NCBI GenBank assembly: GCA_963836235.1 | Contig: CAWIIP010000002.1 | Location: 160,001 to 224,000, forward strand | DNA from: an uncultured Pseudomonadota bacterium | GTDB lineage: Bacteria; Oederibacteriota; Muellerivitia; Muellerivitales; Muellerivitaceae | Reading direction: 5' to 3' | Length of the DNA: 64,000 nucleotides | In this document: piece by piece, positions 1 through 64,000 of the stretch | Layout: every line of letters starts with the position of its first letter | Numbering within the stretch: the stretch's first letter is position 1 | The notes under the pieces: model-generated | Databases searched by the model: none | What the model saw: the letters and a program-made list of their open reading frames with translations, nothing else | What the model was told of the DNA's origin: nothing | Position numbers and translations under genes: made by a program

Positions 1-548
1 AGGTTGTTGGAGCGCCCGATCCAAAAGGTCCAAACCGAAAGGGTGAAAAGCATGGCGTAATAAATAAGGACGCTGTTCACAACGAGGGCGGCGAAAAGAA
101 CCGCTTCCCCTAAACTAACGGTCGCCCCCATTTTATGCAGCGCGAAAAGGATCACCCCAACACCAATCGAGCTATTGGCGATGGAAGAATAATCGGTATA
201 GCGCAACGACACCAGGAACTGGGTGTTGATAGGCTTGATCAGGTTGAAATCCAGGTCACCTTGGCGGATCTGGTCCGTCAGCCTTGTACAGTTATCGTAA
301 AAGAGCGCCTCGAAAAGTTGGGTGATGACGTGATTGGTGCCGGCCAAAACGACCATCTCCCATAAAGTCCAACCCGCGATTTCCTTCGTCTGCCCGAAAA
401 TGACCCCTATATAAACAAACTGCATCGCCAGCCACATGAATTCGGTGACAAGGCGGATCAGGAAATTGGACTTGAACTGCATTTCCCGGATCAGGCAGTT
501 TTTCATCATTAAGCCGGTCAGCCGCAGATATCTTCCCAATGGGTTCAT
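1..548 (-). CDS. ABC-2 family transporter permease (partial, runs off window)
   Basis: Manual translation from ATG at 548 (MNPLGRYLRLTGLMMKNCLIREMQFKSNF...); hydrophobic; in operon with the adjacent permease and ATPase. Confidence 0.8.
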   Translation of the reverse strand, partial: MNPLGRYLRLTGLMMKNCLIREMQFKSNFLIRLVTEFMWLAMQFVYIGVIFGQTKEIAGWTLWEMVVLAGTNHVITQLFEALFYDNCTRLTDQIRQGDLDFNLIKPINTQFLVSLRYTDYSSIANSSIGVGVILFALHKMGATVSLGEAVLFAALVVNSVLIYYAMLFTLSVWTFWIGRSNN

Positions 549-549
549 T

Positions 550-1404
550 TCATCCCCCCACCGCCGAATAGCGTTTTAGGCCCGTCTTCCACGTGGCCTG
601 ACTGATCAAGTAAAAAACGCCCACCCATAAAAATCCGATTCCCAGCACCTGGGGCAATTGGGCTTGGGATACCTTCCCCATCAAAATCATACAGGGCCAA
701 TAGCCCTCATAGCCAAAAGGGGAAAGGGATAAAAAGGGCTGCATGGCCGCGGGCAGGATGTTCAACGGAATCATTTGGCCCGAAAGGAAAAACTCGATCA
801 TCATCACCACGAAAAGGAAGGTCGATATTTCCAGAAACCAAAAAGCGAGGGTTCCAATGACGAAGCAAAAAAGCATCCCGATGGCAAAAGCGATGACCAA
901 TGAAACCACGAAGGCAGCCCATTCCCACAAGGTGGGGATATGGCTGAAAAAATGCCGCATCAGGAAAAAAATAGGCGGAAAGGTGAAAAGAGCCACGTAC
1001 CAGAAAACCAATTTATGGGCCAGGCGGTACATCACTTGATACCACAGGTAACTGATCGGCCGGATAAGGTAACGGTTGAGCAGACCGTCCTTGATATCCT
1101 TGGTGATGTCCGATGTGGTGCCGGGAACGCTGGAGAAGCCCCGGGCGATATACATCAACGCGTTATAGGTGACCATATCGGCATAGCTCATGCCCATAAT
1201 GTTAGGGGTGCCGCCTCCGGTCTTGCGGGATTGATAAACGGCGTACCAGAGAAAAATCAAGGTCACCAAGGGCAGGAAGCGGAAAACCGCCCCGAAGACA
1301 TAATTAGCCCGGTAGGACATATCCTCTTGGGTGCGGGTCGAAAGGATAACCCAGTATTTGTGAAGGGGGGACTTGGATAAGGTTGTCGAGGTTGGAATCG
1401 CCAT
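550..1404 (-). CDS. ABC-2 family transporter permease
   Basis: 284 aa multi-TM protein; DIKDGLLNRYLIRP motif typical of ABC2_membrane_6 proteins. Confidence 0.85.
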   Translation of the reverse strand: MAIPTSTTLSKSPLHKYWVILSTRTQEDMSYRANYVFGAVFRFLPLVTLIFLWYAVYQSRKTGGGTPNIMGMSYADMVTYNALMYIARGFSSVPGTTSDITKDIKDGLLNRYLIRPISYLWYQVMYRLAHKLVFWYVALFTFPPIFFLMRHFFSHIPTLWEWAAFVVSLVIAFAIGMLFCFVIGTLAFWFLEISTFLFVVMMIEFFLSGQMIPLNILPAAMQPFLSLSPFGYEGYWPCMILMGKVSQAQLPQVLGIGFLWVGVFYLISQATWKTGLKRYSAVGG

Positions 1405-2387
1405 TAGCTCTCAGATCCTTTAAAGACCTTCTCGATTACTTCCTCGATCGGCACTTCCTCAATATTGATATCATCTACGTCGAATTGGTTCAAAATCTCG
1501 TTGGAGGCGCTTTTCACCTTTTCCCTCGGTACCTTCAAAACCGATTTCGCCTTGGTATATTCCAGCACTTCCCCCAGGGCCGCCATCTGCTCCCGGCTCA
1601 CCCCCCCGTTTTTAAAAGAAACCGAAATCAACTTGGTTTGGGAGAATTTTTCCACCACATCGTCTAGTCGCCCGTCGAATATCTTTTTCCCATGATTGAT
1701 GACGACCACTCTTTCGCAAAGCGCCTGGATGTCGTTCATATAATGGCTCGTGAGGAGAATGGTTGTCTTGGTGCGACGGTTATAATCCTTGATGAATTCC
1801 CGGATGTTCTTTTGGGCCACAACATCCAATCCGATAGTAGGCTCGTCCAGAAACAAAACCCGGGGGCGGTGCAAAAGGGACGCGATCAGCTCGAATTTCA
1901 TGCGCTCTCCCAGAGAAAGTTCGCGCACCATGATCCCCAGGAGTTTTTTCACCTGCAAAAGCTCCGTCATTTCGTCCAAGACCTTTTGATAGGCCTCATC
2001 CTCCACCCCATAGATTTCTTTATTGAGGTAAAGGGATTCTTGGGCTGGCAGGTCCCACCAAAGCTGGTTTTTCTGGCCCATCACCAGCGCGAATTGGCGG
2101 CGATATTCATTTTTGCGTTCCCAGGGAGTGAATCCCATGACTTTCGCGGTTCCCGAAGTCGGAAAGAGAATTCCGGAGAGCATTTTTAAAGTGGTAGTCT
2201 TCCCCGCCCCATTAGGGCCCAGGAAGCCGACCAACTCTCCCTCTTCGATGTTAAAGGAAACTCCATCCACCGCTCGCACTTCGGTATATTCCCGATTAAA
2301 GAGGCCTTTAAAGGCCCCGCCCAAGCCTGGAAGGCGTTTTTGAGTGCGATAGATTTTGCTGAGGTTTTCCACTTCAATAATAGGCAT
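1404..2387 (-). CDS. ABC transporter ATP-binding protein
   Basis: Walker A GPNGAGKTT, signature LSLGERMK, Walker B LFLDEPT; likely start MPIIEV at 2387. Confidence 0.95.
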   Translation of the reverse strand: MPIIEVENLSKIYRTQKRLPGLGGAFKGLFNREYTEVRAVDGVSFNIEEGELVGFLGPNGAGKTTTLKMLSGILFPTSGTAKVMGFTPWERKNEYRRQFALVMGQKNQLWWDLPAQESLYLNKEIYGVEDEAYQKVLDEMTELLQVKKLLGIMVRELSLGERMKFELIASLLHRPRVLFLDEPTIGLDVVAQKNIREFIKDYNRRTKTTILLTSHYMNDIQALCERVVVINHGKKIFDGRLDDVVEKFSQTKLISVSFKNGGVSREQMAALGEVLEYTKAKSVLKVPREKVKSASNEILNQFDVDDINIEEVPIEEVIEKVFKGSES

Positions 2388-2508
2388 TGGGAGGCGTCCT
2401 CTTTCTTTTTGGTGAGTGGCGGTTATTATAGGAACCGCCATAAGCCTCAAACAAGGCAAGCCACAAAATATTTAGCCGTAAATCGAGGCGAATTTTAGTT
2501 GTAAGTCT

Positions 2509-2922
2509 TTAAGTGACGATTTGCCAATTCCCCACTTCCAGCTGGGACGGCAAGAAGTAGGCCTTCCCATCGGGTTGGGTCGTTTTGGTGTAGGTGACGC
2601 TGTTGGAGGGTGGGATCGCCTGGACCGACAAGCCCGTGACCGGAAAGGAATTAAGGACAGGGGTTGAGCCGGGCGTGGGGTAGGTGAGGTAATTATCGGT
2701 GACATAGACCTCAAGCGGCCCTGAGATTGGCAAGGGAGTTGGCGTGGCCTGGTTCAACGAGGGGGCGTCCGCCGCGGTGGGTACGTTTTTTTTACAGCCG
2801 TCGAGCAAAGCGAAGCCACAAGCGAGAGAAACGATTACCGACACGACCAGCATATTTTTCTTTTTCACACGAACCCCTATTGAATTACTAGACCTTGTTT
2901 TTCCTCTGATACCTTGCGTCAA
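2509..2922 (-). CDS. Putative lipoprotein, possibly 3'-truncated
   Basis: Signal peptide with LLDGC lipobox-like motif; ends abruptly at WQIVT. Confidence 0.5.
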   Translation of the reverse strand: MTQGIRGKTRSSNSIGVRVKKKNMLVVSVIVSLACGFALLDGCKKNVPTAADAPSLNQATPTPLPISGPLEVYVTDNYLTYPTPGSTPVLNSFPVTGLSVQAIPPSNSVTYTKTTQPDGKAYFLPSQLEVGNWQIVT

Positions 2923-3073
2923 GTTCCTGCTTTACGATTTCCGAAATAGTAAGCCGCCTGCCCCTCGAAGCTTCCTTGGAGATCTCCTCTTCCATCATTT
3001 CCTTGTGCATCGGCAGGACCATCGCGTGTAAACGAACGAGCTTGATCCTTTTGTTTTCCTTTGCTTGTTCCAT
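2888..3073 (-). CDS. Small ribbon-helix-helix-like DNA-binding protein
   Basis: 61 aa; beta-strand then two helices ending TISEIVKQELD, CopG/Arc-like pattern. Confidence 0.45.
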   Translation of the reverse strand: MEQAKENKRIKLVRLHAMVLPMHKEMMEEEISKEASRGRRLTISEIVKQELDARYQRKNKV

Positions 3074-3402
3074 GGAACCTCGCGGGATTACACATTAGAT
3101 GTGGTGATAGTGTGGTGAGCGTGTGCGAGGGTTTTAACATGAGAAAAAAATTATGCGAAAGGAAAAATGAAAATAATTCTCAAACCGAGAATGACGGACA
3201 GGCTTTGTGCGGATATCGTTTCGATGAGGAAAAGGGTATTAGTTGGACAGAAAAGTTGCGGAAAATAATTTAACCGCTCAATGAAGATAAATTCCTCCCG
3301 CCCGAATTCATTAGTGTTCAATGACTACAGACGGAGTAGGAACGATTTATTACAGAAAATTATTAAGGAAAAGTGAAAAACGTTATGAGGTGGTTGTTGA
3401 AG

Positions 3403-3717
3403 TCACTTGAGGTAGAAGCCGCGGTGGGTGAGAAAGTTGTCAACACGCTCCAAAACCAAAGTGACTGCTTCCCCGACCGCTGGTTCTCCGGTTTCTTTTA
3501 AAATGATCGAATTGATTAATTCAAGCAGATCTATTCGGACGGTTTTGTGCCGGGCGATTAGGTCTTCGTGGGAGAGAAGCACTTCTTCCATTGCAATTAA
3601 AGGGGGGTACACCTGGTCAAAAGTGGCCGTTGTCAGACGGGTGTCCAAGATGCGCCTTATTAAGGCCAAATTGTCCATGGAACACCTATGAGGTAAACGG
3701 TATATCCAAGAGGTCAA
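3403..3717 (-). CDS. Hypothetical protein
   Basis: ORF divergent from the recombinase; no recognisable motif. Confidence 0.4.
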   Translation of the reverse strand: MTSWIYRLPHRCSMDNLALIRRILDTRLTTATFDQVYPPLIAMEEVLLSHEDLIARHKTVRIDLLELINSIILKETGEPAVGEAVTLVLERVDNFLTHRGFYLK

Positions 3718-3826
3718 TTTGTCAATTTTAGGGGGTAATGGAATACTCAGGCGCTCCGGATCGCCAATAAGAGGGGCCGCTACGGCGAAGAATTAAGGTT
3801 CGTTTAGCCCCTCAAAGGGAGAGGCA

Positions 3827-4663
3827 ATGAAAACAAACCTTAAATTAAAACCGTCCATACAAGCCGTCCTTTATGTACGGGTATCTTCTAAAGAACAAGA
3901 AAAAGGGGGGTTTTCAATCCCCGCCCAATTGAGATTGCTTCGGCAGTACGGGGAAACCCAGGGGTTTACCATTGTTAAAGAATTCCGGGACGTGGAAACC
4001 GCCAAGCAATCCGGCCGGGAGGGGTTTGGGGAGATGGTTAATTTCCTTATCAAGAATACGAACTGCAAATATTTACTGGTCGAAAAGACCGACCGTCTTT
4101 ACCGAAATTTCAAGGATTACGTTTCATTAGAGGATATGGATGTGGAGATCCACCTGGTCAAGGAAGGGTCCATCGTTTCGAATAATTCCAAATCGGCGGA
4201 AAAGTTTATCCATGGGATAAAAGTCTTAATGGCAAAAAATTACATCGATAACCTCTCGGAGGAAACGCGAAAAGGGATGACTGAAAAGGCAGAACAAGGG
4301 ATTTGGCCCTCGTTAGCCCCGGTTGGTTACAAGAATGTTTTGGGAAAAGCCGGGAAAAGAACAATAAAACCTGACTCCCGGTCTGCTCCTCTTGTTATCC
4401 GCCTTTTCAAAACCTATTCATCGGGAAATTATTCCCTAGAAGGGATGGCACGAAAGTTTAAAGGAAAAGGTTTTGTTAGTGCTAAAAGGCCCTTGCACAG
4501 GAGTACCGTCCATAAAATTCTTTCGAACCAAATGTATTCAGGGCATTTCAATTGGAAGGGGAAACTTTACCAGGGGAAATATCCGCCCTTAATATCGGAA
4601 AAATTATGGGAAAAGGTACAAGGAAAATTGAGGACCAGGTGCACAACCAAATTGCAGGTTTAG
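3827..4663 (+). CDS. Serine recombinase (resolvase catalytic domain + Recombinase domain; lacks zinc ribbon/coiled coil)
   Basis: YVRVSS catalytic Ser motif, DRLYR, LSEETRKGM, APVGY, HKILSNQMYSG, YPPLISEKLWEKVQ; stops right after the recombinase domain; RBS GGGAGAGG. Confidence 0.93.
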   Translation: MKTNLKLKPSIQAVLYVRVSSKEQEKGGFSIPAQLRLLRQYGETQGFTIVKEFRDVETAKQSGREGFGEMVNFLIKNTNCKYLLVEKTDRLYRNFKDYVSLEDMDVEIHLVKEGSIVSNNSKSAEKFIHGIKVLMAKNYIDNLSEETRKGMTEKAEQGIWPSLAPVGYKNVLGKAGKRTIKPDSRSAPLVIRLFKTYSSGNYSLEGMARKFKGKGFVSAKRPLHRSTVHKILSNQMYSGHFNWKGKLYQGKYPPLISEKLWEKVQGKLRTRCTTKLQV

Positions 4664-4698
4664 GGCCTTCCACGACCCCAAAAAGGGTCAAGGGGGTC

Positions 4699-4724
4699 GT
4701 CCCCTAGGGGTCCCCATCGTGGAC
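4699..4724. repeat. Palindromic candidate recombination site 1 (GTCCCCTAGGGG-TC-CCCATCGTGGAC)
   Basis: 26-bp imperfect palindrome, one of three direct copies, 35 bp after the recombinase stop. Confidence 0.8.
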
Positions 4725-4735
4725 AAATACCTTTT

Positions 4736-5755
4736 TTAGTCGCCATTCACCTGTTGATAGCGCTTTGTTTTAAGATCAATGCCCCAACTATCTGTAACCC
4801 TTCCCGACCCAGCTCCGGGATTCTGTTCGATATCAATGTAGTAATAATCTTCTTTTATTTTTTTTGAAGTAACTGACTGAATAACATTCAACACATTTTC
4901 AGTTAATATCATTGCTTGGGTAGGCTTTCGGGTATCGATCAAATAGGTTTTGTCGTAAATCATCCAAAGAATTAAAGGGGTATCATTAATTTCCAAGTAG
5001 TAACCCGCCCCGGTAGAATTGTCATTATCCAAGCCTAAGCTTTTAAACCTTTTCTTTAAATCAATATTTTCATCGTCGTCGCCGTCAATATCGTAAACCT
5101 CGGCGAACCTTGAATCTGGAAAAATAATCTTCGCCTTAACGAGGTCTGATGAAAGCTTAACCAAATCTTCCTTGAACGTTATTACGGTTGTGGGTTCGAA
5201 ATCGGTTTCATCATTCAATCCCTTAACTTTCGATTCAGACTCAGTCGAAGCCTGATAAGAATTTTGAAATGCTTGCATCCTTAAAATATCCCTAAATTTC
5301 GGATCGCCTTTAACTTTTGCCTGTAGCGATGGGTCGAATTTCAATGCCAAAACCAACTCACGAATCGCCAAATTTGTGTTTTGTGATGAAAGCCCGTTTT
5401 TGAAAACCCAATAACTCAAAGCTAAATTGTAATGAGCCAGGGAGGATTGCGGATTTAACTTTATTGCTTTTTTATAAGTCTCTTCGGCTAACGCGGGTTG
5501 GTTGTTTCGATAATAGGCATATCCTAAATAGATGAATGCTTTTTCGTTCTTATCATTTAATTCAATTGCACTTTGATAAGTTTTGATCGCCCCTAAGTAA
5601 TTCTTTTCTGATATGTATTTTTTTCCAATAATTAAACATTTTTTATATTCATCGGAAACGCTTCCACTACTTTCCGCCGACAAAAGAGGACAAAGTGGAA
5701 TGAAGAGGCACAAAAATACAAATTGAATTTTAACGTAGTCTTTTTTTCGCGTCAT
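4736..5755 (-). CDS. Secreted TPR-repeat protein (cassette gene 1)
   Basis: Signal peptide, TPR motifs (AFIYLGYAYY, AHYNLALSY); AT-rich; start MTRKK at 5755. Confidence 0.8.
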   Translation of the reverse strand: MTRKKDYVKIQFVFLCLFIPLCPLLSAESSGSVSDEYKKCLIIGKKYISEKNYLGAIKTYQSAIELNDKNEKAFIYLGYAYYRNNQPALAEETYKKAIKLNPQSSLAHYNLALSYWVFKNGLSSQNTNLAIRELVLALKFDPSLQAKVKGDPKFRDILRMQAFQNSYQASTESESKVKGLNDETDFEPTTVITFKEDLVKLSSDLVKAKIIFPDSRFAEVYDIDGDDDENIDLKKRFKSLGLDNDNSTGAGYYLEINDTPLILWMIYDKTYLIDTRKPTQAMILTENVLNVIQSVTSKKIKEDYYYIDIEQNPGAGSGRVTDSWGIDLKTKRYQQVNGD

Positions 5756-5792
5756 AAAATCACTTTTCCTGTAAAACAGCAACCTCTGGGTT

Positions 5793-5818
5793 GTCCACGA
5801 CGGGTCCCCGTCGTGGAC
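5793..5818. repeat. Palindromic candidate recombination site 2 (GTCCACGACGGG-TC-CCCGTCGTGGAC)
   Basis: Perfect 12-bp inverted arms around TC, between the two cassette genes. Confidence 0.85.
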
Positions 5819-5830
5819 AGGTAGAATCAA

Positions 5831-7960
5831 TTATTTAAATGACCCCAGGATATAGGCTTTGAAAAAATCATAGGGGGGATTTCCCTCAGCCCCCGGTGTA
5901 TAGTTCCCGGCCGTGATGCCGCAAACCAGATCCAATTCCGGGACCACGAAAATAAATTGTCCCCCACGGCCGGAGGCATAGAAAACCTTGGTTTTCCTGC
6001 CCTTAAAAGGCATCTGTTCCTCCCACCAGAGGTAGCCGTAATCCCCGCCACCTTGGGTCGTTGCCTGGAGCTTGGTGGATTCTTCCACCCATTTTTCCGA
6101 AACCACTTGTTGGCCGTTCCATTTCCCTTTCTGAAAAAATAATTGGCCCAGCTTGGCCATGTCGCGCGGCTTCAGCCAAAGACTTCCGCCAACCTCGGTT
6201 ACCTGGTGGGGGCCGCTCTTTCCCCAACTATGTTCTTGGATACCAAGGGGATCAAAAAGGTATTTCTGGGCGAATGCCGGTATGGACATTCCACTTTTGC
6301 GGGCAATGATGGCACCCAGAGGTTCCATGCAGGAAGTGCAATAGCCCCAATGCTCCCCGGGGCGGTATTTCGAGGGGAGCGAGAAAACAAAGTCCAGCCA
6401 ATCGGATGTGCCCAACATCTCCCCCATGTAGTCCGATGTCCAACCATCGTTGATCCCGATAGTCATGCTCAGAAGGTGCTTGAGGAGGATCTTGTCTTTT
6501 TGGTCCGTCCAGTCCTTGGCACGGTATTCGGGGAAATAGTCGAAGAGCTTGTTATTCACGTTCACCCAGCCATGGTCCTGGGCGATCCCGAAGAGGATGG
6601 AAAGAACGGATTTGCTGGCAGATTGTAACTGGTGGGTGTCCCCGGGCTCTTCACCCATGAAATACTCGTCTAGGATCAATTTTCCATTTTTGACGACCGA
6701 CAAACCCTCGATGTTTGAAAGACGCCCGTTCAATATCTCATCGATGCCCCTAGCCACTACCTGGGGGTCCAAGGCGCTTTCCAAAAGGTTCCCCACCGGC
6801 CAGCCGTCGGCCAGGGTTTGGGGAAGCTGGTAGCTGTACTCCGTGACAGCCCCGCCGTCCGCGTCCACACGGGGCAGGAGGTAATCCAAGCCTCTTTTAA
6901 AACTGAGGGGGTGGCCGGCTTCATTCCATTGGCCATGGCCGGTCAAGGAATCACCGGCCTCGTTCAGGGTCACGCTCGCTTGGACGAGGCCATTCTCCAG
7001 CAATAAGGTCCGCCCCTTCCGAGTGACATTGAACCAATCGTTCATGCCGTTCCCAAACTGATCCAGGTCGTGGAAATAGGCCAGGTATTTCCCCTTTAGC
7101 TTTTTGATTCCCAGGCAGATCCGTTCGCGGCCGTCCAGCCCATCGACCCTCCCATACCAGTAACCCGTCAATTCCTGGGAAGCCTTCGGTTGTTCGGTTG
7201 GAAGAGTGGCGAAATCACGGTTGAAACTCAAATTGAAATCAAAATCCTTAGATTCCCCCGCCTTCCAAATCCAGGGCTTATCAAGGGATTCACCGTGGCT
7301 CAGGATCACCGAAAGGTTGCTATACCATTCCCATTGCCGGTAGTCCTGGAGGATCGCGGTGAGCCCTGTTCCGGCAAATCGGACCTTGAGCTCCCCATGA
7401 TGGATTGCGGGTCCAAGGGAAAGACCGTCCAGCCCTCCCGTTGCAATCAGGACATTGGAAGTTTTTTTCCATGGGATCTTCCCTTTGCTTTTTGAAAATC
7501 GATAGTCGGTTTCCGACCAGTCGGCGTAGGGAAAAGCAAGGTTTACCCGGGCGGCAATGACCGTGACCGGGCTCAAAGCGGTCATAACCGTATGGATATG
7601 GATTTCCGTTTTTTGGACATCCATGCTGGTCTTGATCCCAACCCTTTCCTTGTCCGTGATCTCGGTGGAACCGTCATAGCTACCTTCCGCATCCCCCGAT
7701 ACGAAGTAATGGTCCTTCCATCCCTCGGTGGAAACGATTGGGAGGACTATGAGCACCTGGCCCTGGGCATCGCCAATGCTGACCGCCCCGTTCCCGTAGG
7801 CCTGGACTTCCAAAGGTCCCAAGAACCGATTGTCCACGGGGGCAGTGGTGGCCGGTTCCGTGACAGGCGGAGGTGGGATCTCATCGTCATCCGCGTAAGC
7901 CCGTCCAACGGCAGTCAGGAGGGCGAGCCCGAGGAAAAACGAATAGATAAGTTTATTCAT
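5831..7960 (-). CDS. Secreted serine hydrolase, class C beta-lactamase-like family, with N-terminal extension (cassette gene 2)
   Basis: Signal peptide; SASK (SxxK), LLSMT, PGEHWGY, RDMAKLG, YGYLWW, GRGGQ motifs. Confidence 0.88.
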   Translation of the reverse strand: MNKLIYSFFLGLALLTAVGRAYADDDEIPPPPVTEPATTAPVDNRFLGPLEVQAYGNGAVSIGDAQGQVLIVLPIVSTEGWKDHYFVSGDAEGSYDGSTEITDKERVGIKTSMDVQKTEIHIHTVMTALSPVTVIAARVNLAFPYADWSETDYRFSKSKGKIPWKKTSNVLIATGGLDGLSLGPAIHHGELKVRFAGTGLTAILQDYRQWEWYSNLSVILSHGESLDKPWIWKAGESKDFDFNLSFNRDFATLPTEQPKASQELTGYWYGRVDGLDGRERICLGIKKLKGKYLAYFHDLDQFGNGMNDWFNVTRKGRTLLLENGLVQASVTLNEAGDSLTGHGQWNEAGHPLSFKRGLDYLLPRVDADGGAVTEYSYQLPQTLADGWPVGNLLESALDPQVVARGIDEILNGRLSNIEGLSVVKNGKLILDEYFMGEEPGDTHQLQSASKSVLSILFGIAQDHGWVNVNNKLFDYFPEYRAKDWTDQKDKILLKHLLSMTIGINDGWTSDYMGEMLGTSDWLDFVFSLPSKYRPGEHWGYCTSCMEPLGAIIARKSGMSIPAFAQKYLFDPLGIQEHSWGKSGPHQVTEVGGSLWLKPRDMAKLGQLFFQKGKWNGQQVVSEKWVEESTKLQATTQGGGDYGYLWWEEQMPFKGRKTKVFYASGRGGQFIFVVPELDLVCGITAGNYTPGAEGNPPYDFFKAYILGSFK

Positions 7961-8009
7961 TTTAGATTTATCAATTGATAGCTCATTCCAGTTTTAATGG
8001 CGTTACCTT

Positions 8010-8035
8010 GTCCATGACGGGTCCCCCAAGGGGAC
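8010..8035. repeat. Palindromic candidate recombination site 3 (GTCCATGACGGG-TC-CCCCAAGGGGAC)
   Basis: Third copy, 49 bp upstream of the hydrolase start codon. Confidence 0.8.
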
Positions 8036-8173
8036 AACCATTTTCCTCGTAATTTACTCGATTTTACACCTTTTGAAGCATATCGGGGTGTGGTTCTTGC
8101 GTTGATTACCCCTTGCCAAATCGAGGACTGGGTTCGCTGGGCGTTAAAATTTCTTTTTTCAAAACCGACCCCT

Positions 8174-8968
8174 TTAACCCTTTGGGCCGACCCATTTCTG
8201 AAACTTGTAACGAGAGTTTGAGGGATTCGAAGGTTCCCCCGTGCTAATCGGGACACGTTTGCAGCCCCTTTTGCGGAACTGTACCCCGACCGTATTTTCA
8301 TGCAAGTGGACACCCCATTTTTCCAGGATTAAATCCCTGACCTGCGTTAGGTTCCAATGGACGGCCTTAATGCCGAATTTTTCCGGGCTGAACTCCAACC
8401 AGCCAACCGTTTCCCGCCACTGTTCTTCCGTTAAGGGTGAAGTCTGCTCCGGGCGTTTCCTTTTCGCCATTTTCCTCCGGAAGGAAGGCGTTCTCCAAAG
8501 TTTTCGAAGCACCTTGCTGCGCCGCCGACGGAAGCTTTTCGTTCCACTAATTCGCCTGGACATTTCCGACATCTCGGCCTTGTAAGTAGGGTCCGACCAT
8601 CTGCCCCGCATATAGACCTGATGTTTCCCCCTCATTTCCCCGGACTTCCACGCCTTTTTCATTCCCTGGACAATTTTTTTCCTAAGCCGCGGGTTCTTCC
8701 ATAGCTTTTTTCCCCTTTTAGAGTTTTTCTTAATTTCATCGGGAGTATGTTTCCGACCGATATTATGGGTGTTTCCGATGTGGATTTTTGAAAGGATTTG
8801 TCTGGTTTCGGGGCTGATAATGGTGCGAATTTTAAAATCTTTTATGTATTCAGCCTGTGTGAGGGAATGTTTGAAAAAAAGATGGGTGTGGCTGATGCTC
8901 CTGAAGGATTTATGGCAGATTTTGCAGTCGATCAAGGGTATTCCAGTCAAGGTTAGATTCACGACCAA
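8174..8968 (-). CDS. Basic DNA-binding protein: C2H2-like zinc finger, NUMOD3-like repeats, IS630-type winged HTH
   Basis: CKIC..HTHLFFKH; GRKHTPDEIKKNS; repeated W-x-x-P basic units; HWNLTQVRDLILEKWGV. Confidence 0.6.
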   Translation of the reverse strand: MVVNLTLTGIPLIDCKICHKSFRSISHTHLFFKHSLTQAEYIKDFKIRTIISPETRQILSKIHIGNTHNIGRKHTPDEIKKNSKRGKKLWKNPRLRKKIVQGMKKAWKSGEMRGKHQVYMRGRWSDPTYKAEMSEMSRRISGTKSFRRRRSKVLRKLWRTPSFRRKMAKRKRPEQTSPLTEEQWRETVGWLEFSPEKFGIKAVHWNLTQVRDLILEKWGVHLHENTVGVQFRKRGCKRVPISTGEPSNPSNSRYKFQKWVGPKG

Positions 8969-8995
8969 CGATGTGGGCGAAGCATGGCGAATAAG

Positions 8996-9571
8996 TCATT
9001 CAGGCTGGCCTTTTCCGAAAGGAACCGCCACAACGGTCCTTTTACTTGATTGGAGAACCCAACCGATTCCTGACTTGTAATAACGGCCCAACCACTGTCG
9101 GATAAGGCCTGGGCTAACTCCGAGCCGTTTTCCGACCTCGTTTACTTTCATCCCCTTCGCAAGCCAGGAAAGCGCCTGTAACTTTTCCTTCACCCAGGGC
9201 CGATCCTCTTTTTCCAAGAAAGATTTAATCTCTTGTGTGTTCATATTTCGTTCTGTGCGAGCGTTGAAATAACCTTTTTGGTTCCAAATCTTTGACAGCG
9301 CATGGAAAGGAATCTTTTGTTCAAGGAGCTTCGCTATTGATGAAAAAGAACCATCAAAAAATACCGAAAGTTTCAGCAGGACATGAACATCCCGTGATCC
9401 TTCCCGCTCCCATCGCTTCCATTCCTCAAGGGTGCATCCACAACTAGCGGCGGCCTGTTTTGGGGATAGGTTCTTTTTCAGCCGAAGTTCCTGGATCACT
9501 TCCCCGATTTTTCGTTCAAACTCTTGGCGGGTCAATATCCCCTTGTCTGGCTTCTTTGATGATGATTTCAC
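8996..9571 (-). CDS. XRE HTH + second (IS630-like) HTH protein
   Basis: IGEVIQELRLKKNLS..WKRWE; KLQALSWLAKGMKVNEVGKRLGVS..IRQWLGRY; paralog at 24615-25223. Confidence 0.7.
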   Translation of the reverse strand: MKSSSKKPDKGILTRQEFERKIGEVIQELRLKKNLSPKQAAASCGCTLEEWKRWEREGSRDVHVLLKLSVFFDGSFSSIAKLLEQKIPFHALSKIWNQKGYFNARTERNMNTQEIKSFLEKEDRPWVKEKLQALSWLAKGMKVNEVGKRLGVSPGLIRQWLGRYYKSGIGWVLQSSKRTVVAVPFGKGQPE

Positions 9572-9574
9572 CGA

Positions 9575-10243
9575 TTATTTATTTTTAAGGAGTTTTTCAA
9601 AGAAATTCTTGGTTTTTGCAACTTCCGCCCTCGCATGAGCAATTGGGGCGGGTTTAACATTAACCTGGTTCCCGATGTTGTCCTCGGGACCGGGTTCTGG
9701 ATCGGGCGTTGAAGGGAAAATCTTCGACTTAAACTTATCCAAAACCTCGGAAAGAGGAAGTATCCGGTCGGATGCCTTTAGTAATTCTGAGGGCTGGGAA
9801 TCCTTGAAAAAACCGATCTCCACGGCTTTGCCTAGTTCCTTCACCGCATTAAGTACCGGTGAGTATTCCGAATCTTCGGTCACTACAATGGCCGTGTCAA
9901 AAAGGCCGCGGGCGGCGAAGTAGACCAAATCTGCCGAAAATATTGTTTTTTCACCCTTTGGTTTAAAGTTTCCATCCGCTCCTGAGACAAGCCGTCCAAG
10001 GCGTAAATCCAGGTAAGGGGTCTTGCGGAGGGAATCAAAAAAGGATTGTTGCGTTTTGGATTGCTCGGTTGCAATGACGGGATCATAGGCGGAATTGTAA
10101 TAATAGGTGCGAACAAGTTCCCGGTCGGGCCCGGCCAGGGCTTTGGAAAGCTCGTAATAGTCCACGCGGGTGGGGTAGTTGTTCCGCTTCAAGGCGAAGT
10201 AGAAGTTGCTACCGTCGATGAAAATACAAACACGGTTCTTCAT
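9575..10243 (-). CDS. NYN (LabA/DUF88) domain protein
   Basis: IFIDGSNFY, LVRTYYY, AIVVTEDSEY..LGKAVE. Confidence 0.9.
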   Translation of the reverse strand: MKNRVCIFIDGSNFYFALKRNNYPTRVDYYELSKALAGPDRELVRTYYYNSAYDPVIATEQSKTQQSFFDSLRKTPYLDLRLGRLVSGADGNFKPKGEKTIFSADLVYFAARGLFDTAIVVTEDSEYSPVLNAVKELGKAVEIGFFKDSQPSELLKASDRILPLSEVLDKFKSKIFPSTPDPEPGPEDNIGNQVNVKPAPIAHARAEVAKTKNFFEKLLKNK

Positions 10244-10633
10244 GGAAAACCTTCTTCGATTAATTTTAGGTGGGTGTTGGGGTAAGGTACAGTCAATCAG
10301 CGTCGAAATGAACGGCTGTTATGTCAAAGATCCAGGGTTGGTTAGACCTATTTTCCTTTGGCTTTTCTCGTATTCTTTTTATTTAGGGGATTTTTCAATG
10401 TTTGGATTGCGGATCCTAGGTTTCGATCCGCCATTTTGCCCCATTCCTTCACTTGCTTTATCCATTCCCGCATTTGATATCCTGAAGACTTCAAAGCTTT
10501 TGATTTTTTACCAACGGTTTTCTGGACCACTATTCCTACTCCGGTCACACATTTTCCCATGAGAGACTATCAAGCAAGCGGGTTAAGTTTAGACGCTTAA
10601 AAGAGGGTTTCAAGCCGATGGAAAAAATTGAGA

Positions 10634-10822
10634 TTAATGCCGGTTTGTTGAGTCTATGAGTTCCATTTCGTGGGGAAACCACACCTTTTCCAAGGTGCCA
10701 ACCGTCACCAAGAAGCACTCTCCCGTATTATTCCCGAGCCTGAAGGATTGGGGGCTCTTGATTAAGCCTTCCTCGCGGGTTAGTTTGTGGACGACCGGGT
10801 CACCGGGTTTGAACTCAGCCAT
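10634..10822 (-). CDS. Small hypothetical protein (SH3-like)
   Basis: FKPGDPVVHK...WFPHEMELI pattern. Confidence 0.5.
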   Translation of the reverse strand: MAEFKPGDPVVHKLTREEGLIKSPQSFRLGNNTGECFLVTVGTLEKVWFPHEMELIDSTNRH

Positions 10823-10975
10823 TAAAACCCACCTGTTAAAAGTACCTTGGGAACCGCCCCAATATCACCTGTCTTAAGCCCTTCCGCAAATAAAATGTGG
10901 GTGGTTTATCAGGTCAAAAACGCCCTGGTTGCCGTTGATTTTCATTAAAAAGAACTCCTACCCTATAATGCCGAA

Positions 10976-11158
10976 ATGCACAAAGCCAACTTTCAACTCC
11001 GTGACATGTTAATCCACAAAAAAATCAAAATCGTTGGCATGGTTGTTTTCGTGGACCGGAAGAAGGGAATTTATCGGGTCAGTGTGGACGATGACATGCC
11101 GGTGGAAAACTGGAGTTTTGGCGAGGTGGAACTTTACCAAAAAGAAATCACCCAATAA
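10976..11158 (+). CDS. Small hypothetical protein (SH3-like)
   Basis: FQLRDMLIHK...WSFGEVELY, similar layout to 10634-10822. Confidence 0.45.
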   Translation: MHKANFQLRDMLIHKKIKIVGMVVFVDRKKGIYRVSVDDDMPVENWSFGEVELYQKEITQ

Positions 11159-11224
11159 AATCTACTGGCGAAGTACGGGCGATTCTTTTATTTCTAGAAT
11201 TTCAGCTTATCTGGCAGTAGGTGA

Positions 11225-11683
11225 TTATTCCATTTCACCAAATTTACTTAGAAACAGGTTTTGGAGCGCCATTTGTGCTTCCCCTGCATCCTCCCCTTCA
11301 AATATTAGAGTGAGTTCTGATCCATAGCTGGCCGCCAAAGTAATGAGATTTAAAATGGCATCCGGCAGATTGGCGATCTCATAGACCGCTTTTACAGGGT
11401 CCGAAACCTGGAAATAAAGCAAAACATCAATAATGATGGTGACGTTATCTTTGGTTATGACATTTTGTTTTGGAAATTCATAAACCGTCTCTCTTAAATC
11501 AATTCTTTCGACTTCCACTTTTCGGACAATATGATTGCCACCGATATCTGTCAGGGAATACCGCCATTGAATTTTTCGGGGACGGTCAAAGAACGGCCAA
11601 AGGATATTCACGCCGCTGTGAAGCAAGCGGTGATAACGTCCCAAACGCTCAACGACGACGACTTCCGCCTGTTGCACGATCAT
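11225..11683 (-). pseudogene. Chimeric ORF: SPFH/Band 7 fragment joined to an HPr C-terminal fragment
   Basis: VVERLGRY..QNVITKDNV (SPFH) switches at ~11355 to ILNLITLAASYGSELTLIFEGEDA..SKFGE (HPr C-terminus). Confidence 0.75.
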
Positions 11684-11690
11684 AAAACCT

Positions 11691-12227
11691 TTAATCGGTA
11701 AAGACCCCGTTGCCGTAGGTCACCGAAGACCAGGCTTGGGAACTAGGAAGGGTTTGGGTCGTCCAATTGATTCCATCCGGCGAGGTTGCCGCCACCGCGC
11801 TGTTTTGCGCGACCGCCACAAAGACACCGTTCCCAAAGGTCACCGAAACCCATTGTTGAGAACTGGGCAGGTTTTGGGCCGTCCAATTGACCCCGTCGGG
11901 CGATGTCGCGGCCACCGCGCTCGCCTTTGAAATCGCCACAAAAATTCCTTTCCCATAGGTCACCGAGCACCAGCTCTGGAGACCAGGGAGGGTCTGAAAG
12001 GTCCAGGACGACCCGGCCAGGGGGGTTGGAGTGGGCGAACAGGTGACGGTTGAGGTGGGGGTTCCGGTGGCCTGGTTCGTGGTGGTGGAGGTGGGGGTTG
12101 AAGTGGCGGTGGCGGAAGCCACCGGGGACGCCGAGGAAGGCGATAGGGGGGTGCTAAAAGGTTTGGTACAAGCCAGCGGTATGCCCAAAAGAACAGCGGC
12201 CAAAAAAACCAGGGTCCATAATTTCAT
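11691..12227 (-). pseudogene. Truncated lipoprotein with beta-propeller-type repeats
   Basis: Lipobox PLAC, Thr-rich linker, repeats VTYGNGVFVAV..TSPDGINWT cut off mid-repeat. Confidence 0.65.
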
Positions 12228-12483
12228 AGATCATCCCCTCCTCAATACTGAATTCGAAATATGGATTGAATAAAGCAATTTTGATTCCAGAAAAAGGCGT
12301 GGTTTTATTGTGGTTTTGTAAGGGAAAAGCCCGGAAAGAAGGAAGCCCCTTGGCGGAAGCCCGGCGCAAATTTGACGAATCCCTGCCCCCGGCAGGTTCT
12401 TTTTTGACTTGGGACCGGAATTTCCCGGAATTGCGGGGATGGATTATTAAACCCGCGGGTCGCGGTTCAAAGCGGAGTGGTAA

Positions 12484-15400
12484 TTACCGCAGGACCAGCA
12501 ATTTGAGGATATTCCGGCCCCGGTTGGTTTGCACCACCACATAGTAAAGGCCGTTGGCCAAGGGCGTTCCCCACTCATCGGCCAAAGGAATGGGCACGCT
12601 GACCCCCGGTTGGACATTGTAATAAGTTAAATCCGCTACCTTCCGGAAGGCGGTCGTGAAGATCTCGATGCTCACGTTCGATTCAAACGTCAACCCCGGA
12701 TTGAGCTGAGCCACTCCCCCCGTGGAAACGGGGTTGGGATAAAGCACTGGTTTGGCCGGAGGGGCCGGGGTCCGGGTAGCCGTGGCCGTCGGCGGTGGCG
12801 TTAAAGTTTTAGTGGCCGTTGGGGTGGCCGACGCACTGGGGGTATAAGTCGGCGTGGCGGCGGCGATGGTGACCGTGGCGCCTGGAACGGGCAATCCGGT
12901 AAAGAGAAGGGCCTGGCCGTTGCTTCCCGTGGCGTCCGTGGCGCTGAAGGAATAGTTCCCCGCCGGTGAAGAGGAGGAGAAGTTCGCGGTGACTTCGTAG
13001 GTCACTGCTCCATTGGCCCCCGGAATGGCGCTGTTGAAGCTGAGGGTGGCGTCCGGCCCGCTGAAGGCGGCGGTGGCGATAAGCGTTCCATTGGCTGATA
13101 AATTGATCGATGTGATCCCGGTGGGAGGGGTTCCCGTCTCGGAGAGGGTGATACTGGTGAGCGTCACCGGATTGCCGCTGGGATTGTTCACCTGGATCTG
13201 TTGGATGGGTACCCCGGAAGCCCCCGGAATTTGGATGGAGTTACCCGGCGGGCTCAACCCTTGCGAGGCCGAAACCGTCACCGGCGTGGGGCTGAAAGTG
13301 GGAGTCACCGACGCCGTTGAAGTGGCGGTTTGAGTTGGCGAAGCCGAAGGCGTAGCCGTGGCGGTAGCTGTGTTTGCCGGCGTTAGCGTCCGCGTGAGGG
13401 TAGGGGTCGCCGTAGTCGAAGCCGTGGCGGTGGAAGTGGGGGTCAAGGTACTGGTCCTGGTCGGGGTTCCGGTGTTGACCAGCGTCTCGGTAGCCGTGCC
13501 CGTAGGAGTACTTGACGGCGTAGCCGTCAATGTATTGGTCGGCGTAACCGTCGGCGTAGTGGTGGCCGTTGCCGTCGAGGTGCCGGTGGGGCTGTTGGTG
13601 GCCGTCCCGGTCGGGGTCAACGAAGAGGTGGTAGTTGGGCTGTTGCTGGCGGTATTCGTGGCCGTAACGGTGGCGGTTGAGGTCGGGGTTCCGGTGTTGA
13701 CCAGCGTCGCGGTAGCCGTGCCCGTAGGAGTACTTGACGGCGTAGCCGTCAATGTATTGGCCGGCGTAACCGTCGGCGTATGGGTGGCCGTTGCCGTCGA
13801 GGTGCCGGTGGGGCTGTTGGTGGCTGTCCCGGTCGGGGTCAATGGGGAGGTGGCAGTTGGGCTGTTGCTGGCGGTATTCGTGGTGGTTGCCGTGGCGGTA
13901 CGGGTTGCGGTGGATGTCGCGGTTAAAGTCGCCGTATTGGGCAGGGTAGTCGTGGGCGTAGGGCTAAGGGTTGGGGAGAAGGTGGAAGTAGGGCTGTTGC
14001 TGGGTGTGTTCGTGGCCGTTTTGGTGGCCGTGCCCGTAGGAGTACTTGATGGCGTAGCCGTCAATGTATTCGTCGCGGTGCTGGCAGCCGTATTCGTTGG
14101 GCTGTTCATCGGGGTATTCGTGGACGTTGGAGTGGGGGTCGAAGTCGATGTATTCGTGGGGCTGTTCGTTGCGGTCTTGGTGGGCGTATTGGTCACGGTG
14201 GGTGTGGCGGTATTCGTGGCCGTGGGGGTGGCCGTATGGCTGGGTGTGGCGGTGGGGGTATTCGTGGGAGTGTTGGTCCGGCTAAAGGTGGGGGTGCTGG
14301 AGGCGGTGCTGGTCGCCGTACTGGTGGGAGTGCTGGTTTTCGTGGGGGTAACCGTGGCCGTGGCGGTTTTTGTGGCGGTCGCCGTCGCGGTCGCGGTCGG
14401 CGTGGATGTTTTGGTGAAGGACGCCGTGGCGGTGGGGGTCGCCGTGGCGCCGCTGGAGGAGCAACCTGGATGGGTAAGTCCCTTCAGCCAGCCATAGACC
14501 TGTTGGCCTTCATAAGACGTCAGCACCCAGCCGCTGCCGGTGGAAACCGGGGCGGACAGAGTTGAGGACCAGGCCGAAAGCAGGAGAGGCGTCGCCGAGA
14601 TATCCATGTCCCAAGCCATGCCCCCATAGACGTAATTCTTGTCGTTTGTGCCGTTCATGAAGGTAATCACGCTGTTCACGAAAGTGCCGCCGTCGGTGGT
14701 ATTGGCCGAATTCCCGAATTCCTCGATGAACACCGGGCCGTAGGTGAGGGCCGTATCGATGTTGGACTCCCAACCCGCCGGGGTGTTGGTGCCCTTGTTG
14801 TTGTAGATATGGGCCGAGTAGACGATGCCGTTGCCTCCGGCCTTATCCACCACAGGACTCATGCCCACGTAATAATAGGAATACTGCTGGCCGCCGACGA
14901 TGCAGATGTTTTCGGCGTTGGTGCCGCTGGCCAGGGTGCTGCCGGCGCTGGCGGTAGTGCCCCGGATGGTGTTCACGATGGACTGAAGGCCGGGCGTGGT
15001 AAAGCCCTCGGAGGCCGTGCCTCCGTTTAACCAGACGGTCCAGGAAGTTGTGTAGGGCTCGTTGAAGGTGTCGAAGAGCACGGAGGGGTTGTTGGCGTAA
15101 CGGGCGGCGACGCTGGCCCAGAAAACCAGGCTGTTCTCATCAGGCATGGAGTATTGCCCGGTGGCCGAGCCCGTGGGCCCGTCGCCGGACCATTGCAGGT
15201 CCAGGTCGCAATAGATGTTGTTGGCGTTGCAGTAGGCCACGAGGGAGTCCACGAAGCTTTGGTATCCCGATTGGCTGGTGGAACCCCTGGAGCTTTGCGC
15301 GTTGCCATCCCACCAGTCCTGGTCCAGGGGGATGCGGACGCAATTGACATTCCAATATTTGACCGCCTCCTGCAGCATTGTCAGGACCCCATTGCCGCCG

Positions 15401-15597
15401 GCCGGATTGTCCCCTGGCGGTACGTCCCATTCCAAAGAATCCAGATTCACCCCGGTCAGGCGCACGGTGCAGCCGCCGCTGGCGGTGACGATTTCGTTTC
15501 CGGAAACCTTAAGCAGGGGAGGAGCGGCTTGCGCGGGAGTTGGACCGAAAAAAGTGGAACCCAAAAGCACAAAAAGCGAAAGAAAGAAAAAGTTCAT
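12484..15597 (-). CDS. GH5 glycoside hydrolase (cellulase-like) with long Thr/Pro linker, Ig-like domain and C-terminal sorting-like domain
   Basis: VRIPL, FNEP (acid/base), FIEEFG (nucleophile); TPTAT repeats; YPNP...GLYY...KLLVLR tail; signal peptide from Met at 15597. Confidence 0.9.
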
Positions 15598-15700
15598 TTC
15601 GCCCCGGGACGTTTTAAGCCGGGAACCAAAGAACGTTTTCGTTTTGAAAAATAAGTTTTGTGGAGACCTGTTCAAAGTGTCACCCGATACACTGGTTAAA

Positions 15701-16353
15701 CCGGAATTTCCCAGATGACCTTCTCTGAAAACATTGCCGGGTAATTTGTTTCTCATTATATCGCCCCCCCCCCCCCCGCTTCTTCCATCCGAATCCGGAA
15801 TTTTCCGTCCTGGGCCACTGAAATAAGCCCCAGGAAAAGGTTTCTGTGCCCAAAAAAGCTGAAATTGACCTTCTGGAAAGCCAATTCTCGTTGTGAGCGC
15901 ACACCTATCCTGCGGTAGTCGCTCGGGTTGAAGCCTTGATGCCTTCCTGCGGTTATCGCAGTACTGGCGCTCGCGGCCTTACCATTGCCAGTAGCCGTAT
16001 CCGATTGAGGATTTCAGCAAACAGGCGTCGGGAAACCATCACCTCCGCCATCTGGAAAATAACGTACCGCGAATGACGGATGACATTAGCCCCGATCTTG
16101 ATGAGTTTTTCCCTCAAGGTCGTTAGCGACCAATGTTTCACCAGTTCTGGCAGTGCCAGTCGGCGCAGGAAGTTGCCCAGATTGTAGGCCAGGGCGAATA
16201 GTTGTAAGCGCACTTGGTTGTCCGCGAAGTCGTGGCAGCTTAGTCTTGTCCACTTCATCGCATACTTTCCCTCTTTGATCCACTGCTCAGCCGTGCCTCT
16301 TCCGTTGTAGAATTTCACCACCTGGGGTGCCGGTCGTCGCATGTTCGTTACGA
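15701..16353 (-). mobile_element. IS1380-family element, 3' fragment (transposase C-terminus + right IR)
   Basis: Matches 40526-41177 apart from poly-C length; IR CCGGAATTTCCCAGATG at 15701. Confidence 0.9.
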
Positions 16354-17276
16354 AGAAATCCCATTAGTGTTGATTTACCTGTTCCTCTACCTCCGATAAT
16401 GGCATTTAACCAAGGGTTAAATTTTGCTGTTAGTGGTACTCCATTACCCATGTACTTAGCGCTTTTTACCTCAATTTGATCAATTATTATTGGACTGTGG
16501 ACATTTGGATCGTCCTGGGTATCTGTAGATCGTTTTATCGAATGAATACCATCAAACAAACCTAGCCGTAAACCCTCCAGACTTGGGTATGTCATTTTCA
16601 CCCACGTAAATCTTCGATTTATTTCCGAAGGTTTGTGAGAATCCGATCCAATAATTTCCGAGAGAACCCTTTTTGAAGAATGATCAGTAAATATTTGTGG
16701 TCTTTGGGAACCAATATCTTTAAATTCGACGGCCGTCAAACCTTTTGAACCTAGAGCCTGTTCTAATGCTTTCCCTGTAAGTTTAAAAAGACCTGCATGG
16801 GAATCATCGACATGCGCGGGAATTGGAATTCCACCTGCGGAAACGACTACTTCTACAACCTTTTCAAATGTTAGATCAGTAACGGCATCAGATTCACCAG
16901 CAGTTCCCTTATATCCAACCGCTCCTCTTAAAGCATCCAAATCGGCCGTTGTTTTGTTTGGGTCCAAAATAACCAATAAATGAATGCCGGGATTTACACT
17001 TATTTCCATTCCCGGGAATAAAACTAATGGTTTATAACCCACGGGCTTTTCTTGATCTAAAACTGCCAAGGCATTTTTTAAAGGATCAACCCAAGCTCCA
17101 GAATTGTGGTCTGTAATAACAACACCATCAAAGCCACCACGCATAAAATCAAGAATCCAATCTCTTGGGGAACGAGCTTTTAAACTTGGATCACCCTTTC
17201 CATAGTCAATGGAGGCGGGAGTATGCGTGTGAAAATCGAATTTCCACCAGCGAGAACCTGGGAATTCTAAACTCAT
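16354..17276 (-). pseudogene. PHP-domain + ATPase protein (TrlF/Ppl-like), truncated just after Walker A
   Basis: DFHTHTPAS, ITDHN, AHVD, GSDSH, then IIGGRGTGKST; fused to the IS fragment. Confidence 0.8.
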
Positions 17277-19942
17277 TAAGACTCACCAAAAAGTCTGATT
17301 AATTGTTTAAATGATTCCGGTTTGTGTTCATCCCACGCTTCTTGCCGTATATATAACGGTTGGTAGGTTTTACCGCGTTCGGCTTTGGTAGCGTCTTCGC
17401 ACCATTGAATAAGACGGCCCCACTTTTCCGGGTCGTCCAAGTCTTCTCTACCCTTCGTCTCAATGATCCAAACGTTTTTCTGATCCTGTTTTACGATGAA
17501 ATCTGGGTAGTAGTTAGAAATGAACCCATCGGCGGTTCGGTATTCGATCTTGAAAAAGGTACTTTGGGAATTCTTAATGAACGAGATTATGTCGTCACAA
17601 TCGTCAAGGAAGAAAGCAAACTCAAGCTCAAGGTGGCTATCGCCGATGATCTTATTAAAAATTGATTTTTTAGGAATCAAATATTCCTGGTTTTTAACCA
17701 CAAAGGGGCGAGTCTTGCTCAATTTAATGTAATCCTTAACCTCGGTAGCCCCCTTGTCTTGGACAGTTAGATCATTAATGGCCTTTTTCAGCGTCTCCCT
17801 TAAGGTCTTATTTACTTCCGGTTCAGAAAGGTTCCTAAGAGTATTAAAGTCATCCAAGGGGACTTTTTGGCCAAAGAGGTACTTTTCAGTGAACTCCATT
17901 AGCTTTCCAAAAAGAATGTCTTTTCCGCCCACCAACCGAAGGTCTCGCATTATTGAGGTGGTAAAGTAGGAAATGGCGTTCTGAAAATTCGGCTCGGAAT
18001 CGGTGTCTAATTCGGTAACGTGGCTGATTTCATCCTTGTCGATATCCTTAAAGACGATCTGCCTTTTCTCTTCCTCGGTGTACTGCTTTAGGGAAACAGG
18101 TTTAAACTTTAGGTTCCCCACTTTGATGTCGTTTAAGTTCTTATATTCCCTATAAATCCTGGGCGCTAATACAGGCAGAACAATATCCAAGCTTTCTATG
18201 TCTTTTTTGGGATTTTCCCGATCTACTTCAATCACTAAAGGGGATCTAGGGTTTTTATCCCCCATAGGGGTGTACTCGAACTCAACACCTTCGATCTTGA
18301 TGGATTCCACAAATTCAATGAATTTAGAGGTCCCGATAACGCTTACTTTTTCTGATACGTCTTCACCCCGGAACATCCGCCTAAGGCCACGACCTAGCGT
18401 TTGTTCAGGTAATATTTTGGATTCGTATTGCCTTAACCCAACAATGGAAACAACGTTTTGCACATCCCACCCCTCTTTTAATACCATTACCGAAACGACT
18501 GCTTTATAGGGGCTTTCCATGCTGTCAATTTCTCTGCTGGCTTTACGAAGTATGTCCAAATCTTCTTTGTTTTTGTTGGTATTGCTTTCGGAGATTTCGC
18601 CGTTGTTTTTAGTATGAATAACCAACACCGCGTCTTTTAATTCTTTAAAAGTAGCTTCCAAATATTCGGCTACTTCATCGCAATTTTTGGTGTCATCGGT
18701 CATTATGAAAAGAACCGATTTCTTGTTAAGTTTGATCAATTCATCGTAAACCTTTTTCCATTCATAAACCCCAAGATGTAAATAATCCCGAAATTGTTCA
18801 CAGAATTTAGAACTTTTTCTCTCCTGTAATTTTGCCCTAGAAGCCTCATCAGGGAGAACGGGTGTTTTGACGACTTGTTGGCGAATGGCTTCCACAAGGG
18901 GATAATCGCTGATCGTTTGGACAAAGATCCCACCCCCTTCATGTTTTGGTGTGGCCGTAACGTCAAACTGGGCAGAAAGTTTCCCACCCTTTATCTTCAA
19001 TTTATTGGAAATTTCCTCGATAGCCTTAAACCCAGCTTGGGTATTGCTGTGAATATGATGGGCCTCGTCGTTGAGGATTACTAAATCGGAAACCTCTCGA
19101 ACGATCTTCCCTAAATCAGCTTGGGAATCGTTCGTTTTGCCGGTTGGTTTAGTCCCCAGAAAATAATCCTCTGTGTTTTCATCCTCTAAAGAAGGATTAG
19201 TCTCATTGAGGTGGATACGGTGGATATTGGTTAAGAAAATGTTCCCAGTATTGGAAATGTTCCCAATCTCGTCCTGAATATGTAGAGTCACTTGAAAATC
19301 ACTTCTCCAATCCTGGCCCTCGTAACCATTCTCCGGTAGAACAGGGTCCTCGTTGAATATCCTAAGACCATCAAAGTCCACCCGAAGCCGATCCAAAACG
19401 ATGATGTTCGGAGCCGTAATCAAAAAATTGGTGGAAAGATCAGAATCGGGCTCATATCGCTTGTGGAAGTAGGACCAGGCCACCAACAAACTCATTACCT
19501 TGGTTTTTCCTGCCCCGGTGGCGAGCTTCATGACGTAACGGGTCCAGGTCTCTTCAAACATCCCCTTGCTTACTTGTTCGGAAGAGTCGTAACGAAGCAA
19601 GGAATAAGGATCGTGCGCCTTTTCTATCTCATAAAGCCAAATAGCCGATTCGACTGCTTCTCTTTGGGCGAAGTAATATTGAAATTGACGGGGATCCCCA
19701 TTGGGACCCGGGACGAAATGTTCTGTGTTGAACCAATAATTCAGGAGGGTCCTGGTCGTATGGCACGCACCTTCATAACCCCGTTTTCGCCAACTTTTCA
19801 CACCTTCCCTAATCTTATGAACAAGAGGGGGTAAAAGAAGGGTAAAAGTATCGCCAAGGACAGTCTGTTCTCCTGGATACCAACGAATTGCAGGATCGAG
19901 AATGACATGGGGATCGCGAGGGAAATCAGGTGAAAGGGGCAT
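17276..19942 (-). CDS. res: Type III restriction subunit (Res), helicase-nuclease
   Basis: LATGAGKT, NDEAHH, LKEGWD, EQTLGRGLR; C-terminal YYPDF..IIETKG nuclease motif. Confidence 0.88.
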   Translation of the reverse strand: MPLSPDFPRDPHVILDPAIRWYPGEQTVLGDTFTLLLPPLVHKIREGVKSWRKRGYEGACHTTRTLLNYWFNTEHFVPGPNGDPRQFQYYFAQREAVESAIWLYEIEKAHDPYSLLRYDSSEQVSKGMFEETWTRYVMKLATGAGKTKVMSLLVAWSYFHKRYEPDSDLSTNFLITAPNIIVLDRLRVDFDGLRIFNEDPVLPENGYEGQDWRSDFQVTLHIQDEIGNISNTGNIFLTNIHRIHLNETNPSLEDENTEDYFLGTKPTGKTNDSQADLGKIVREVSDLVILNDEAHHIHSNTQAGFKAIEEISNKLKIKGGKLSAQFDVTATPKHEGGGIFVQTISDYPLVEAIRQQVVKTPVLPDEASRAKLQERKSSKFCEQFRDYLHLGVYEWKKVYDELIKLNKKSVLFIMTDDTKNCDEVAEYLEATFKELKDAVLVIHTKNNGEISESNTNKNKEDLDILRKASREIDSMESPYKAVVSVMVLKEGWDVQNVVSIVGLRQYESKILPEQTLGRGLRRMFRGEDVSEKVSVIGTSKFIEFVESIKIEGVEFEYTPMGDKNPRSPLVIEVDRENPKKDIESLDIVLPVLAPRIYREYKNLNDIKVGNLKFKPVSLKQYTEEEKRQIVFKDIDKDEISHVTELDTDSEPNFQNAISYFTTSIMRDLRLVGGKDILFGKLMEFTEKYLFGQKVPLDDFNTLRNLSEPEVNKTLRETLKKAINDLTVQDKGATEVKDYIKLSKTRPFVVKNQEYLIPKKSIFNKIIGDSHLELEFAFFLDDCDDIISFIKNSQSTFFKIEYRTADGFISNYYPDFIVKQDQKNVWIIETKGREDLDDPEKWGRLIQWCEDATKAERGKTYQPLYIRQEAWDEHKPESFKQLIRLFGES

Positions 19943-22125
19943 TAAACTTTCACCTCAACTACTTTGGTTGTGTCGTTTCCAAAAATGTCGATCACTTTGA
20001 CTGCAATTTTATATTTACCCTTAGAAGGATACTCGTACTCGGCGCTTTCCATCTCGAGGGAGCGATCTTTATCAGTGCGGAAAGTCTGCCATTGGTTCTC
20101 AAAAATAAACCCTCCGGTCCAAACATCTCTTTCTTTTCCCTTTTCGTCCACCTGCTTTATTATCTCCTTACGGCTCTCATAGTCGAAGTCCACGGCCCAA
20201 TAGTCGATCCAGTCTGTCCATTTCTTTGTGAGCACTTCCCTTTTTACAATGCCCTTTTTGTCCTTGGTGATCTTCACGACCTGGCCGTTCTCAACGGTTA
20301 CTTTAGAACCGCCTGGTTTAAGGGATTCGGAAACAGCTTCCACGTCATCCTGGGTGTAGAAAACACCAAAATTTTTGAGGACAACGGTGGCTTTCATCCC
20401 TTTTATTTTGGGCAACACCTCACCATAAGCCGCGTCAAAGAATTTAACCTGATTCTTTTCAACAGCACGGCGGTCAAAAACATCTTTAGGAATGTACTTC
20501 AGGGACAAGTTAATTCCGTGACGGTTAGCTTCATCTTTATAGGTTTCGATTAGGCCCATTTCAAATTCAAACCCAAGAACATCAACCTTTGTAAGCTTTA
20601 ACTTTTTACAGGACTCAATTATTTCCTGAACCTGGCTAATGGTAACAGGTGCATCCAAGGGGCCAACGAAAACAGCTACACCGCCTCTTTTACCATGAAA
20701 TGGAGCTAGCTGTTGAACACGCTCTCCTTTGTAAGCTTGCAAGATAAGCTTTAGATAATCCTCCTCCTTCTGAAGGGATTGTTTCTTTCGTTCCTTCTCT
20801 GGTAGGTTTGGGTTAATTCCTACAAAGTATTGACGTTCATATTTGCCTAAGTTGAGAATTTCAAAACTACGATAGGGTTTTGTATCCTTTTTTAGTTCTC
20901 GTTGTGCCCCTATAAGGCGTTTACGAGTCGTATGAATTGAGAAACGACCTAGGTCACACCCGATCCATTTGCGGCCAAGTTTTTCAGCAACTGAAAGAGT
21001 CGTCCCGGAACCACAAAAAAAATCAGCAACCAGATCAGTGTCATTTGAGGAGGCTTTAATAATTCGTTCTAGTAATGTTTCAGGTTTTTGGGTCGCATAA
21101 TTAGTTCTTTCCTCGGCCATTGAGTTAACTTCTGAAATATCAGTCCAAATATCACCCAATGATTCCCCTTTTTCTTCATCTAAATATCTTATTAATCTTT
21201 TATTCCCACTTGAGGTTACCCAAATTTTGTTTTGTTTTTCAAACTGTTTAATTGAATCTTCCGAATAATCTCCCAAATCACAATCACGAAATAATCTTCC
21301 TTTTTTATCAGGTCGAAATTTTGTTTTAATAAAATTTTCGTCGTAGGGTTTATAAGCACCGTTCCAAGTCCATTTCTCGGACTTGGAATAAAATAGTATA
21401 GAGTCAGAATTCCTAGCATATTGGCCAGATGTCGCTTTAGCTCCCCGGACTGGCTGCCTTCGCCATCTAATTTCATTTCGAAAATTTTCTAACCCAAATA
21501 ATTCCTGCATTACCAGACGAATTACACTATTCAACCTCCAATCACAATGAACGTAAATAGAGCCATCGTTTGCCAATAAATCCTTCATTAATTTTACCCG
21601 CTCGTACATCATTGATAAATATGAGTCGGCTCCTCTACCCCATGTGTCTCTATAGGCCACGTCTTCTATTACACTTGGCTCTTTTTCTAACAGTCCTTTG
21701 TCGCCAATCTCTAAGTTAATAGAAAAATCTGATCCAATATCAAAAGGAGGGTCGATGTAAATGAGTTTCAAACCACCCACTTCATCGATCTCTTGGCGCA
21801 AAGGCCCATTTTTTAGAGATGAAAGGACTAGTTTATTGTCACCCCAAATAAGTTTATTACTCCAACCACTAGCCTGACGGCCGCTTTGGAGATCTAAAGA
21901 AAAGAGATCCGCCACCTGGCCAGTTTTTTCTGACCTTGGTTCGTCGATTTGTTCGATGACTTGGAACGGAAGAACTGCATTCGTGACTTCTTGGGACTTC
22001 CCTTGCCACACAAGCTCAACTTCAGGAGCATCGGCAAAGAGAGAAAGGCGGTATTTGGGTGGAAGAGGTTCTCCCCGGTCGACCATGGCTTTGATTTGTT
22101 CTTTTTCTTGATCGGAAAGGTACAC
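19942..22125 (-). CDS. mod: Type III adenine DNA methyltransferase (Mod)
   Basis: IYIDPPF, TQKPE, DFFCGSGTT motifs; overlaps res start. Confidence 0.9.
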   Translation of the reverse strand: MYLSDQEKEQIKAMVDRGEPLPPKYRLSLFADAPEVELVWQGKSQEVTNAVLPFQVIEQIDEPRSEKTGQVADLFSLDLQSGRQASGWSNKLIWGDNKLVLSSLKNGPLRQEIDEVGGLKLIYIDPPFDIGSDFSINLEIGDKGLLEKEPSVIEDVAYRDTWGRGADSYLSMMYERVKLMKDLLANDGSIYVHCDWRLNSVIRLVMQELFGLENFRNEIRWRRQPVRGAKATSGQYARNSDSILFYSKSEKWTWNGAYKPYDENFIKTKFRPDKKGRLFRDCDLGDYSEDSIKQFEKQNKIWVTSSGNKRLIRYLDEEKGESLGDIWTDISEVNSMAEERTNYATQKPETLLERIIKASSNDTDLVADFFCGSGTTLSVAEKLGRKWIGCDLGRFSIHTTRKRLIGAQRELKKDTKPYRSFEILNLGKYERQYFVGINPNLPEKERKKQSLQKEEDYLKLILQAYKGERVQQLAPFHGKRGGVAVFVGPLDAPVTISQVQEIIESCKKLKLTKVDVLGFEFEMGLIETYKDEANRHGINLSLKYIPKDVFDRRAVEKNQVKFFDAAYGEVLPKIKGMKATVVLKNFGVFYTQDDVEAVSESLKPGGSKVTVENGQVVKITKDKKGIVKREVLTKKWTDWIDYWAVDFDYESRKEIIKQVDEKGKERDVWTGGFIFENQWQTFRTDKDRSLEMESAEYEYPSKGKYKIAVKVIDIFGNDTTKVVEVKV

Positions 22126-22142
22126 GAAAACTCCTCAGAGGG

Positions 22143-22318
22143 TTATTTCTTCTTGTAAACGTTCAGCCCAATTTTCTCGTCCCGTTCAGGGACGGAGATG
22201 TTCCCCTCTTTGGAAGCAACAATGGTTGTCTTTCCGGAAGAAGAAGGCCCAAACTCCTTGGACAAGTCCACCTTAATAGTGAGGATGTTCCCTCAACTTT
22301 TATTTCGACGTTTTTCAT
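22143..22318 (-). pseudogene. Small protein (MKNVEIKVEG/NILTIKVDLSKEFGPSSSGKT...IGLNVYKKK) with an apparent 1-bp frameshift
   Basis: Adding one base near 22290 restores a coherent 58-aa ORF with RBS; not in the ORF track. Confidence 0.7.
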
Positions 22319-22330
22319 TTTTACCCTCTT

Positions 22331-23347
22331 TTAAGTACCGGATTTAAAAGCGCTTGGGTTTATGTTTACCAACGAAAGATGCCCACCGTCGGAACCTTCA
22401 TTTTTAGAAAAACCGGTGGGTTGAGGGGAAAAAATACACTCAGCGGCCTTGGTGAGAACAACGTCTCTATTAGCCCCTTCTTTTCCGGCTTTTACTAAAG
22501 CTTCATAAGTTGCTAAAGCATTTTGCCTGTGACGGTCAATTACGGAATTGTGTCTATGTGCTGAAAAATTCTTTACCGAAAGAATTAAAAAATAAGAAAT
22601 TGTAATAAAAATTAAAAATTTACTTACAGAAAGTTGAATGGAATCAAAAACCGTAACAGGGACAAAAAATGGAATTTTATGAATAAATAGTGTCGAAACG
22701 GCATAAACCAAAAGGCAAACAGTTAACCAAATAGTTGTTGTTAACCATTTAGATGCTTCTTCCGCGTGTTTATCAGCTTCGTTTTTAAAATATATGGCTT
22801 GTTGAGAAACACCTTGTTCCGCTGCAACTTTTCTAACAGCTTCTAAAACTTTATCTGCTTCCAATTTCCTTTTTTCAAGTTCTGTCTGAAGTTCTCCAGC
22901 CCTATCCGTAACATCCTGAATTAATGCACGCGCCTCACGTTCAAGACGACCAAAATCGGTTGATTTTCTAACAGAATACGAAATGAATGGATGTAATGTT
23001 TTGAATGAGTTCCCATAGCCAGCTTCTAAGGCCTGGACAGAACTATCTCTTGTTTGCGTGGTAAGTCCCGGGGCCGCCTTTAAAATAGTTTCAAGCAAAC
23101 GAAAATCATTGTTTGAAACATTTTTAATATTTGTCAAGATTTCATCCGGGAACGCGTCCAAAACCTCTAAAGGTATTTGTTTATATAAATCAATAATCCT
23201 CGTTGCTGGTTCAACCGCATTGGTAAAATTAATTGCTGTCCCGAACTCCTGAACCCTAGGTAATGAATTTACATCGAAATTTTGGAGTCTTACCAAAGAA
23301 CCTTTTACTTCCTCTATTAACTTATTAGTTGTTTCAGAAATCGGCAT
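22331..23347 (-). CDS. Coiled-coil, two-TM hypothetical protein
   Basis: 338 aa, AT-rich, upstream of the R-M genes. Confidence 0.7.
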   Translation of the reverse strand: MPISETTNKLIEEVKGSLVRLQNFDVNSLPRVQEFGTAINFTNAVEPATRIIDLYKQIPLEVLDAFPDEILTNIKNVSNNDFRLLETILKAAPGLTTQTRDSSVQALEAGYGNSFKTLHPFISYSVRKSTDFGRLEREARALIQDVTDRAGELQTELEKRKLEADKVLEAVRKVAAEQGVSQQAIYFKNEADKHAEEASKWLTTTIWLTVCLLVYAVSTLFIHKIPFFVPVTVFDSIQLSVSKFLIFITISYFLILSVKNFSAHRHNSVIDRHRQNALATYEALVKAGKEGANRDVVLTKAAECIFSPQPTGFSKNEGSDGGHLSLVNINPSAFKSGT

Positions 23348-23444
23348 TTTTATCTCCCGTTTATATTTTTATCAGAAGGTTTTCCCTTCCCCTACCATCC
23401 TAAATTAGTGCGCTTGGTGTCCTTGTGGTTCAAAAGAGGTGGCT

Positions 23445-24329
23445 CTATTTAAATATCTCATTCAGCACGTATGCCAACCTTATCCCAGCCTTCTCAAGCT
23501 GTTGGTCCACGATGGGGCGCATTTTATCAAAGTAATCACCCGGAAGGGGCTTATCGCTGTAATCCTGGGTCCCTGGGTCCATTCCTTTGTAGACCTTAGT
23601 CTTGGCGATCATGTAACTCTCGAAAACCCAATTTTTCTCACTCCCCTTGGTCCAGGTGGCCGCCTGGTCCCCGGGGATCGCCTTTTCAAGGGTGGAGGCC
23701 AGCTCCCGGGGATCCTCCTCGGTCTTAGACTCAATTAGATGGTCCCAAAGAGCGTGTAATTTGATTTTAGCCCCGTGGCCACGGTGGCCAGGGGCTTTGA
23801 ACCGGACCATCTTCTCGTTTCCCCCGCGGTCGCCGTCATCGGCACAATGAAGGGGTTGGTGTAAGTCGCCCATGAAGTGGACGACGAATTTTAGGGCCTC
23901 TAAGCGCTTGGATTTAGGTTGGGTTTCATCCCCCAAAACACCTTCAAATATCTGGAGCTGGTTGATGACGCAATCATTATTGGGGCAATAATCCTGCTCG
24001 TCTTTAAGGGTTAGGTCTTTCCGGATAGGGAGGTCGATGAAATGCCACGGGGCTGTCTCACGGCGCGATTCACGGATTTGGTCCGCCCAATTTGAAATAC
24101 TGGCCAGATCGTCCGGCTGCAATGAAGTCACAAGCTGAATTGCGGGCTTTGCCTGTGCCGATTCCATAGAAGAATCGGCCCCCTGGTCCAGGATGGAGGC
24201 TAATTTTGCCTTGGCGGCCGTGGCGAGGTTGTCCTGGGCGATATAGGCAATGGTTTCGTGGCCGACCGGACCCCATGCGGCCGCCGGCAATGTCCCAAAA
24301 AGATTTAAACAAAGTACGGCAAAAAGCAT
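23445..24329 (-). CDS. S1/P1 nuclease, secreted
   Basis: WGPVGH, WAD, WHFID, VHFMGDLHQPLH, LHALWD; signal peptide from Met at 24329. Confidence 0.93.
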   Translation of the reverse strand: MLFAVLCLNLFGTLPAAAWGPVGHETIAYIAQDNLATAAKAKLASILDQGADSSMESAQAKPAIQLVTSLQPDDLASISNWADQIRESRRETAPWHFIDLPIRKDLTLKDEQDYCPNNDCVINQLQIFEGVLGDETQPKSKRLEALKFVVHFMGDLHQPLHCADDGDRGGNEKMVRFKAPGHRGHGAKIKLHALWDHLIESKTEEDPRELASTLEKAIPGDQAATWTKGSEKNWVFESYMIAKTKVYKGMDPGTQDYSDKPLPGDYFDKMRPIVDQQLEKAGIRLAYVLNEIFK

Positions 24330-24614
24330 CCCGAAAGCCCTCAAGCTTTCGAAGGATTGTGCGAAATTCCTAAAGGTCAAAGGGGGTTTGTTTGACCTGA
24401 TAAATGGAATTTTGCAAAAAAGGAGGGGTATCAGGCCCAGCGAATTGATAATCTTCGCGGCCTTCGACGAGGCTTCAAGCCGAGGAGAAAGCTTTGGGGG
24501 TGCCAATACCGGGGGTATTGGTATACCGGAGAGGTGTGACTTCGTCGAAATTAGGGGCCATAGCGTGAAAAATATTTTCATTTTTTGTACTCAATTCCTA
24601 CTTCTTTTTAAAAA

Positions 24615-25223
24615 TCAATTATTAGGCGTTTGATGAGGTTTAATTCTGGTCCTGGCCCGGTCCGCTCTCGGAGGCTGATTGTGTTTGCGGGAGTTCAGCG
24701 CCCACCCGATTCCTGTCTTATAATACCGCCACAGCCAGTGCTGGATGAGACCGCCTCTCCTCCCTAGCTTTTTTGCCACATCATTAGTTTTCATCCCTTC
24801 CGCCAGGCAGGCAAGCGCCTGCAACTTTTCCCTCACCCACGGTCGTTCCTCTTTTGCCAAAAAGGACTTAATCTCCTGCAAGTTCATATTCCGCACAAGG
24901 CGAGGATGGAAAAATCCCTTGTCTGTCCAATTCTTTGATAGCGCATTGAGAGGGACCTTTCGTTCAAGGATCCTCGTTATTGAAGAAAAGGAACCGGCAA
25001 GAAATACCGAGAGTTTCAATAGCACGTGAACAGATTGGACTCCTTCTTGCTCCCATCGTCCCCATTCCTCAAGCGTGCATCCACAATTGTCGGCAGCTTG
25101 TTCTTGGGTAAGGTTCTTTTCCAAGCGGAGTTCCCTGATTACTTCCCCGGTTTTTCGCTGAACATCTTTCCGTGTGAGCTTTACCCTCGCGGTGAGCGAT
25201 TTTTGGGAGTCGAATCCTTTCAT
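24615..25223 (-). CDS. XRE HTH + IS630-like HTH protein (paralog of 8996-9571)
   Basis: Clear end-to-end similarity to 8996-9571. Confidence 0.75.
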   Translation of the reverse strand: MKGFDSQKSLTARVKLTRKDVQRKTGEVIRELRLEKNLTQEQAADNCGCTLEEWGRWEQEGVQSVHVLLKLSVFLAGSFSSITRILERKVPLNALSKNWTDKGFFHPRLVRNMNLQEIKSFLAKEERPWVREKLQALACLAEGMKTNDVAKKLGRRGGLIQHWLWRYYKTGIGWALNSRKHNQPPRADRARTRIKPHQTPNN

Positions 25224-25543
25224 TTTTCATACTCAATTCTCAACTCTTGAAAGTAATCTAAAATCCGCCGTTTGATGAGGTTGAGTTCAACGACCTTCAG
25301 TTCCCTGCCCAAAAGGCCGACGATTTCCAGCTTGGCGTCCCGGAAGACCATATTGAAAGCTAGTTCAAACCATTCGGTTTGTTCTGCGGGGGCAAGGTCT
25401 TGGTATGGTTTGTGGAGACGTTTGGGCCAAGGATAATCCATGAGCAGTTCCGGGCCCAAAAAGCCATTCATGAAATTCGCCACACGGAGGGCGGCGGGAT
25501 TTTTATTGCTGTGGGGGTTATAAGAACCAGGGGTTTCAGACAT
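25220..25543 (-). CDS. Hypothetical protein
   Basis: ORF with RBS GAGGAG, overlapping the next gene. Confidence 0.55.
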   Translation of the reverse strand: MSETPGSYNPHSNKNPAALRVANFMNGFLGPELLMDYPWPKRLHKPYQDLAPAEQTEWFELAFNMVFRDAKLEIVGLLGRELKVVELNLIKRRILDYFQELRIEYEK

Positions 25544-25558
25544 GAATATCTCTCCTCA

Positions 25559-25933
25559 TTAAATCCGCCGTCCGAAAAAGGCCGTTAAGGATGCCCATGA
25601 AGCGACCAGGGCAAAGAGCCAAAACCAAAACGGATGAGGTAAGGTCGTAAAGACCGATACGGTCCCTGACGAAATGAACCGGCCCAAGACCGAGAAGATG
25701 TGGTAGGTGATAATCAGCCTATAGGCCGAAAAGACCAAAAGCACGGCCAAGGCGATCCCGAATAGTATCCTGACGAAATTCATTCCCGCCAATTTTGAGA
25801 AATGGAAAAACCTTTCGAGGTGTTCGTTGTTCATAAGGGCCGACCTTTCAGTCGGTGGTTCCTCCGAAACGATCCTGCTGTCTGTGTTTTCCATAATCCA
25901 ATCCTTCCTCAATAGTCGATCACTTCTTCCCAC
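25559..25933 (-). CDS. Membrane hypothetical protein
   Basis: Two hydrophobic segments. Confidence 0.5.
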   Translation of the reverse strand: MGRSDRLLRKDWIMENTDSRIVSEEPPTERSALMNNEHLERFFHFSKLAGMNFVRILFGIALAVLLVFSAYRLIITYHIFSVLGRFISSGTVSVFTTLPHPFWFWLFALVASWASLTAFFGRRI

Positions 25934-26187
25934 CGGCTCACTTTAGACGCGGGTTCCGCCTCGTGAAAGCCGAGGCCGTTGCACCTGGGGCAATCGGCCC
26001 CGCCGGGCAAGACACCTCTGCCCCCGCACGGCTTACAGCTTTCCAACCATATCGGCTGTTTCCCGCTTCCGTTGCAATCCCCACAAGGGAATTTTCCGGA
26101 ATAAAATATGCCTTCCAGCCAAAAACCCGGCTCCCCTGGCTCGTCGCCCGTCCCCCCGCATTTTTGGCAGTCGACTTCGCCTCTCAT
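25909..26187 (-). CDS. DnaJ-type CxxCxGxG zinc-finger protein
   Basis: Four CxxCxGxG repeats. Confidence 0.7.
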   Translation of the reverse strand: MRGEVDCQKCGGTGDEPGEPGFWLEGIFYSGKFPCGDCNGSGKQPIWLESCKPCGGRGVLPGGADCPRCNGLGFHEAEPASKVSRWEEVIDY

Positions 26188-26298
26188 GGTGCCGTCCTGG
26201 ATTGCATTTTAGGGCCATCCAAAAAAATCCTGAACAGAAAGTCGAATAATTTTAGACCGGGATACCGCCCCGCCGGCCAGGCCGGCGGGGCGAAAATC

Positions 26299-26667
26299 CT
26301 AATACTCGTTGGGGACCATCAGGACAGGTTTACCCTCCTGCATAGCGACGTAAAACTTCCAGGTTCCCTCCGGGAAATCCGTGAATTCGATCTCCTGCCG
26401 CACAATTTCTGGCCGGTCGTCGTCCTCCTTCATCGTAAGGATCGCCTTGGAGGCTTTGACTTCAAGCGTCCAAAACTGGATTTCCTCCTTCCGGGCATAA
26501 CTGAAAATGGCGTCGATCAGCCAATAGGCCCCGGCAATCTCCGCCACGGCCTGGACCCCTTCGGTGTAAATGCCTCCCGTAATGTGCTTGAAGTAGCTCA
26601 CGCTACCCGTGCTCATGGCAAAAACCTCCTCTATCCTCAACTTCTTTACGGCTTCTTCCCTGTCCAT
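26299..26667 (-). CDS. DUF6876-like mobile-element protein
   Basis: YTEGV..AE.AGAYWLIDAI, QFWTL, QEIEFTDFP, VLMVPNEY. Confidence 0.7.
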   Translation of the reverse strand: MDREEAVKKLRIEEVFAMSTGSVSYFKHITGGIYTEGVQAVAEIAGAYWLIDAIFSYARKEEIQFWTLEVKASKAILTMKEDDDRPEIVRQEIEFTDFPEGTWKFYVAMQEGKPVLMVPNEY

Positions 26668-26684
26668 AGATGCTCCTTATCTTT

Positions 26685-27130
26685 ATTTGGGAGGGGCCCC
26701 CTCCGGGGGGCGGCCCTCAAAGAATCTGGGCCGCAACACGGAGGCGAGAGAGGGTTGGTGGGTGGAGATTGAGCCGTGCGAAAGAAGCACCTAGCCAACC
26801 CCAGCAAACCGCTTCGGGCAAAGTGCCGAAGGGCGGACGCCGCGGCGGACGCATCTAGGCATTTAGCGGCCCTTGCCCCTGGGCCAGACGGTATTTGGCG
26901 GCCCAGGGGTGCGATCTATCAGGCCAGCGGCACGATGAGGTTTGCGAACCTTGAAGCCGTTCGATCTTGGGGGTCCGGGGGGATCTTCCGCCCGGGCTAG
27001 GAGAGGGGCGCGGGGAGAGGGGTTTTTCTTTCCCCGAAAATTCCGAGGCCCGGCATAGGGAAGGTTACACGGCCGCTTTGCGGCCGGCGAACCTTCTTCA
27101 AACCCGCCAGGGTGCCGGGCCGAGCAAAAC
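26685..27130. promoter_or_regulatory. Structured leader, family 1, copy 1 (divergent)
   Basis: Shares hairpins and motifs with 28405-28990 and 31707-32140. Confidence 0.6.
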
Positions 27131-27160
27131 AAAAGGCCCCCCTAAGAGGGCCTCCGGTCT

Positions 27161-27550
27161 TCAAGCCGTAGGGTGTGAAGATTTTTCCAAGGGGTGTTTC
27201 TTGGAACACTTAGGGCAAAACTTCCCGTCTCTGCCCTCGACGGGCAAGGAATCCTTCAAGAGAATTTCCGTGTTGCAAACTTGGCACCAAGTGGCGTAGG
27301 TATCATCCGAAAGGATTTGAGGAACCAATTTTTTAATAAGGCCCTTCCCTACCGTGGCCCGGCCAAATTCATAAGCCCAACGGGTGGCGGTGTACTTATC
27401 CTTTCCCGGCCAAGTAAGGCGGCGGTATTCGTCTCCCTGGGCGGCGTCCCCTCCGTCGTCGTCCTCCACCTTGAAAACTTGTAAGCCGGGAATGTCTGAC
27501 ACCACATCGGACAAAACCCCACCTTCCATAAAAATGATAATTTTCGGCAT
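27161..27550 (-). CDS. Hypothetical protein with C-terminal CxxC..CxxC
   Basis: Start MPKIIIFMEGG with RBS AGGAGG. Confidence 0.6.
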   Translation of the reverse strand: MPKIIIFMEGGVLSDVVSDIPGLQVFKVEDDDGGDAAQGDEYRRLTWPGKDKYTATRWAYEFGRATVGKGLIKKLVPQILSDDTYATWCQVCNTEILLKDSLPVEGRDGKFCPKCSKKHPLEKSSHPTA

Positions 27551-27560
27551 AACGTCCTCC

Positions 27561-27857
27561 TTAAAGTTCGTATTTTTCGGCAAAGTTTGAAAGTGATTCA
27601 GCGGAAGCGGCACAAACGTCCAGCGCGCGCGCGGCGGCCAAGCCGACAAGGGCGCTCCCGCCTTCCTCAAAATCCAGTTTTGAAAATATCGTTTCGGCCT
27701 GGTCGGTGAGGTAGTTGTTTAAAGCTCCCGCAACTTCCAAAAGGCCGTGATGGCTTACGAGAAACGCTAAAACGTCATAAGGCTCGTAAGTCTCAAGGCG
27801 GTATTTTTTAAACTCCTTTACGGTTTCTTTTTCCGGCCCTAACAATTTGATTTCCAT
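27561..27857 (-). CDS. Hypothetical protein
   Basis: RBS AGGAGG; co-oriented downstream of the RadC-like gene. Confidence 0.6.
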   Translation of the reverse strand: MEIKLLGPEKETVKEFKKYRLETYEPYDVLAFLVSHHGLLEVAGALNNYLTDQAETIFSKLDFEEGGSALVGLAAARALDVCAASAESLSNFAEKYEL

Positions 27858-27897
27858 AAATCCTCCTAAAATTTTTCATCCCCAAAGGGGCGATTTC

Positions 27898-28386
27898 TTA
27901 AACCAAAAGCCCTGCGGTGCGGAAGGAAAAGTGGCCTTCGTGGGTGACTATCAAGTGATCATGAACGGTTATCCCCAGGGCACGGGCGGCGGTGATAATT
28001 TGGCGGGTCAATTGCTTGTCCCCTTCCGATGGTTCAAGGCTTCCGGCTGGGTGATTGTGGGAAAATATGATCCCCGTGGCGTTTAACTCCAAAGCTTTTT
28101 TTAGTACCTCTCTTGGATAAACGGCGGTATGGTCCACGGTTCCTTCGCTGTTCAAAACCGTTTCTAAAACGTGGTTGCGGTGGTCGAGGTACATGGTGAC
28201 AAAAGCCTCTTTGTCCCTGCCTCCGATGTATTTGGCAAAATAGGCCACTACATCATCTGGGCTTGTTACAACCGGGCCTCTCTCGTAATCGGTCCTTGCT
28301 TCGGACCATGAAACCGGGGGAACCGTGGGGGGAATTTTGAACATCACTTCCAAAGGCATTTCTAACTGCTTGATTCTCTTGCTCAT
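27898..28386 (-). CDS. RadC-like JAB-domain protein
   Basis: EAFVTMYLD, VYPREV, HNHPAG..PSEGD, VHDHLIV. Confidence 0.92.
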   Translation of the reverse strand: MSKRIKQLEMPLEVMFKIPPTVPPVSWSEARTDYERGPVVTSPDDVVAYFAKYIGGRDKEAFVTMYLDHRNHVLETVLNSEGTVDHTAVYPREVLKKALELNATGIIFSHNHPAGSLEPSEGDKQLTRQIITAARALGITVHDHLIVTHEGHFSFRTAGLLV

Positions 28387-28404
28387 TTTGAACGCTCCGC
28401 TTTT

Positions 28405-28990
28405 TTATTAGAGGAGAGAGCACCCTCCGGGTGCGCCCCCTCAAAAATCCTTGGGGGCGCATACGGAGCGAGTAAGGTGTTTGTGTTGGGGCAAATCAAT
28501 GTCGGCGGGTCCTGCGCCTTGGTGTTAGCAGACCGGGAAAATTCCCAAACAGGTTTTGGGCCGAAAGACGAGGAACGAGGCGTGGCCCGTTTGGGAATTT
28601 AGGCGCTGACCGATCCCGGCGGCGATAGCCGCCCGTCGATTTGGTTTGCGTCCTCTATGTCTTTCGTTTCTGGGGTTGCCAGGGGTCACTGTCCCTTGGC
28701 TAGGGTGGGGATATAGGGGAGGGTCTTTTCCCTCCCCCTGGGGGGTCCGGGGGATGGCTCGAACGAGCCCGCCGCCCGGGCTAGGGTGGGCACCTGGCCC
28801 GTCGCTTTCAAAGCGAGGGCCTCGCAGTGGTGGTGCAAACAGCATTGAAGCTGTTTGCAAAAGGGTAGGGGTACTTCCCTTCCCTGCTTTAATGATTTTC
28901 GAGGCGCGGCAAAGGGAAGGTTACACGGCCAAAGGCCGGCGAACCTTCCTCAATCCCGATAGGGGCCGCACCGAGACAAAGAACACCTTA
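28405..28990. promoter_or_regulatory. Structured leader, family 1, copy 2
   Basis: Long similarity to 31707-32140 with nested inverted repeats. Confidence 0.7.
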
Positions 28991-29265
28991 ATCGGCTTTT
29001 CCCCATACACCTTCCCGACCCTTCTCAAGATAGACGCGTTTCACGTAAAGTGTAATATGTAGGCCTGGCCCCTTTTTCTATGGGGAAACGCCGCCCGGTC
29101 TACCGTGTGGAAATTGGAGTCGCGGGGAAAAGTTAATCCATAAAAACCGACGAACGAATTTGGATTTTAGTGAGGAGGTTTTTAACTTTGAGGGCCGGCG
29201 ATTAAAAAATTACACAGGCAAAAGGAGGAAATCTGTCCAGAGGGTCCAAAGCCCCTTTAATGGAA

Positions 29266-29880
29266 TTACTGTGAGGGTGGGAGAGGGAGAGTTGTGATAT
29301 TTAATTTTTTATTGACGTATTGAATCCATTTCTCAGCGGAATTTCTTTGGTCATCTGTCTGGGCCGTTTGAACAGCCGCATTAAAATATTTTAACGAATC
29401 TTGCCACCTATCCTCTTTAGTTAATTTTACTCCATACGAGAAGTAAGAATTAAAGTTTTCACCACCTTCCAAATTTGAAGAATTGGAAGCTTGGAGGTCG
29501 GCATTCATATTTTTCTGGTTAAGTTTATTCCAATCAGAGGTAATGGCGTCTACGATTAAAGGAATAAAACCTAATAGGAAACCTGGAACAACATCCAAAA
29601 CTATCCATCCACCATCAACACCATTACTCAACGAGCTTGTTTGGGTGGTATATCCAGGTTTCCTAAATTCAACATTATGAGTTTTGTTAGATTCTAGAGG
29701 AACAGAAACTGGGGTAGTTCCCCTTTGCAAACCATCAACATAAACTTCTGCACCAGGGGGATTGGAGGAAAATTCAACAGGTTCTGCACCACCTTTAAAG
29801 ACCGTTGCGCAACCGGTAGAAATAAGGCTGAACACTAACATTAAAGCCATTAACTTTTTCATAACACTCCGAATGATCAA
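29266..29880 (-). CDS. PEGA-domain lipoprotein
   Basis: STGC lipobox; SNPPGAEVYVDG..GTTP; AT-rich. Confidence 0.8.
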   Translation of the reverse strand: MIIRSVMKKLMALMLVFSLISTGCATVFKGGAEPVEFSSNPPGAEVYVDGLQRGTTPVSVPLESNKTHNVEFRKPGYTTQTSSLSNGVDGGWIVLDVVPGFLLGFIPLIVDAITSDWNKLNQKNMNADLQASNSSNLEGGENFNSYFSYGVKLTKEDRWQDSLKYFNAAVQTAQTDDQRNSAEKWIQYVNKKLNITTLPLPPSQ

Positions 29881-30008
29881 GCGTCCACTTATTTCATCGA
29901 GATATAAGGTTAATTGTCGTGACTACCCTTGGTCAACACAAAAATAGGCTAGGAGGGGAGGCACTTCCGTTGCACACCATCCTTTTTGCGACAGCCATGT
30001 GCAGGTAT

Positions 30009-30326
30009 TTAGGCACTCTTTTTCCCGCGGGCGAGTTCCCTTTCAAATAGAATCCGCACCCCGAAAGCGTGAAGAACCTTTTCTAAACTCGAAAGGGTTG
30101 GATTTCCCTTCTCGGAAAGCATCGTGTAAAGGGATTCCCTCGCAAGTTGTGTTTCCTTGGAAAGCTTTTTCATCCCGCCTAGGGCGTCGGCCACGTTCTT
30201 CAATGCCTTCAAAAAGTATTTAAAATCTCCGGTTTCCCAAGCGGCGTTTATGTATCGGACCCGTGTTTTAAGGTCTTGAAGTTCTTCAAACAAATAACTT
30301 TTATGGTCAATCAATCCAAATTTCAT
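30009..30326 (-). CDS. Addiction-module antidote (HI1420-like HTH)
   Basis: FLKALKNVADALGGMKKLSKETQLARESLYTMLSEKGNPTL. Confidence 0.88.
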   Translation of the reverse strand: MKFGLIDHKSYLFEELQDLKTRVRYINAAWETGDFKYFLKALKNVADALGGMKKLSKETQLARESLYTMLSEKGNPTLSSLEKVLHAFGVRILFERELARGKKSA

Positions 30327-30661
30327 TTCACGCTCCCTTTAAAAGCCGCCCATAGCTTGGTGGCTTTCTTTGTGTCATTATCCTGATTGTCTTTTTCTCC
30401 CCCACAAACCACGACGATGATGGCTCCCTTATGATAGCCGTAATAAACCCGGAAACCTCTTCCGTAATGAATCCTTAATTCCCAAAGGCCCCCGGTCTTT
30501 GGCAGGTCGTGATGATCGCCAAAATTCCCGTCCTCCATCCGGTCAACCGCCATCCGTATAAGGTCCTTGGCGGTTTCGTCCTTTAAGCGGCGGTGCCACT
30601 CCTTGTATAAAACCTTACCGTCTACCTCCAAATATTTAACTACAAAGGGGTGGTTTTCCAT
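30323..30661 (-). CDS. RelE/ParE-family toxin (HI1419-like)
   Basis: GNFGD...GLWELRIHYGRGFRVYY...GGEK..Q..D. Confidence 0.88.
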   Translation of the reverse strand: MENHPFVVKYLEVDGKVLYKEWHRRLKDETAKDLIRMAVDRMEDGNFGDHHDLPKTGGLWELRIHYGRGFRVYYGYHKGAIIVVVCGGEKDNQDNDTKKATKLWAAFKGSVK

Positions 30662-30671
30662 GCCTGAACCT

Positions 30672-30700
30672 AGTGTAATATTTATATTACTCATTGTCAA
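30672..30700 (-). promoter_or_regulatory. Sigma70 promoter with overlapping operator for the TA operon
   Basis: TTGACA-17 bp-TACACT; palindrome GTAATAT-TT-ATATTAC at 30675-30690. Confidence 0.75.
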
Positions 30701-30755
30701 ATCTTCCTTTCGAAAACAATCCCGAAAGGGGCCGCACCGAGACAAAGAACACCCC

Positions 30756-30792
30756 AAAAAAAGCCCCCCGGTTTGAAACCGGGGGGCTTTTC
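30756..30792. terminator. Intrinsic terminator after ardC
   Basis: AAAAGCCCCCCGGTTT-G-AAACCGGGGGGCTTTT. Confidence 0.85.
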
Positions 30793-30815
30793 TTCCTGAA
30801 AGGATGGAGCTGTTA

Positions 30816-31688
30816 TTAAGCGGCTTCCTCCTTCTTTTCAAATTTCACGCCTAAGATAAAGTCGGCTGCGGATTGGGCGAGTGATGCCGCCCGGAAAATG
30901 GCGCGGGTGTCATCCTTTAAAACCTTGATCCAGTTTTGGACATAGGCGGCGTGTTGGGTGTCGTATTCGTAGCCGACATGCCCAGCCAAGAAAGCCCCGC
31001 CTATTTCGGCGACAAGTTCCTCGAAGGCATAATCAACTGAACCGAAAACCAGGGACTGCTTGCGGTTAAGCCGTTTCGGGTGGCCGCTCCAGTGGGTTAG
31101 CTCATGGTAACTCGTGGAAAAAAATTTCTCCTCCGTCTTGAAAGAACGGCGAGGGGGAAGGTTGATATAGTCCAAAGTCGGGGAGTAAAAAGCCTTGTCG
31201 GGGTTTTCTTCAACGATCTTCGCCCCGGATTGGGTGAGGATGCGCTCGGCTTCCTCGTTCTTGTTGAAAGGCTTTTCCTCGGCGCTCTTGGGCCGCAAGT
31301 GGTCGAGTCCCTCGGTTTGGTCCAGGTTGAAAACCGTAAAATATTTTAGGTATTTGATAACCTTCTTTTCAAAATCCCCTTCCGCTTTTTCCTCCTTCAC
31401 CGTCAAGGGCTTGAAGAAAATGACCTCAACCCCCTTGGCCCCGGCCTTGATGTTGCCTCCCGCTGTTTTGGCCTGTTGGTAGGTGAGCCAAGAGTTACAG
31501 GAAAAACCCTGGCGGCTCGCAACCGAGGTAAGCCAAATAACATTCACCCCCCGGTATGCCTTCCGGGTGGCGGCGTTCTTGGGGAAGTTTCCGGTTTTAA
31601 TCCAGGGCGTTTCCCAAAAAAGATTTCCTTTCTCCATGTCCTCCAAAATTTGGTTGGTGATTTTCTCCATCAAATCGTTTGTTTTCAT
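30816..31688 (-). CDS. ardC: ArdC-family antirestriction ssDNA-binding protein
   Basis: W..PW, YRGVN, WLTYQQA, FTVFNLDQ, HELTHWSGH..RL.R, YAFEELVAE. Confidence 0.92.
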   Translation of the reverse strand: MKTNDLMEKITNQILEDMEKGNLFWETPWIKTGNFPKNAATRKAYRGVNVIWLTSVASRQGFSCNSWLTYQQAKTAGGNIKAGAKGVEVIFFKPLTVKEEKAEGDFEKKVIKYLKYFTVFNLDQTEGLDHLRPKSAEEKPFNKNEEAERILTQSGAKIVEENPDKAFYSPTLDYINLPPRRSFKTEEKFFSTSYHELTHWSGHPKRLNRKQSLVFGSVDYAFEELVAEIGGAFLAGHVGYEYDTQHAAYVQNWIKVLKDDTRAIFRAASLAQSAADFILGVKFEKKEEAA

Positions 31689-31706
31689 CTGGCCTGCTCC
31701 CTTTGA

Positions 31707-32140
31707 TTTATTAGAGGAGAGCCGCCCTCCGGGTGGGCCCCCTCAAAAATCCTTGGGGGCCCAAACGGAGCGAAAGAGGTGTTGTTGTTGGGGTAAAACA
31801 AGATCGAGGGTCCTGCGGTGTTCCTTTAGCAGATCGGGAAAATTCCAAAACAGTTGTGGGGCCGGATAAGCCGACGAAGGAGGCCCGGCCCGTTTTGAAA
31901 TTTAGGCGCCGACCGATCCCGACGGCGTTTATCCGCCCTCACCCTCCAGGTGAGGGCGAAGGTTGATAATGCCAACTCTATAAGAGTTGGTAAAAGCCGC
32001 CCGGCGATTTGTTTTGCGTCCACGTTGTCTTTCGCTTCCGGGGGTTCCGGGGGTCACTTCCCGCCGGGCTAGGGATGGGAATAGGGAAGGGGCTGTTCCC
32101 TTCCCTTGGGGGGGTCCGGGGGAAACGCCGCCCGGACTAC
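31707..32140. promoter_or_regulatory. Structured leader, family 1, copy 3
   Basis: Homologous to 28405-28790 with extra hairpins at ~31930-31995. Confidence 0.7.
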
Positions 32141-32244
32141 AGGTTTGGGAAACGGTTGAAAAGGTTGGGGGATAAATCGGCGGGAACAAAACCTTTAAAA
32201 AAAAGCCGAAAGGCTTTTCACCTTATGGGCCAAAAAAGCGACCG

Positions 32245-32580
32245 GCCTTGGGTCTCACGCCCCTTCCCTCGTCCCCAAATACCGTGGACGGTGAACCAGG
32301 CCTCGAACGCTGCCGTTGCACTCTCGCGATTCGTCGCTTAAAGGATTGCCTGACCAGAGCTCCAGGTCATCCGCTCCGCTACTTCCCTTCCGCCAAAAGC
32401 ACGCGGAAGTCCCTTAATCATCGTTGCCGGAAAAACCGGCAACCTCGACTTCCGCACCAGGCAGGCCTGCTTGAGGGCAGGCCGCCAAGAATCCTTTTTA
32501 CCCGCGCCCCCCTACTCGTTCGTAGAGGGGGGCGCAGTAAAAAGGCGCGAAACCCTCAAATAAAAATGAGGAGGATTCGC
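32245..32580. promoter_or_regulatory. Structured leader, family 2, copy 1
   Basis: Homologous to 35060-35316; long hairpin CTTTTTAC..GCGCCCCCC..GGGGGGCGC..GTAAAAAG before the RBS. Confidence 0.65.
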
Positions 32581-33000
32581 ATGAATCCAAAGATTGAAGT
32601 AGAGAAGTTGAATATCGCCAAGAAAGGACAGCAGGTCGGGACGTTCTCCGCTCGGGTGGGCTTCGATGGCGGGTGTGAGGTTACTCTACCCGGTATGAGG
32701 ATCGTCGAGGGGGCCAAAGGGACTTTCGTGGATGTTCCGTCAAGGCAGTTCAAGGACGTGGGCTTTGTTCCCTTTTACTACTTGAACAAGGCCTTAAGGG
32801 ATTTAATCACGCATGAGGCGCTGGATGCCTACCGCAAAGCGGTGGCGGAAAAGGCGGGTGAGAAACCGACGAGTCCGGCGGTGCCGGCGGCCCCTGCAGG
32901 GCCCGCAGTTGCGGCGGTAAAGCCGGAAAGTCCAGTGGTTCCCTCTCAAGCGAAAACGTGGCCACGGAAGGAATGGAAGCCAAACCCGGCAAGGAAATAG
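32581..33000 (+). CDS. SpoVG-like nucleic-acid-binding protein
   Basis: GTFSARVGFD..TLPGMRIVEGAKGTFVDVPSR..LRDLI..ALDAY; RBS GAGGAGG. Confidence 0.7.
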   Translation: MNPKIEVEKLNIAKKGQQVGTFSARVGFDGGCEVTLPGMRIVEGAKGTFVDVPSRQFKDVGFVPFYYLNKALRDLITHEALDAYRKAVAEKAGEKPTSPAVPAAPAGPAVAAVKPESPVVPSQAKTWPRKEWKPNPARK

Positions 33001-33098
33001 AAGATAAAAGAAGGGCCCGGGGCCGAGAGGCTCCGGGCTCTTTTTGTTGAAGGGGGAAGGTTTGGAGGGGCGTACTACCCCCTCCAACTTTGTCAGTT

Positions 33099-33493
33099 CT
33101 AGGGTTTAGGCTGTTTAGCGAAGGTCTTGTCGAACGACCCTTTCCAGCGAATCCCCTTTACCCGACCTTCCATGATTGCGTCCGCCTTCTCGTCAATTTC
33201 TTTGGCGAGTTTGGGACCGGGTTTATAAAATTTCGTTCCATTGTATTCAAAAAGGAATTTGTTAGATTTACTTCTCAGGCGGGTCTTTTTCGGCAGGTTT
33301 GCCTTATTCGGTTTCTTAGGTTTTGATTTCACGATTTTCCCCCCAACCAAGGCATCCGCCACGTTTTTGAGGGAAGAAAGAATATGTTTCTTATCCCGCC
33401 TGTCGAGGGCGGCGTTTAGATAACCCTTCCTGATTTCAGGGTCTTTTAGTTCCTTCAAAAGAAATTCATGATGATCGACTGTTCGGCCTTTCA
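33099..33493 (-). CDS. Antidote-like N-terminus fused to a KF.KP..GxVKG motif
   Basis: ELKDPEIRKGYLNAALD..LKNVADAL resembles the HI1420-type N-terminus. Confidence 0.55.
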
Positions 33494-33533
33494 TATTATC
33501 CTCCGTTGGAAAGCTCCTAAGGCGCAAACACCT

Positions 33534-33872
33534 TTAAAAGTTTACGGTTAAGTCAACGTTCTTAACCAGATCGGAAGCCGTCACCCCCAAGGCCTTGGCA
33601 ATAAGGTCAATTATTCCTAAGGTCGGGCTATAGGTGCTGTTCTCGTTTTCAATATTCAAAACCGTCCGGCTGGAAACACCCGCCTTCTCGGCCAATTCAA
33701 CTTGGGTCAATTTCTTCTTGTTCCGCAACTTAATGAGGTTCCAACCAAGGGAAACCCTTGGGCTCGGATTCTTCAAAGAGGCGTAAAGGTCGGGCCGTCT
33801 TTTCTTAAGGTGTTTAATGTCTTCTTCAATGGAAACTCCCGGCAAAACAATTTTTTTAAAATGTGTTTTCAT
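33534..33872 (-). CDS. XRE-family HTH regulator/antitoxin
   Basis: LRNKKKLTQVELAEKAGVSSRTVLNIEN. Confidence 0.85.
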   Translation of the reverse strand: MKTHFKKIVLPGVSIEEDIKHLKKRRPDLYASLKNPSPRVSLGWNLIKLRNKKKLTQVELAEKAGVSSRTVLNIENENSTYSPTLGIIDLIAKALGVTASDLVKNVDLTVNF

Positions 33873-34160
33873 TTATTCCCCCTCCAATGCTTTTATTTCA
33901 GCTAAGTATTTTTGAATCGCCTCTTTTTCTTTTTCGCGCGGCTCCCCCGCCCTGGTGATATGGGCGGTCAAAATGAAAAGGGCGTGCAACTTAAAAGACA
34001 AATAATAATTCACCACCAAAACCCTTTTTTCTCCCTTTAAAATTTTATCAAAAAAACCAGAACGGTCTTTAGCATAAGCAAGCCCCAAAACCTGGAACCT
34101 TAAAAGGTCAAGCTCTTCCCGGTCCATAATGTTGTCCCGGAAGTTCCGAAAATACGGCAT
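33873..34160 (-). CDS. Possible RelE/HigB-like toxin
   Basis: Toxin-first position before an XRE gene; promoter TTGACT-17-CATAAT at 34213-34185. Confidence 0.45.
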   Translation of the reverse strand: MPYFRNFRDNIMDREELDLLRFQVLGLAYAKDRSGFFDKILKGEKRVLVVNYYLSFKLHALFILTAHITRAGEPREKEKEAIQKYLAEIKALEGE

Positions 34161-34201
34161 AAATCCATAAAAACCTCACTTCTTATTATGTGTAGTATCC
34201 T

Positions 34202-34444
34202 TCATATAGTCAAGTACGACAAACTGCGCTCGATAAAATCCTCATAATCCGAATCAAAAACATCCTGGCACTTGAGGCAGTTTCCGGTTTCTTCGTCTAA
34301 CGGGAGGGCGTTGCTTCCGCACGAAAAACAAAACCCCTTGCAAGCGGGGCAGGGTGTCCCCTCTTTTTCGTCGTCCCATCCGTGGCCACATTTCCAAGCG
34401 GAAAAAGGAAAATGGAGTCCTGTTTTAGAAATTTCGTTTATCAA
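34202..34444 (-). CDS. Small Cys-rich hypothetical protein
   Basis: Several CxxC motifs; RBS AAGGAG. Confidence 0.5.
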   Translation of the reverse strand: MINEISKTGLHFPFSAWKCGHGWDDEKEGTPCPACKGFCFSCGSNALPLDEETGNCLKCQDVFDSDYEDFIERSLSYLTI

Positions 34445-34574
34445 ATTTTTTCTCCTTAAATCCTTTCTTCTTTGATTAGTTCCAAAAACCTATCGATTTC
34501 CTGGTCGGGAACCCTGAAAAGTTCCTCTATGTTTTTGATCTCTTCGTTCATTTCCCCTGCTCCTTCGCTTTTTT

Positions 34575-34945
34575 TTCGGGGCTTTTAAGTTCCTGCCCCC
34601 ACCGGCACAAGCCGGCGGTGGGGGCAGGAACTTGAAGGGGATTCCGCAGGAAAAATTTGGTTTCAATGCGACAGCAGCGCCGACCTTGCCGACCATGACA
34701 ATTGCGATCTTCAATTGGCGTGGGCGGTGCTTTGCAGTCGGCGCATTTGAAAGGAATTAAATTTTCTTAGGAATAGACCATTGGCAAAGCGGGGGCACCT
34801 CGCCCTTTGCCCACAAGGCAAAGGGCGGCGTCTTGGTTGTGCAAACAGCAATAAGCTGTTTGCACATAGGGGCGGGTTGGCCCCGGATGGTTAAATGGAT
34901 GAAGGTTACACGCCCGCGAAATCAGCGGTCGGCGAACCTTCTTAG
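34575..34945. promoter_or_regulatory. Structured leader, family 3, copy 1 (plus shared distal motifs)
   Basis: Homologous to 39005-39245; GCGCCGAC/GTCGGCGC stem. Confidence 0.65.
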
Positions 34946-35059
34946 GTATTTTTCGAAGGGACTTAGGCTTTCAACAAGGCCTTAAAACCAAAACCGCGAA
35001 CGGCGATCCGAAACCTCAAGTCAAAGATAAAGAATGCCAACACAGATTCATAAGGAATC

Positions 35060-35316
35060 AGCAACCGGCCTGGCCCTCCGGGACCCCGGGCAAAATCAGC
35101 CCGGCGGCCTCGAACGCTGTCGGCCTCCTCCTCCGTCGTCGCCTTTCGCGATTCGTCGCTTAAAGCAATTTTCTAACAGGGCTACAGGTCATCCGCTCCG
35201 CTGCTTCCCTTCCGCAAAGGAACATACAAACTTTTTACCGCGCCCCCCTACTCGTTCGTAGAGGGGGGCGCAGTAAAAAGGCGCGAAACCCCAAAATAAA
35301 AATGAGGAGGATTCGA
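35060..35316. promoter_or_regulatory. Structured leader, family 2, copy 2
   Basis: Homologous to 32245-32580. Confidence 0.65.
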
Positions 35317-35733
35317 ATGAATCCAAAGATTGAAGTTGTGAAGTTGAATATCGCCAGGAAGGGACACCAGGTCGGGACGTTCTCCGTCAAGGTTGGGTTC
35401 GATGGCGGGTGTGAAGTGACGCTACCGGGGATGAGGATCGTCGAGGGTTCCAAAGGAACCTTCGTGGATCTGCCGGCGAGAAAGTTCAAGGAAGGGGGCT
35501 TTGTTCCCTTCTACTACTTGAACAAGTCTTTGAAGGATTTGATCACCAAGGAAGGGCTGGAGAATTACCGAAAGGCCGGGACGGGGAAGCAACCGGAGAA
35601 GGCGGCATTCGCGGTCCCTGCGGCCGCAAGGCCAGCGGCGGCCAGCGCGACCATGGTTTCAAAACCAACGGTTCCTGCTCCGGCGAAAACGTGGCCACGG
35701 AAGGAGTGGAAACCGAATTCATTTAAAAAATAA
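35317..35733 (+). CDS. SpoVG-like protein (close paralog of 32581-33000)
   Basis: Near-identical N-terminal ~85 aa and KTWPRKEWKPN tail. Confidence 0.7.
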   Translation: MNPKIEVVKLNIARKGHQVGTFSVKVGFDGGCEVTLPGMRIVEGSKGTFVDLPARKFKEGGFVPFYYLNKSLKDLITKEGLENYRKAGTGKQPEKAAFAVPAAARPAAASATMVSKPTVPAPAKTWPRKEWKPNSFKK

Positions 35734-35833
35734 AAGAAGGAAAATGGCCCGGCTCCTAGAGGAGTCGGGCTTTTTTTGTTTCGCGGGGGGAGGTTTGGAG
35801 GGGCGTCCTACCCTCTTCTAGCCTTTTTGGGAT

Positions 35834-36034
35834 TTATTCGGGGTGAACTTCAATTCCCTTCACGGCCCCGCTTTTCATTTCCTTATAACGAACTATGATT
35901 TCTTTATGCTCTTTGGCGGTTGGTTTCCTGAACTTTAAAGGGGCGTTTTTGTAAACAGCCTCAACCAATTCAGCCACCAGCCTCCCAACCTTGGGGACTC
36001 TTGGCCCGTGGGCCGTCTTTTTCATCAGATTCAA
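35834..36034 (-). CDS. Small protein with KF.KP..GxVKG motif
   Basis: Motif shared with the ORFs at 33099 and 37178. Confidence 0.5.
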   Translation of the reverse strand: MNLMKKTAHGPRVPKVGRLVAELVEAVYKNAPLKFRKPTAKEHKEIIVRYKEMKSGAVKGIEVHPE

Positions 36035-36225
36035 ACTTTAGACAATCGGCGTTCAACTGAGCGCGAGGGCGGCATAAGTTCCTTTTTGCAAACACTTTTT
36101 ATGAACTCATCCGTCTCTTTTCGATGCTTTTGATTAAACTTTACAATTCCCAGACGGTTCATCTCGTTGGAAACTCTCTGTTTCCATTTTCTGACTTCCG
36201 TCAAACTCTTAGGTTCCTTCATCAC
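36031..36225 (-). CDS. Small hypothetical protein
   Basis: EPKSLTEVRKWK; RBS GGAGG. Confidence 0.55.
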   Translation of the reverse strand: MMKEPKSLTEVRKWKQRVSNEMNRLGIVKFNQKHRKETDEFIKSVCKKELMPPSRSVERRLSKV

Positions 36226-36255
36226 CTAACACCTCCAAAGGGGATGGCAATTTAA

Positions 36256-36609
36256 TTAATGTCCTGCCGCTGGAACCAATCCCGTCAATTTACCCGCCAT
36301 TTCGAAAAGAAGCTTTTTTGTTTGGGAGGGGTGAGTTTTTATGCCTTCTGCCCAATAGCCAACCGCCGCCGGAATCGGGTTCTTACCTTGCTCCCATTTC
36401 TTTACCGTTTCCGAACTAACAGCCATGATTCGGGCGAATTGGGGTTGGGAAACCTTCAGAATATTTCTCGCGTCCTTTATATCCTGGCCTGTAGTGCGGA
36501 TGAAAAGGTTTTCGACCTTAACTTTGGCGGGTTTCCCTTGGGCAAATTTGAGACCTTCCCTAAGGCTTTCCCTGAACAATTTCTTTTCTTCCTTTGTTTT
36601 TTTCATCAT
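36256..36609 (-). CDS. HigA-like HTH antitoxin
   Basis: IKDARNILKVSQPQFARIMAVSSETVKKWEQG. Confidence 0.85.
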   Translation of the reverse strand: MMKKTKEEKKLFRESLREGLKFAQGKPAKVKVENLFIRTTGQDIKDARNILKVSQPQFARIMAVSSETVKKWEQGKNPIPAAVGYWAEGIKTHPSQTKKLLFEMAGKLTGLVPAAGH

Positions 36610-37000
36610 CGATCCCCTCCCTCTTTCTGGTAGGCTTTTTTTATGCCTTCCGCGGTTTTTTTTAGTTCCTTTAAATCATTGGCGTCTAAATTTAATTTAT
36701 TCCTGTGGTCGTAAATTGAGAACAGGTAAATATCATGTTGAACACGAAAAAGAAGGTAAGTGAATCTAAAGCCTCCGCTTTTCCCGATGTTCCGGCTGGG
36801 TGATTTTGCCCGGCCTTTTATCCATCCTCCCGTACCTTTGATTTCGTCAAGCTTTCCGGATTCAACTTCCAACCTGATACTGTCACGTATTTCCTCGTGT
36901 AATTTGGGCTCCAACCTCACCAATTTTTTAAGGTCGCTCTCATATTGAAGGAGCTTAATGAGGCGGTATTTGATTTTCGAAACGTCAATTTCTTCCACGA
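36606..37000 (-). CDS. RelE/HigB-family toxin
   Basis: IKGTGGWIKGR..GKSGGFRFTY..IYLFSIY; promoter TTGACC-17-TATAAG at 37055-37027; start codon uncertain. Confidence 0.85.
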
Positions 37001-37177
37001 GTACCCTAATCTTTATGATATGGTATCTTATACCATATGTCATATAACAGGTCAACCAATATATTATGAAAACCCGGATACAAAGCCTCCGGCGGGGCCA
37101 TTCCTTTACTTGCCCTTTTCATCGGGAGAGCCTTGTAGACCCTAGGGCCGCTGTTCTCCTTCGAGGACCATTAGCTC

Positions 37178-37429
37178 TTAAAGTTTCTCCAAGTGTTTGA
37201 TGAGGTCTTGAGAAGAAATCGTCTTGACCTTGCCGCTTTTCATTTCGGCCACCCCACGGCGAATCTCTGCCGCTTCCTTGGGTGAAGGCTTGCTAAACTT
37301 CCAGCCCTTGTGTTCAACGATATCATTTGATTTGTTACCCACGGCGGTATCTTTCAGGCCGGACTTTTTCATCGGGAATCCAAGTCCCTTCCCGGTCGGC
37401 TTTTGCGGCGGCTTTAACAATCTTCGCAT
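37178..37429 (-). CDS. Small protein with KF.KP..GxVK motif
   Basis: WKFSKPSPKEAAEIRRGVAEMKSGKVKTIS. Confidence 0.5.
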   Translation of the reverse strand: MRRLLKPPQKPTGKGLGFPMKKSGLKDTAVGNKSNDIVEHKGWKFSKPSPKEAAEIRRGVAEMKSGKVKTISSQDLIKHLEKL

Positions 37430-37510
37430 GGGTTTTAGCGTCGGGCTTGGTGAGTTTAAGCCCCATGTGTTCCACCACTACCTTTTTAATCAAAATCCCC
37501 TCCAACATTT

Positions 37511-37828
37511 TTACTTCTTCTTTCCAAATAGGCGCCGGTACTCCTCGGCGGAAATTCCCTTGCGTTTCTTTCCGTAGCCTTCCGTAACCCTGGCCCCTCC
37601 GTGGAAGATTCCGTAACCAAGTTTCTTTTTCGCCATGGGTTGAATGGCCTCAAGGAAATCCTGCCACTTTGGATCGTGGGCCTTCTGGCCCATTTCGATG
37701 GCGGCCTGAACGGCCCCACGGGCGAAGGATGAGAAGTCCTTCACGCCCAAAGCCTTAAGGGACTCTTCCCAATACTTCGCCTGGGAAGATTTAGCTTTGA
37801 AACGGATCATCACGAATTTTCTTTTCAT
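37511..37828 (-). CDS. Hypothetical (RHH-like N-terminus)
   Basis: VMIRF...W......G..FSSFAR.A pattern. Confidence 0.45.
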   Translation of the reverse strand: MKRKFVMIRFKAKSSQAKYWEESLKALGVKDFSSFARGAVQAAIEMGQKAHDPKWQDFLEAIQPMAKKKLGYGIFHGGARVTEGYGKKRKGISAEEYRRLFGKKK

Positions 37829-37894
37829 CCAAAGCCTTTCCTAATAAGAACCTGGCGAATAACTCCAGCCTACCCGCGACTAAAATATTTAAAC

Positions 37895-38296
37895 TTATCG
37901 AATCCACTTCACCTTAATGTCTTTTTCAACGGATTTGAATTCTTTGTCCCCGGTCACGAGGTGGGCGTTTCTCAATTTTGCCGTCGCGGCGGCGTATGCG
38001 TCGGCGTAAGACATCTTATGAGTCCCTTTGAATCGCGCCGCAACAAGGGTCAATTCCCTACCCACGTCCAAAACCTGGATATCCATTTCCGCAAGCGTTT
38101 TTTCATACAGCATCGCTCTTTCTTCCCCGCCCTCCCTAAAAGCCGTGTACCAAACCTCTCCCCAATTCACGATACAAAGGAAAGCCTCGGCGTGGCCGTC
38201 CGCGATTTCATTTAAAACGGAAACAACGACTTCCTTGCCCTCTTCCCCTTCCAAATAGGCCAAAAGGGCGTGGGCGTCCAAAACGTAATGTTTCAA
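37895..38296 (-). CDS. vapC: VapC-family PIN toxin
   Basis: VLDAHALLAYLEGE, SYADAYAAATA, LVTGD. Confidence 0.92.
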   Translation of the reverse strand: MKHYVLDAHALLAYLEGEEGKEVVVSVLNEIADGHAEAFLCIVNWGEVWYTAFREGGEERAMLYEKTLAEMDIQVLDVGRELTLVAARFKGTHKMSYADAYAAATAKLRNAHLVTGDKEFKSVEKDIKVKWIR

Positions 38297-38523
38297 AGCT
38301 CGCGCTCAGCTTTCTTTTCTTCCGCCAAAAGCTTTAAAAGCTTGCCCTTGGTCCCGAGAATCCCGCAGTTCTTCCTTATCAAATCCTTGGTCATGGGAAC
38401 CATGCGGATCTCCCCGTCTTTCTCAAAAAATTTGACGGAAGTCCCCTTCTTGATTCCGAATTTTTCCCTGAATTCAGCCGGAATGACTACTTGGCCTTTT
38501 TCGGAAACGTGTGTAATCAGCAT
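38293..38523 (-). CDS. vapB: AbrB/MazE-type antitoxin (VapB)
   Basis: VSEKGQVVIPAEFREKFGI. Confidence 0.9.
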   Translation of the reverse strand: MLITHVSEKGQVVIPAEFREKFGIKKGTSVKFFEKDGEIRMVPMTKDLIRKNCGILGTKGKLLKLLAEEKKAEREL

Positions 38524-38647
38524 AAAAACCTCCCAAAAGTAAAACATATTTACTATGTAAAACTTATTTATAAGGTACAACTTTATTGAACCGTAGTCAA
38601 ATAAAGACTAATTGCCGGGTACAAAGCCCCCGGCGGGGCCGTTCCTC

Positions 38648-38956
38648 TTACTTGCCCTTTTTCACCGGGAGGGCCTTGTAGACCTTCTCGGCTTCGGGCA
38701 GAACCTCGTCGTTGAGGTTGTTGAAGGGGTAGTAGCACTTGATGAATTCAGGCTTGCCACCTTGCTCCTTCGCTTGCTTGACCTCGTGGATTGCGGAGTC
38801 CACTTTCAACCCCTTATCCGTCTGGACTAGCCGGTAGTTCGGTAGGGTGATAAGCGGCTCACCGTCCACCGACACCGTGACCTTGAAAAATGCCAGGGTC
38901 TTGGTGTCCTCCTTCTTGGTTTTTTTCATGTCCTTCACTTCGATTTGCAGTCCCAT
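38648..38956 (-). CDS. SpoVG-like protein (divergent third copy)
   Basis: LAFFKVTV..ITLPNYRLVQTDKGLKVD..YYP..LNDEVL.EA..VY; RBS AAGGAG. Confidence 0.6.
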   Translation of the reverse strand: MGLQIEVKDMKKTKKEDTKTLAFFKVTVSVDGEPLITLPNYRLVQTDKGLKVDSAIHEVKQAKEQGGKPEFIKCYYPFNNLNDEVLPEAEKVYKALPVKKGK

Positions 38957-39004
38957 GACTTGCTCCTTATTTTTATTATTGCCTGGGGCCTTCGGCCTCT
39001 TTTT

Positions 39005-39245
39005 TGCGGGACTTTTAAATTTCCGGCCCCGCCGGCACAAGGCCGGCGGCGGGGCTGGAAATTAAGAAGGGGATTCCATCTTGGGAATTTATTCACCAAG
39101 CGATAGCGGCGCCGACCCGATGTTTTTTATCGCCCTTGGCCGAAGGCCAACGGGTAGGCCTCACATGACAATCGCGGGTTTCGATTGGCGTGGGAGGTGC
39201 CTCGCAGTCGGCGCATCTTTAAAAAATAAATTTTCAAAGGAATCT
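39005..39245. promoter_or_regulatory. Structured leader, family 3, copy 2
   Basis: Homologous to 34575-34775. Confidence 0.65.
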
Positions 39246-39440
39246 TCACGTATTATTGCCCGACTGGACAATACCAGTGACCGAAGTGAAATAGTAATCA
39301 GTGAGAGGATTAGGTAAAGGGCAAAAGTTTTGGGCCTTAGCAACATTCACCAACATTAGACAGATAAAAAATATATTCAGTTTTTGAAAAATAATTTTCA
39401 ATTTCAACAACCTTAGATAGAACTTTTTCTTGAACCCGAT

Positions 39441-40178
39441 TTAATTAGAATGATATTTTCCAACCGGTTCTGCGTACTTGACCGATGGGTCAGTTTTCAT
39501 TTCTTCAATTGCGTCTTTCACGGACATTCCATTTGTAATTTGAATAAGGTAATATTCCATTTTAAGAGCTTGTAAAACTTCATGCTTTACGTCACCTATC
39601 GACCCCATTAGTTTGAGGACTCTTTCATTATCAGTTGCGGGAATATCTGATTTTAATCCGACCATAATTTGATTCGCATCGTAATCTTTACCTGGCACAA
39701 GCCGATCCCAATTGGGGGTCGGGTAAGGTTTGTGCGTTGGGGTTGGTGTTGGAGAAGCGAAAAAAGTTTCCAAGTTAGTAATGATAACGGGTTCAGCAAA
39801 TGAAACAGCTGGATCAGCTTTCAGCTTTTCGTAAGCGCCTTTCGACGACATACCATTTGTAACCTTGATATTCCAACCTTCCGCCCCATTGGTATTTTTT
39901 GTAACACCCATCGACATCATTATTCCAATAATTCTATTTTTTTCAGAAAGAGGGAGGTGTGGTTTTAACCCGACCAAAATCACCTTGTCTTTTTCAAGAA
40001 CCGGCCAATTAAAATGACGTGTCGGAACGGGAGAAGAAGAAGTAAGGTTTGCCCCATTGACACTTCCATTTGATTGAAGTGAAGTGGGACCTGCCGAGGC
40101 CGAAGAAAAAATAAAATATTGTATTATCAACAAAAATGATAAAAATAAATTTCTATGCTTGCGAAAGTCCATTGTCAA
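39441..40178 (-). CDS. Secreted protein with two subtilase pro-domain-like repeats and no protease domain
   Basis: Repeat (I/M)VGLK...(V/I)TNGMS...DP.V.(F/Y)AEP occurs twice. Confidence 0.6.
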   Translation of the reverse strand: MTMDFRKHRNLFLSFLLIIQYFIFSSASAGPTSLQSNGSVNGANLTSSSPVPTRHFNWPVLEKDKVILVGLKPHLPLSEKNRIIGIMMSMGVTKNTNGAEGWNIKVTNGMSSKGAYEKLKADPAVSFAEPVIITNLETFFASPTPTPTHKPYPTPNWDRLVPGKDYDANQIMVGLKSDIPATDNERVLKLMGSIGDVKHEVLQALKMEYYLIQITNGMSVKDAIEEMKTDPSVKYAEPVGKYHSN

Positions 40179-40209
40179 TATTGCTTCCTTAGTTCAAGCA
40201 GAATTAATT

Positions 40210-40472
40210 AATCCAGATTCACCCCGGTCAGGCGCACGGTGCAGCCGCCGCTGGCGGTGACGATTTCGTTTCCGGAAACCTTAAGCAGGGGAGGAGCGGC
40301 TTGCGCGGGAGTTGGACCGAAAAAAGTGGAACCCAAAAGCACAAAAAGCGAAAGAAAGAAAAAGTTCATTTCGCCCCGGGACGTTTTAAGCCGGGAACCA
40401 AAGAACGTTTTCGTTTTGAAAAATAAGTTTTGTGGAGACCTGTTCAAAGTGTCACCCGATACACTGGTTAAA
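40210..40472 (-). pseudogene. Duplicated 5' fragment of the GH5 gene
   Basis: Identical to 15438-15700; ends at VNLD-stop. Confidence 0.9.
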
Positions 40473-40525
40473 GGTTGCGGAACAATTGGCAACAAAACTC
40501 GAAATGTTTCATCGCTTCTCATGAA

Positions 40526-42232
40526 CCGGAATTTCCCAGATGACCTTCTCTGAAAACATTGCCGGGTAATTTGTTTCTCATTATATCGCCCCCCCCCCCC
40601 CGCTTCTTCCATCCGAATCCGGAATTTTCCGTCCTGGGCCACTGAAATAAGCCCCAGGAAAAGGTTTCTGTGCCCAAAAAAGCTGAAATTGACCTTCTGG
40701 AAAGCCAATTCTCGTTGTGAGCGCACACCTATCCTGCGGTAGTCGCTCGGGTTGAAGCCTTGATGCCTTCCTGCGGTTATCGCAGTACTGGCGCTCGCGG
40801 CCTTACCATTGCCAGTAGCCGTATCCGATTGAGGATTTCAGCAAACAGGCGTCGGGAAACCATCACCTCCGCCATCTGGAAAATAACGTACCGCGAATGA
40901 CGGATGACATTAGCCCCGATCTTGATGAGTTTTTCCCTCAAGGTCGTTAGCGACCAATGTTTCACCAGTTCTGGCAGTGCCAGTCGGCGCAGGAAGTTGC
41001 CCAGATTGTAGGCCAGGGCGAATAGTTGTAAGCGCACTTGGTTGTCCGCGAAGTCGTGGCAGCTTAGTCTTGTCCACTTCATCGCATACTTTCCCTCTTT
41101 GATCCACTGCTCAGCCGTGCCTCTTCCGTTGTAGAATTTCACCACCTGGGGTGCCGGTCGTCGCATGTTCGTTACGATGAAACCCACCTTTGGGAACAAT
41201 TCCCCGTTGTGATGTTCGATCTTCGCCACCACGCGGCGGGGTTTGTCCCAGCTGACGGCTTGGTATTGGAAGCTGTGAAACCGGACAACCGGCTTGTGGG
41301 AGGGGCGGCCCACGGGACGGGTTAAAAATGGCTCGATTTCCCGTTGGAGTATGGCATTGGCAGGTTGGCGGATCGCGTAAAGATATCCTTCGTCTTCTAG
41401 GTATTCGTATAGTTCCTGACGGGCGAAAGCCGCGTCACCCCGGAAAAACCGGCTGATGGAAAGACCCCGGTAGCGGGCAACTACCGGTTCAAGAACCGAA
41501 CGCCATTCGTGGGCACTGGCCACATTGCCGTTGCGCAACATAGCCCGTTCCAAATCGCCGAACTGGTTGAAGCAAAACAGGGGATGGTAACAGGTACAGC
41601 CAAAGTAACCGTTGTACAAGGAACCTTCCTGATCCCCGTAGGTCTCGCTCACTGAGCTATCCATGTCGAGGATGATCTGTTGTATGGGCTTTTTCTCATG
41701 GACTCCATCGATCCATTGGCCCGATAAGTCAATTAAGCCGGTCAAATTCTTCGACTGGGTGAGGACCTCCGTCTCGAAACGACCCATCTGGCTGGTGGAG
41801 GCGGCCTGTTTTTCCCTGGCCCGTCCTCCGATCACATGCCGCATCGCAGGATCGACACTCAGGCGTTCTGCGTCGTTGGTATCCTCATAACCGGCCAAGC
41901 GGCTGAATACCGACTGGCGAAGAAGCGCCGTCATCGTGTGTTGCGTATTCTTACCGGTCCGCCGATCCCAAAGGATGTTTTCTGTTCTGTCAGTCAAACC
42001 AAAAGCTTCGTCGAGTTCGCGATAGGGAATCAACCCGCCATCGGAAGTGACCTTCGCACCATGGAACTCCAACTTGAGGCCAGGATCAAAAACCACCCGA
42101 AGAGCGTCTTTTCCGCCTTCACCCATTGCATTTCCCCCTCTCATGTTCCCCAACACGAAGAAAAACCTTTGTTTATATGGCCAAACGTTGTCTTATTATA
42201 CTCGAAAGGAAATTCCATCTGGGAAATCCGGG
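40526..42232 (-). mobile_element. IS1380-family insertion sequence, complete (~1.7 kb)
   Basis: IRs CCGGAATTTCCCAGATG (40526) and CATCTGGGAAATCCGGG (42216-42232). Confidence 0.92.
40777..42156 (-). CDS. tnpA: IS1380-family transposase
   Basis: TSDGGL, GYEDTND, LDMDS, RGDAAF, YNGRGTAEQWIKEGK. Confidence 0.95.
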   Translation of the reverse strand: MLGNMRGGNAMGEGGKDALRVVFDPGLKLEFHGAKVTSDGGLIPYRELDEAFGLTDRTENILWDRRTGKNTQHTMTALLRQSVFSRLAGYEDTNDAERLSVDPAMRHVIGGRAREKQAASTSQMGRFETEVLTQSKNLTGLIDLSGQWIDGVHEKKPIQQIILDMDSSVSETYGDQEGSLYNGYFGCTCYHPLFCFNQFGDLERAMLRNGNVASAHEWRSVLEPVVARYRGLSISRFFRGDAAFARQELYEYLEDEGYLYAIRQPANAILQREIEPFLTRPVGRPSHKPVVRFHSFQYQAVSWDKPRRVVAKIEHHNGELFPKVGFIVTNMRRPAPQVVKFYNGRGTAEQWIKEGKYAMKWTRLSCHDFADNQVRLQLFALAYNLGNFLRRLALPELVKHWSLTTLREKLIKIGANVIRHSRYVIFQMAEVMVSRRLFAEILNRIRLLAMVRPRAPVLR

Positions 42233-42244
42233 TTAAGGGTTACA

Positions 42245-42880
42245 TTGCCAAATCCCAATACATCCAAGATCATCCGCGAACTTCAACGCCTTTATCCCGA
42301 CACCCGATGCTTCCTGCACTATAAAACTCCCTTTCAACTACTTTGCGCCGTCATCCTTTCCGCCCAATGCACGGACGAAAGGGTGAACATCGTGGCCCCG
42401 GAATTATTCAAAGTTTTTCCAACCCCGGAAAAGCTGGCGAAAGCCAAAATGAAAGACGTGGAAAAGCTCATCAAATCCACCGGGTTTTACCATAACAAAG
42501 CCAAGAACTTGGTTGGAGCCGCCCAAGCCTTATTGGGTTTATATAAAGGAAAGATGCCCAAAACCATTGAAGAAATGGTGGAGATTCCCGGCGTGGGCCG
42601 AAAAACCGCAAACGTGGTTCTTGGGGAGGTTTACGGCATCTCAGAAGGCATTACAGTGGATACCCACGTCACTCGCCTCAGCAATCGCCTAGGTTGGACC
42701 AAACACCAGGATGCCGTAAAAATCGAACAGGATTTAATGAAGATTGTTCACAGGGAAGAGTGGCTTCACTTCTCTCATCGCCTGATCCAGCACGGCCGTA
42801 AAGTTTGCGACGCCCGTAAACCCCTTTGTAACATTTGTGCTCTGGCGAAGTGGTGTCCATCCGCTAAATCTTTAAAATGA
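42245..42880 (+). CDS. nth: Endonuclease III
   Basis: LSAQCTD, HhH PGVGRKTANVV, VDTHV, C-x6-C-x2-C-x5-C; likely TTG start at 42245. Confidence 0.95.
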   Translation: MPNPNTSKIIRELQRLYPDTRCFLHYKTPFQLLCAVILSAQCTDERVNIVAPELFKVFPTPEKLAKAKMKDVEKLIKSTGFYHNKAKNLVGAAQALLGLYKGKMPKTIEEMVEIPGVGRKTANVVLGEVYGISEGITVDTHVTRLSNRLGWTKHQDAVKIEQDLMKIVHREEWLHFSHRLIQHGRKVCDARKPLCNICALAKWCPSAKSLK

Positions 42881-43017
42881 GACTTGAAAAGATATCGTCC
42901 AGAACAACCGGAAAGACAATTCATGATATTATTTAGGGAACCTGGGAGTTTCGTTATAAGCCGACAACCCCGTTTATTGATTGTATCGAACCAGTAATAT
43001 ACCGACAGGAAAACCCT

Positions 43018-44940
43018 ATGACGGAAAACCTTCCAATCTTTCATGTTTTAAAATCCATATCTAATAAGCCTTTCAATCAAAAAAGACTGCGCCAGATATT
43101 GTCTTCCTTTATTTATTTTCCAATCCTGATCGGTGGACTGGGTCTTATTCACCCGGATATAAGTTTCCCCTGCACTTTAAGCAGCGCTACCCTGAGTTGG
43201 GCATCGGATGACGGTGGGGAAATCTTCATCAACGGCAACCTGGCCAATCAATGTCCCGACGGTTGTTGGGTGGGTGTGAATAATATCAATATTCCCCTCG
43301 CTTGGTTAAATACCACCGGGGACAATGTTCTGGCGGCATACACCTATTCGTCGGACACGGTTTATAGCGGCACCACTTGGCTGCTCACCCTGGCTTATTC
43401 CGATTGTGGGAATACTTACATTCAATCGGGCGATCCCTGCGTTGTCGACCAGTATTTGAACGATCCGAGCGCGGCCACTTCGGGCCTTCCCACCTTTCCA
43501 ACAGGCTGGAACAATACGGGTTTTGTTGACTCAAGCTGGTCAGCCCCCGGCACAGTAGATTCCGTTCTCCCGGCGATTGCTTCCGCCGATGAATTGATCC
43601 CTAACCCATCCGGAGGGACGATAGCCTGGATTTGGGGAGCCCCGAATTGGCTGACGGTAACCGTCGGGGATGCTTATATGTACCGTGAAAACTTTCAGGT
43701 GGGGGTTACGGCCTGCTCAGCTTTGGCCCCGACGCCTACCCCCGTGTCTTCTTTCGGGTGTTTTGCACTGAGTGGAGACGGAGGAGATACCATCATTTCG
43801 GATGTCGGCGGCTATGTCGGCACCGCTCCAGCACCAGCGGTTGTCGTAACCGACGTCACTTTGGCCGCGCCCATGGTTTGGCCGAGCGCCTGCGGCGGCC
43901 AATGGATATCGGACAACGCCAATGCCTATGCCCTCCAATCCACTCCCGCGACCATGGTATTTCAACGAACCTTTTCCATCAGTTCCGCCATCATCAGTAG
44001 CGGTTCTTTCGGGATTTCCTTTGGCGCCGACGATTCGGCTTACTATGTCTTATCCAATAGTCTCTACCCCTCGGGAGTAACCATTGCGTCTACACTTTTT
44101 AAAAATTGCCAAGGGCAAGCTTTTAGCGGAAGTCTTTTGAGCAGCTCCGGTCCCAACACTTTGACGAGTTATTTGATCAATTCCACCAGCATTCCAACTG
44201 GTGTCGGTACTACTTACGGCTACACCGGTCTTTACTATGCGCTTTGCGTCACGGGAAATACCCCGACCCCCACTTCGACTCCGACGGTAACGGCCACCTT
44301 TTCCCCAACCCTCTCGCCCACCAATACCCTCACCGCGACTTCTACCTTTACGTCTACCAATAGTTCGACCAACACCACCACTTCAACCGCGTCTCTCACC
44401 CCCACGATCACGGCCACCTATACCCCCACCTACACCCAGACCAACAGCCCCACCCCATCTCCCACATTTACCGTCACCAACACCCCGACGATAACCCCTA
44501 CTTCAACCCCTTCCTTGACCCCAACGATAACCGATAGCTTTACCCCCAGTTCCACATCCACCAATAGCGCCACACCCACCGCCACCTTAACTCCCTGTGG
44601 CTATCCGGGAAATACCTGTACCGCTACAAACACGCCCACGGCAACGCCTCTACCGGAAGATACCTTTTACGTCTCGGAAAATATCTTTACGCCCGCCAAT
44701 CCGGTTTCCATTATGGTGGCCTACACCCAATATTCCGGGCCCTATGACCTTTGTATCTACAACACGGCGGGTGAACATATCCGCACCCTGGCTTCCCAAC
44801 AATTATCCGCCCCGATCAGCCAGTCCTATAGCTGGAACGGGACCAATAAGTATGGGGATAAATGCGCCAGCGGAGTTTACATTATTTATTTGACAGAACC
44901 CTTCAGTGTCAAAGTCAAAAGAATCATTCTCATCAAATAG
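43018..44940 (+). CDS. Secreted lectin/beta-sandwich protein with Thr/Pro linker and FlgD-Ig/CTD-like tail
   Basis: Two (A/S)DD..beta domains; TPT linker; IYNTAGE...WNG..SGVY tail. Confidence 0.7.
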   Translation: MTENLPIFHVLKSISNKPFNQKRLRQILSSFIYFPILIGGLGLIHPDISFPCTLSSATLSWASDDGGEIFINGNLANQCPDGCWVGVNNINIPLAWLNTTGDNVLAAYTYSSDTVYSGTTWLLTLAYSDCGNTYIQSGDPCVVDQYLNDPSAATSGLPTFPTGWNNTGFVDSSWSAPGTVDSVLPAIASADELIPNPSGGTIAWIWGAPNWLTVTVGDAYMYRENFQVGVTACSALAPTPTPVSSFGCFALSGDGGDTIISDVGGYVGTAPAPAVVVTDVTLAAPMVWPSACGGQWISDNANAYALQSTPATMVFQRTFSISSAIISSGSFGISFGADDSAYYVLSNSLYPSGVTIASTLFKNCQGQAFSGSLLSSSGPNTLTSYLINSTSIPTGVGTTYGYTGLYYALCVTGNTPTPTSTPTVTATFSPTLSPTNTLTATSTFTSTNSSTNTTTSTASLTPTITATYTPTYTQTNSPTPSPTFTVTNTPTITPTSTPSLTPTITDSFTPSSTSTNSATPTATLTPCGYPGNTCTATNTPTATPLPEDTFYVSENIFTPANPVSIMVAYTQYSGPYDLCIYNTAGEHIRTLASQQLSAPISQSYSWNGTNKYGDKCASGVYIIYLTEPFSVKVKRIILIK

Positions 44941-44983
44941 CCGGCCTCTCACAAAAACTGTTTTTTCCTAAAATTATCAAACT

Positions 44984-45724
44984 TTAATTACCATCCATTC
45001 CGGTTCCAATGCTCCCTGGTGTTCCACCGCCCAAGTGGTGTCCTCCATGATGGCCCCCTTGTTTCGCGCCCGGAGTAGTTGTCGCGCTAGGCTTGGCCAC
45101 CGGCGCAGTTTCCACTTCCTCGGTTCCGGCCCTCAAAAGATCATCTCCCAGTACTCCATTGGCGTCGCAAGCATGGTAGTGACCGTCGTCCAGGAATAAT
45201 TGAAACTGATTCGCGCCCTTTGGGTCCTGCCACCACCAGAATCCCTGGTCGAAATAAAGCCATCTCTGGGCGTAGCTATCGTGCCACCAAAAGCGTCCCG
45301 ACCACCAAAGGATCCAATGAAAGCTTCCGCCGGTATGCCAGCCATACCAATCCAGGTGACCGTCCCGGTAGTGGCAATAATTCCAACCCTTAAAAGGGTG
45401 CCAGTAATATCTTCCGGACCGCTTATCCATTTTGTTGACCGCCGGTATTTGCTGGAGCGTTTGATGATCGGTTAAGTCCCATAAGGCGGCGCCTTGGGGA
45501 GCCAAATCTTCGTCATTCGTGAGGTCCATGACTTTCCCTTCCACTTTGTGGGGAGGGCGTGGAAGTGGATAAAAGGTTGAATCCCGGATTTTTTCCTGGG
45601 CTGGCAAGGCGACGGGCTTGGCCATCGTCGGCGTGGAAGTCTCGGTGGGAACAAGGTCATAGGCAAAAACATTCCCAGCGCCCCACAGAAGCAAAATCAT
45701 CCCTACCCAAACCCGGCTTCCCAA
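44984..45724 (-). CDS. Secreted Trp-rich hypothetical protein
   Basis: Signal peptide; repeated W/Y-rich segments. Confidence 0.6.
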   Translation of the reverse strand: MGSRVWVGMILLLWGAGNVFAYDLVPTETSTPTMAKPVALPAQEKIRDSTFYPLPRPPHKVEGKVMDLTNDEDLAPQGAALWDLTDHQTLQQIPAVNKMDKRSGRYYWHPFKGWNYCHYRDGHLDWYGWHTGGSFHWILWWSGRFWWHDSYAQRWLYFDQGFWWWQDPKGANQFQLFLDDGHYHACDANGVLGDDLLRAGTEEVETAPVAKPSATTTPGAKQGGHHGGHHLGGGTPGSIGTGMDGN

Positions 45725-45836
45725 GGGAATCTCCTAAAAGTAGAGTCGAGTTTTGGACGTTCGCCAACCGGTAAAAGAGTTAGCCTTTTACCCCAAAACC
45801 CGACACACAAAGTGAAAGTAATGCGTCTAGAGTCTC

Positions 45837-48074
45837 ATGGATTCCCCCATTTCTCCTAAACAAACCGCCGCTTTTCCCGAGGACAACCTTACCTCTTCTA
45901 CCCCTTGTCCTTGGGAATGGGCGGCCCTTGTTCTCATTCTCCTGGTGGGAGCCTTCCTTCGCTTATGGAAGATCGACCAAAACGGCACCGGTAATCCCTA
46001 TTACGCGGCAGCCGTGCGAAGCATGATGATGAACTGGCATAATTTCTTTTTTGTGTCTTTTGATCCTGTCGGCTTTGTGACCGTGGACAAGCCTCCGGTG
46101 TCCTTGTGGATCCAAACTGTCTTCACCAAGCTATTCGGTTACAAGGGCTTTACCCTCATCCTTCCCCAAATTTTGGAAGGACTTGGTGCCCTCGTCCTCG
46201 TTTATCATCTCGTTCGACGCCGCTTCGGTTCCGGCGCGGCCCTCTTCTCCGCTTTGGCCATCGCCCTCTCACCCGTCAGCGTCGCCGTGGACCGCTATAA
46301 CAACACCGACGCCTGCCTGGTTTTGGTCACGCTTCTTTCGGCCTGGGCTCTAAGCAAGGCCGCCGAAACCGGAAACCGCTTGCACCTGTACCTGGCCTTG
46401 ATCCTGGCCGGAATCGGATTCAATACCAAGATGATGGTGGCTTTCGTTGGTCTTCCGGCTTTTTACCTGGTTTACCTGCTGGGATCTCCCCGCCCCTGGC
46501 TCCGCCGCCTGGGGGACTTGACCATCGGCACCCTCATTCTGCTGTTGGTGGCCCTGTCCTGGCCCTTGTCTGTGGACCTGACGCCACCCGAACAACGCCC
46601 CTTTGTGGGAAGCACCCAGGATAATTCCATGGTCAGCCTCTCCTTGGGCTGGAACGGATTCCAAAGATTGCTGACCAGGGGCCGGCGGGGCTCTCCCCAA
46701 AATCCAAGGCTGGTAAATGCCCAGGCGGCCGTCACCGGAACAAACGCCCCACCGGGTACTATCGTTTCCGGACCCAATATCGCTACTCCATCTTCACCCG
46801 CCTCGATAGCGAATTCAGGAACACCCGGCGCCGGACCCGCTTCCCAAGGCATGGGCCGCCGCAGGGGCGGGGGAGGCGGCATGAATACGGGCACACCGGG
46901 CCCTCTCCGGCTGGCGGATAAAAACATGGCAGGGCAGATTGCTTGGTTTCTTCCCCTGGCCCTGCTTGGATTCTGGGCGGAAGCCCGACGAACCCGCTTC
47001 AGCCTTCCCCTGGCTCTATCGCACCAGGCGCTGACGCTTTGGCTAGGATGGTTTTTCATCTACGCGATGGTATTCAGTTTTATGCGGGGAGCCATGCATG
47101 CCTATTACCTTGTCATGCTGGTCCCACCTCTAGCCGCCCTCGCTGGCATTGGGATCAATGCGTTTTGGTTCCATTTTCAACAAGGCCGCCCTACCTTTCT
47201 GTTCCTGGGCCTAATCCTGACGGCGGCCTGGCAGGCCTTTATCTTGTTCCAATATCCCGACTGGAAATCCACGCTTTTGCCCATTCTGTTTTTGGGAATG
47301 GTTTTAGCCCTAGCCGGACTTATCTTTTTGCCGTCCCTGATACGTCTGAAACCCCATTTAAGTTCAGGCCTTCCGACGGCCTTGGGTCTGGGGCTTTGCG
47401 CCCTTTTCCTTTGCCCGGCCTTTTGGGCCCTGACTCCCGTTCTAGGTTCGGGGCAATCGGTTGAGGCCAGCCCCGACTTGCTCTCCGGCGGCCAAAGGGG
47501 TGGAATGTTCCAGGGGTTCGGCGCGCGTTTGAACACCACCAAACTACTGGACTATTTGAAGGCCCATCACCAGGGCGAGCAATATCTCGTGGTCTCGCAA
47601 AACAGCCAGGTCGTGGCGCCGATCATCATTGAAACAGGGGAACCGGTGGTGGCCATCGGCGGCTTCATGGGGGGTGATCCGATTCTTACCGTCAATGAAT
47701 TCGCCCAAAAGGTGAAGGACGGCCAATTCCGCTATATGCTTCTCCAAGATCCTCCGGCGAACCAAGGCCGGGGCGGAAACAACGGCCGGGACCTCGGCGG
47801 CAACGGTGGGGGTTTTGGCGGAGGTTTCGGTTTTGGGCGGGGTGGAGGCCAGCAGGCCGAAATCGCCAAATGGGTCCGGGAAAATGGAAAGCCGGTGGAC
47901 CCGGCCCTTTGGAAACCGGCCATTCCTCCTGCCCCAATCGCCAGCCAAGCCACAACCCAAGGACCGGGGGGTGCCCAAGGGTTCCAAGGCGGCTTTGGTG
48001 GCCGCCGGGGAGGTCTGGCCTATCTCCAGCTTTATGACCTGCGTCCCGACAAAGAGACAAAAACAGCCTCTTAA
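45837..48074 (+). CDS. ArnT/PMT-like GT-C glycosyltransferase (YkcB-like)
   Basis: YYAAAVRSM, TVDKPP, RYNNTD, GFNTKM, GGFMGGDP. Confidence 0.88.
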   Translation: MDSPISPKQTAAFPEDNLTSSTPCPWEWAALVLILLVGAFLRLWKIDQNGTGNPYYAAAVRSMMMNWHNFFFVSFDPVGFVTVDKPPVSLWIQTVFTKLFGYKGFTLILPQILEGLGALVLVYHLVRRRFGSGAALFSALAIALSPVSVAVDRYNNTDACLVLVTLLSAWALSKAAETGNRLHLYLALILAGIGFNTKMMVAFVGLPAFYLVYLLGSPRPWLRRLGDLTIGTLILLLVALSWPLSVDLTPPEQRPFVGSTQDNSMVSLSLGWNGFQRLLTRGRRGSPQNPRLVNAQAAVTGTNAPPGTIVSGPNIATPSSPASIANSGTPGAGPASQGMGRRRGGGGGMNTGTPGPLRLADKNMAGQIAWFLPLALLGFWAEARRTRFSLPLALSHQALTLWLGWFFIYAMVFSFMRGAMHAYYLVMLVPPLAALAGIGINAFWFHFQQGRPTFLFLGLILTAAWQAFILFQYPDWKSTLLPILFLGMVLALAGLIFLPSLIRLKPHLSSGLPTALGLGLCALFLCPAFWALTPVLGSGQSVEASPDLLSGGQRGGMFQGFGARLNTTKLLDYLKAHHQGEQYLVVSQNSQVVAPIIIETGEPVVAIGGFMGGDPILTVNEFAQKVKDGQFRYMLLQDPPANQGRGGNNGRDLGGNGGGFGGGFGFGRGGGQQAEIAKWVRENGKPVDPALWKPAIPPAPIASQATTQGPGGAQGFQGGFGGRRGGLAYLQLYDLRPDKETKTAS

Positions 48075-48089
48075 GATTAAACTACTCCC

Positions 48090-49454
48090 ATGATGTTGAA
48101 CGATTCCTTAACCAAAACAACCCTTGTATTAGAAACCGGGGTAAACCCCGATTTCCTGGCTTCCAAACTGAGCCAAGTCTTCGCCAAAGACAATCCCCTG
48201 CCCACGAAAATCATTTTGGCTTCCCCGCCCGGTCAAAGGGAAAAAATTCTCCTCAGGCTCTCGCTTTTTTTAAAAAAATTCGAGTTGGTAGAAATCCAAT
48301 CCCTTCGTCACGATCTTCTTCCCCGTGTCACCACACCCTTGTGGGCCTACTTGCCCGCTAATGCCCCCTATTCGCCACCAACATTGGGGGGCTTGGAGAA
48401 ACGGGGACCCGATCATTTCTTTATCCGGCCCTGGATTCCACCCGTCACTTTGAAAGACACCGAATGGGCCCGCCTGGTTTATATGGCCTTTGGGTGGATT
48501 TCGACCCCAACTCTATTTCAACATCTAGGCATGGAAAGCACCCTGACCCTGCTTGACCTCGAAAGGATTTCCCGTAACTCGGGTGGTTCACTTCCCTATT
48601 TTTCGGCTCCAGCGAGCCCGTCTTCCCATGAACCGGCGCGGTCAAGTGAAGGTCCCGCGAAGTTGTCACCTCGATCCCGTGTATTGGCACTGGTACCCCA
48701 TTTCAATTGTGAACAGTGGTTGGGGCAAGCCCTGGATTCCCTCCTAGGCCAAACCCGTCCGCCCAACGCCATCGCGGTCTTGGACGACGCCTCCACGAAT
48801 TCTCCATTGGAAATTGTGCGCAAATACCCCACCGTAACCCTTTTGCGCTCCCCCGAAAACGTGGGGCCCTACCGCCTATTGCAGACGGTGATCGACCAGA
48901 CAGCCTTTGACGCTTACATGTTCCAGGACGCGGACGATTGGTCCAGCCTGGACCGGTTGGAGGAATTGCTGAATGAAGCGGAAAGGACGGGCGCCGAATG
49001 GATCAGCGCCCAGGAGCTCATGTATTTCGAGGATATCATCCACGCCTGCCGCTATCCCCTGGATCTGAACTCGACGCCCCAAGCCTCCATCCGCCACCCC
49101 TTCTGCTATCCCGGCAGTGTGATTTCGAGGGATTTTTTAACGCGGTTAGGAGGATTCGCTTCTGGTCTGCGTTTCAGCGGCGACTTCGAGCTTTTGACCC
49201 GGGCCGTCTGGGCCGGAAAGGTCCGCAACCTGGACCGCTACACCTATTTCCGCAGAATCAGGAAAAATTCGTTGATTACGTCGGAAGGTACAGGTCTGAA
49301 CAGCCCCGCCCGAAAGGAAGTAGATACTTTGATTGAAACGAGAAAAGCCGAAAACTTGGCCATGGTGATGAAGAGTGGAACACCCAATCTGGAACCTATA
49401 AAAACCGCCGGGCATGTTGCTTTCGAGCACTTGGCAGGACCGCCGTTGTTTTAA
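48090..49454 (+). CDS. Glycosyltransferase family 2
   Basis: VPHFN..LDDAST..FQDADD..GGF..GDFEL. Confidence 0.85.
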   Translation: MMLNDSLTKTTLVLETGVNPDFLASKLSQVFAKDNPLPTKIILASPPGQREKILLRLSLFLKKFELVEIQSLRHDLLPRVTTPLWAYLPANAPYSPPTLGGLEKRGPDHFFIRPWIPPVTLKDTEWARLVYMAFGWISTPTLFQHLGMESTLTLLDLERISRNSGGSLPYFSAPASPSSHEPARSSEGPAKLSPRSRVLALVPHFNCEQWLGQALDSLLGQTRPPNAIAVLDDASTNSPLEIVRKYPTVTLLRSPENVGPYRLLQTVIDQTAFDAYMFQDADDWSSLDRLEELLNEAERTGAEWISAQELMYFEDIIHACRYPLDLNSTPQASIRHPFCYPGSVISRDFLTRLGGFASGLRFSGDFELLTRAVWAGKVRNLDRYTYFRRIRKNSLITSEGTGLNSPARKEVDTLIETRKAENLAMVMKSGTPNLEPIKTAGHVAFEHLAGPPLF

Positions 49455-49784
49455 TTTAAGGCCCAATAGCCGATCAATCATCCATATCACCTGTCCCAAT
49501 GGGTTCCCGTTAGGGACAATCCACATGAGTCTTTAAAGTTTTTAAACAGATTCTAAGATATTACGTGACGTGATAAGAGTAATCACCGCCTGCCGCTTAT
49601 TCGCTTCCAGCAAAGGAATGGCGCACGGTTCACCTGGTTTCCACAAGGAATACTGTTGAGGAAAATTCAGGTCGGTCCCATTGGCGATTGTTAGACTTTT
49701 GAAGGGTGGTGGGCAACGCCCATTAAGTCTTGAACCTGTTTTTTTTGAAATCAGAATGAACCTGCTGCTCGCTTCTATTTCCGC

Positions 49785-50945
49785 TTAATACAATGGGGCC
49801 CAATCTCCCGTATAGTTCGAGCCGCCGGAAGTGAGGAGGGAGAAGGCGATCCCATCCGCCTTGGCCAGGATGATCGTCCAGGTACTGTCGTCAAAAATCA
49901 CAAATTGGCTGTCCGGGGACCAATGGACAGCCGTACCGTTCGCCGCGTTGGAAGATATGAGGGTGACATTTGATCCACTGTTACTCATAACGTAAACATT
50001 AAAGCCGCTTCCAGAGTCATAAACATAAGCGATTTTTGACCCATCGGGGGACCAAACCGGCGTATAAACTCCCCCGGTGCCGTAACTAGTCAGCGGAACC
50101 GGGTTGGAACCATCGGGGTTCATGGTCATGACATTCCCCGAGTAGATGTAAAGTATTTTGGTCCCATCCGGCGAATAGGAGGGATTGGTGCTGGCGGTCA
50201 AGCCACTGGTCAAGGTAGCGGGACTGCTCCCGTCCGGGTGAACCGTTCCAATTTGTGTCCCCGATGGACCGGTGCCGTCAAAAACAATCGTGGTGCCGCT
50301 GGGGGACCAGGATGGGTCCGTTCCGGGAACGACACTGACCGGGACCCCGCCCGCGGCCGGAATAAGGCAAATAGTGGTCGGGGTCGTGGGCGCGACGTAG
50401 CAGATGATGGTTCCGCCCGGCGACCAGCACAATGACCCGCCCTCCACGCCCAAATAGTTATTGCTGGTCCCATTGGCGTTGATCACGTAAATCTGGCTGC
50501 TGTCGCTGGCGCCGCACAGGAAATAAGCGATCTTGGACTTGTCCGGCGACCACCGAGGGACGCACTCCTTATGGGGAGTGCTCAAGCTGGTTAAATTCCG
50601 CTTGTTGGAACCGTCCGAGTTCATGACGTAAATATCCTCCAGGGCGAAGGGTTGGCCCGCATAGACGATGTCATTGGACGGCGTTGAGGTAGAACCGGGG
50701 GCCAAGGTTCCCGTAGGGGTAGTGGTGGGGGTAAAGGTGATTGTCGGGGTGTTGGTGTAGGACCCGGTTGGGGTAAAAGAAAAGGTAATGGAGGGTGTGT
50801 TGGTAATGGTAGGGGAATGGGTGGGGGTCGGCGGAACCGGTGTGGACGTGGGCGAGGGAGAAGCCGGAGTCGTGAGTTTACTGCTGCAAGCGAAAGACAA
50901 CGGGAATGCGCCAAGTAGAATTAGGAATGGAAATATTTTTTTCAC
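49785..50945 (-). CDS. TolB-like (PD40) beta-propeller lipoprotein
   Basis: SFAC lipobox; repeated P.WSPDG..I. Confidence 0.85.
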   Translation of the reverse strand: MKKIFPFLILLGAFPLSFACSSKLTTPASPSPTSTPVPPTPTHSPTITNTPSITFSFTPTGSYTNTPTITFTPTTTPTGTLAPGSTSTPSNDIVYAGQPFALEDIYVMNSDGSNKRNLTSLSTPHKECVPRWSPDKSKIAYFLCGASDSSQIYVINANGTSNNYLGVEGGSLCWSPGGTIICYVAPTTPTTICLIPAAGGVPVSVVPGTDPSWSPSGTTIVFDGTGPSGTQIGTVHPDGSSPATLTSGLTASTNPSYSPDGTKILYIYSGNVMTMNPDGSNPVPLTSYGTGGVYTPVWSPDGSKIAYVYDSGSGFNVYVMSNSGSNVTLISSNAANGTAVHWSPDSQFVIFDDSTWTIILAKADGIAFSLLTSGGSNYTGDWAPLY

Positions 50946-51351
50946 TTTATACTCACCCCCTAAAATAAGTCGGCAAAAATCTTCCCGGGCAATGAAAAGG
51001 TTTTAACCGGAATTTCCAACATGACCTTGCCCGTCTAAACCGCCAAGTATAATTTCTCAAGTATACCATGCCCAACTTTTTCAACCATTGCCAAGCTTTT
51101 CGGACCAATGGTGGGAAGAAGAACCCTTTAAATCGAGATTTCAGGAGCTTAAAAGTCCAATAGAATAACCGGAAAAAGTTTGTCCATTGATATGAATGGG
51201 CCTGTCATACGGGCAGTTTTCCATTCATGTTTTTTCTTCCCAGGTACCCGCGAAAAGCCTTTGCCCCGAAAGCTGAGCATATATCAACTTAATCGCACTA
51301 GTTCTTTGATTACTACATCTCCCCGTCATGGACCCTTCTTAATTCTAGCCA

Positions 51352-52455
51352 TCATTTTGAATATCGAACCCGAAATCCATCCATGAACTCCAAAAGCCGG
51401 TTCACATCCTCTTCCGTTACGGCGTTATAGAGGGAAGCCCTTAAGCCTCCGAGAGAGCGATGGCCTTCCAAGCCGTAAAAACCGGCGGTGGTGGCTTCGT
51501 CGAGAAAGGTCTTATCTAGTTCAAGGCTGGATAGGTGGAAAACAACGTTCATCTTCGACCGGTCTTTTTTAACTCCATGAACCCGGAAGAAGTCTGGATA
51601 ACGGTCCAGCAGGCCGTAGAGGGCCCGGGCTTTTTTTTCGTTCAGGGCGGCCATTTTCTCCAGGCCGCCGATAGTGTCCCTTAACCAACGTGCGACCAGC
51701 AAGGAGACATAAATGGAGTAAACGGGCGGGGTGTTGTAGATGGAGCCCATTTCCACGTGGTTGCGGTAATCGAGCATGCTGGGCAAATCGTTTGGGGCAT
51801 TCTTTAAAAGCTCATCCTTGAGAATGACCAGGGTCAATCCCGCGGGCCCCAGGTTCTTTTGGGCGTGGGCGTAAACGAGGCTGTAGTCCTTGATGTCAAA
51901 GGGATAGCTTAAAAAATCCGAGGACATGTCACAGACCCTCGTCACGCCCTTCAACCCTGGCAAATAGTGAAATTGCAAGCCCTCCACCGTTTCATTCGAG
52001 ACATAGTGGAAATAAGGCGCTTGAGGGTCATAGGTTAGCTCGCTCGCCTCCGGCAGGCGGGTGTAGCCGCCGGTTTCGCCGTCATAAAGCACCCGCACCG
52101 GCCCCTCCAGGTGCGCGTCCGGGATAGACTTGGCGCTCCAATAACCAGTTTTCAGGTATTCGGCGGTCTTTCCTTTCCCTCGCAAAAGCAGCATGGGAAC
52201 CATGGAAAATTGCAGGCTGCTGCCCCCTTGTAGTTGGAGAACATGGTAGTCAGAGGGGATATTCAAAAGTTGCCGAAAAATGCCTTCAGACTCCTGAAGA
52301 ATAGCCTTGAAATAGTCGGACCGGTGGCTGATCCCCAGGATGGATTGTTTGGTTCCGGGCGCCTGGAGAATAGCCTCGCTGGCCTCCACCAGCACTTGGT
52401 GGGGCAAGGCTCCGGGGCCGCCCGAAAAATTGAGACTCGAGTTACCGGCCATCAT
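51352..52455 (-). CDS. serC: Phosphoserine aminotransferase
   Basis: NFSGGP, ISHRS, NETVEG, DMSS, AQKNLGP, NTPP, GHRSLGGLRASLYNA. Confidence 0.95.
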   Translation of the reverse strand: MMAGNSSLNFSGGPGALPHQVLVEASEAILQAPGTKQSILGISHRSDYFKAILQESEGIFRQLLNIPSDYHVLQLQGGSSLQFSMVPMLLLRGKGKTAEYLKTGYWSAKSIPDAHLEGPVRVLYDGETGGYTRLPEASELTYDPQAPYFHYVSNETVEGLQFHYLPGLKGVTRVCDMSSDFLSYPFDIKDYSLVYAHAQKNLGPAGLTLVILKDELLKNAPNDLPSMLDYRNHVEMGSIYNTPPVYSIYVSLLVARWLRDTIGGLEKMAALNEKKARALYGLLDRYPDFFRVHGVKKDRSKMNVVFHLSSLELDKTFLDEATTAGFYGLEGHRSLGGLRASLYNAVTEEDVNRLLEFMDGFRVRYSK

Positions 52456-52471
52456 TATTCCTTTTTCCCGA

Positions 52472-53404
52472 TCATTTCTTCGAAGCCTCCAAGACATCCT
52501 CCAATAGTTTGCGGCTGAATGCCTGGTCGCGGAAGGGAAAAAGCGTAGCGTTGGGGGTCAAAGTGAACTCGCTGAAATAGACCCCTTCCGGCAGGTCATA
52601 CAAATCCACCCGCACGAAATCAAAGGGTTGGGACAAGTCCGAGGCGGTTTGGACCAGCTTGGCCCAATGGGCCGGCTTTTCCGGCAAAAGTTCGGGTAAG
52701 GGAAAAATGTCCTTGATGAGGATATGCCGGTGCTCAGGCACGGTGAAAAGGGCCTGGCGGTGATCCGAAAACCGGCCCTCGTCGTACTGGCAGAAAAAGA
52801 CCTTGCCCCGGGAGGCATAAAAACGGAAATCCGGCGGGGGGTGATACTTCATTCCGCTTTTCCCAAAGGAAACGGAGGATGGCAGGCATTCCTCCACCAT
52901 TATTTTCGGCCTCAACCTCATGTATTGGACTTCGTATTCGTTCAAAAAATAATTCCGTCGGGCAAATTGGTACATTACGAAGGTCTGCTGGATGATGGCC
53001 GGCAGATCGCCGCTCCCTAAAAAAACAATCCCCCCGGAAGTATGGGTGGGTTTAGCCACCAGGTTTTTGCCGACATAGGGATACAAAAAAACCCCTACTT
53101 CTTCCAAAGTGGTTTCGGGGGTAAGGGGAAGGATCGCCAAGGGCAGAGGGGCCCTGATGTCCGGGGAAAGGGTCGCAGCGATAACTTTCGCTTCTTCCTT
53201 GTCGACACAGAGTTCCTCGTAAGGTGTAAAGGGGCCGGTCATCCGGTGGAAAATATAATCTTCGAATGTGGCCTGGGACGAGGCCAGGAACTGGGGCCAG
53301 CGGTGGTGTTTTTTGATAAATTTCGGAAGGGCCAGGAGCTTGATAGCCCAAAAGTGCCGCTTCAGCGCCAGCCCCTCTAAAACCTTTTGTAGCCACTTTT
53401 TCAA
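52472..53404 (-). CDS. TupA-like ATP-grasp protein
   Basis: CVDK, KPTHTSG, DFRFY, FVRVDLY, FSEFTLTP. Confidence 0.85.
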   Translation of the reverse strand: MKKWLQKVLEGLALKRHFWAIKLLALPKFIKKHHRWPQFLASSQATFEDYIFHRMTGPFTPYEELCVDKEEAKVIAATLSPDIRAPLPLAILPLTPETTLEEVGVFLYPYVGKNLVAKPTHTSGGIVFLGSGDLPAIIQQTFVMYQFARRNYFLNEYEVQYMRLRPKIMVEECLPSSVSFGKSGMKYHPPPDFRFYASRGKVFFCQYDEGRFSDHRQALFTVPEHRHILIKDIFPLPELLPEKPAHWAKLVQTASDLSQPFDFVRVDLYDLPEGVYFSEFTLTPNATLFPFRDQAFSRKLLEDVLEASKK

Positions 53405-53657
53405 GAGTGCGTCCGTGTGGATGAGATGTCGAGTCTAAAACCCATATTATTTCATTGAGACGTATGAAAAGAACCCACGAGCCGTCCGTTCAGAAGATAA
53501 ATCATTTGGTGAAGCGGCCGACCTTATTCCTTAATCTAACGGCAAAAACCTTATGTCCTGAACTTTACAAAGAGCTTACTTCTCTATTCTGGCTGTTGAT
53601 ATACTCCTACTAATTCATCTAAAGGAGAACCCCTCGCCCGAAACTCCTACCCATCTC

Positions 53658-54473
53658 ATGATCGCCACCCCCTGTTTTGACGGTCACATGACCGGTATCT
53701 ATTCCAATTCCATGTTGAGGCTCCAACAGACCCTTTTCCAGCGGCAAATCCCCATTTCCGTGAAGACCATCCTGGGGGACGCCCTCATCACCCGGGCCCG
53801 CCAAAACCTCCTAGCCACCTTCATGGATAGCAAGGACGCCACCCATCTTTTGTTCATCGACTCGGATATCGGTTTCGAGCCCATCCAAGTTCTTCGGCTC
53901 TTGGAATATGGCGCGGATATCACCGCCGCCGCTTACCCGGTGAAGAACATCAATTGGCATAAGCTGTCTGAATTGGCCAAGGCGGACAGGCCCAATCTTC
54001 ATTCCGCTTCGCTGGATTACGTGGTGGAATTTGAAAACCCCAAGGCCATCCAGATCGAAAGGGGCTTCGCCAAGGTACGGGCCGCCGGAACCGGCTTTCT
54101 GATGATCCGAAAACCCGCCCTCCAACGCATGATGGAACACTACTCCGGCCTACGTTATTCCAGGGACTTGGTACTTCACGACGAATGGAAGGATTCCAAG
54201 TGGCGCTATGCCCTCTTCAACTGCATGATCGACGAGAAAACGGGCATCTATTTAAGCGAGGATTACAGCTTTTGCCGCCGCTGGACGGACATGGGCGGCG
54301 AGATATGGCTGGACCTTCAAAGCAGTCTCGTCCACGCGGGCACCACTTATTTCAAGGGGGATATGGCTACCCAAGTCGAGAAGTCGAAGGAACAAAAACC
54401 TCCGGAAGAAAAACCAAAAAAAGGAAAAGCAAAAGGGTTGCGGATTGTCAAAAAGGACGAAAAGTTAAACTGA
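53658..54473 (+). CDS. GT-A fold glycosyltransferase-like protein
   Basis: IATP, LITRAR, LLFIDSDI, GTGFLMI, LSEDYSFC. Confidence 0.75.
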   Translation: MIATPCFDGHMTGIYSNSMLRLQQTLFQRQIPISVKTILGDALITRARQNLLATFMDSKDATHLLFIDSDIGFEPIQVLRLLEYGADITAAAYPVKNINWHKLSELAKADRPNLHSASLDYVVEFENPKAIQIERGFAKVRAAGTGFLMIRKPALQRMMEHYSGLRYSRDLVLHDEWKDSKWRYALFNCMIDEKTGIYLSEDYSFCRRWTDMGGEIWLDLQSSLVHAGTTYFKGDMATQVEKSKEQKPPEEKPKKGKAKGLRIVKKDEKLN

Positions 54474-54613
54474 TGCTGAAGAACCGCAAAATCAAATTTC
54501 GATAATTTATTTTGAAGGTTTACCAAACTAGGACACCCGGTGCGTCCCTTCCTTTTTGTGGGACGATCCCTAAGGACTTTGCCCTGGTTTTTCATGGAAA
54601 ATTCTTCAAAAAA

Positions 54614-57571
54614 TTAACGCAGAACTATAATTTCCCCCATTTTCTTATCCGAACCATCATCCAACAAATAAACATACAATCCGCTGGCCACTTCCTCGCC
54701 CACTTGGTTTTTCAAGGGCCAAACAACGGTGTTAGAACCGGCATTACCTTCCATGGAACTGAAATAAATCGATTCTCCCGCCAAACTACTAATGGAGAAA
54801 TTTACCTCTGTTCTTGTTCCCAGATTGAAAAGGAACTTGATGGGTTCTCCGTTCTTTGAAATATTCGGTGCCACTAGGACCGTGGGAAAGAACCCGCCTG
54901 CGAGGGTGGTTGGAATTAGGCTCGGCGTTATGGTCTGGGTTGGGGTCAATGTCTCGGAGTTCGTGGCGGTGGGCGTAAACGATGGGGATGCTGTCCATGA
55001 GGCCGTCGGAGTATCTGAAAACAAAGCGGTTTCGGTGGGGGAAAGCGTGTTCGTGGTGGTGGCCTGCGTTGTGTCTGTCGAAGTAGGCGGTACTGTCGGG
55101 GTGTCGGTGGGAGAAGGAGTTATCGAATCGGTTGGGCTTGGCGTGTCGGTCGGCGGCGGGTTATTCGTAGGTGAATTGGTTACGGTGAATGTCGCCGTGG
55201 CAATGGGAGGGTTGGTGGCGGTGGCGGTAATCGTCGATGAATCGGTCGGAGTAGAGGAGGCACTGGACGTTGAGGAAGGCGTGGCCGATGCCACAGGGGT
55301 AAAAGTCGGGCTAAAGGTGGGTGTCGGGGTGGATGAAGCAGTGGCCGTGAATGTCGATGTCAAAGAGGGGGTGGAGGTACTGGTTGGCGTCGCGGACAAG
55401 GTAGGCGTAAAGCTGGGGCTGGAGGTTGGGCTTGCCGTATTGGTCGGCGGCACAGGACTATTGGTGGGCGAGTTCGTGGCGGTGAAAATCATTGTGGCAA
55501 TGGGAGGGTTGGTGGCGGTCGCGGTGGCCGTGGATGAATTAGTAGGAGTAAAAGACGCGCTGGCCGTAGATGAAGAAGTAGCTGATACCGTAGGGGTAAA
55601 AGTGAGGCTAAAGGTTGGCGTCCCGGTGGATGAAAAAGTGGGCGTCAATGTAGATGTAAACGAGGGAGTAACGGTGGGCGACGGCGAAGCCGATGCCGTG
55701 GCGGTCGAGCTGGGACTTGATGTCGAACTTGCCGTAGTGGTAGCCGGTGGCGGGCTATTCGTGGGTGAGTTCGTCGCAGTGAAAGTCCAACTGGCAACGG
55801 GAGAAAGGGTAGATGTTGACGTTGAGCTCCGGGTGGGACTAGTCGTCGGTGTATTCGTAGCCGTGAAAGAGACCGTCACGGTCGCCGCCACTGTCGGAGT
55901 ACCTGTGCTGGTGGGAACCGGCGTCGGGAAAGGCGTGGCGGCGACAAGAAGGCCATACACTACCAGGTTGCTCAAGGTCGGCACATAGACCTTGCCATTA
56001 ATGATGGTGGGTGGGGTGAATTTGTTGTTATTGGCCCCGGTATTATCCCGGTTCCCCGCCGCCTGAGTGGAGTCATAAAGCTTGGTGGCGAGGTTGGTGG
56101 CGTCGTAGGCGAAAAGATCGGCCGGAGTGCCGGGTTGGATGGCCCAAAGGATCCCATTGGTGTTGCCGTTGGAGGAAATACTGGTCACGACACCCGGAAA
56201 GTCGAAAATATCGGCGGTTTCGGAGGAAGGGGTGGTGTTGTACTGGCCGTTCGAGAAGGAAAAGGCCCGGATGGGATCCCCCACGAAGCTCCAGTAAACA
56301 TTGCCGTTAAAATAACACGCGGTGGTGAAAGCCGCGAAAGTCGTCACCGAGGCGGCGTGGAACTCCTGCACGACGGCGTCCGTTTGTCCTGCTCCCCTTT
56401 GAAAGCCGCCCATGTTGTCGCGGTCCAAAAGGAAAATATCGCCCCTCTTATCCCCGCCGGTCAAAAGATGGGGATGGGCGGCGCTTCCGACGGAATCAGG
56501 CAAGAGCATGATGCCTACCGCGCCCATCTCGTCATCCGTAAGATTTATGGCAGCCTCGTTGGCGGGTGAAAAATAATCCGCGATGGCCGGGCTGGTGCCG
56601 GGAATCAGTTTGATGATGCTCTCGCCATAATCCACTCCCCCCAAATTCGCGTCAAAGGGGCCCGTGGCGCAGGACATGAAAAAGTTTCCGCTGGAATCCA
56701 CAGCCGGGGCCGCTCCGCTTTGCCAAACCGAGCCGCTTTGCGAAACCGGCGCAGTGTTGAAAACACTTTGAAGCGTCAAGTTCGAGGCGCCATAGCCCAG
56801 AATCCAGCCGTAATAAAGATTGTCGTCGCAATGGGAACCCCAGAAGGTGTAGACCAATCCACCGGATAGCACCAGTCCCGGCCGGTTAAATTGATGGAGG
56901 GCGGTGAAAGTGATGGGCCCGCCGATGCCGTTCCATACCGCCGCGATCGAGACGGGCCCGCCGAATTTCTCGGCGCCCGTCAACAAATCCAGTGCGTGAA
57001 GCCGGTGCACATAGTGGGTGACGGGCCCGGCCGAAACTTCCTTGGTCTCGGCCACCGCATAAAGGGTATTGGTGGAAAGATCGATCGCGGGCGTATCGGT
57101 TATCCCCAGTTCGGGGCTTACATCAGGACAAGAGGCTACCTCCTTGTAGGGGACGGTGGTCACCCCGGAACTCAAAAAGCTGACCTGCCAAAGGGGGTTG
57201 GCATTGGCACCCGTGTTGTTGTCCGCGTCGAAAGCGTAGATGCTGTCATGCTCGGTGCAGACGAAAACCACGTTGTGGGTCGCGCTATTGATGTTAAGGT
57301 TGGGAACGTAAAGCGGCTGACCAAAAAGATTTCCGTCCACCGTATGGGCGAAAATCTTGCCGAATGTGGTGCTGTTCACGTTGGAGGGCGCCAGCAGGGT
57401 TTCGTTGGGATTCAGCCCCGTGCGGGAAGTGTCGTTGTGCCAGAGAACCATGGAATTCTGGGCCTGGGCGGAAAAGGCCAGAAGGAAGAAAATGGCAAGA
57501 TAAGCCAATAATCGGAATATCTTTGGGGGATAATTCGGAAAAGCCGCTTCAGAAAAATGAGAAAGGTTCAT
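54614..57571 (-). CDS. Secreted PQQ-type beta-propeller protein with Thr/Pro linker and CTD-like tail
   Basis: HND..RTGLNPNE, QPLYVP, GITDTPAID, KFTPPTIINGKVYV; SGLY..IIVLR tail. Confidence 0.8.
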   Translation of the reverse strand: MNLSHFSEAAFPNYPPKIFRLLAYLAIFFLLAFSAQAQNSMVLWHNDTSRTGLNPNETLLAPSNVNSTTFGKIFAHTVDGNLFGQPLYVPNLNINSATHNVVFVCTEHDSIYAFDADNNTGANANPLWQVSFLSSGVTTVPYKEVASCPDVSPELGITDTPAIDLSTNTLYAVAETKEVSAGPVTHYVHRLHALDLLTGAEKFGGPVSIAAVWNGIGGPITFTALHQFNRPGLVLSGGLVYTFWGSHCDDNLYYGWILGYGASNLTLQSVFNTAPVSQSGSVWQSGAAPAVDSSGNFFMSCATGPFDANLGGVDYGESIIKLIPGTSPAIADYFSPANEAAINLTDDEMGAVGIMLLPDSVGSAAHPHLLTGGDKRGDIFLLDRDNMGGFQRGAGQTDAVVQEFHAASVTTFAAFTTACYFNGNVYWSFVGDPIRAFSFSNGQYNTTPSSETADIFDFPGVVTSISSNGNTNGILWAIQPGTPADLFAYDATNLATKLYDSTQAAGNRDNTGANNNKFTPPTIINGKVYVPTLSNLVVYGLLVAATPFPTPVPTSTGTPTVAATVTVSFTATNTPTTSPTRSSTSTSTLSPVASWTFTATNSPTNSPPPATTTASSTSSPSSTATASASPSPTVTPSFTSTLTPTFSSTGTPTFSLTFTPTVSATSSSTASASFTPTNSSTATATATNPPIATMIFTATNSPTNSPVPPTNTASPTSSPSFTPTLSATPTSTSTPSLTSTFTATASSTPTPTFSPTFTPVASATPSSTSSASSTPTDSSTITATATNPPIATATFTVTNSPTNNPPPTDTPSPTDSITPSPTDTPTVPPTSTDTTQATTTNTLSPTETALFSDTPTASWTASPSFTPTATNSETLTPTQTITPSLIPTTLAGGFFPTVLVAPNISKNGEPIKFLFNLGTRTEVNFSISSLAGESIYFSSMEGNAGSNTVVWPLKNQVGEEVASGLYVYLLDDGSDKKMGEIIVLR

Positions 57572-57848
57572 ATTGCCGGGACCATAGACGTACCCTTTTC
57601 AAAAACGAAATAGGAGCCAATTGGTTCACAAACGCCCCAGAAATCTTTTGGAACATTACCATAGTTTCCGGGTTTGTGCTAACAATCGCACTATTTCAAG
57701 TTGCTCCCGCAACCGCTGTTACGATCTTGTTAAACTCTTCAAAAAAGATGTATCAAGTATATTCAAAGCCAAATCCCGAAGGCCTAAAGTTTCAATTCTC
57801 ATCAAGAAAACGACATTTCTTTATTTGAACAATTCAAAAATGCTCGGA

Positions 57849-58058
57849 TCACTTCTTCTTAAAATACTGAACCGGTCTCCCAGTGGTCGCAAAAAAGAAG
57901 AGGTCCCAAGCAACAAGAACTAAAATAATAATCAGGCCTATTTTCACAATCAGACCAGGAGCGACAAACCAACAAAATAAAGCCAGCAAAAGACAAGTGC
58001 TTCCCACTAAAAAGCTGAGCACTCTTAGAGTTTCTCTTTCTCTTCTTCTTTCCCCCAT
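57849..58058 (-). CDS. Small membrane protein
   Basis: Two TM segments. Confidence 0.4.
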   Translation of the reverse strand: MGERRRERETLRVLSFLVGSTCLLLALFCWFVAPGLIVKIGLIIILVLVAWDLFFFATTGRPVQYFKKK

Positions 58059-58114
58059 AAAGTTCCGCTTTCTTCAAGTACTAGAAATCTGATATGCCCT
58101 AATAGAGCCCGTTT

Positions 58115-58567
58115 CTATTCAGCTTGTTCGAAATGCAATTCAACGTCTGCGTCAAATCGCATTTCCACCTTCAAATAAGACCCACTGCTTTGTATGAATT
58201 CAGTAAAACCGGTTAGTTCTTGGATGTTATTACACCATTTGTTGCCATGGCCAAGCTCACGCAATTCTTTATCAGGAGCAAATTTAAAGGTAAATAAGAG
58301 TTGCCAGATATCATCATCCTCACTTTCGCCAGTGATAAATTGACGTGTTAAATTAAATTCAAAGTGCGCTCCCTTGCCCCAATTGTAAGTGCCCCATTGA
58401 AAAAGAAGCATGTCTTCGCCTTCATTAAAATCACAGCCGTCCGCACGAACATCTCGATAGAACGATAGCATGGCTTCCACACCCGTTACTGGAGTAAGTC
58501 GGTTTGAATTAAGTTCTCGAATTTTTAGATAACTCTCAAATTCTTCCTTTGCATTTTCCGGCTTCAT
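58115..58567 (-). CDS. Hypothetical protein
   Basis: 150-aa ORF, DMLLFQWGTY motif. Confidence 0.65.
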   Translation of the reverse strand: MKPENAKEEFESYLKIRELNSNRLTPVTGVEAMLSFYRDVRADGCDFNEGEDMLLFQWGTYNWGKGAHFEFNLTRQFITGESEDDDIWQLLFTFKFAPDKELRELGHGNKWCNNIQELTGFTEFIQSSGSYLKVEMRFDADVELHFEQAE

Positions 58568-58713
58568 TTTTCCACCTTTTATCGCTCCACGTGTTGGGTT
58601 CGAACCGGTCCACCATACCCTTAGAATTGCCGTATCTTAGCTCTTTTGGGAGGACGTTGCCGATCCCTCGGACACGCTATCGGACTCATAACAGCCATCG
58701 CCACCCTTATAAC

Positions 58714-58761
58714 GGCCCTCCGACAAGCTCAGGGCAGGCCATTCGACTAGCTCATGGCAGG
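58714..58761. repeat. REP-like tandem motif (CGACAAGCTCAGGGCAGG / CGACTAGCTCATGGCAGG)
   Basis: Two adjacent copies resembling the widespread CTTCGACAAGCTCAG intergenic repeat. Confidence 0.55.
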
Positions 58762-59013
58762 TTACCCGGTATGTGCCATTGTGCCAACGTGCCAGCCCCG
58801 TACCCCCCATTTGAAAACCCACTAAAAGGCCGACTTTTCAATGTGCCAATATGCCACCGGATATTGGCTATCGCCCACGGGAGGAGCATCCCATTTGAAC
58901 CCAAAGAATAACAACTAACCTCTTCCCCGGTCGCCTAGAGATACAGAATCAAAATCTCCCAAATAGAAGGCTAAATTAGTACCCCTGGCGATTCCGAGAT
59001 AAAATGAACGTAT

Positions 59014-62000
59014 ATGAAAACTAGGTCATGCCTGACCATCCTTTTTTTAACCCTCACACCCCTTCTTCGTGCCCAAACCTGGACCACGGTTGGCATGGGC
59101 GGGGGCGGGGCCCAATATGCCCCGGCTATTTCCCCTTTGAATTCCAACCTGCGCTTTGTCGGCTGCGATATGTCGGGCTGGTACCGCAGCGCCGACGGCG
59201 GCAATACCTGGAGCATGCTGGATTTCTACCAGATCAGCACTGCGGTGGATTACGGGTTCAACAACGGGGTCATGTGTCCCATGGCTTTCAGCCCTACCAA
59301 CGCCAACACCGTCTACGGCTTCGGGGCCCAGCAGGACACTCAACTGAACTCCCCCAACCTTTTGGTCAGCAACGACGGCGGCCAAACCTGGACGGTCGTG
59401 CCGGGCGCCAATCCCGGCCCATGGCCCGCCTGGGGCAACACGGGAGGACGGATTACCCAGATCTATATCGACCGGGGCGACGCCAATTTCATCCTGATCG
59501 GGACCGACAACGGAGTCTGGCGCAGCACGAACGGAGGTACCAACTTCTCGGCCACAACCGGCAGTTCGGGTTATGTGAACGGCTTTATGGTGGACCAATC
59601 CTCAACCCTCGGCAACCGAACCTGCTACGTGGGCACTTCGGCGGGGGTTTTTAAATCGACAAACGAAGGCGGCACCTGGTCCGCCGCCAACACGGGCCTT
59701 CCCACCGCCAACGTCCTGGGTTTCGCGGGCGCCAGCACTGGGACGACCGGGGCCACCAAGATTTTCGTGGTGGAGGCCAGCACCAACCAGGTCTATACCT
59801 CAACCAATGCTTCTTCCTGGACCCTCTCCCTGCCCAGTTCGACCAACAGCTCCACGATGGTGGCCTGCGCGGACAACGACATCACCACCGCCTATGTCAC
59901 CAACACCGGAAACCGAAATATCTATCAGACTGTCAACGGGGGAACTTCCTGGTCCCTGGTCTTCAACGACAGCTCCCCGGTCGCCAACCTCTTCGACGGC
60001 TGGATCGATTTCGACCTGAGCTTCTCGGGCTGGGGCTCACCAGTGGATGGGCTTGGGGTGAATAGTGCCAATTCCAGCCAGGTGATGTTTTCCGATCTGG
60101 GCGAGACCTTCAAGAGCGACACGGCCGGGGTGAGCTGGACGGAAGCCTATTCCAATTTCGCGGGGAGCCCGCCGCCTTCCCAGGGCCAATCCTGGTCCTC
60201 GCGGGGGTTGGAAGTCACCAGCGTCTTTCAATACGCCTTTGACCCCAACAACGCCAATTACAATTACATCTGCGCCTCGGACATCGGCTTTTGCTGGTCC
60301 GGCGACTCAGGCGCGACCTGGCACAACACTGCCCGCCGCAACGACGGGTCTTTTCCTTCAGGTTGGACGGAAACTTTCTATCACGTGGCCTTCAACTCGA
60401 CCGCGGGTACAGTCTTCGCCGCGGTTTCCAGCTTGCACGACCTGGACCATTCCAATCCCATTGGTAAGGCGGGCACAGGCGGGGTGATCAAGAGCACCAA
60501 CTATGGCGGCACCTGGACCACTTCCTCCAGCGGCCTGCCTTCCGCCCCCGATACTTCTGTCGTCTACGACCCGGTCAACCTGGTCTTTTACACGGCCCTC
60601 TGGGGGCAGGGAGTTTACAAATCCACCAACAACTGCGCCAGTTGGACAGCCTGTGCCACCCAGCCCGTTATCGGAACCAACAAGGACGTTTATTCTTTGA
60701 AGATGGTAGGCGGTAACCTTTATTGCCTTCTCTCGTCCCAAAAGGGTTATGCCAACCCAGGGGGCCTTTTTGTTTCCGCAAACGGTGGCGGCACCTGGAC
60801 CAATATCGCAACCAACGTGAACGGGAGCGCGCCCTACTACCCCACGGAATTCGACGTGAACCCTTCCAACCCCACCACGATCTTCCTGGCGGCCCAGGAT
60901 GCCAGTTCCTCCACCGGCGGCTGTTACCGCACCATCAATGGCGGCACCAGTTGGACGAAGATGGCCATTCCAGTGACCCTCTATGGGACCCCGGGCTATA
61001 CACCCTACGGCTGGGCCCCCTCCATCGACCCCAGCAATCCCACCACCGTCTATTACGGTACGGAGAACCAGGGCTTTTTCGAATCCACCGACGATGGCAA
61101 CACCTGGGCCCGGGTGACGACCCTTCCCTTCAGTTCGATCCAACACGTCGCTTTTGGGAACAATGCCACCTATGTGGGCACCTTCGGCGGGGGAGTTTGG
61201 AAACTGGCCAATAGTTCTTCCACCACCGCCACACCCTCATCCACCCCTTCGGCGACGCCCTCCGGGCCTACGCCCACTCCTACTTCGACCGCAACCCGAA
61301 CCACCACTTTCACCCCTACGACCACCGCCACCTCTAGCGCGACCGCCTCACCCACTTTGACGCCTACGGCCACCACCACCTTTACGCCCACCAGTACCTC
61401 TACATCCACTTCCTCTTCAACACCCTCCAATACCTCCTCCGGTCCAACGAACACCCCGACTTTAAGCCCAACCTGGACAGCTACCACTACCTCCACAGCT
61501 ACGGCCACCTCTTCTCCAACCGCGTCTCCTACTTTAACGGCCACAACCACCGCAACCCCAACTCTCACCGGCACCCCTACCTTCACGGCCTCAAAAACGT
61601 CAACTTTTACTCCAACCTCTACCGAAACCAACAGCGCCACCTCCACGCCAACCTTCACACCCACCGCAACTTTTTCACCGACCATTACACCGACAGGTAC
61701 CTTGCCTCCTACCAATACATCCACGTCCACCTTAACGAAAACTCCCACCTTCACCGCAACCCTCACCAACAGCCCCACCGGAACCTTGACCACCAACTCT
61801 ACCTCAACAACCTCCCCAACCCCTCGTCCAGCGGGAACAATCCTGCCCTATCCCAACCCCGTGATGGGCCCTGGTCCCGTTCAAATCCAACTCACACTGG
61901 ATCAGGCAGCAAAGGACATAACGGTATCGGTTTTCACCACGGCTTTCCGGAAGATCAACGAAGTGGATTATGGCGCCCAACTCGCCGGACCGGTAACCCT

Positions 62001-62112
62001 GCCCTTGGTCACCCAGGATAAAGGTGGCGTACCGCTGGCGAACGGCCTTTATTACCTGGTGGTTAAAGAACCCGAAGGTCACTCGGTTGGGAAATTGATG
62101 GTTTTAAGGTAG
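59014..62112 (+). CDS. GH74-like BNR-repeat glycoside hydrolase with Thr/Pro linker and CTD-like tail
   Basis: MGGGG, CDMSG and SDIG (two candidate catalytic Asp), many S.DGG.TW repeats; YPNP..GLYY..KLMVLR. Confidence 0.8.
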   Translation: MKTRSCLTILFLTLTPLLRAQTWTTVGMGGGGAQYAPAISPLNSNLRFVGCDMSGWYRSADGGNTWSMLDFYQISTAVDYGFNNGVMCPMAFSPTNANTVYGFGAQQDTQLNSPNLLVSNDGGQTWTVVPGANPGPWPAWGNTGGRITQIYIDRGDANFILIGTDNGVWRSTNGGTNFSATTGSSGYVNGFMVDQSSTLGNRTCYVGTSAGVFKSTNEGGTWSAANTGLPTANVLGFAGASTGTTGATKIFVVEASTNQVYTSTNASSWTLSLPSSTNSSTMVACADNDITTAYVTNTGNRNIYQTVNGGTSWSLVFNDSSPVANLFDGWIDFDLSFSGWGSPVDGLGVNSANSSQVMFSDLGETFKSDTAGVSWTEAYSNFAGSPPPSQGQSWSSRGLEVTSVFQYAFDPNNANYNYICASDIGFCWSGDSGATWHNTARRNDGSFPSGWTETFYHVAFNSTAGTVFAAVSSLHDLDHSNPIGKAGTGGVIKSTNYGGTWTTSSSGLPSAPDTSVVYDPVNLVFYTALWGQGVYKSTNNCASWTACATQPVIGTNKDVYSLKMVGGNLYCLLSSQKGYANPGGLFVSANGGGTWTNIATNVNGSAPYYPTEFDVNPSNPTTIFLAAQDASSSTGGCYRTINGGTSWTKMAIPVTLYGTPGYTPYGWAPSIDPSNPTTVYYGTENQGFFESTDDGNTWARVTTLPFSSIQHVAFGNNATYVGTFGGGVWKLANSSSTTATPSSTPSATPSGPTPTPTSTATRTTTFTPTTTATSSATASPTLTPTATTTFTPTSTSTSTSSSTPSNTSSGPTNTPTLSPTWTATTTSTATATSSPTASPTLTATTTATPTLTGTPTFTASKTSTFTPTSTETNSATSTPTFTPTATFSPTITPTGTLPPTNTSTSTLTKTPTFTATLTNSPTGTLTTNSTSTTSPTPRPAGTILPYPNPVMGPGPVQIQLTLDQAAKDITVSVFTTAFRKINEVDYGAQLAGPVTLPLVTQDKGGVPLANGLYYLVVKEPEGHSVGKLMVLR

Positions 62113-62158
62113 ACCGGCTTGTTAGAAGGTTGCTGAAAAAATATTTTTCATATCCGAG

Positions 62159-62665
62159 TTAATGTTCGAGAGACCCTAACAACCCCGGAGTAACGACTTC
62201 CTGAACGATGGGTTGGGCCAGGAATTTTCCATCTCTGTATTTCAGTGTGATATGGTTGGTCTTGGCGTTCAGGTAATCCATGACGAAATCATTTTCCCCC
62301 AGGGTCACGCCGAAGTTTCTTTGGATTTTAGGGTTGAAACTCAAGACCAGCTTTCGGGTTAACTCCAACTTATCCTGGGCGATCTTGGGATCGGCTTGGA
62401 TGCCGACCACTGAAAGTTCGATCACTTTTTCTTGCGGGTCATAGGTGACCCCTACCCGGTAAACTTCGGGATTACCCATTATGTCCCCCGGTTTTTTGGA
62501 TTCTAGAACGGCGCTGACGGAAATCATCATGGATTGCAGGTAATTGGCCACCCGCTCACCGGCGGTAATGGTTTGAGGTTCGCCGAGGGCCTCATTCCCC
62601 GCGCAGACTCGCCCACTCAGGACTAGACCCAGAAACAACGTCCCTACCAGTTTTCGAGAGATCAT
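62159..62665 (-). CDS. Secreted hypothetical protein
   Basis: Signal peptide; downstream of ychF. Confidence 0.6.
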   Translation of the reverse strand: MISRKLVGTLFLGLVLSGRVCAGNEALGEPQTITAGERVANYLQSMMISVSAVLESKKPGDIMGNPEVYRVGVTYDPQEKVIELSVVGIQADPKIAQDKLELTRKLVLSFNPKIQRNFGVTLGENDFVMDYLNAKTNHITLKYRDGKFLAQPIVQEVVTPGLLGSLEH

Positions 62666-62674
62666 AAATTCCCC

Positions 62675-63769
62675 TTACACATTAAATCGGAAATGCACTA
62701 CATCGCCGTCTTTCATGACATATTCTTTGCCTTCGGTGCGAAGTTTGCCTGCCTCCCTGGCCTTGGCGGTGGAACTAGCCGTCACCAAATCTTCGAAGGA
62801 ATAAACCTCCGCTTTGATGAACCCACGCTCAATATCGGAATGAATTTTTCCCGCCGCCTGGGGCGCTAAAGTTCCCTTGGTAATGGTCCAAGCCCGGGCT
62901 TCCATTGGCCCCGCCGTGAAATAGGAAATGAGCCCCAGTGTTTCATAGGACTTGCGGATGATGGCGTGAAGCCCCCGTTCCTTGATTCCCAGGTCCTCGA
63001 GGAACTGCTGGGCTTCTTCCTCGGGCAATTCAGCCACCTCAGACTCGATCTTGGCGGAGATGGGAAGACAGCCAGCCTGGTGCGATTCCGCGTGTTTTTT
63101 GAGAACCTGGTAATACTTGTTCTGGTTGGGATCGGCCAAGTCGTTCTCGGATACGTTGCCGATGAAAAGAAAGGGTTTGCGGGTAAGTAAGCTCAGTTCT
63201 TTCAGCTTCTTTTCCTGCTCCGGCGTGGCGGAAAGCGAAATGGCGGGTTTTCCTTCTTCTAGTACCTTCTTCACCGCCGAAAACAAATCCCATTCCAAGA
63301 GGGCTTCCTTGTCCCCCGCCCGTTTTCCCTTTTCGGTCCGCTGCAGGCGCTTATCCACCGTTTCCAGGTCGGCCAGACAAAGCTCGGTGAGGATGATTTC
63401 AATGTCGCGGACAGGATCGATGGACCCTTCCACATGGATGATATTGCCGTCCTCGAAGCAACGGACTACCATCGCGATGGCGTCCACCTCGCGAATGTGG
63501 GACAGGAACTTGTTGCCCAGTCCCTCCCCCTTGCTGGCGCCCTTTACCAACCCGGCGATATCCACGAATTCCACGATGGCCGGAACCTGTTTTTCACTCT
63601 TCTCAATGGCCGCCAACTTTCCAATGCGGTCATCAGGTACGGTTACGACTCCCACGTTGGGATCAATGGTACAAAAGGGATAGTTTTCCGCCGGAGCCTT
63701 GGATTTGGTAATGGCGTTAAATAGGGTGGACTTACCCACGTTGGGTAAACCGACGATTCCAATTTTCAT
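62675..63769 (-). CDS. ychF: Redox-regulated ATPase YchF
   Basis: GIVGLPNVGKSTLFN, NYPFCTIDPN, DIAGLVKGAS.GEGLGN, FRFNV end. Confidence 0.98.
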   Translation of the reverse strand: MKIGIVGLPNVGKSTLFNAITKSKAPAENYPFCTIDPNVGVVTVPDDRIGKLAAIEKSEKQVPAIVEFVDIAGLVKGASKGEGLGNKFLSHIREVDAIAMVVRCFEDGNIIHVEGSIDPVRDIEIILTELCLADLETVDKRLQRTEKGKRAGDKEALLEWDLFSAVKKVLEEGKPAISLSATPEQEKKLKELSLLTRKPFLFIGNVSENDLADPNQNKYYQVLKKHAESHQAGCLPISAKIESEVAELPEEEAQQFLEDLGIKERGLHAIIRKSYETLGLISYFTAGPMEARAWTITKGTLAPQAAGKIHSDIERGFIKAEVYSFEDLVTASSTAKAREAGKLRTEGKEYVMKDGDVVHFRFNV

Positions 63770-63787
63770 TCAGTACTCCAAAGGATA

Positions 63788-63874
63788 TTTCACTGCGGAG
63801 GACACAGAGTTTAAACCGAAAAAGATAATTTGTCTCAAAATCCTTGTGCTTTTCTCCGCGTCTTCGCGGTGAAA
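63788..63874. repeat. Intergenic REP-like inverted repeat
   Basis: TTTCACTGCGGAGGACACAGAG ... CTCCGCGTCTTCGCGGTGAAA. Confidence 0.5.
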
Positions 63875-63877
63875 AAC

Positions 63878-64000
63878 TTATTGGATTTTCTGAATCAGCA
63901 CCGGTAATTGGGCGGGTTTGGGCACCATCTGTAGCACCCAGGAGCGGGCCGGGGGCGTATTCAATTGCTCCGCCGAGGGCAAGAGATCGTCATACCAAAG
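63878..64000 (-). CDS. 3' end of an unidentified CDS
   Basis: Open frame to TAA at 63878. Confidence 0.5.
   Translation of the reverse strand, partial: LWYDDLLPSAEQLNTPPARSWVLQMVPKPAQLPVLIQKIQ

Follow-up and report, generated by a model that had tools for sequence, protein, structure and literature searches.

We describe an integron-like platform for cassette capture that is most likely run by a short serine recombinase (rec), a reading to which we assign a probability of about two in three. In the window (the whole stretch of 64,000 nucleotides that was analysed), the rec gene is followed by a junction XL|CR, two cassettes, a second junction CL|XR and an HTH gene; here, X is the palindrome of the platform and C is the consensus cassette site, and X is split, so that its halves flank the cassettes. 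The features of the locus are the following:

3827-4663, + strand: rec, short serine recombinase, 278 aa; stop codon 35 nt before site 1
4699-4724, + strand: site 1, hybrid; left half GTCCCCTAGGGG, half of the platform palindrome X; right half CCCATCGTGGAC, cassette-type
4713-5806, - strand: cassette 1, 1094 bp from centre to centre, one gene
4736-5755, - strand: gene of cassette 1, TPR-repeat protein (Pfam TPR repeats)
5793-5818, + strand: site 2, consensus cassette site C, perfect 12-2-12 palindrome, GTCCACGACGGG-TC-CCCGTCGTGGAC
5807-8023, - strand: cassette 2, 2217 bp, one gene
5831-7960, - strand: gene of cassette 2, hydrolase, 709 aa, with a C-terminal Beta-lactamase-family serine hydrolase domain (Pfam)
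8010-8035, + strand: site 3, hybrid; left half GTCCATGACGGG, cassette-type; right half CCCCAAGGGGAC, the other half of X
8174-10243, - strand: backbone genes beyond X, co-oriented with the cassettes (Pfam)
within 8174-10243, - strand: backbone gene 1, 264-aa ORF
8996-9571, - strand: backbone gene 2, double-HTH protein
9575-10243, - strand: backbone gene 3, NYN-domain protein

The window contains three matches to the pattern GTCC-N5-GGG-TC-CCC-N5-GGAC, all on the + strand and each with a central TC (4711-4712 in site 1), against 0.08 expected from shuffled sequences; the observed number was reached in none of the 100 shuffles. The initial annotation had placed three 26-bp palindromes in the same orientation, with a central TC, at 4699, 5793 and 8010, and all these coordinates hold. 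The palindromic symmetry, however, is complete only in site 2 (12 of the 12 arm positions), with 9 of 12 positions matching in site 1 and 7 of 12 in site 3; these two sites are hybrids of two different palindromes, X and C. Likewise, the 26-bp core lies where it had been placed, but the conserved site is 28 bp long: of 93 sites, 89 have T at position -1 and 90 have A at +27, which gives a 13-2-13 layout around the non-palindromic central TC and flanks reading 5'-GTT...AAC-3'. The central TC is invariant among the collected sites, TC itself having served as a selection criterion.

Related loci show the same platform in other states. The metagenome contig L120 contains rec, then an intact X (GTCCCCTCAGGG-TC-CCCCTAGGGGAC) and then the HTH gene, that is, an empty platform; within the HTH gene, positions 9054-9571 of the window are 68% identical to L120:1461-1972. 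The left half of site 1 matches the left half of X in L119, L120 and L121, and the reverse complement of the right half of site 3 is identical to it at 11 of 12 positions. In L119, the first cassette at this junction, after rec and XL|CR, is another one, and the homology to the window ends 3 nt past site 1 (position 4727). X and C have in common only GTCC and the central GGGTCCCC, so the exchange was confined to approximately 8 bp, a length insufficient for RecA.

Modularity is also seen at other loci. Five copies of the platform (four in G042, one in G018) have the 3' end of rec and the left half-site in common and continue into five unrelated right flanks; C1:403316 and C4:855032 have the right half and its flank in common and differ in the left half and flank. 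Two arrays contain the same 1245-bp cassette at 100% identity, with other neighbours in each and the identity stopping at the sites, and a BrnT/A cassette is 82.5% identical to its counterpart in G001, exactly from site to site. The break points lie within the 8 bp at the centre of the site. Fixed gene content at homologous loci had been named in the initial annotation as a point to check; the content is variable, the cassettes adjoining rec being different in all five of five genomes, in addition to the empty L120 and the alternative L119. On the opposing side, neither circles nor deletion joints turned up as recombination products in the sequencing runs found, which comprised low-coverage contigs only.

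Rec had been described as a minimal serine recombinase. The protein contains the Pfam domains Resolvase (PF00239, 4e-22) and Recombinase (PF07508, 5e-14), with no match to the zinc-ribbon domain PF13408 in rec or in its short clade, which consists of 19 clusters of 275-283 aa with 74-100% identity, the next matches being at most 61% identical. Its PDB matches are serine recombinase catalytic domains, TP901-1 integrase among them; the catalytic motif YVRVSS, with Ser20, aligns with those of TP901-1 and 3guv. The best-scoring named NCBIfam models are CcrB (75 bits, cut-off 900) and CcrA (70 bits, cut-off 700). Full-length relatives among the large serine recombinases are 50-61% identical to rec over the catalytic and recombinase domains, and the C-terminus of rec lies exactly where the zinc-ribbon domain of these relatives starts; in an alignment, five of five orthologues stop at the RD/ZD boundary, just before the CxxC of a 529-aa paralogue. 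Rec is a conserved large serine recombinase that lacks the zinc-ribbon/coiled-coil domain, and with dN/dS of 0.08-0.16, the short enzyme is under purifying selection. Many rec genes are decayed.

In the LI integrase structure, RD and ZD together cover a 25-bp half-site, with the RD contacts extending to bp 10-11 and the ZD contacting bp 16-24 or 11-19 (PMC3783163). By this contact map, a serine recombinase with RD only should need a half-site of approximately 13 bp, and the 13-2-13 geometry of the site would therefore count in favor of rec as the acting enzyme.

Rec and the site are physically linked. The 3' end could be assessed in 16 short-clade rec genes or 5'-truncated remnants (10 in genomes of the family and 6 in metagenome contigs); 14 of these have a site in the same orientation 9-37 nt downstream. 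Of the two exceptions, the first shows a half-site next to the gene of a group II intron, and the second a site with an inverted centre 112 nt away. Around full-length relatives of rec, no sites were found in 149 loci (1.72 Mb).

In this genome (approximately 4 Mb), the motif is present in about 59 copies that form approximately 13 same-orientation arrays with 48 gene-sized intervals; it is found in 18 of 24 related genomes and in none of 16 genomes outside the family. All ORFs are antisense to the + orientation of the site in 40 of the 48 intervals, and 30 hold a single ORF. The cassettes have a median length of about 1 kb and mostly contain one gene, with a median distance of 18 nt from stop codon to site; toxin-antitoxin pairs are among them. 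The concern that the motif might be a REP unlinked to the recombinase is thus answered by the arrays and by the 14 linked cases among 16, and the earlier proposal of an integron-like cassette array is supported by the arrays, the link to rec and the variable content, but needs correction: of about 13 arrays, the one in the window alone comes with a rec gene, with none at the remaining 12.

The two cassettes of the window agree with what had been noted on their layout. Site 1 does lie 35 nt past the recombinase stop, and each interval holds one gene in the same orientation, with the TPR gene ending 11 nt from site 1 and starting 37 nt from site 2, and the hydrolase gene ending 12 nt from site 2 and starting 49 nt from site 3. 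The contrast in GC content is real as well (0.366 in cassette 1 and 0.535 in cassette 2, compared with 0.434 in the recombinase gene and 0.504 in the whole window). The label 'beta-lactamase-like' stands at the level of the Pfam family only: against the NCBIfam class C beta-lactamase models, the hydrolase scores 18-32 bits, with cut-offs of 680-882, and it is only a distant member of the Beta-lactamase family. Homologues of the backbone genes are found near rec in G001. No promoter was assigned at the platform.

Under the mechanism that we propose, the platform would consist of the 278-aa recombinase gene followed by the primary site X, which is palindromic over 28 bp around an asymmetric central TC, and rec would have been derived from a large serine recombinase by loss of the zinc-ribbon/coiled-coil domain. 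Cassettes are promoterless units, each of which would carry one consensus site C in the circular form. Recombination of X with C at the central dinucleotide, presumably catalysed by rec with cleavage at TC, would insert a cassette in a fixed orientation and leave the hybrid XL|CR beside the recombinase gene and CL|XR at the far end; in the window, the TPR and serine hydrolase cassettes lie between two such hybrid sites. Recombination of C with C between direct repeats would then excise or shuffle cassettes, and rec, acting in trans, would service the approximately 12 other arrays without a recombinase. The cassettes are probably transcribed by read-through, for which the backbone genes may be the source.

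Each component has relatives among known systems. Large serine recombinases (A118/LI, TP901-1, phiC31, Bxb1) have homologous catalytic and recombinase domains, and in these systems, as here, a non-palindromic central dinucleotide sets the polarity. However, they retain the zinc-ribbon/coiled-coil domain that is missing in rec and which reads the outer half-site and enforces attP-by-attB directionality (PMC3783163). They also differ in using a single attP/attB pair of approximately 40-50 bp, whereas a single 28-bp type (about 59 copies) and the variant X are found here. The crossover sites of small serine recombinases (res site I, hix/gix) are 26-28 bp long, with inverted half-sites of 12-13 bp and a 2-bp centre. 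Our sites resemble these in length and half-site layout; the enzymes themselves (about 180-200 aa, with a C-terminal HTH) differ from the 278-aa rec, in which RD (PF07508) replaces the HTH, and their products are resolution or inversion, in contrast to the gain and loss of cassettes. As for accessory elements of the kind used by these enzymes (res II/III, Fis enhancer), none was identified, and only the small palindrome described below was noticed in some lineages. In SCC elements (SCCmec), the Ccr serine recombinases likewise move tandemly stacking 'cassettes' separated by repeats. An SCC element comprises several genes, its own full-length ccr genes among them, and has a single insertion site, in rlmH; the cassettes described here, by contrast, each consist of one promoterless gene, carry no recombinase and occupy many loci.

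Against our reading stand 12 of the 13 arrays and several site-rich genomes that lack a recombinase gene, along with the invariant centre GGGTCCCC, which equally fits the 8-bp spacer of a tyrosine recombinase site. A tblastn search for rec remnants at the other arrays found none except approximately 40 nt of the rec 3' end at C1:399377. G018 (99% complete) has 59 exact sites and a rec fragment only, and no rec is present in the bins of G021 (90% complete, 29 sites), G023 (89%, 30 sites), G005 (98%, 25 sites) or G010 (99%, 15 sites). The sites of these genomes are near the consensus, so something maintains them without a recombinase gene in the bin. An unlinked enzyme could therefore have built the arrays, for example, the single Xer-type tyrosine recombinase of the host acting on a dif-like 11-6-11 site, or another factor, in which case rec would serve only a plasmid/ICE-like element, as its integrase or resolvase, with X and C as the attachment site of that element. 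The 28-bp site can indeed be read as 11-6-11 with an invariant centre, G000 encodes one Xer-like protein of about 353 aa, with similar ones of 353-360 aa in G021, G010, G018 and G023, and the neighbours of rec include plasmid/ICE-type genes (ArdC-like, RadC, PRiA4_ORF3, DUF6876). As in this case, pdif modules and IMEX elements (XerC/D) have 28-bp sites flanking small accessory modules, and their recombinase may be encoded elsewhere. The pdif sites are plasmid-borne and switch orientation from one to the next, whereas those described here are direct within an array, chromosomal and physically tied to a serine recombinase gene. Moreover, no tyrosine recombinase adjoins the arrays: PF00589 has no match in the window locus, all eight matches in G000 are at least 5.4 kb from any array, and none of the 31 matches in G021, G023, G010 and G042 is within 10 kb of a listed site. 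Nor is the site the dif of the family, because G003 (99% complete) lacks even a single copy of the 17-mer half pattern. Finally, what lies between the halves of X in the window is the 3.3-kb segment with the two cassettes, not the rec-bearing side, and the enzyme that would most simply account for C-by-C exchange is rec as well, provided that it recombines X with C. On balance, we regard an unlinked enzyme as unlikely.

Another explanation dispenses with a dedicated recombinase: the sites would be REP- or terminator-like hairpins that travel with genes and serve mRNA stability or transcript punctuation, the mosaicism resulting from horizontal transfer together with homologous or microhomology recombination between the repeats. 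Site 2 does fold into a strong single-strand hairpin (-23.4 kcal/mol, z = -4.2); the position of the sites just past stop codons resembles that of the extragenic palindromes of REP/BIME systems with RAYT. The insertion of group II introns, the upkeep of sites in rec-less genomes and the location of the cassette genes on the leading strand in all 13 arrays (judged by GC skew) would also be compatible with such a role. Yet shuffled sequences fold as well as the hybrid sites 1 and 3 do (z = +0.64 and -0.23), although both sites keep the half-site/TC/half-site frame; there is no T-tract 3' of the sites, and none of the three in the window is called as a terminator. REP/BIME sequences are dispersed and flank RAYT genes in inverted orientation, whereas the copies here are clustered and have a strictly conserved asymmetric centre (TC being partly a selection criterion), and the Y1 transposase genes (PF01797) at C2:1842566, C2:2047725 and C5:264042 have no adjoining site, the closest being 10.7 kb away. 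The X-by-C exchange took place within about 8 common bp, and the fixed position of the site 3' of rec is left unexplained; we consider hairpins of this kind distinctly improbable.

With capture by rec as the preferred reading, the closest parallel in organization is the integron, where a primary site unlike those of the cassettes likewise adjoins the recombinase gene; the cassettes are short, mostly single-gene, promoterless, co-oriented and variable between relatives, with toxin-antitoxin pairs; recombinase genes are often decayed, group II introns occur at sites, and many arrays lack the enzyme gene, so that the rec-less arrays would correspond to CALINs (attC clusters that have no integrase). 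The attC site is an imperfect palindrome of 57-141 bp that is recombined as a folded single strand, with R''/L''...L'/R' boxes and the crossover at the edge of R'. The alternative of a classical integron or CALIN, run by a tyrosine IntI on attC sites that are unusually short, is suggested by the sedentary integron-like cassettes, integrase-less arrays and intron insertions but is very hard to credit, given that no tyrosine recombinase adjoins the arrays (with the integron-integrase model TIGR02249, which has a cut-off of 265 bits, the nearest one in G000 reaches 38.7 bits), that the break point lies in the centre of a site which is a near-perfect duplex palindrome of 28 bp, and that the flanks of the site are the opposite of the attC arrangement RYYYAAC...GTTRRRY. 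The likeness claimed at the outset holds for the array structure and breaks down in the gene order: integron cassettes diverge from the integrase and its promoter Pc, whereas here, rec and the cassette genes point toward each other. A newly inserted cassette would thus take the position farthest from the promoter, at odds with integron logic; about 13 arrays per genome is a further difference. We lean slightly toward the view that this is a second, independently evolved 'integron', in which a domesticated rec would capture, excise and shuffle promoterless cassettes via a 28-bp duplex site, without a directionality factor, serving more than 10 chromosomal arrays in trans across a whole family of soil bacteria. 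If so, rec would be an example of a serine recombinase that is minimal in its natural form, acts reversibly and has a target of 28 bp.

Two minor observations concern the sites themselves: group II introns home into them, and in some lineages, a small palindrome, TCAGTAnTACTGA, lies between the rec stop codon and the first site.

The window contains the gene of a short serine recombinase (rec), followed by three sites in the same orientation that enclose two gene-sized units. The coordinates of the recombinase gene, the sites and the two genes in between, as well as the distances of stop and start codons from the sites (35, 11, 37, 12 and 49 nt), agree with the initial annotation, in which this locus was described as an integron-like cassette array apparently run by the recombinase:

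3827..4663 (+), rec gene, 278 aa, catalytic domain and Recombinase domain (RD), no zinc-ribbon domain (ZD)
4699 (+), site 1
between sites 1 and 2, TPR unit
5793 (+), site 2
between sites 2 and 3, hydrolase unit
8010 (+), site 3
8174..8968 (-), ORF
9054..9571 (-), HTH gene
15953..16342 (-), 129-aa fragment of a DDE_Tnp_1_4 transposase

The visible difference in GC content between the two cassettes was borne out as well (TPR unit, 0.366; hydrolase unit, 0.535; recombinase, 0.434; window, 0.504). The pattern GTCC-N5-GGG-TC-CCC-N5-GGAC has 3 matches in the 64-kb window, all on the plus strand; 0.08 matches are expected from shuffles, and 0 of 100 shuffles equalled the observed number. The description of all three sites as palindromes holds for site 2, which is perfect, and fails for sites 1 and 3, which are hybrids. 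In 93 sites from the genome that contains the window (G000) and from 11 related loci, conservation spans 28 bp, T-GTCCACGACGGG-TC-CCCGTCGTGGAC-A, with a well conserved right half and variable positions 6-9 in the left half; because these sites were picked by their resemblance to the core, the flanking T and A are the sole unbiased positions. Arm complementarity is no different in the two possible pairings, averaging 10.4/12 within the chromosomal sites (n = 93) and 10.6/12 when the arms are paired as in the predicted circle junctions (n = 62).

The G000 genome (3.97 Mb, 5 contigs, C1-C5) contains 59 matches to the site at up to one mismatch, compared to 0 and 1 for the reversed-pattern control. 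These matches group into about 13 clusters, each uniform in orientation and with gene-sized spacing, so that the scan returned arrays rather than a dispersed REP element. Under a looser definition (70 sites), there are 48 intervals shorter than 5 kb, of 374-4747 bp (median, about 1 kb). All ORFs of at least 60 aa are antisense to the plus orientation of the site in 40 of the 48 intervals (sense in 3, mixed in 4, no ORF in 1); 30 intervals contain one ORF and 10 contain two. Stop codons lie a median of 18 nt from a site, and the left half is often abutted by a start codon with an AGGA-type ribosome-binding sequence, which makes the units look promoterless. The predicted cassette products include toxin-antitoxin systems (BrnT/A, HigB/A, TacA/T-like, MazF and PIN/VapB pairs), NHL-repeat proteins, HAD hydrolases, GNAT acetyltransferases, an outer-membrane beta-barrel protein, a LOG-family protein, a sigma-54 activator and a P-type ATPase; many ORFs have no Pfam match. 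Intervals of 763 bp that recur between arrays show no homology and were dismissed as a coincidence. Array orientation follows the local GC skew in 13/13 arrays ('+' at negative and '-' at positive skew), so that all cassette genes lie on what is presumed to be the leading strand. This match may reflect only a general gene-strand bias, and the arrays do not count as independent cases. A Cas1 gene and an AAA_21/DUF4276 pair directly precede the first site of array C (locus L095:1413-4858; G000 C1 ~429400-432860).

Several comparisons show cassettes in different surroundings. Two copies of a 1245-bp NHL-repeat cassette, at C2:1195353-1196598 and C4:57530-58775, are 100% identical up to 2-3 nt past the sites and have different neighbours on either side. 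A 661-bp BrnT/A cassette has a second copy at 91% identity in another array and an 82.5% match in the same-genus genome G001, with homology bounded precisely by the two sites. The sites at C1:403316 and C4:855032 share an identical right half (A variant) with 108 nt of flank but have different left halves and left flanks. Array G, together with other DNA, makes up a 21-kb segment (C2:1191470-1212880) that is absent from the otherwise syntenic locus in G001. Gene content beside rec varies: the cassettes adjoining rec are without homology among five genomes. Of the 24 other genomes of the same family, labelled candidate division FCPU426 in the record titles, 18 contain the exact 26-mer pattern, compared with 0/16 genomes that represent nine further families in the phylum; all controls were zero, and viral contigs yielded 0 matches to the exact site. 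Between genera, the site sequence is near-identical.

The association of the site with the enzyme was assessed in 16 short-clade rec genes or 5'-truncated remnants with an available 3' end, 10 from family genomes (the window, G001, G022, G045, one intact gene and three remnants in G042, and remnants in G018 and G046) and 6 from metagenome contigs. A same-orientation site follows in 14 of the 16. It begins 9-35 nt past the stop codon in 9/10 family-genome copies, the exception being G001, where rec is followed by a left half-site and then by unrelated sequence beside a group II intron RT gene. Seven metagenome contigs belong to the short clade, six of which reach the 3' end; the same-orientation site lies 11-37 nt past the stop codon in five of these six, and contig L121 stops inside its site. 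In contig L122, the sole exception to the same-orientation rule, the nearest site (L122:1204-1229) is 112 nt past the stop codon and has an inverted centre (GA instead of TC). As a control, no site was detected in 149 loci (1.72 Mb) around full-length relatives. The first site after rec usually combines a non-consensus left half (GTTCCTTTTGGG in five copies, GTTCACTTTGGG in two, GTCCCCT..GGG in the window's lineage) with a consensus right half. Of 31 family genomes, 10 have the junction motif, among them four without a short rec; in G000, the first site of array B (C1:399377) retains about 40 nt of a rec 3' end. A second small palindrome, TCAGTAnTACTGA, separates the rec stop codon from the first site in the lineages of G042, G045, G018 and G046 (for example, L011:9837-9851 and L012:9907-9921) and is absent in the window's lineage; it has 20 matches in 10/31 family genomes, also before some internal consensus sites, and could be a rec terminator or an accessory binding site.

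An empty counterpart of the window's platform, that is, rec and the first site, is found in contig L120, where rec is 89% identical to the window's at the protein level and 84% at the DNA level. Here, 11 nt separate the rec stop codon from an intact palindrome X (GTCCCCTCAGGG-TC-CCCCTAGGGGAC), and next comes a gene with 68% DNA identity to the window's HTH gene. Site 1 of the window consists of the left half of X joined to a cassette-type right half, and site 3, of a cassette-type left half joined to the right half of X, so that both cassettes lie between the two X hybrids. In L119 (rec 90% identical), the left half of X is joined to a consensus right half; homology to the window stops at 4727, 3 nt beyond site 1, and different sequence follows. 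Because the outer GTCC/GGAC and the central GGGTCCCC are all that X and the consensus cassette site (C) have in common, the exchange that produced sites 1 and 3 maps within about 8 bp around the TC, which is the signature of site-specific rather than homologous recombination. Five further platform copies (four in G042, one in G018) have a common rec 3' end and left half-site and five unrelated sequences past the right half. A search of five genomes for the CCCAAAAGGAAC-type right halves predicted for GTTCCTTTTGGG platforms gave only 3 sporadic matches, so that the split-X picture is documented for the window's lineage only. Four soil-metagenome runs from one study contain only 0.05-0.19 of the words searched for, all as contigs and with no joints; loose ends at 5790/5823 and 5791/5820 in these contigs represent other copies of the site. 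No RNA run was among the matches, and these data speak neither for nor against excision or expression. The distance from the right half of X to the HTH gene is about 0.8 kb longer in the window than in L120, a stretch that holds the ORF at 8174-8968. The two window ORFs next to this half show weak similarity to an IS630-family transposase (E = 5e-5 and 4.5e-4, far below the cut-off), with one match over the HTH part and the second further on; in L120, only the HTH gene is present there.

Among the alternatives to recombination sites, the interpretation of these sequences as hairpin or REP elements has some support in the strong fold of the consensus site (-23.4 kcal/mol, z = -4.2). However, the hybrid sites 1 and 3 fold no more stably than shuffled sequences (z = +0.64 and -0.23), the copies are clustered, and the fixed position after rec and the exchange between X and C are left unexplained. 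Nor is there a T-tract after the sites; none of the three was called a terminator, and promoter-like and terminator-like counts equal those in shuffles, so a terminator role was rejected.

Pfam matches in rec are limited to the Resolvase catalytic domain and RD, and its N-terminal region can be aligned with serine recombinase catalytic domains of known structure, that of the TP901-1 integrase among them. Orthologues of 275-281 aa with 74-81% identity are encoded in G001, G022, G042 and G045, and the five short proteins share one end point, which lies just ahead of the zinc-ribbon motif (CxxC) of a 529-aa paralogue from the same genome. Of the pairwise comparisons, 3 were saturated; the 7 with estimable dS gave dN/dS values of 0.08-0.16. 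In a cluster search of a 5.8-billion-protein collection restricted to 152-487 aa, each of the first 19 clusters is 275-283 aa long, has 74-100% identity to the query and contains just the two domains; from the 20th match on, identity is at most 61%, and many of these proteins have PF13408, the zinc-ribbon domain. In a tblastn comparison with species-representative genomes, the best 80 loci include short forms from four FCPU426 relatives only; two more loci look short because they are truncated at contig ends, and the others extend by about 50-400 residues. Taken together, the dN/dS values, the shared end point, the 275-283-aa clade and the tblastn short forms argue that rec is a maintained, lineage-specific relative of the large serine recombinases that lacks their defining C-terminal zinc-ribbon/coiled-coil module. 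In the LI integrase-attP structure (PMC3783163), RD and ZD together cover a 25-bp half-site, an RD helix touches T10 and T11, ZD reads bp 16-24 (11-19 in attB), and the coiled coil governs which sites synapse. Given these contacts, an RD-only enzyme would be expected to recognize a half-site of about 13 bp and not to discriminate attP from attB, which fits the single 13-2-13 site type. In G042, G045 and G022, rec is directly preceded on the same strand by a conserved ORF of about 82 aa without a Pfam match (L011:8483-8731, L012:8649-9053, L010:8732-9058); this ORF is absent upstream of the window's rec, and in G042 and G045, an ArdC-like gene is divergent from it. It possibly encodes a partner or regulator of rec.

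From this anatomy and established serine-recombinase chemistry, we propose that a rec dimer would bind each 28-bp site and two bound sites would synapse; Ser20 would cleave at the central TC, leaving 2-nt overhangs, followed by subunit rotation and religation. The asymmetric TC would set the orientation of insertion. Recombination between direct repeats would release circles with one site each, and a circle could integrate at X or any C site; because the coiled coil is absent, the reaction is expected to be bidirectional. Transcription of the cassette genes could come by read-through from the backbone operon on the far side of X (NYN and HTH genes), since both face the same way.

The distribution of the enzyme speaks against this scheme. 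G000 has 2 serine recombinase genes, one of which adjoins an array, and no rec remnants were detected at its other arrays by tblastn with E up to 10. Intact short rec genes are also missing from relatives rich in near-consensus sites: G018 (59 exact sites) has a fragment only, and G021 (29), G023 (30), G005 (25) and G010 (15) have none. Because rec lies among plasmid/ICE-type genes (ArdC-like, RadC, PRiA4_ORF3, DUF6876), it may, conjecturally, have been missed by binning in these relatives. Alternatively, a host Xer-type enzyme may act on an 11-6-11 reading of the site; against this, none of 31 tyrosine recombinase matches in G021, G023, G010 and G042 adjoins an array, and G003, which is 99% complete, lacks any copy of the site. 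A classical integron is rejected, with no adjacent IntI, the nearest tyrosine recombinase scoring 38.7 bits against the 265-bit integron-integrase cut-off, and a site unlike attC. G000 also encodes six paralogous tyrosine integrases of about 367-386 aa (C2:1185612-1186715 and five paralogues), none of which is recognized by score as an integron integrase; one, beside an HTH_17 gene, is 5.4 kb away from array G, which suggests several related integrative islands.

The arrays nevertheless resemble integrons in working, although they differ in enzyme, site and orientation. To judge from the literature searches, integrons, with a tyrosine recombinase and single-stranded attC, are the known case of cassette capture by site-specific recombination; in the open full-text literature, which omits most subscription journals, we found no description of single-gene cassette arrays tied to a serine recombinase. 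If rec does the job, cassette platforms arose at least twice, from unrelated enzymes, and the selective logic of integrons becomes testable in a second system, with enzyme-less arrays, toxin-antitoxin cassettes, decayed recombinases and intron homing as points of comparison. Rec activity would also account for accessory-gene turnover in a poorly known soil lineage (MAGs labelled FCPU426), and a 278-aa recombinase with a 28-bp site is a candidate compact tool.

Other mobile elements are associated with the arrays. Group II introns with RT/maturase ORFs of 436 and 458 aa and Rfam D1-D4 and D5-D6 matches lie inside palindromic sites at L100:5546-7493 (G000 C2 ~1476545-1478490), L106:5033-6980 (G000 C1 ~223032) and L009:7608-8984 (G001). 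The two G000 copies, 99.9% identical, interrupt two different sites at an identical position (5' exon ...GGGGACCCA, 3' exon TCGTGGACA) in the sense orientation of the cassette genes, which recalls the homing of group IIC introns into attC sites of integrons. The window's DDE_Tnp_1_4 fragment matches the C-terminal part of a 459-aa G045 transposase (L012:3202-4581) at 100% identity, and full copies of the same length lie beside two other G000 arrays (L093:6134-7513 and L105:7986-9365).

Follow-up and report, generated by a model that had tools for sequence, protein, structure and literature searches.

Two gene cassettes bounded by three 26-bp sites

The locus holds two cassettes with unrelated genes, set off by three copies of a 26-bp site in which two 12-nt arms flank a central TC (Table 1). 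Positions without a contig label refer to the window, the whole 64,000-nt stretch of DNA analysed, and G000 denotes the host genome (3,967,731 bases in 5 contigs). Genes are crude longest-ORF calls. The ORF listed for cassette 1 is a frame of 364 aa with a TTG start upstream of site 2 that reads through this site. The cassette-1 protein has one relative, 75% identical, on a 1.6-kb metagenome contig with a degenerate site upstream and no site downstream. The two cassettes differ in G+C content from each other and from the flanks (~0.47).

To the left of the cassettes lies the relic of a large serine recombinase, which converges on the array and in which the half with the zinc ribbon and coiled coil is missing. 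Its identity to a 515-aa paralogue is 49% over paralogue residues 2-272; the missing C-terminal half is found nowhere in the G000 genome, and the relic orthologues in G001 and G022 end at the same residue. No tRNA gene was found in window positions 1-30000.

Table 1. Features of the cassette locus, in window coordinates
Feature	Position	Strand	Remarks
Left flank: large serine recombinase relic, 278 aa	3827..4663	+	Resolvase and Recombinase domains (Pfam matches)
Site 1, hybrid A/B	4699..4724	+	GTCCCCTAGGGG TC CCCATCGTGGAC
Cassette 1 (centre to centre)	4713..5804	-	G+C 0.37; putative boundaries, taken from the sites
Cassette-1 gene, TPR-repeat protein, 339 aa from ATG at 5755	4739..5755	-	Stop codon 11 nt from site 1
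Site 2, B/B perfect palindrome	5793..5818	+	GTCCACGACGGG TC CCCGTCGTGGAC
Cassette 2 (centre to centre)	5807..8021	-	G+C 0.54; putative boundaries, taken from the sites
Cassette-2 gene, 709 aa, C-terminal beta-lactamase-fold serine hydrolase domain	5831..7960	-	Stop codon 12 nt from site 2
Site 3, hybrid B/A	8010..8035	+	GTCCATGACGGG TC CCCCAAGGGGAC
Right flank: 264-aa ORF	8174..8968	-	Weak IS630-like match only

All three sites match the pattern GTCC-N5-GGG-NN-CCC-N5-GGAC exactly, on the same strand and with TC at the centre, and a fourth match in the window, with 2 mismatches, lies at 13454. The shuffle control gave a mean of 0.46 matches and attained 4 in 1 of 100 shuffles. An earlier note on this DNA had distinguished two types of arm and had read the locus in the order A/B-gene-B/B-gene-B/A, with A arms at the outer ends only. 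The arms are confirmed as written there, and the A arm GTCCCCTWGGGG (GTCCCCT[AT]GGGG) has a single copy per strand in the 3,967,731 bases of the genome, the two copies being exactly the two outer arms. Joining the outer arms would also give the palindrome claimed in the note: reverse-complementing the right arm of site 3 reproduces the left arm of site 1 at 11/12 positions.

Cassette arrays in the genome and across the lineage

A weight matrix identified 75 sites in G000 and 0 in the shuffled genome, and 11 additional half-sites bring the number to about 86. The matrix replaced a search for 12-nt arms with 2 mismatches, which had returned 558 mostly chance matches. The sites are perfect or near-perfect palindromes of 26-30 nt whose flanks carry little information. 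Among the 47 sites with the symmetric pattern, the centre is TC in 46, the right-arm 5-mer shows at most one change in 45, and the left-arm 5-mer does so in 35.

These sites are organized in chromosomal arrays, about a dozen per genome, of which 11 clusters in G000 hold 3-14 sites each. Orientation is uniform in 14/15 clusters of at least two sites, with the genes on the opposite strand, and inverted pairs of sites are absent. In the orientation of the genes, an open frame of at least 60 codons ends at most 120 nt upstream of 71/86 sites, as compared to 28/86 in the mirror orientation, and the distance from the stop codon to an extragenic site is 3-98 nt. The arrays are therefore rows of compact cassettes in the same orientation, each an ORF followed by a site, which is the arrangement by which integrons and CALINs are recognized. 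Their content includes toxin-antitoxin pairs, GNAT acetyltransferases, immunity proteins, and many proteins of no assigned function. Group II introns split some of the sites. ParB_N-like paralogues adjoin some arrays and are also found far from any site, and they were rejected as partners of the arrays.

The system is confined largely to one lineage. A 17-mer of the site is present in 21/24 other family genomes and in the one sister-family genome (1/1), and beyond these two families we found one match, with 1 mismatch, in eight other families (16 genomes). The site sequence is kept across at least 16 genera. In the genomes of ~185,000 species, exact 26-mers were found in MAGs whose titles read candidate division FCPU426 and in a few with other titles; viral contigs gave 0 matches to the 26-mer. 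The titles and abstracts returned by literature searches describe nothing like these sites or cassette arrays in FCPU426.

Several cassettes recur as site-bounded units. Two arrays of G000, on C2 and C4, share a 1245-nt NHL cassette with 100% identity, and the identity ends at the outer edges of both sites. A BrnT/antitoxin cassette recurs from site to site in G000:C5 and in 8 other genomes, and a cassette for an outer-membrane protein is ~97% identical in another genus (G018), where the DNA outside the sites is unrelated. In the recurring cassettes the boundaries of the unit fall within the sites. One and the same cassette with such boundaries, placed in different arrays or hosts, is likewise a mark of integrons and CALINs.

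Arm classes and hybrid sites

Across the family we found a further class of arms, C, as full C/C palindromes and as B/C and C/B hybrids. The core GGGTCCCC is common to all arm classes. The 36 places listed in 31 family genomes include ~21 C/B and 6 B/C hybrids, and C/C palindromes are seen intact in G012 and G023. C is thus a recurrent class and A is not, as A-type arms are private to this locus. Exchange of arms at the locus itself is suggested by two public sequencing runs, with one short, low-depth contig each. In contig 12 of run X5, cassette 1 (248 nt, 0 differences) is joined at 4708 to a C-type arm, GTTCCTTACGGG, in place of the A arm. Contig 6 of run X1 retains site 3 and the right flank (8007-8180), and its letters before 8007 belong to another left neighbour. 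The loose-end letters of both contigs gave no informative match in the genome or the loci.

As palindromes close behind stop codons, the sites could instead be extragenic hairpins of the REP kind, such as RNA or DNA structures at 3' ends to which a host protein binds. They would pile up behind genes, and homologous recombination between repeats would account for the apparent movement of cassettes. Three Y1 (IS200-like) transposase genes are present in G000, and the group II introns that split sites would fit such a reading too. A lineage of group IIC introns inserts into the attC recombination sites of integrons (PMC3001079). Site 2 forms a hairpin of -14.9 kcal/mol (z -5.16; 0/200 shuffles equally good).

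The hairpin potential, however, is not kept in all copies: site 1 forms no hairpin (z -0.04) and site 3 none across its arms (z -0.37), and sites with hybrid, non-complementary arms, which do not fold, are frequent. No T-run stands behind the hairpin, and a terminator and promoter scan of 3000-10000 gave no excess over shuffles. The Y1 genes are not flanked by sites but, all three, by other inverted repeats, and Y1 orthologues occur in 15/24 family genomes, with none found in site-rich G001, G018, G023, G020, and G013. Conservation of the sequence over so many genera and the lack of inverted pairs also count against REP-like elements. Homologous recombination between repeats is disfavoured because the breakpoints lie in the 8-bp core, and 8 bp are too short for RecA-type exchange. 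We therefore regard REP-like hairpins as quite improbable, and the earlier view that independent REP copies would not readily produce the locus agrees with the arm classes and with the inability of sites 1 and 3 to fold.

Half-sites and the probable history of the locus

Our preferred explanation, which we consider fairly probable, is that a gene-cassette system peculiar to the lineage uses the three sites for recombination, and that the A/B and B/A sites are attL/attR-like scars of the entry of B/B into an A site. Each site consists of an invariant asymmetric core, GGG-TC-CCC, between two 12-nt arms. In a cassette, the conserved arm (CCCGTCGTGGAC in the TC orientation) lies just past the stop codon and the arm that varies more precedes the start codon, and in a circle the two arms of the cassette would join into one site. 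If a site-specific recombinase crosses over within the common core, presumably cleaving there, the arms would be exchangeable half-sites. Sites 1 and 3 would then be the hybrids left by one or more circles with a B/B site that entered a site with A-type arms.

Entry may have taken place as one two-cassette circle or as two single circles; the earlier note had the circles integrate one after another, and the data fit the single two-cassette circle equally well. Its claim that B/B circles had entered an A/A site gains from the family-wide cassette system, the unit boundaries within sites, the common hybrids, and the intact C/C parent, but the A/A or single-cassette allele that it led one to look for did not appear. 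In G001, the other genome of the genus, the whole 5.65-kb block that includes the 264-aa ORF of the right flank is absent from the syntenic locus, and there is no A/A site. Neither an empty A/A site nor a one-cassette allele was found in 30 family genomes, in which a 14-mer of the A arm has 4 matches, 0 of them in site context. A 22-mer across the left junction had 0 matches in metagenome contigs. Sequencing runs contained just 5-14% of the words sampled, and the four that were assembled over the stretch gave no such joints and failed to cover most of it, so that they are uninformative on absence.

The cassette system could be real and the resemblance of the two A arms coincidental. Site 1 would then carry one of many variable left arms, the right arm of site 3 would have mutated or secondarily recombined, and an A/A target would never have existed. 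Left arms are variable throughout the system, being at least 3/12 positions off consensus in 37/86 sites, so the odd left arm of site 1 alone is ordinary. The lack of an A/A site or a site-context A arm in the 30 other family genomes and the metagenome contigs also suits a coincidence, and the G4/C4 blocks that adjoin the core at the locus (GGGGGTCGTCCCCTAGGGGTCCCC) could stem from local slippage or core copying.

The case for an A/A ancestor comes instead from site 3, whose right arm is of a rare, odd kind and matches the left arm of site 1. Strongly deviating right arms are found in just 2/47 symmetric-pattern sites. Within this set, the variable 5-mer of the right arm of site 3 is equal at 4/5 positions to the left arm of site 1, in the same array, and at no more than 2/5 to all other left arms. 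By our own arithmetic, a match of at least 4/5 between two random 5-mers is expected in 16/1024 cases (~1.6%) under a uniform model. A chance resemblance also sits poorly with the uniqueness of both A 12-mers in 3.97 Mb. We thus consider coincidence unlikely and judge the half-site reading of the locus to be probably correct.

Candidate recombinases

The integron integrase is absent by profile: TIGR02249 scored over its cut-off (265 bits) in 0/41 genomes, and its best match in G000 has E = 2.3e-10. There are 8 PF00589 genes in G000, none of them IntI-like. No recombinase gene accompanies the arrays, and a recombinase trio beside an array in G012 was set aside as part of another mobile element.

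We favour a tyrosine recombinase that would act on an 11-6-11 or 9-8-9 core site, and the best candidate is the single divergent Xer-like tyrosine recombinase of the lineage (G000:C1:328834-329895). Orthologues with 56-79% identity are present in 23/24 family genomes and in the sister family, and the best matches in other families are just 27-35% identical. The protein scores below the XerC and XerD cut-offs. Its link to the sites is one of phyletic co-occurrence among related, and hence not independent, genomes, and G017, G019, and G024 carry the gene too, with 0, 0, and 1 sites. No link of the sites to a chromosomal dif site emerged: GC skew across the 5 contigs was uninformative and no dif site was identified, no site lies near the Xer-like gene, and the single site of G024 falls within a 2.85-kb insertion rather than at a conserved position.

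Cleavage at the central TC by a serine recombinase, for example one from the family of the relic beside site 1, was also considered. A 12-2-12 layout whose central dinucleotide is non-palindromic fits the crossover sites of serine recombinases, and a CcrB-like relic adjoins this array in G000 and in G022. Large serine recombinases, however, use longer att sites of 40-50 bp. The gene beside site 1 has lost its C-terminal half, and G000 has one full-length copy (G000:C2:1375036-1376583) in addition to this one relic. With the window protein as query, relatives were found in just 8/24 other family genomes and not in the site-rich G005, G010, G021, G023, and G016. On the basis of this distribution we rejected a serine recombinase as the array enzyme, and we regard it as very improbable.

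Comparison with known cassette systems

The textbook case of single genes being stockpiled and shuffled as cassettes is the integron, and the main other example is that of the Xer-dependent modules of Acinetobacter. It is possible, and we put it forward tentatively, that the FCPU426 family runs a cassette platform independent of integrons. In such a platform, the single divergent, housekeeping Xer-like enzyme, or one of a novel kind, would shuffle single-gene cassettes among about a dozen chromosomal arrays and between genera through a 26-30-bp core site with interchangeable A, B, and C arms round a fixed 8-bp overlap, and the site halves would record insertion history. A second independent platform with a much simpler site would make cassette arrays a convergent solution and not a one-off, here without IntI and in an uncultured soil lineage that has kept the site over at least 16 genera. 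Such a platform would also offer for study a small recombination site, ~28 bp long and modular in its arms, and the half-site logic, if confirmed, would make insertion histories readable from sequence alone.

The resemblance to integrons and CALINs lies in the co-oriented arrays of mostly single-gene units, each with a palindromic site close behind it, in the typical cassette content, and in the occurrence of one cassette in different arrays and genomes. Unlike integrons, the FCPU426-lineage system has no integron integrase (0/41 genomes), neither an attI nor a Pc platform was found, and arrays number about a dozen per genome. The attC sites of integrons are imperfect R''-L''...L'-R' palindromes of about 55-140 nt with extrahelical bases, and their conservation is one of structure, whereas the sites here are near-perfect palindromes of 26-30 bp that are conserved in sequence and, as far as reading them reveals, are free of the GTTRRRY/RYYYAAC motif. 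Group II introns insert into the sites of both systems (compare PMC3001079).

The pdif modules of Acinetobacter are similar in that genes are bounded by short dif-like sites in which inverted arms of ~11 bp flank a short asymmetric centre, and a housekeeping Xer recombinase acting in trans is the driver proposed for them, as suggested here. In pdif sites one arm is better conserved than the other, which is also the case in our sites. However, successive pdif sites face opposite ways and are plasmid-borne, whereas the sites here are direct repeats in chromosomal arrays of up to 14, nearly always of uniform orientation. A further difference is that the single Xer-like protein of the lineage is divergent and does not reach the cut-offs for XerC and XerD.

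With REP/BIME elements and RAYT, the system shares many short extragenic palindromes behind genes, but there is no RAYT association, inverted pairs are lacking, the sequence is conserved family-wide, hybrid copies do not fold, and gene-sized units move with the sites. The inverted arms round an asymmetric overlap that gives polarity, with arms that would be swapped as half-sites and an overlap common to all partner sites, are reminiscent of loxP and FRT. Those are single elements, each with a dedicated recombinase gene, whereas here dozens of sites per genome organize host gene cassettes.

Sites and arms in the window

Each site consists of a 12-nt arm, the centre TC and a second 12-nt arm. 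Scanning the window with the pattern GTCC-N5-GGG-NN-CCC-N5-GGAC gave three exact matches, all centred on TC, and one extra match with two mismatches at 13454; shuffled windows gave a mean of 0.46 matches, and four were reached in 1 of 100 shuffles. The three sites carry two arm types, A and B, and the order described in the earlier note, A/B, gene, B/B, gene, B/A, is as read in the sequence, with the outer arms agreeing at 11 of 12 positions as claimed there. The A arm occurs once per strand in the whole 3.97-Mb genome (G000), as these two outer arms only; in G000 numbering, the window spans C2:160001-224000. The right-arm 5-mer of site 3 equals the left-arm 5-mer of site 1 at four of five positions, and never more than two of five in the other 46 symmetric-pattern sites of the genome. 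Site 2 folds into a hairpin of -14.9 kcal/mol (z -5.16), and sites 1 and 3 fold no better than shuffles.

Coordinates of the sites, cassette genes and neighbouring recombinase gene in the window
Feature	Position	Strand	Description
Serine-recombinase gene	3827-4663		converges on the array from the left; Resolvase and Recombinase domains only
Site 1	4699-4724	+	A/B: GTCCCCTAGGGG-TC-CCCATCGTGGAC
Cassette-1 gene	4739-5755	-	TPR protein
Site 2	5793-5818	+	B/B, perfect palindrome: GTCCACGACGGG-TC-CCCGTCGTGGAC
Cassette-2 gene	5831-7960	-	709-aa protein with beta-lactamase-fold domain
Site 3	8010-8035	+	B/A: GTCCATGACGGG-TC-CCCCAAGGGGAC

Behind each cassette gene, the conserved arm of the site lies 11-12 nt past the stop codon. 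The G+C content is 0.37 and 0.54 for cassettes 1 and 2, and about 0.47 for the flanks.

The serine-recombinase gene beside site 1 is a relic, not the working enzyme of the system. In alignment with a 515-aa paralogue its product covers residues 2-272; the missing half was not found anywhere in the genome. Orthologues in G001, of the same genus (281 aa), and in G022, of the same family (329-aa open frame), lose likeness at the same residue, and in G022 sites and cassettes come directly after the gene. This setting suggests either the edge of an old array or that the gene was once the target of an integration. The cut at residue ~272 is shared by three genomes of two genera (the window gene; extracted loci L027, 1477-2322, and L050, 2345-3316); the relic borders an array in G000 and G022, and in G001 the next feature after it is a half-site that a group II intron interrupts.

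Two other observations concern the window. An HTH gene and an NYN-domain gene (8996-10243) may belong to a multi-copy element; the NYN part has matches of 65-91% identity at many places in most family genomes. An isolated half-site at 51308-51333 keeps the conserved arm only (TC CCCGTCATGGAC), with one mismatch to the 14-mer core, against an estimated chance expectation of ~1.3 such half-sites genome-wide.

Arrays of sites across the genome

G000 contains 47 copies of the strict symmetric pattern, and a weight matrix from these copies recovers 75 sites, as compared to none in a shuffled genome; 11 further half-sites with the conserved arm only bring the total to 86. They form 15 clusters of at least two sites, 14 of which have a single site direction throughout, and 11 hold 3-14 sites each at a spacing of roughly 0.2-4 kb. 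In gene orientation, an open frame of at least 60 codons ends within 120 nt upstream of 71 of the 86 sites, as compared to 28 in the mirror orientation. The core GGG-TC-CCC is invariant, and the centre is TC in 46 of the 47 symmetric sites, oriented by centre. The right arm is nearly invariant (5-mer with at most one change in 45/47) and the left arm is looser (35/47). The window's three sites are members of a system that extends over the whole genome.

Cassette cargo includes toxin-antitoxin pairs (BrnT, HigB, MazF, PIN), GNAT acetyltransferases, HAD hydrolases, immunity-type proteins, regulators and many unknowns. Identical transposase genes also lie in or beside arrays: two of DDE type (459 aa; G000:C1:372133-373512 and C5:253985-255364) and two of the IS66 family (474 aa; G000:C5:2875-4299 and C2:1203253-1204677).

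Cassette mobility

A cassette encoding a 377-aa NHL-repeat protein is present as 100% identical copies in arrays on contigs C2 and C4, and the identity takes in both flanking sites in full and ends at their outer edges. A BrnT/antitoxin cassette is likewise present in two arrays of G000; its C5 copy has a foreign left arm, so that homology begins only at the core. When array C2:1192000-1202800 was compared with 31 family genomes, matches went cassette by cassette, on different contigs of the other genomes, each ending at sites (for example, query coordinates 1141-1920, 4596-5286, 7187-7820 and 7854-8617). An outer-membrane-protein cassette is ~97% identical in G018, from a different genus, where unrelated DNA lies outside the left site and the arm beyond the core differs. 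Arrays arranged in this way are also present in G010, G012, G021, G022, G023 and G001.

Hybrid sites and probable exchange within the core

A further arm type, C, reads GTTCCTTNNGGG (complement CCCNNAAGGAAC) and has the same core as the other sites. Intact C/C palindromes are present in G012 and G023. A scan of 31 family genomes for such arms listed 36 places, by reading ~21 C/B, 6 B/C and 2 C/C, the rest being doubtful (a reversed-pattern control gave 10 matches in all); G000 itself has one B/C and two C/B sites. Site-specific exchange inside a single 8-bp core predicts just this combination of parental palindromes and hybrids, and such exchange is the general form of the half-site logic first proposed. 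As a general mechanism, cassettes exchanged through half-sites have good support, and we consider this reading very likely.

On contig C1 of G000, the B/C site at 370996 is followed by C/B sites at 399377 and 436637, the reverse of the order in the window; entry of a segment with a C/C site into a B/B site would fit this, although ATP-synthase genes lie within the 28 kb that separate 370996 from 399377. One C/C site in G012 (contig C7; locus L171, 10613-10654) has extended arms and forms a 42-nt palindrome, perfect save for the TC centre (AAAGGGTT-GTTCCTTACGGG-TC-CCCGTAAGGAAC-AACCCTTT), at an array end beside a Fic-domain gene.

The proposed ancestral A/A site

For the window locus, the cassette and half-site reading is probably right. 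The proposal was that two B/B circles entered an A/A site one after another. The hybrid outer sites agree with the entry; the sequential order is not separable from a single two-cassette insertion, and either one two-cassette circle or two successive insertions would fit.

The predicted empty A/A junction did not appear in the material searched. The syntenic locus of G001 is collinear with the window over both flanks (3135-3391 and from 9041 on), and between them ~750 bp, where no A/A site was found, replaces a 5.65-kb block with the relic gene, both cassettes and a 264-aa ORF. Among 30 other family genomes, the A arm with TC gave four matches in three genomes, none in a site context, and a 22-mer spanning the left junction had no match in metagenome contigs. 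The evidence for an A/A ancestor is therefore internal only.

Six public sequencing runs contained small shares of the window, and four were aligned. No joints were seen, which, with most of the window uncovered, counts neither for nor against. Two contigs, each single, short and of low depth, bear on the locus. In run X5, contig 12 is identical to 4708-4955 (cassette 1, its conserved arm and core), preceded by other letters forming the C-type arm GTTCCTTACGGG, so that cassette 1 elsewhere adjoins a different half-site. In run X1, contig 6 corresponds to 8007-8180 (site 3 with the A arm and right flank) and differs from the window before 8007, which suggests that the border with the A arm is retained there beside different DNA.

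Candidate recombinases

No recombinase was found to recur beside the arrays. G000 has eight PF00589 genes: six paralogous integrases of 366-386 aa, one integrase of 425 aa and one Xer-like protein of 353 aa. With the XerC model the latter scores 169 bits, and with the XerD model 155 bits (cut-offs ~330 bits). Of 24 family genomes, 23 have an orthologue of it at 56-79% identity, as does the sister family; best matches in other families have 27-35% identity. For the site 17-mer the count is 21 of 24, plus the one sister-family genome, and elsewhere in the phylum sample there is a single match, with one mismatch (reversed control, 0-1 per genome). That protein and site spread alike is a coincidence of occurrence among related genomes and does not amount to proof. 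The site can also be divided naturally as 11-6-11 or 9-8-9, the overlap then being common to all partners. Together, spread and layout favour a tyrosine recombinase, with the Xer-like protein as first candidate. No link of the sites to a dif site was found.

Other enzymes were set aside. Relatives of the serine recombinase turned up in 8 of the 24 other family genomes, and none was found in several site-rich ones. The three Y1 transposases are flanked by other repeats, and several site-rich genomes gave no orthologue of them.

The family apparently has one divergent Xer-like recombinase (G000:C1:328834-329895; L156 2838-3896), and other families of the phylum often have two XerC/XerD-type matches. 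The six integrases (G000:C2:1185612-1186715 and five paralogues) are 57-70% identical to each other, and the distance from one of them to the largest array is 5.4 kb. Two ORFs, those of the full-length serine recombinase and of the 425-aa integrase, have translated tRNA-like sequence at their ends. The Y1 (IS200-like) proteins have 313-319 aa (G000:C2:2047689-2048630, C5:263448-264407 and C2:1841972-1842925); one of the genes has a 13-nt inverted repeat on either side (GGGGTCAGTCATC and its complement), and a similar string, AAAAAGGGTCAAGG, lies directly left of site 1 (4680-4693).

Distribution and relation to known systems

Exact 26-mers in the genomes of ~185,000 species gave 98 stretches, nearly all in candidate division FCPU426 MAGs and a few titled otherwise (proteobacterium, Firestonebacteria, bacterium); viral contigs had none. 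This makes FCPU426 the probable lineage of the window's genome. We found no published description of these sites in listings and abstracts.

The sites belong to a cassette-array system that works like an integron or CALIN. It has in common with these the arrays of compact cassettes, their shuffling and the targeting of sites by introns, but lacks the two defining features tested: there are no attC-type sites and no IntI, the TIGR02249 cut-off for integron integrases being reached in 0 of 41 genomes. Xer-dependent pdif modules share the site format and a possible trans-acting housekeeping enzyme, whereas the sites here are direct in orientation and in chromosomal arrays. The system is unlike REP/RAYT elements in three tested features. 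Hybrid sites with non-complementary arms cannot be hairpins, which goes against independent REP copies, as argued in the earlier note.

Group II introns at the sites

Several sites are split by group II introns, identified by Rfam D1-D4 and domain V-VI matches and by RT/maturase ORFs. Each has one of its ends at the midpoint of the site it splits; they lie at G000:C2:1476545-1478492 (L008 6345-8292) and G000:C1:223032, and in L027 (~1300-1440), L162 (132-2040) and L165 (3650 and 7558). These introns resemble the group IIC-attC introns of integrons. A similar intron is present in G001 and G018, and a foreign arm, TGGCGCGC(T/C)GGG, recurs in G000 and G012.

Follow-up and report, generated by a model that had tools for sequence, protein, structure and literature searches.

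Three genes share a family of long non-coding leaders

What is the role of the long non-coding repeats that precede three minus-strand genes in the window (the whole 64,000-nt stretch of DNA analyzed here), and do they act as DNA or as RNA? The original prediction described non-coding repeats that end at the ribosome-binding site (RBS) of each gene. This description held: a direct-repeat finder and a three-way alignment of the upstream blocks showed the three leaders to be homologous, and the conserved block stops 11–15 nt short of the ATG in each.

26299–26667, minus strand: DUF6876 gene, served by leader copy 1 (Pfam PF21781, E = 1.9e-29)
26668–27132: leader copy 1, preceding the DUF6876 gene
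27898–28386, minus strand: RadC-like JAB gene, served by leader copy 2 (Pfam PF04002, E = 2.9e-41)
28387–c.28990: leader copy 2, preceding the RadC gene
30816–31688, minus strand: ardC gene, served by leader copy 3 (Pfam PF08401, ArdC N-terminal domain, E = 3.2e-33; PF18818, zincin peptidase, E = 3.7e-44)
31689–32140: leader copy 3, preceding the ArdC gene

The layout is a single leader copy per gene unit, 430–700 nt long, with its end at the RBS. None of the eight ORFs that overlap the leaders has a Pfam match, and in 23 of 26 copies an ATG ORF begins 3–20 nt past the conserved block.

The leaders are mosaics of hairpin modules

Reading the three copies from the gene outward gave the following parts.

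26668–26759, plus strand: copy 1 proximal module, with RBS complement, P1, P2 and an invariant ACGGAG (sequence read)
26696–26701 (GCCCCC) / 26706–26711 (GGGGGC), plus strand: copy 1 hairpin P1
26710–26716 (GCGGCCC) / 26728–26734 (GGGCCGC), plus strand: copy 1 hairpin P2
26760–27132, plus strand: copy 1 middle part and distal modules; the middle is unrelated to the P3–P5 domain of copies 2 and 3
26966–27000, plus strand: copy 1 shared distal motif, GGGGG-TCC-GGGGG...CCCGGGCTAGG
27035–27132, plus strand: copy 1 distal-most hairpin module, M_d
27132–27155, minus strand: intrinsic-terminator-like hairpin of the upstream gene, abutting leader copy 1 (terminator scan)
28387–28649, plus strand: copy 2 core (folds, consensus structure, pair counts)
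28420–28425 / 28429–28434, plus strand: copy 2 P1
28432–28440 (TGCGCCCCC) / 28453–28461 (GGGGGCGCA), plus strand: copy 2 P2, the proximal hairpin, with 3 nt in common with P1
28491–28509 / 28634–28649, plus strand: copy 2 long stem P3, including GCAAATCAA (28491–28499) / TTGGTTTGC (28641–28649)
28539–28550 / 28589–28600, plus strand: copy 2 inner stem P4b
c.28558–28563 / 28583–28588, plus strand: copy 2 P5
28618–28623 / 28628–28633, plus strand: copy 2 small hairpin H_b, loop GATA
28650–28990, plus strand: copy 2 distal modules, with two GGGG..CCGGGG..CCCGGCTAGG units, a GGGGAGGG/CCCTCCCC hairpin, a GCAAACAGC/GCTGTTTGC hairpin and M_d
28897–28987, plus strand: copy 2 M_d
31689–32017, plus strand: copy 3 core
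31722–31727 / 31731–31736, plus strand: copy 3 P1, with G-T on the plus strand
31734–31742 (TGGGCCCCC) / 31755–31763 (GGGGGCCCA), plus strand: copy 3 P2, the proximal hairpin
31793–31801 (GTAAAACAA) / 32009–32017 (TTGTTTTGC), plus strand: copy 3 long-range stem P3
c.31928–31995, plus strand: two extra hairpins of copy 3, within the loop of H_b
32018–32140, plus strand: copy 3 distal modules, with two GGGGG-TYC-GGGGG...CCCGG units and a GGGAAGGGG/CCCTTCCC hairpin

As predicted, the proximal hairpin covaries (the arms of P2 differ yet pair in copies 1, 2 and 3), and copy 3 carries additional hairpins at a loop, namely the two inside H_b. The claim that long-range stems are kept stood for copies 2 and 3 and failed for copy 1, where these stems are absent. 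What copy 1 has in common with the others is limited to the hairpins next to the gene and the hairpin modules at the distal end: its profile match (26678–26759) is restricted to the first c.86 positions of the family profile, and covariance model R1 matches its proximal region (G000:C2:186653-186777, E = 7.7e-16). Bases 26740–26946 of copy 1 are 100% identical to a stretch of another genome (G026:C8:27426-27632), and sequence related to copy 2 extends on to about 29103. Some modules, M_d and the GCAAACAGC hairpin among them, are found in more than one leader.

Covariation supports a conserved multi-helix fold

About 27 distinct copies were found in the window and related genomes, and 17 of them made up the consensus alignment, with shuffles and slid partners as controls. 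The consensus is a multi-helix structure of 62 pairs, 32 of which have changed on both sides, a count that none of 500 shuffles reached. Paired cells amount to 96.8% (81.4% in shuffles), and the covariation score is 0.408, against 0.131 when shuffled and at most 0.146 with slid partners. In helix 5, a 12-bp stem whose arms lie 40 nt apart, all 12 pairs have changed on both sides. The conserved structure of the leaders is real. The mosaic make-up with recurring modules, and the hairpins inserted in loops, would also suit double-stranded operator arrays or miniature mobile repeats without a folded function, but such repeats leave the wholly replaced yet still paired helix 5 unexplained, and we find this reading hardly credible.

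The leaders fold into a branched domain of several helices with a four-way-type junction, in which the loops are conserved and the stems covary freely; a series of short hairpins comes after it. In 300-nt DNA folds the leaders are local energy minima, at −67 to −74.5 kcal/mol versus about −20 to −55 in neighboring genes; these values fall just above the −75 kcal/mol cut-off given in the excerpted text of PMC12672017. P1 and P2 overlap by 3–4 nt and both alternative pairings covary, with joint changes in three segments (UGC/GCA/UGC, UGG/CCA/UGG and CCGC/GCGG/CCGC).

Overlapping helices with three covarying segments are what RNA switches have, and a multi-helix junction with conserved loops is RNA-like. 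These features point to the main rival of a DNA element, a long structured 5′UTR acting as RNA on the mRNA (minus) strand, which we consider a real if doubtful possibility. The P3–P5 helices would then be a sensor or protein-binding domain, and the P2/P1 alternative pairing and the CUCUCCUC tract would control access to the RBS. Such a switch, whether riboswitch-like or dependent on a protein, would work through translation or antitermination and be comparable to the radC and STAXI motifs. The continuity of the conserved block into the RBS at a fixed distance from the ATG also favors this rival, as do a P1 loop that reads GGA on the mRNA strand, G-U pairs in P1 on that strand in diverged relatives, and the filing of structured motifs before radC and anti-restriction genes as RNAs in Rfam, as described in the available part of PMC2864571. 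On the other hand, a candidate GGAGGG/CUCUCC helix of such a leader has no both-sided change at all.

The fold appears to favor the template strand

The original prediction also held that most non-canonical pairs are G-T on the plus strand, the template of the served genes. This was so in covariation-supported helices (48 G-T versus 6 A-C cells; 15 versus 5 columns; 35 versus 5 column-by-cluster events), and less so once pairs predicted only on the minus strand were added (48 versus 35 cells). Consensus energies are −94.0 kcal/mol for the plus and −77.4 kcal/mol for the minus strand, and the structure conservation index is higher on the plus strand in four out of four settings. The distal modules lean the same way (16 versus 8 and 47 versus 10). 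Of the 19 copies that lack the insertion, 16 have a plus-strand H_b loop of the form G-N-A or G-N-N-A closed by C-G, and GCGAAGC occurs in 6; GCGAAGC is an unusually stable DNA mini-hairpin. An interior P3 position is T-G on the plus strand in 13 of 22 copies and is therefore a C-A mismatch in the mRNA. Wobble events in P1 are divided, with one in favor of each strand.

Because of the wobble pairs, the structure conservation index and the loop types, the plus strand appears favored as the folding strand, by a moderate margin that varies with the structural model. The mRNA strand, whose better support would have spoken against the prediction, did no better in wobble, energy or structure conservation index, and the wobble counts, the P3 mismatch and the lower index all weigh against an mRNA leader.

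The same plus-strand evidence (wobble, structure conservation index, distal modules and H_b loops) could reflect a single-stranded DNA fold whose role is in DNA metabolism and not in transcribing the neighboring gene, either as ssi priming sites or as hairpins shielding the incoming strand from nucleases, SSB or RecA. The many serial GC-rich hairpins would suit such a role, as would the G-quadruplex motifs, two of the window's five falling in the leaders on the plus strand, and Frpo also makes primer RNA according to the excerpted text of PMC12672017. However, priming or shielding needs neither a tight junction with the RBS and start codon nor one copy per gene unit, and we judge this role quite improbable.

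Promoters and terminators around the leaders

Canonical sigma-70 promoters are in use in this genome: a score of 9 of 12 or more was reached by 19 of 46 regions upstream of tRNAs, compared with 24 of 500 random 120-mers. The three window leaders contain no canonical sigma-70 site on either strand, and a scan for a conserved −35/−10 pair at 16–18 nt spacing found none on either strand of 24 aligned copies and none in the window. This negative is weak, because the same scan finds none in the Frpo region of the F plasmid either. The leaders of oppositely oriented SpoVG-like genes likewise have no canonical promoter, so the absence of sigma-70 boxes does not single out genes for which the plus strand is the template. 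The second copy in this genome has a 9-of-12 promoter-like site on the sense strand, ~80 nt upstream of the core, which would suit an mRNA leader but lies within the shuffle range (1.1 expected).

Terminator-like hairpins, read by eye, stand before several other copies as well as copy 1, and in some copies about 10 nt or less separate a terminator from the first conserved module. This close spacing argues against a long mRNA leader, as does the lack of a canonical promoter at the distal ends of the window's three leaders. The plus-strand bias would also be consistent with transcription of that strand into a cis-antisense RNA that overlaps the 5′UTR and represses the gene. We think this very unlikely, given that there is no conserved promoter, that the leaders have no plus-strand promoter-like site, and that the sequence to the left of the block consists of the unrelated coding starts of different genes.

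A new family on mobile elements of one candidate phylum

The leaders form a new family, as had been proposed. A search of the whole window with Rfam models (cmscan, gathering score) gave no match, and at E up to 1 the five matches in 26000–33000 all lie outside the leaders; nor did blastn find a match, either in 72,556 plasmid records (word size 11, query 28387–28800) or in 50,697 phage records. All copies seen come from a single family of candidate phylum FCPU426, where they occupy ICE-like islands; copies 98–100% identical are present in other genera. The host here is an uncultured soil bacterium, and the leaders sit on its mobile element.

The predicted link with establishment genes was borne out in several genomes, where copies stand before RadC or ArdC genes on ICE-like islands; 20 downstream ORFs scanned comprised 6 RadC, 5 ArdC and 9 without a family. 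Genes for a TraG/VirD4-type coupling protein, for ParA/ParB and for integrases occur at related loci. In all four loci where a coupling-protein gene and leader-served genes are both present, they point the same way, an arrangement compatible with transfer of the template strand that does not pin it down; the window itself contains no coupling protein. Searches of five genomes for relaxase (PF03432) and VirB4 (PF03135) gave no match, NCBIfam gave no name for the candidate proteins, and an oriT was not found. Since neither an oriT nor a relaxase was found, we can only infer which strand is transferred. These absences, the branched fold and the lack of a conserved −35/−10 pair leave the single-stranded DNA promoter of the original prediction putative.

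A tentative model for the leaders

We tentatively favor, at somewhat under an even chance, the reading that the leaders are an expression element for establishment genes that acts on the transferred single strand and is joined to a 5′UTR and translation module. The model builds on the observed repeat family, its structure, its gene association and the moderate template-strand bias; to these it adds what we infer, namely which strand is transferred, that single-stranded DNA is transcribed, and where transcription starts. The leaders would be lineage-specific, portable expression cassettes of FCPU426 integrative conjugative or mobilizable elements, serving establishment and anti-restriction genes (ArdC, RadC, DUF6876 and small unknown genes). 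Their conserved fold would form on the template strand, presumably the strand that enters the recipient single-stranded. There the P3–P5 domain and distal hairpins may resemble double-stranded DNA and serve as a platform on which transcription starts or is primed ahead of complementary-strand synthesis, making the leaders a functional analogue of the Frpo/ssi promoters that IncF and IncI plasmids carry. The gene-proximal block (P2, P1, pyrimidine tract, A/U-rich spacer and RBS) would be the 5′UTR and translation-initiation region.

The leaders probably control the timing of anti-restriction gene switch-on, perhaps while the mobile element is still single-stranded after transfer. A bolder version, which we hold to be rather unlikely, would make the leaders a novel class of expression element that works as single-stranded DNA outside Proteobacteria, in which the branched covarying fold on the transferred strand of FCPU426 ICEs recruits the machinery for transcription or priming with no mimic of a sigma-70 box and is fused to a P2/P1 5′UTR switch that gates ArdC, RadC and DUF6876 translation right after entry.

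Early expression of anti-restriction genes decides the survival of a conjugative element on entering a new host, and detailed knowledge of its control elements is so far confined to a few enterobacterial plasmids. The present family, new to Rfam and from an uncultured phylum, has unusually strong covariation for an element tied to mobile DNA (32 compensatory pairs, about 27 copies). If the template-strand fold is true, it would provide comparative, homology-independent evidence of single-stranded DNA regulatory structures in ICEs far from Proteobacteria, and a defined structure with which to ask whether such elements need a sigma-70 box mimic. If the leaders act as RNA, they would be a large new addition to the cis-regulatory leaders of the radC/STAXI kind, one in which the alternative-pairing platform is clear.

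Comparison with known systems

The radC RNA motif (RF01754) and the STAXI motif (RF01728) are conserved structured non-coding motifs, and whether STAXI acts as RNA or as single-stranded DNA was asked but not decided, in the excerpted texts of PMC2864571 and PMC5587801. Like the leaders, and on the same partial sources, they adjoin radC, anti-restriction, ssb and integrase genes and are common in ICEs. Unlike them, as far as those extracts describe the motifs (Proteobacteria, Enterobacterales), the leaders belong to a different phylum and are much larger and modular, and the two covariance models match no leader (cmscan, E up to 1, 26000–33000). Loop types also differ: GNA/GNNA on the template strand points to DNA here, whereas UUCG pointed to RNA for STAXI in the extracts.

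The Frpo/ssi single-stranded DNA promoters of IncF and IncI plasmids fall into classes 1–3 in the available portions of PMC11541004 and PMC12672017. The leaders resemble them as long (300–500 nt), strongly folding non-coding stretches in homologous copies, one before each anti-defense or establishment operon, with a gene orientation that makes the folded strand the template and no ordinary double-stranded promoter evident. Leader length and the one-per-operon layout agree with plasmid F, whose intergenic regions before anti-restriction and ssb genes measure 412–480 nt, and with the description in the accessible part of PMC12672017. Unlike Frpo/ssi, the leaders have no sequence similarity to plasmid records (blastn), and their host is an ICE-like island of an uncultured phylum, where their activity is only predicted. 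The Frpo region of F folds as one long imperfect hairpin, whereas the leader fold is branched with serial hairpins. Reconstituted −35/−10 boxes were not found in the leaders by a scan that is insensitive and blank on F Frpo too, so that only the branched architecture firmly separates the leaders from a stem-loop carrying boxes.

The CUP (conserved upstream) repeats of the leading region of IncN plasmid pKM101/R46 are conserved blocks of several hundred bp that end just before leading-region genes such as ard; they are portable expression and regulation cassettes, with ordinary promoters under plasmid repressors. The leaders are likewise repeated conserved blocks, each ending right before its gene. 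Unlike CUP repeats, they match no plasmid (blastn) and are defined by their covarying structure.

Structured leaders precede the DUF6876, RadC and ArdC genes

The window holds three copies of the Family-1 leader, a homologous structured non-coding repeat, each lying before a gene of the - strand. The + strand is thus the template strand of the leader-served genes, and the - strand is the mRNA sense.

Leader-served genes and leader copies in the window
26299-26667, - strand: DUF6876 gene (Pfam), leader copy 1 upstream
26668-27132: leader copy 1, at higher + strand coordinates than the DUF6876 gene
27898-28386, - strand: RadC gene (Pfam), leader copy 2 upstream
28387 to ~28990, with related sequence to ~29103: leader copy 2, upstream of the RadC gene
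30816-31688, - strand: ArdC gene (Pfam), leader copy 3 upstream
31689-32140: leader copy 3, upstream of the ArdC gene

A protein-coding reading of the leaders was rejected, with a Pfam match in 0/8 overlapping ORFs. Read on the + strand from the gene end, a full copy has the RBS complement at a distance of 11-15 nt to the start codon; an A/T-rich spacer and a conserved GAGGAGAGAG come next. Two hairpins follow, P1 (6-bp stem and 3-nt loop, invariant in its loop and closing pairs, CC-TCC-GG) and P2 (9 bp, a 12-nt loop and an invariant C5/G5 top), the outer 3-4 nt of P2 being common to P1; beyond P2 come an invariant ACGGAG and a linker. The long stem P3 closes a domain of ~160 nt that contains a junction with a small invariant hairpin, stem P4a, the 12-bp stem P4b, P5 with its conserved purine-rich loop, a conserved junction AGGCGCYGACCG and the small hairpin H_b. 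Outside P3 lies a row of GC-rich hairpin modules, the last of which is M_d. Copy 1 possesses the proximal block and the distal modules, and its middle part is unrelated to the other copies. The extra hairpins that the original prediction placed at a loop of copy 3 are indeed present, two in number, within the H_b loop.

M_d-type modules, GGGAAGGTT-ACAC-GGCC..GGCC-GGCG-AACCTTC, occur in the window at 27035-27132, 28897-28987, 30717-30753 and 34901-34943, where they lie at the outer end of various leaders and, in part, ahead of a HigB-like toxin gene. They covary in relatives (GAAACCT/AGGTTTC), and their start is often 10-45 nt or less from an upstream terminator. We also noted five canonical G-quadruplex motifs in the window, three on the + and two on the - strand; two of them (28703-28723 and 32066-32086, on the + or template strand) fall in the distal parts of copies 2 and 3.

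Compensatory changes support the leader structure

Searching the window and 19 related loci (17 stretches plus two further loci, L006 and L019) with a profile yielded 31 leader copies, 27 of them distinct and all from one bacterial family; the 24 copies of the consensus used for the strand comparison form 18 clusters at 90% identity, several being near-identical. The RNAalifold consensus of 17 full-length distinct copies comprises 62 pairs, and for 32 of these at least one sequence retains the pair via changes on both sides. Such changes affect all 12 pairs of P4b and 10 of the 17 pairs of P3. By an independent count, 96.8% of cells are paired vs 81.4% in shuffles. The covariation score was 0.408 vs 0.131 in shuffled alignments (0/500 reached 0.408), and it was at most 0.146 when partners were slid by 1-3 columns. 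Because covariation lies far above both the shuffled and the slid controls, we conclude that the leader structure is real, with stems that covary as originally proposed. Beside these compensatory changes, the idea that the repeats are operators or simply inert is scarcely credible.

The + strand is the likely folding strand of the distal domain

Since Watson-Crick pairs fit both strands equally, we used four strand measures. In the covarying helices of the 24-copy consensus, the + strand has 48 G-T vs 6 A-C cells (15 vs 5 columns; 35 vs 5 column-by-cluster events), a test that is model-dependent, the structure having been derived on the + strand. One interior P3 position is T-G on the + strand in 13/22 copies, C-G in four, and T-A or A-T in three; its T-G would read as a C-A mismatch in mRNA. 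With pairs predicted by the - strand fold alone included, the count becomes 48 G-T vs 35 A-C cells. Twenty-four of the 35 A-C cells sit in two columns beside H_b, whose bases could instead pair at the top of P3 entirely by Watson-Crick pairs (17, 17 and 16 of 17 G-C), and we therefore give these 24 cells little weight. The claim that non-canonical pairs are mostly G-T on the + strand thus stands for the + strand covarying helices and is weaker once the - strand-only pairs are counted.

Consensus energy (-94.0 kcal/mol on the + strand vs -77.4 kcal/mol on the - strand) and structure conservation index (+/- values of 0.80/0.74, 0.74/0.67, 0.49/0.42 and 0.45/0.37 over RNA and DNA parameters and both alignments) both favour the + strand, so the better mRNA-strand support that would speak against the original prediction did not appear. 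The distal modules lean to the + strand as well, with 16 G-T vs 8 A-C cells in M_d and 47 vs 10 in the U/GGGAGGG module. On the + strand, the H_b loop is GAA in eight copies, GATA in five, and otherwise GACA, GTA or GTCA; 16/19 insertion-free copies have loops of these types on a C-G closing pair. Six of them have the sequence GCGAAGC, a DNA mini-hairpin of exceptional stability.

Single-sequence folding z-scores (+/-: DNA -4.99/-4.71, RNA -3.80/-3.60) did not separate the strands, and P1 has one wobble event for each strand. The P1 loop is GGA on the mRNA strand, which counts against a + strand reading. As a strand control, the Family-2 leaders (a second family, described below) were uninformative: interior G-U pairs number one for the sense strand and zero for the template strand, and 11 further G-T cells all fall in a single terminal pair. 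Taken as a whole, we consider it probable that the + (template) strand is the one that folds, for the P3-P5 domain and the distal modules. Alongside this lean, we weighed a single-stranded DNA structure serving in priming or protection, to which we assign a low probability, and a cis-antisense RNA, which we judge very unlikely.

The proximal block belongs to the mRNA

In mRNA sense, the proximal block reads CACCUCUUU-CGCUCCGU-P2-CCC GGA GGG UGC-CUCUCCUC-A/U-rich-GGAG-N7-AUG. The final 3-4 nt of the P2 3' arm double as the first nt of the P1 5' arm, and the partners of this shared segment change together by copy type (UGC/GCA/UGC; UGG/CCA/UGG or CGG; CCGC/GCGG/CCGC; and GC/GC/GC in copy 1). P1 and P2 are hence mutually exclusive pairings that both covary, which is the signature of a switch. 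One might speculate that a GGAGGG/CUCUCC helix frees the RBS; its changes are one-sided, with zero compensatory. A possible pairing between CUCC and the RBS motif GGAG would span only 4-5 bp, in a part where the alignment is shifted.

Being continuous with the RBS, the proximal block must belong to the mRNA irrespective of the role of the distal domain. An mRNA leader that acts wholly as RNA would accommodate this block and the GGA loop of P1; set against the + strand lean of the P3-P5 domain, we find that reading rather unlikely.

Promoter and terminator signals around the leaders

We scored sequences against TTGACA-N16-18-TATAAT, counting at least 9 of 12 as a sigma-70 site. In the source genome, 19/46 tRNA upstream regions reach this score vs 24/500 random 120-mers; this FCPU426 genome uses canonical sigma-70 promoters before tRNA genes. 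No such site was found in the three window leaders on either strand. A column-wise hexamer survey of the 24 copies returned recurrent + strand hexamers that are -35-like (TTGTCT/TTGACT) and -10-like (CATTAT), with no -35/-10 pair at promoter spacing, and no sigma-54 or ECF-type sites were seen in the leaders on inspection by eye. Unlike the leader-served genes, the HigB/Gp49-like toxin and HI1420-type antidote pair between the RadC and ArdC units (30009-30697, - strand) has its own promoter-like TTGACA-17-TACACT at 30700-30672. The sigma-70 scan was also blank in its positive control, the Frpo region (a single-stranded DNA promoter) of plasmid F, and missing boxes are for this reason weak evidence. 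Among 24 sequencing runs, none recorded as RNA contains this region. Copy 1 is directly flanked at its distal end by a terminator, and terminator-like hairpins, read by eye, lie 10-45 nt before M_d in several relatives, so that each leader-gene unit seems to need its own start signal.

The leaders were found in one bacterial family, near genes of mobile elements

The proximal block occurs four times in the source genome, three times in the window and once at C2:1173208-1173466 before another RadC gene. BLAST detected copies in 7 to 9 of 30 other same-family genomes, depending on the query, in 0/30 genomes outside the family (first sample) and in 0/68 from the remainder of the phylum. With a covariance model built on the proximal block, 12/30 family genomes had matches, four of the matches being weak and diverged, as against 0/68 genomes elsewhere in the phylum. 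By record titles, the hosts belong to candidate division FCPU426. For public genome contigs the scan pattern was too loose and its 120 loci were then checked with the profile: among the matches listed, 8/120 fit, all of them already-known FCPU426 records. In metagenome contigs, 3/87 loci belong to the leader family. An Rfam search agreed with the proposal of a new family, no known Rfam family explaining the leaders, and blastn against plasmid and phage collections returned no match to them.

An ATG ORF starts 3-20 nt past the conserved block in 23/26 copies. The 20 downstream ORFs scanned in relatives comprise six RadC, five ArdC and nine without a Pfam family; with RadC or ArdC after 11/20 relatives' copies, and DUF6876, RadC and ArdC in the window, the suggested tie to establishment genes is upheld. 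The related loci encode a coupling protein of the TraG/VirD4 type and ParA/ParB, and also have recombinases (serine or tyrosine), toxin-antitoxin pairs and type III restriction-modification genes. The window shares with them the restriction-modification genes, toxin-antitoxin pairs and a serine recombinase; it also has insertion sequences, and it has no coupling protein. The coupling-protein gene is co-oriented with the leader-served genes in 4/4 loci holding both. Pfam searches recognised no relaxase or VirB4 in five genomes, and NCBIfam gave no conjugation function for 14 unnamed proteins. Leader copies recur at 98-100% identity in other genera, which indicates that the elements move.

Several further observations concern these islands. 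First, 207 nt of the copy 1 middle (26740-26946) are 100% identical to G026:C8:27426-27632, from another genus, and copy 2 is 98-99% identical to copies in the related genome G025, pointing to recent transfer between genera. Second, a conserved protein of 383-386 aa (L033:8750-9901 and L035:2678-3838) lies directly upstream of ParA-ParB and the coupling protein in two related elements; it has no match in Pfam or NCBIfam and is a candidate relaxase or initiator. Third, the genome's second island (L045, G000:C2:1163001-1183000) contains the fourth leader copy before its RadC gene, a TOTE-type primase-helicase (770-3205) and AbiEi, and a TraG/VirD4-like gene (C2:1183496-1183897) lies ~10 kb downstream. 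Finally, downstream of the leader-served genes in the window, cargo at 16287-24581 (- strand) includes an S1/P1 nuclease (23445-24581), a DUF6161-like protein and a type III restriction-modification pair (methylase 19942-22125, Res helicase-endonuclease 17276-19942); the RadC-then-type-III layout is also found in L043 and L045.

Other leaders in the window

Family-2 leaders (32240-32582 and c.34990-35318, + strand) precede two SpoVG-like genes (32581-33000 and 35302-35733) in opposite orientation to the ArdC and RadC genes. They have a GCGCCCCCCTAC/GTAGAGGGGGGCGC hairpin ~50 nt ahead of the start codon and a covarying CGAACGC/GCGATTCG helix, and copies occur in 7/30 related genomes. A third leader type (34554-34960) lies before a small - strand gene (ATG complement at 34551-34553). 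It contains a near-perfect 20-bp hairpin (~34578-34625), and in 300-nt DNA folding no other part of the 22-38 kb stretch reaches its energy (-84 kcal/mol for the + strand vs -70 for the - strand). It also has the distal modules M_d (34901-34943) and GCAAACAGC/GCTGTTTGC (34846-34866) in common with Family-1 leaders.

A tentative model and its relation to known elements

We tentatively propose, at somewhat short of even confidence, that the leaders are composite cassettes combining an expression element that acts on single-stranded DNA with a translational platform for establishment genes. The leader family, its structure, its gene association and its strand lean are the observed parts of this model. 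The P3-P5 domain and distal hairpins would fold on the incoming single strand, and the fold would permit transcription of the adjacent establishment gene ahead of the complementary strand. The transcript would start between P3 and the gene, carrying P2/P1 as a translational platform. We infer the identity of the transferred strand, transcription from single-stranded DNA and this start site.

Structured elements of this kind are already known. According to two reports (PMC11541004, PMC12672017), Frpo/ssi promoters precede ssb, psiB, ardA, klcA and methylase operons on IncF and IncI plasmids; according to two others (PMC2864571, PMC5587801), radC and STAXI motifs, which are frequent in ICEs, adjoin radC and anti-restriction genes. 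In 300-nt windows with DNA parameters, the leaders reach -67 to -74.5 kcal/mol vs ~-20 to -55 in neighbouring genes, just short of the -75 cut-off in the analysis of plasmid pESBL (PMC12672017). When its template strand is folded, the 479-nt stretch upstream of ssb in plasmid F gives a single long, imperfect hairpin (-119 kcal/mol, z -6.4), whereas the FCPU426 leaders are branched, and this difference in architecture is real. As judged by sequence, the leader family is homologous to no Frpo/ssi, radC or STAXI element; what is new is an FCPU426 family with no homology to the known elements and with an architecture unlike that of Frpo.
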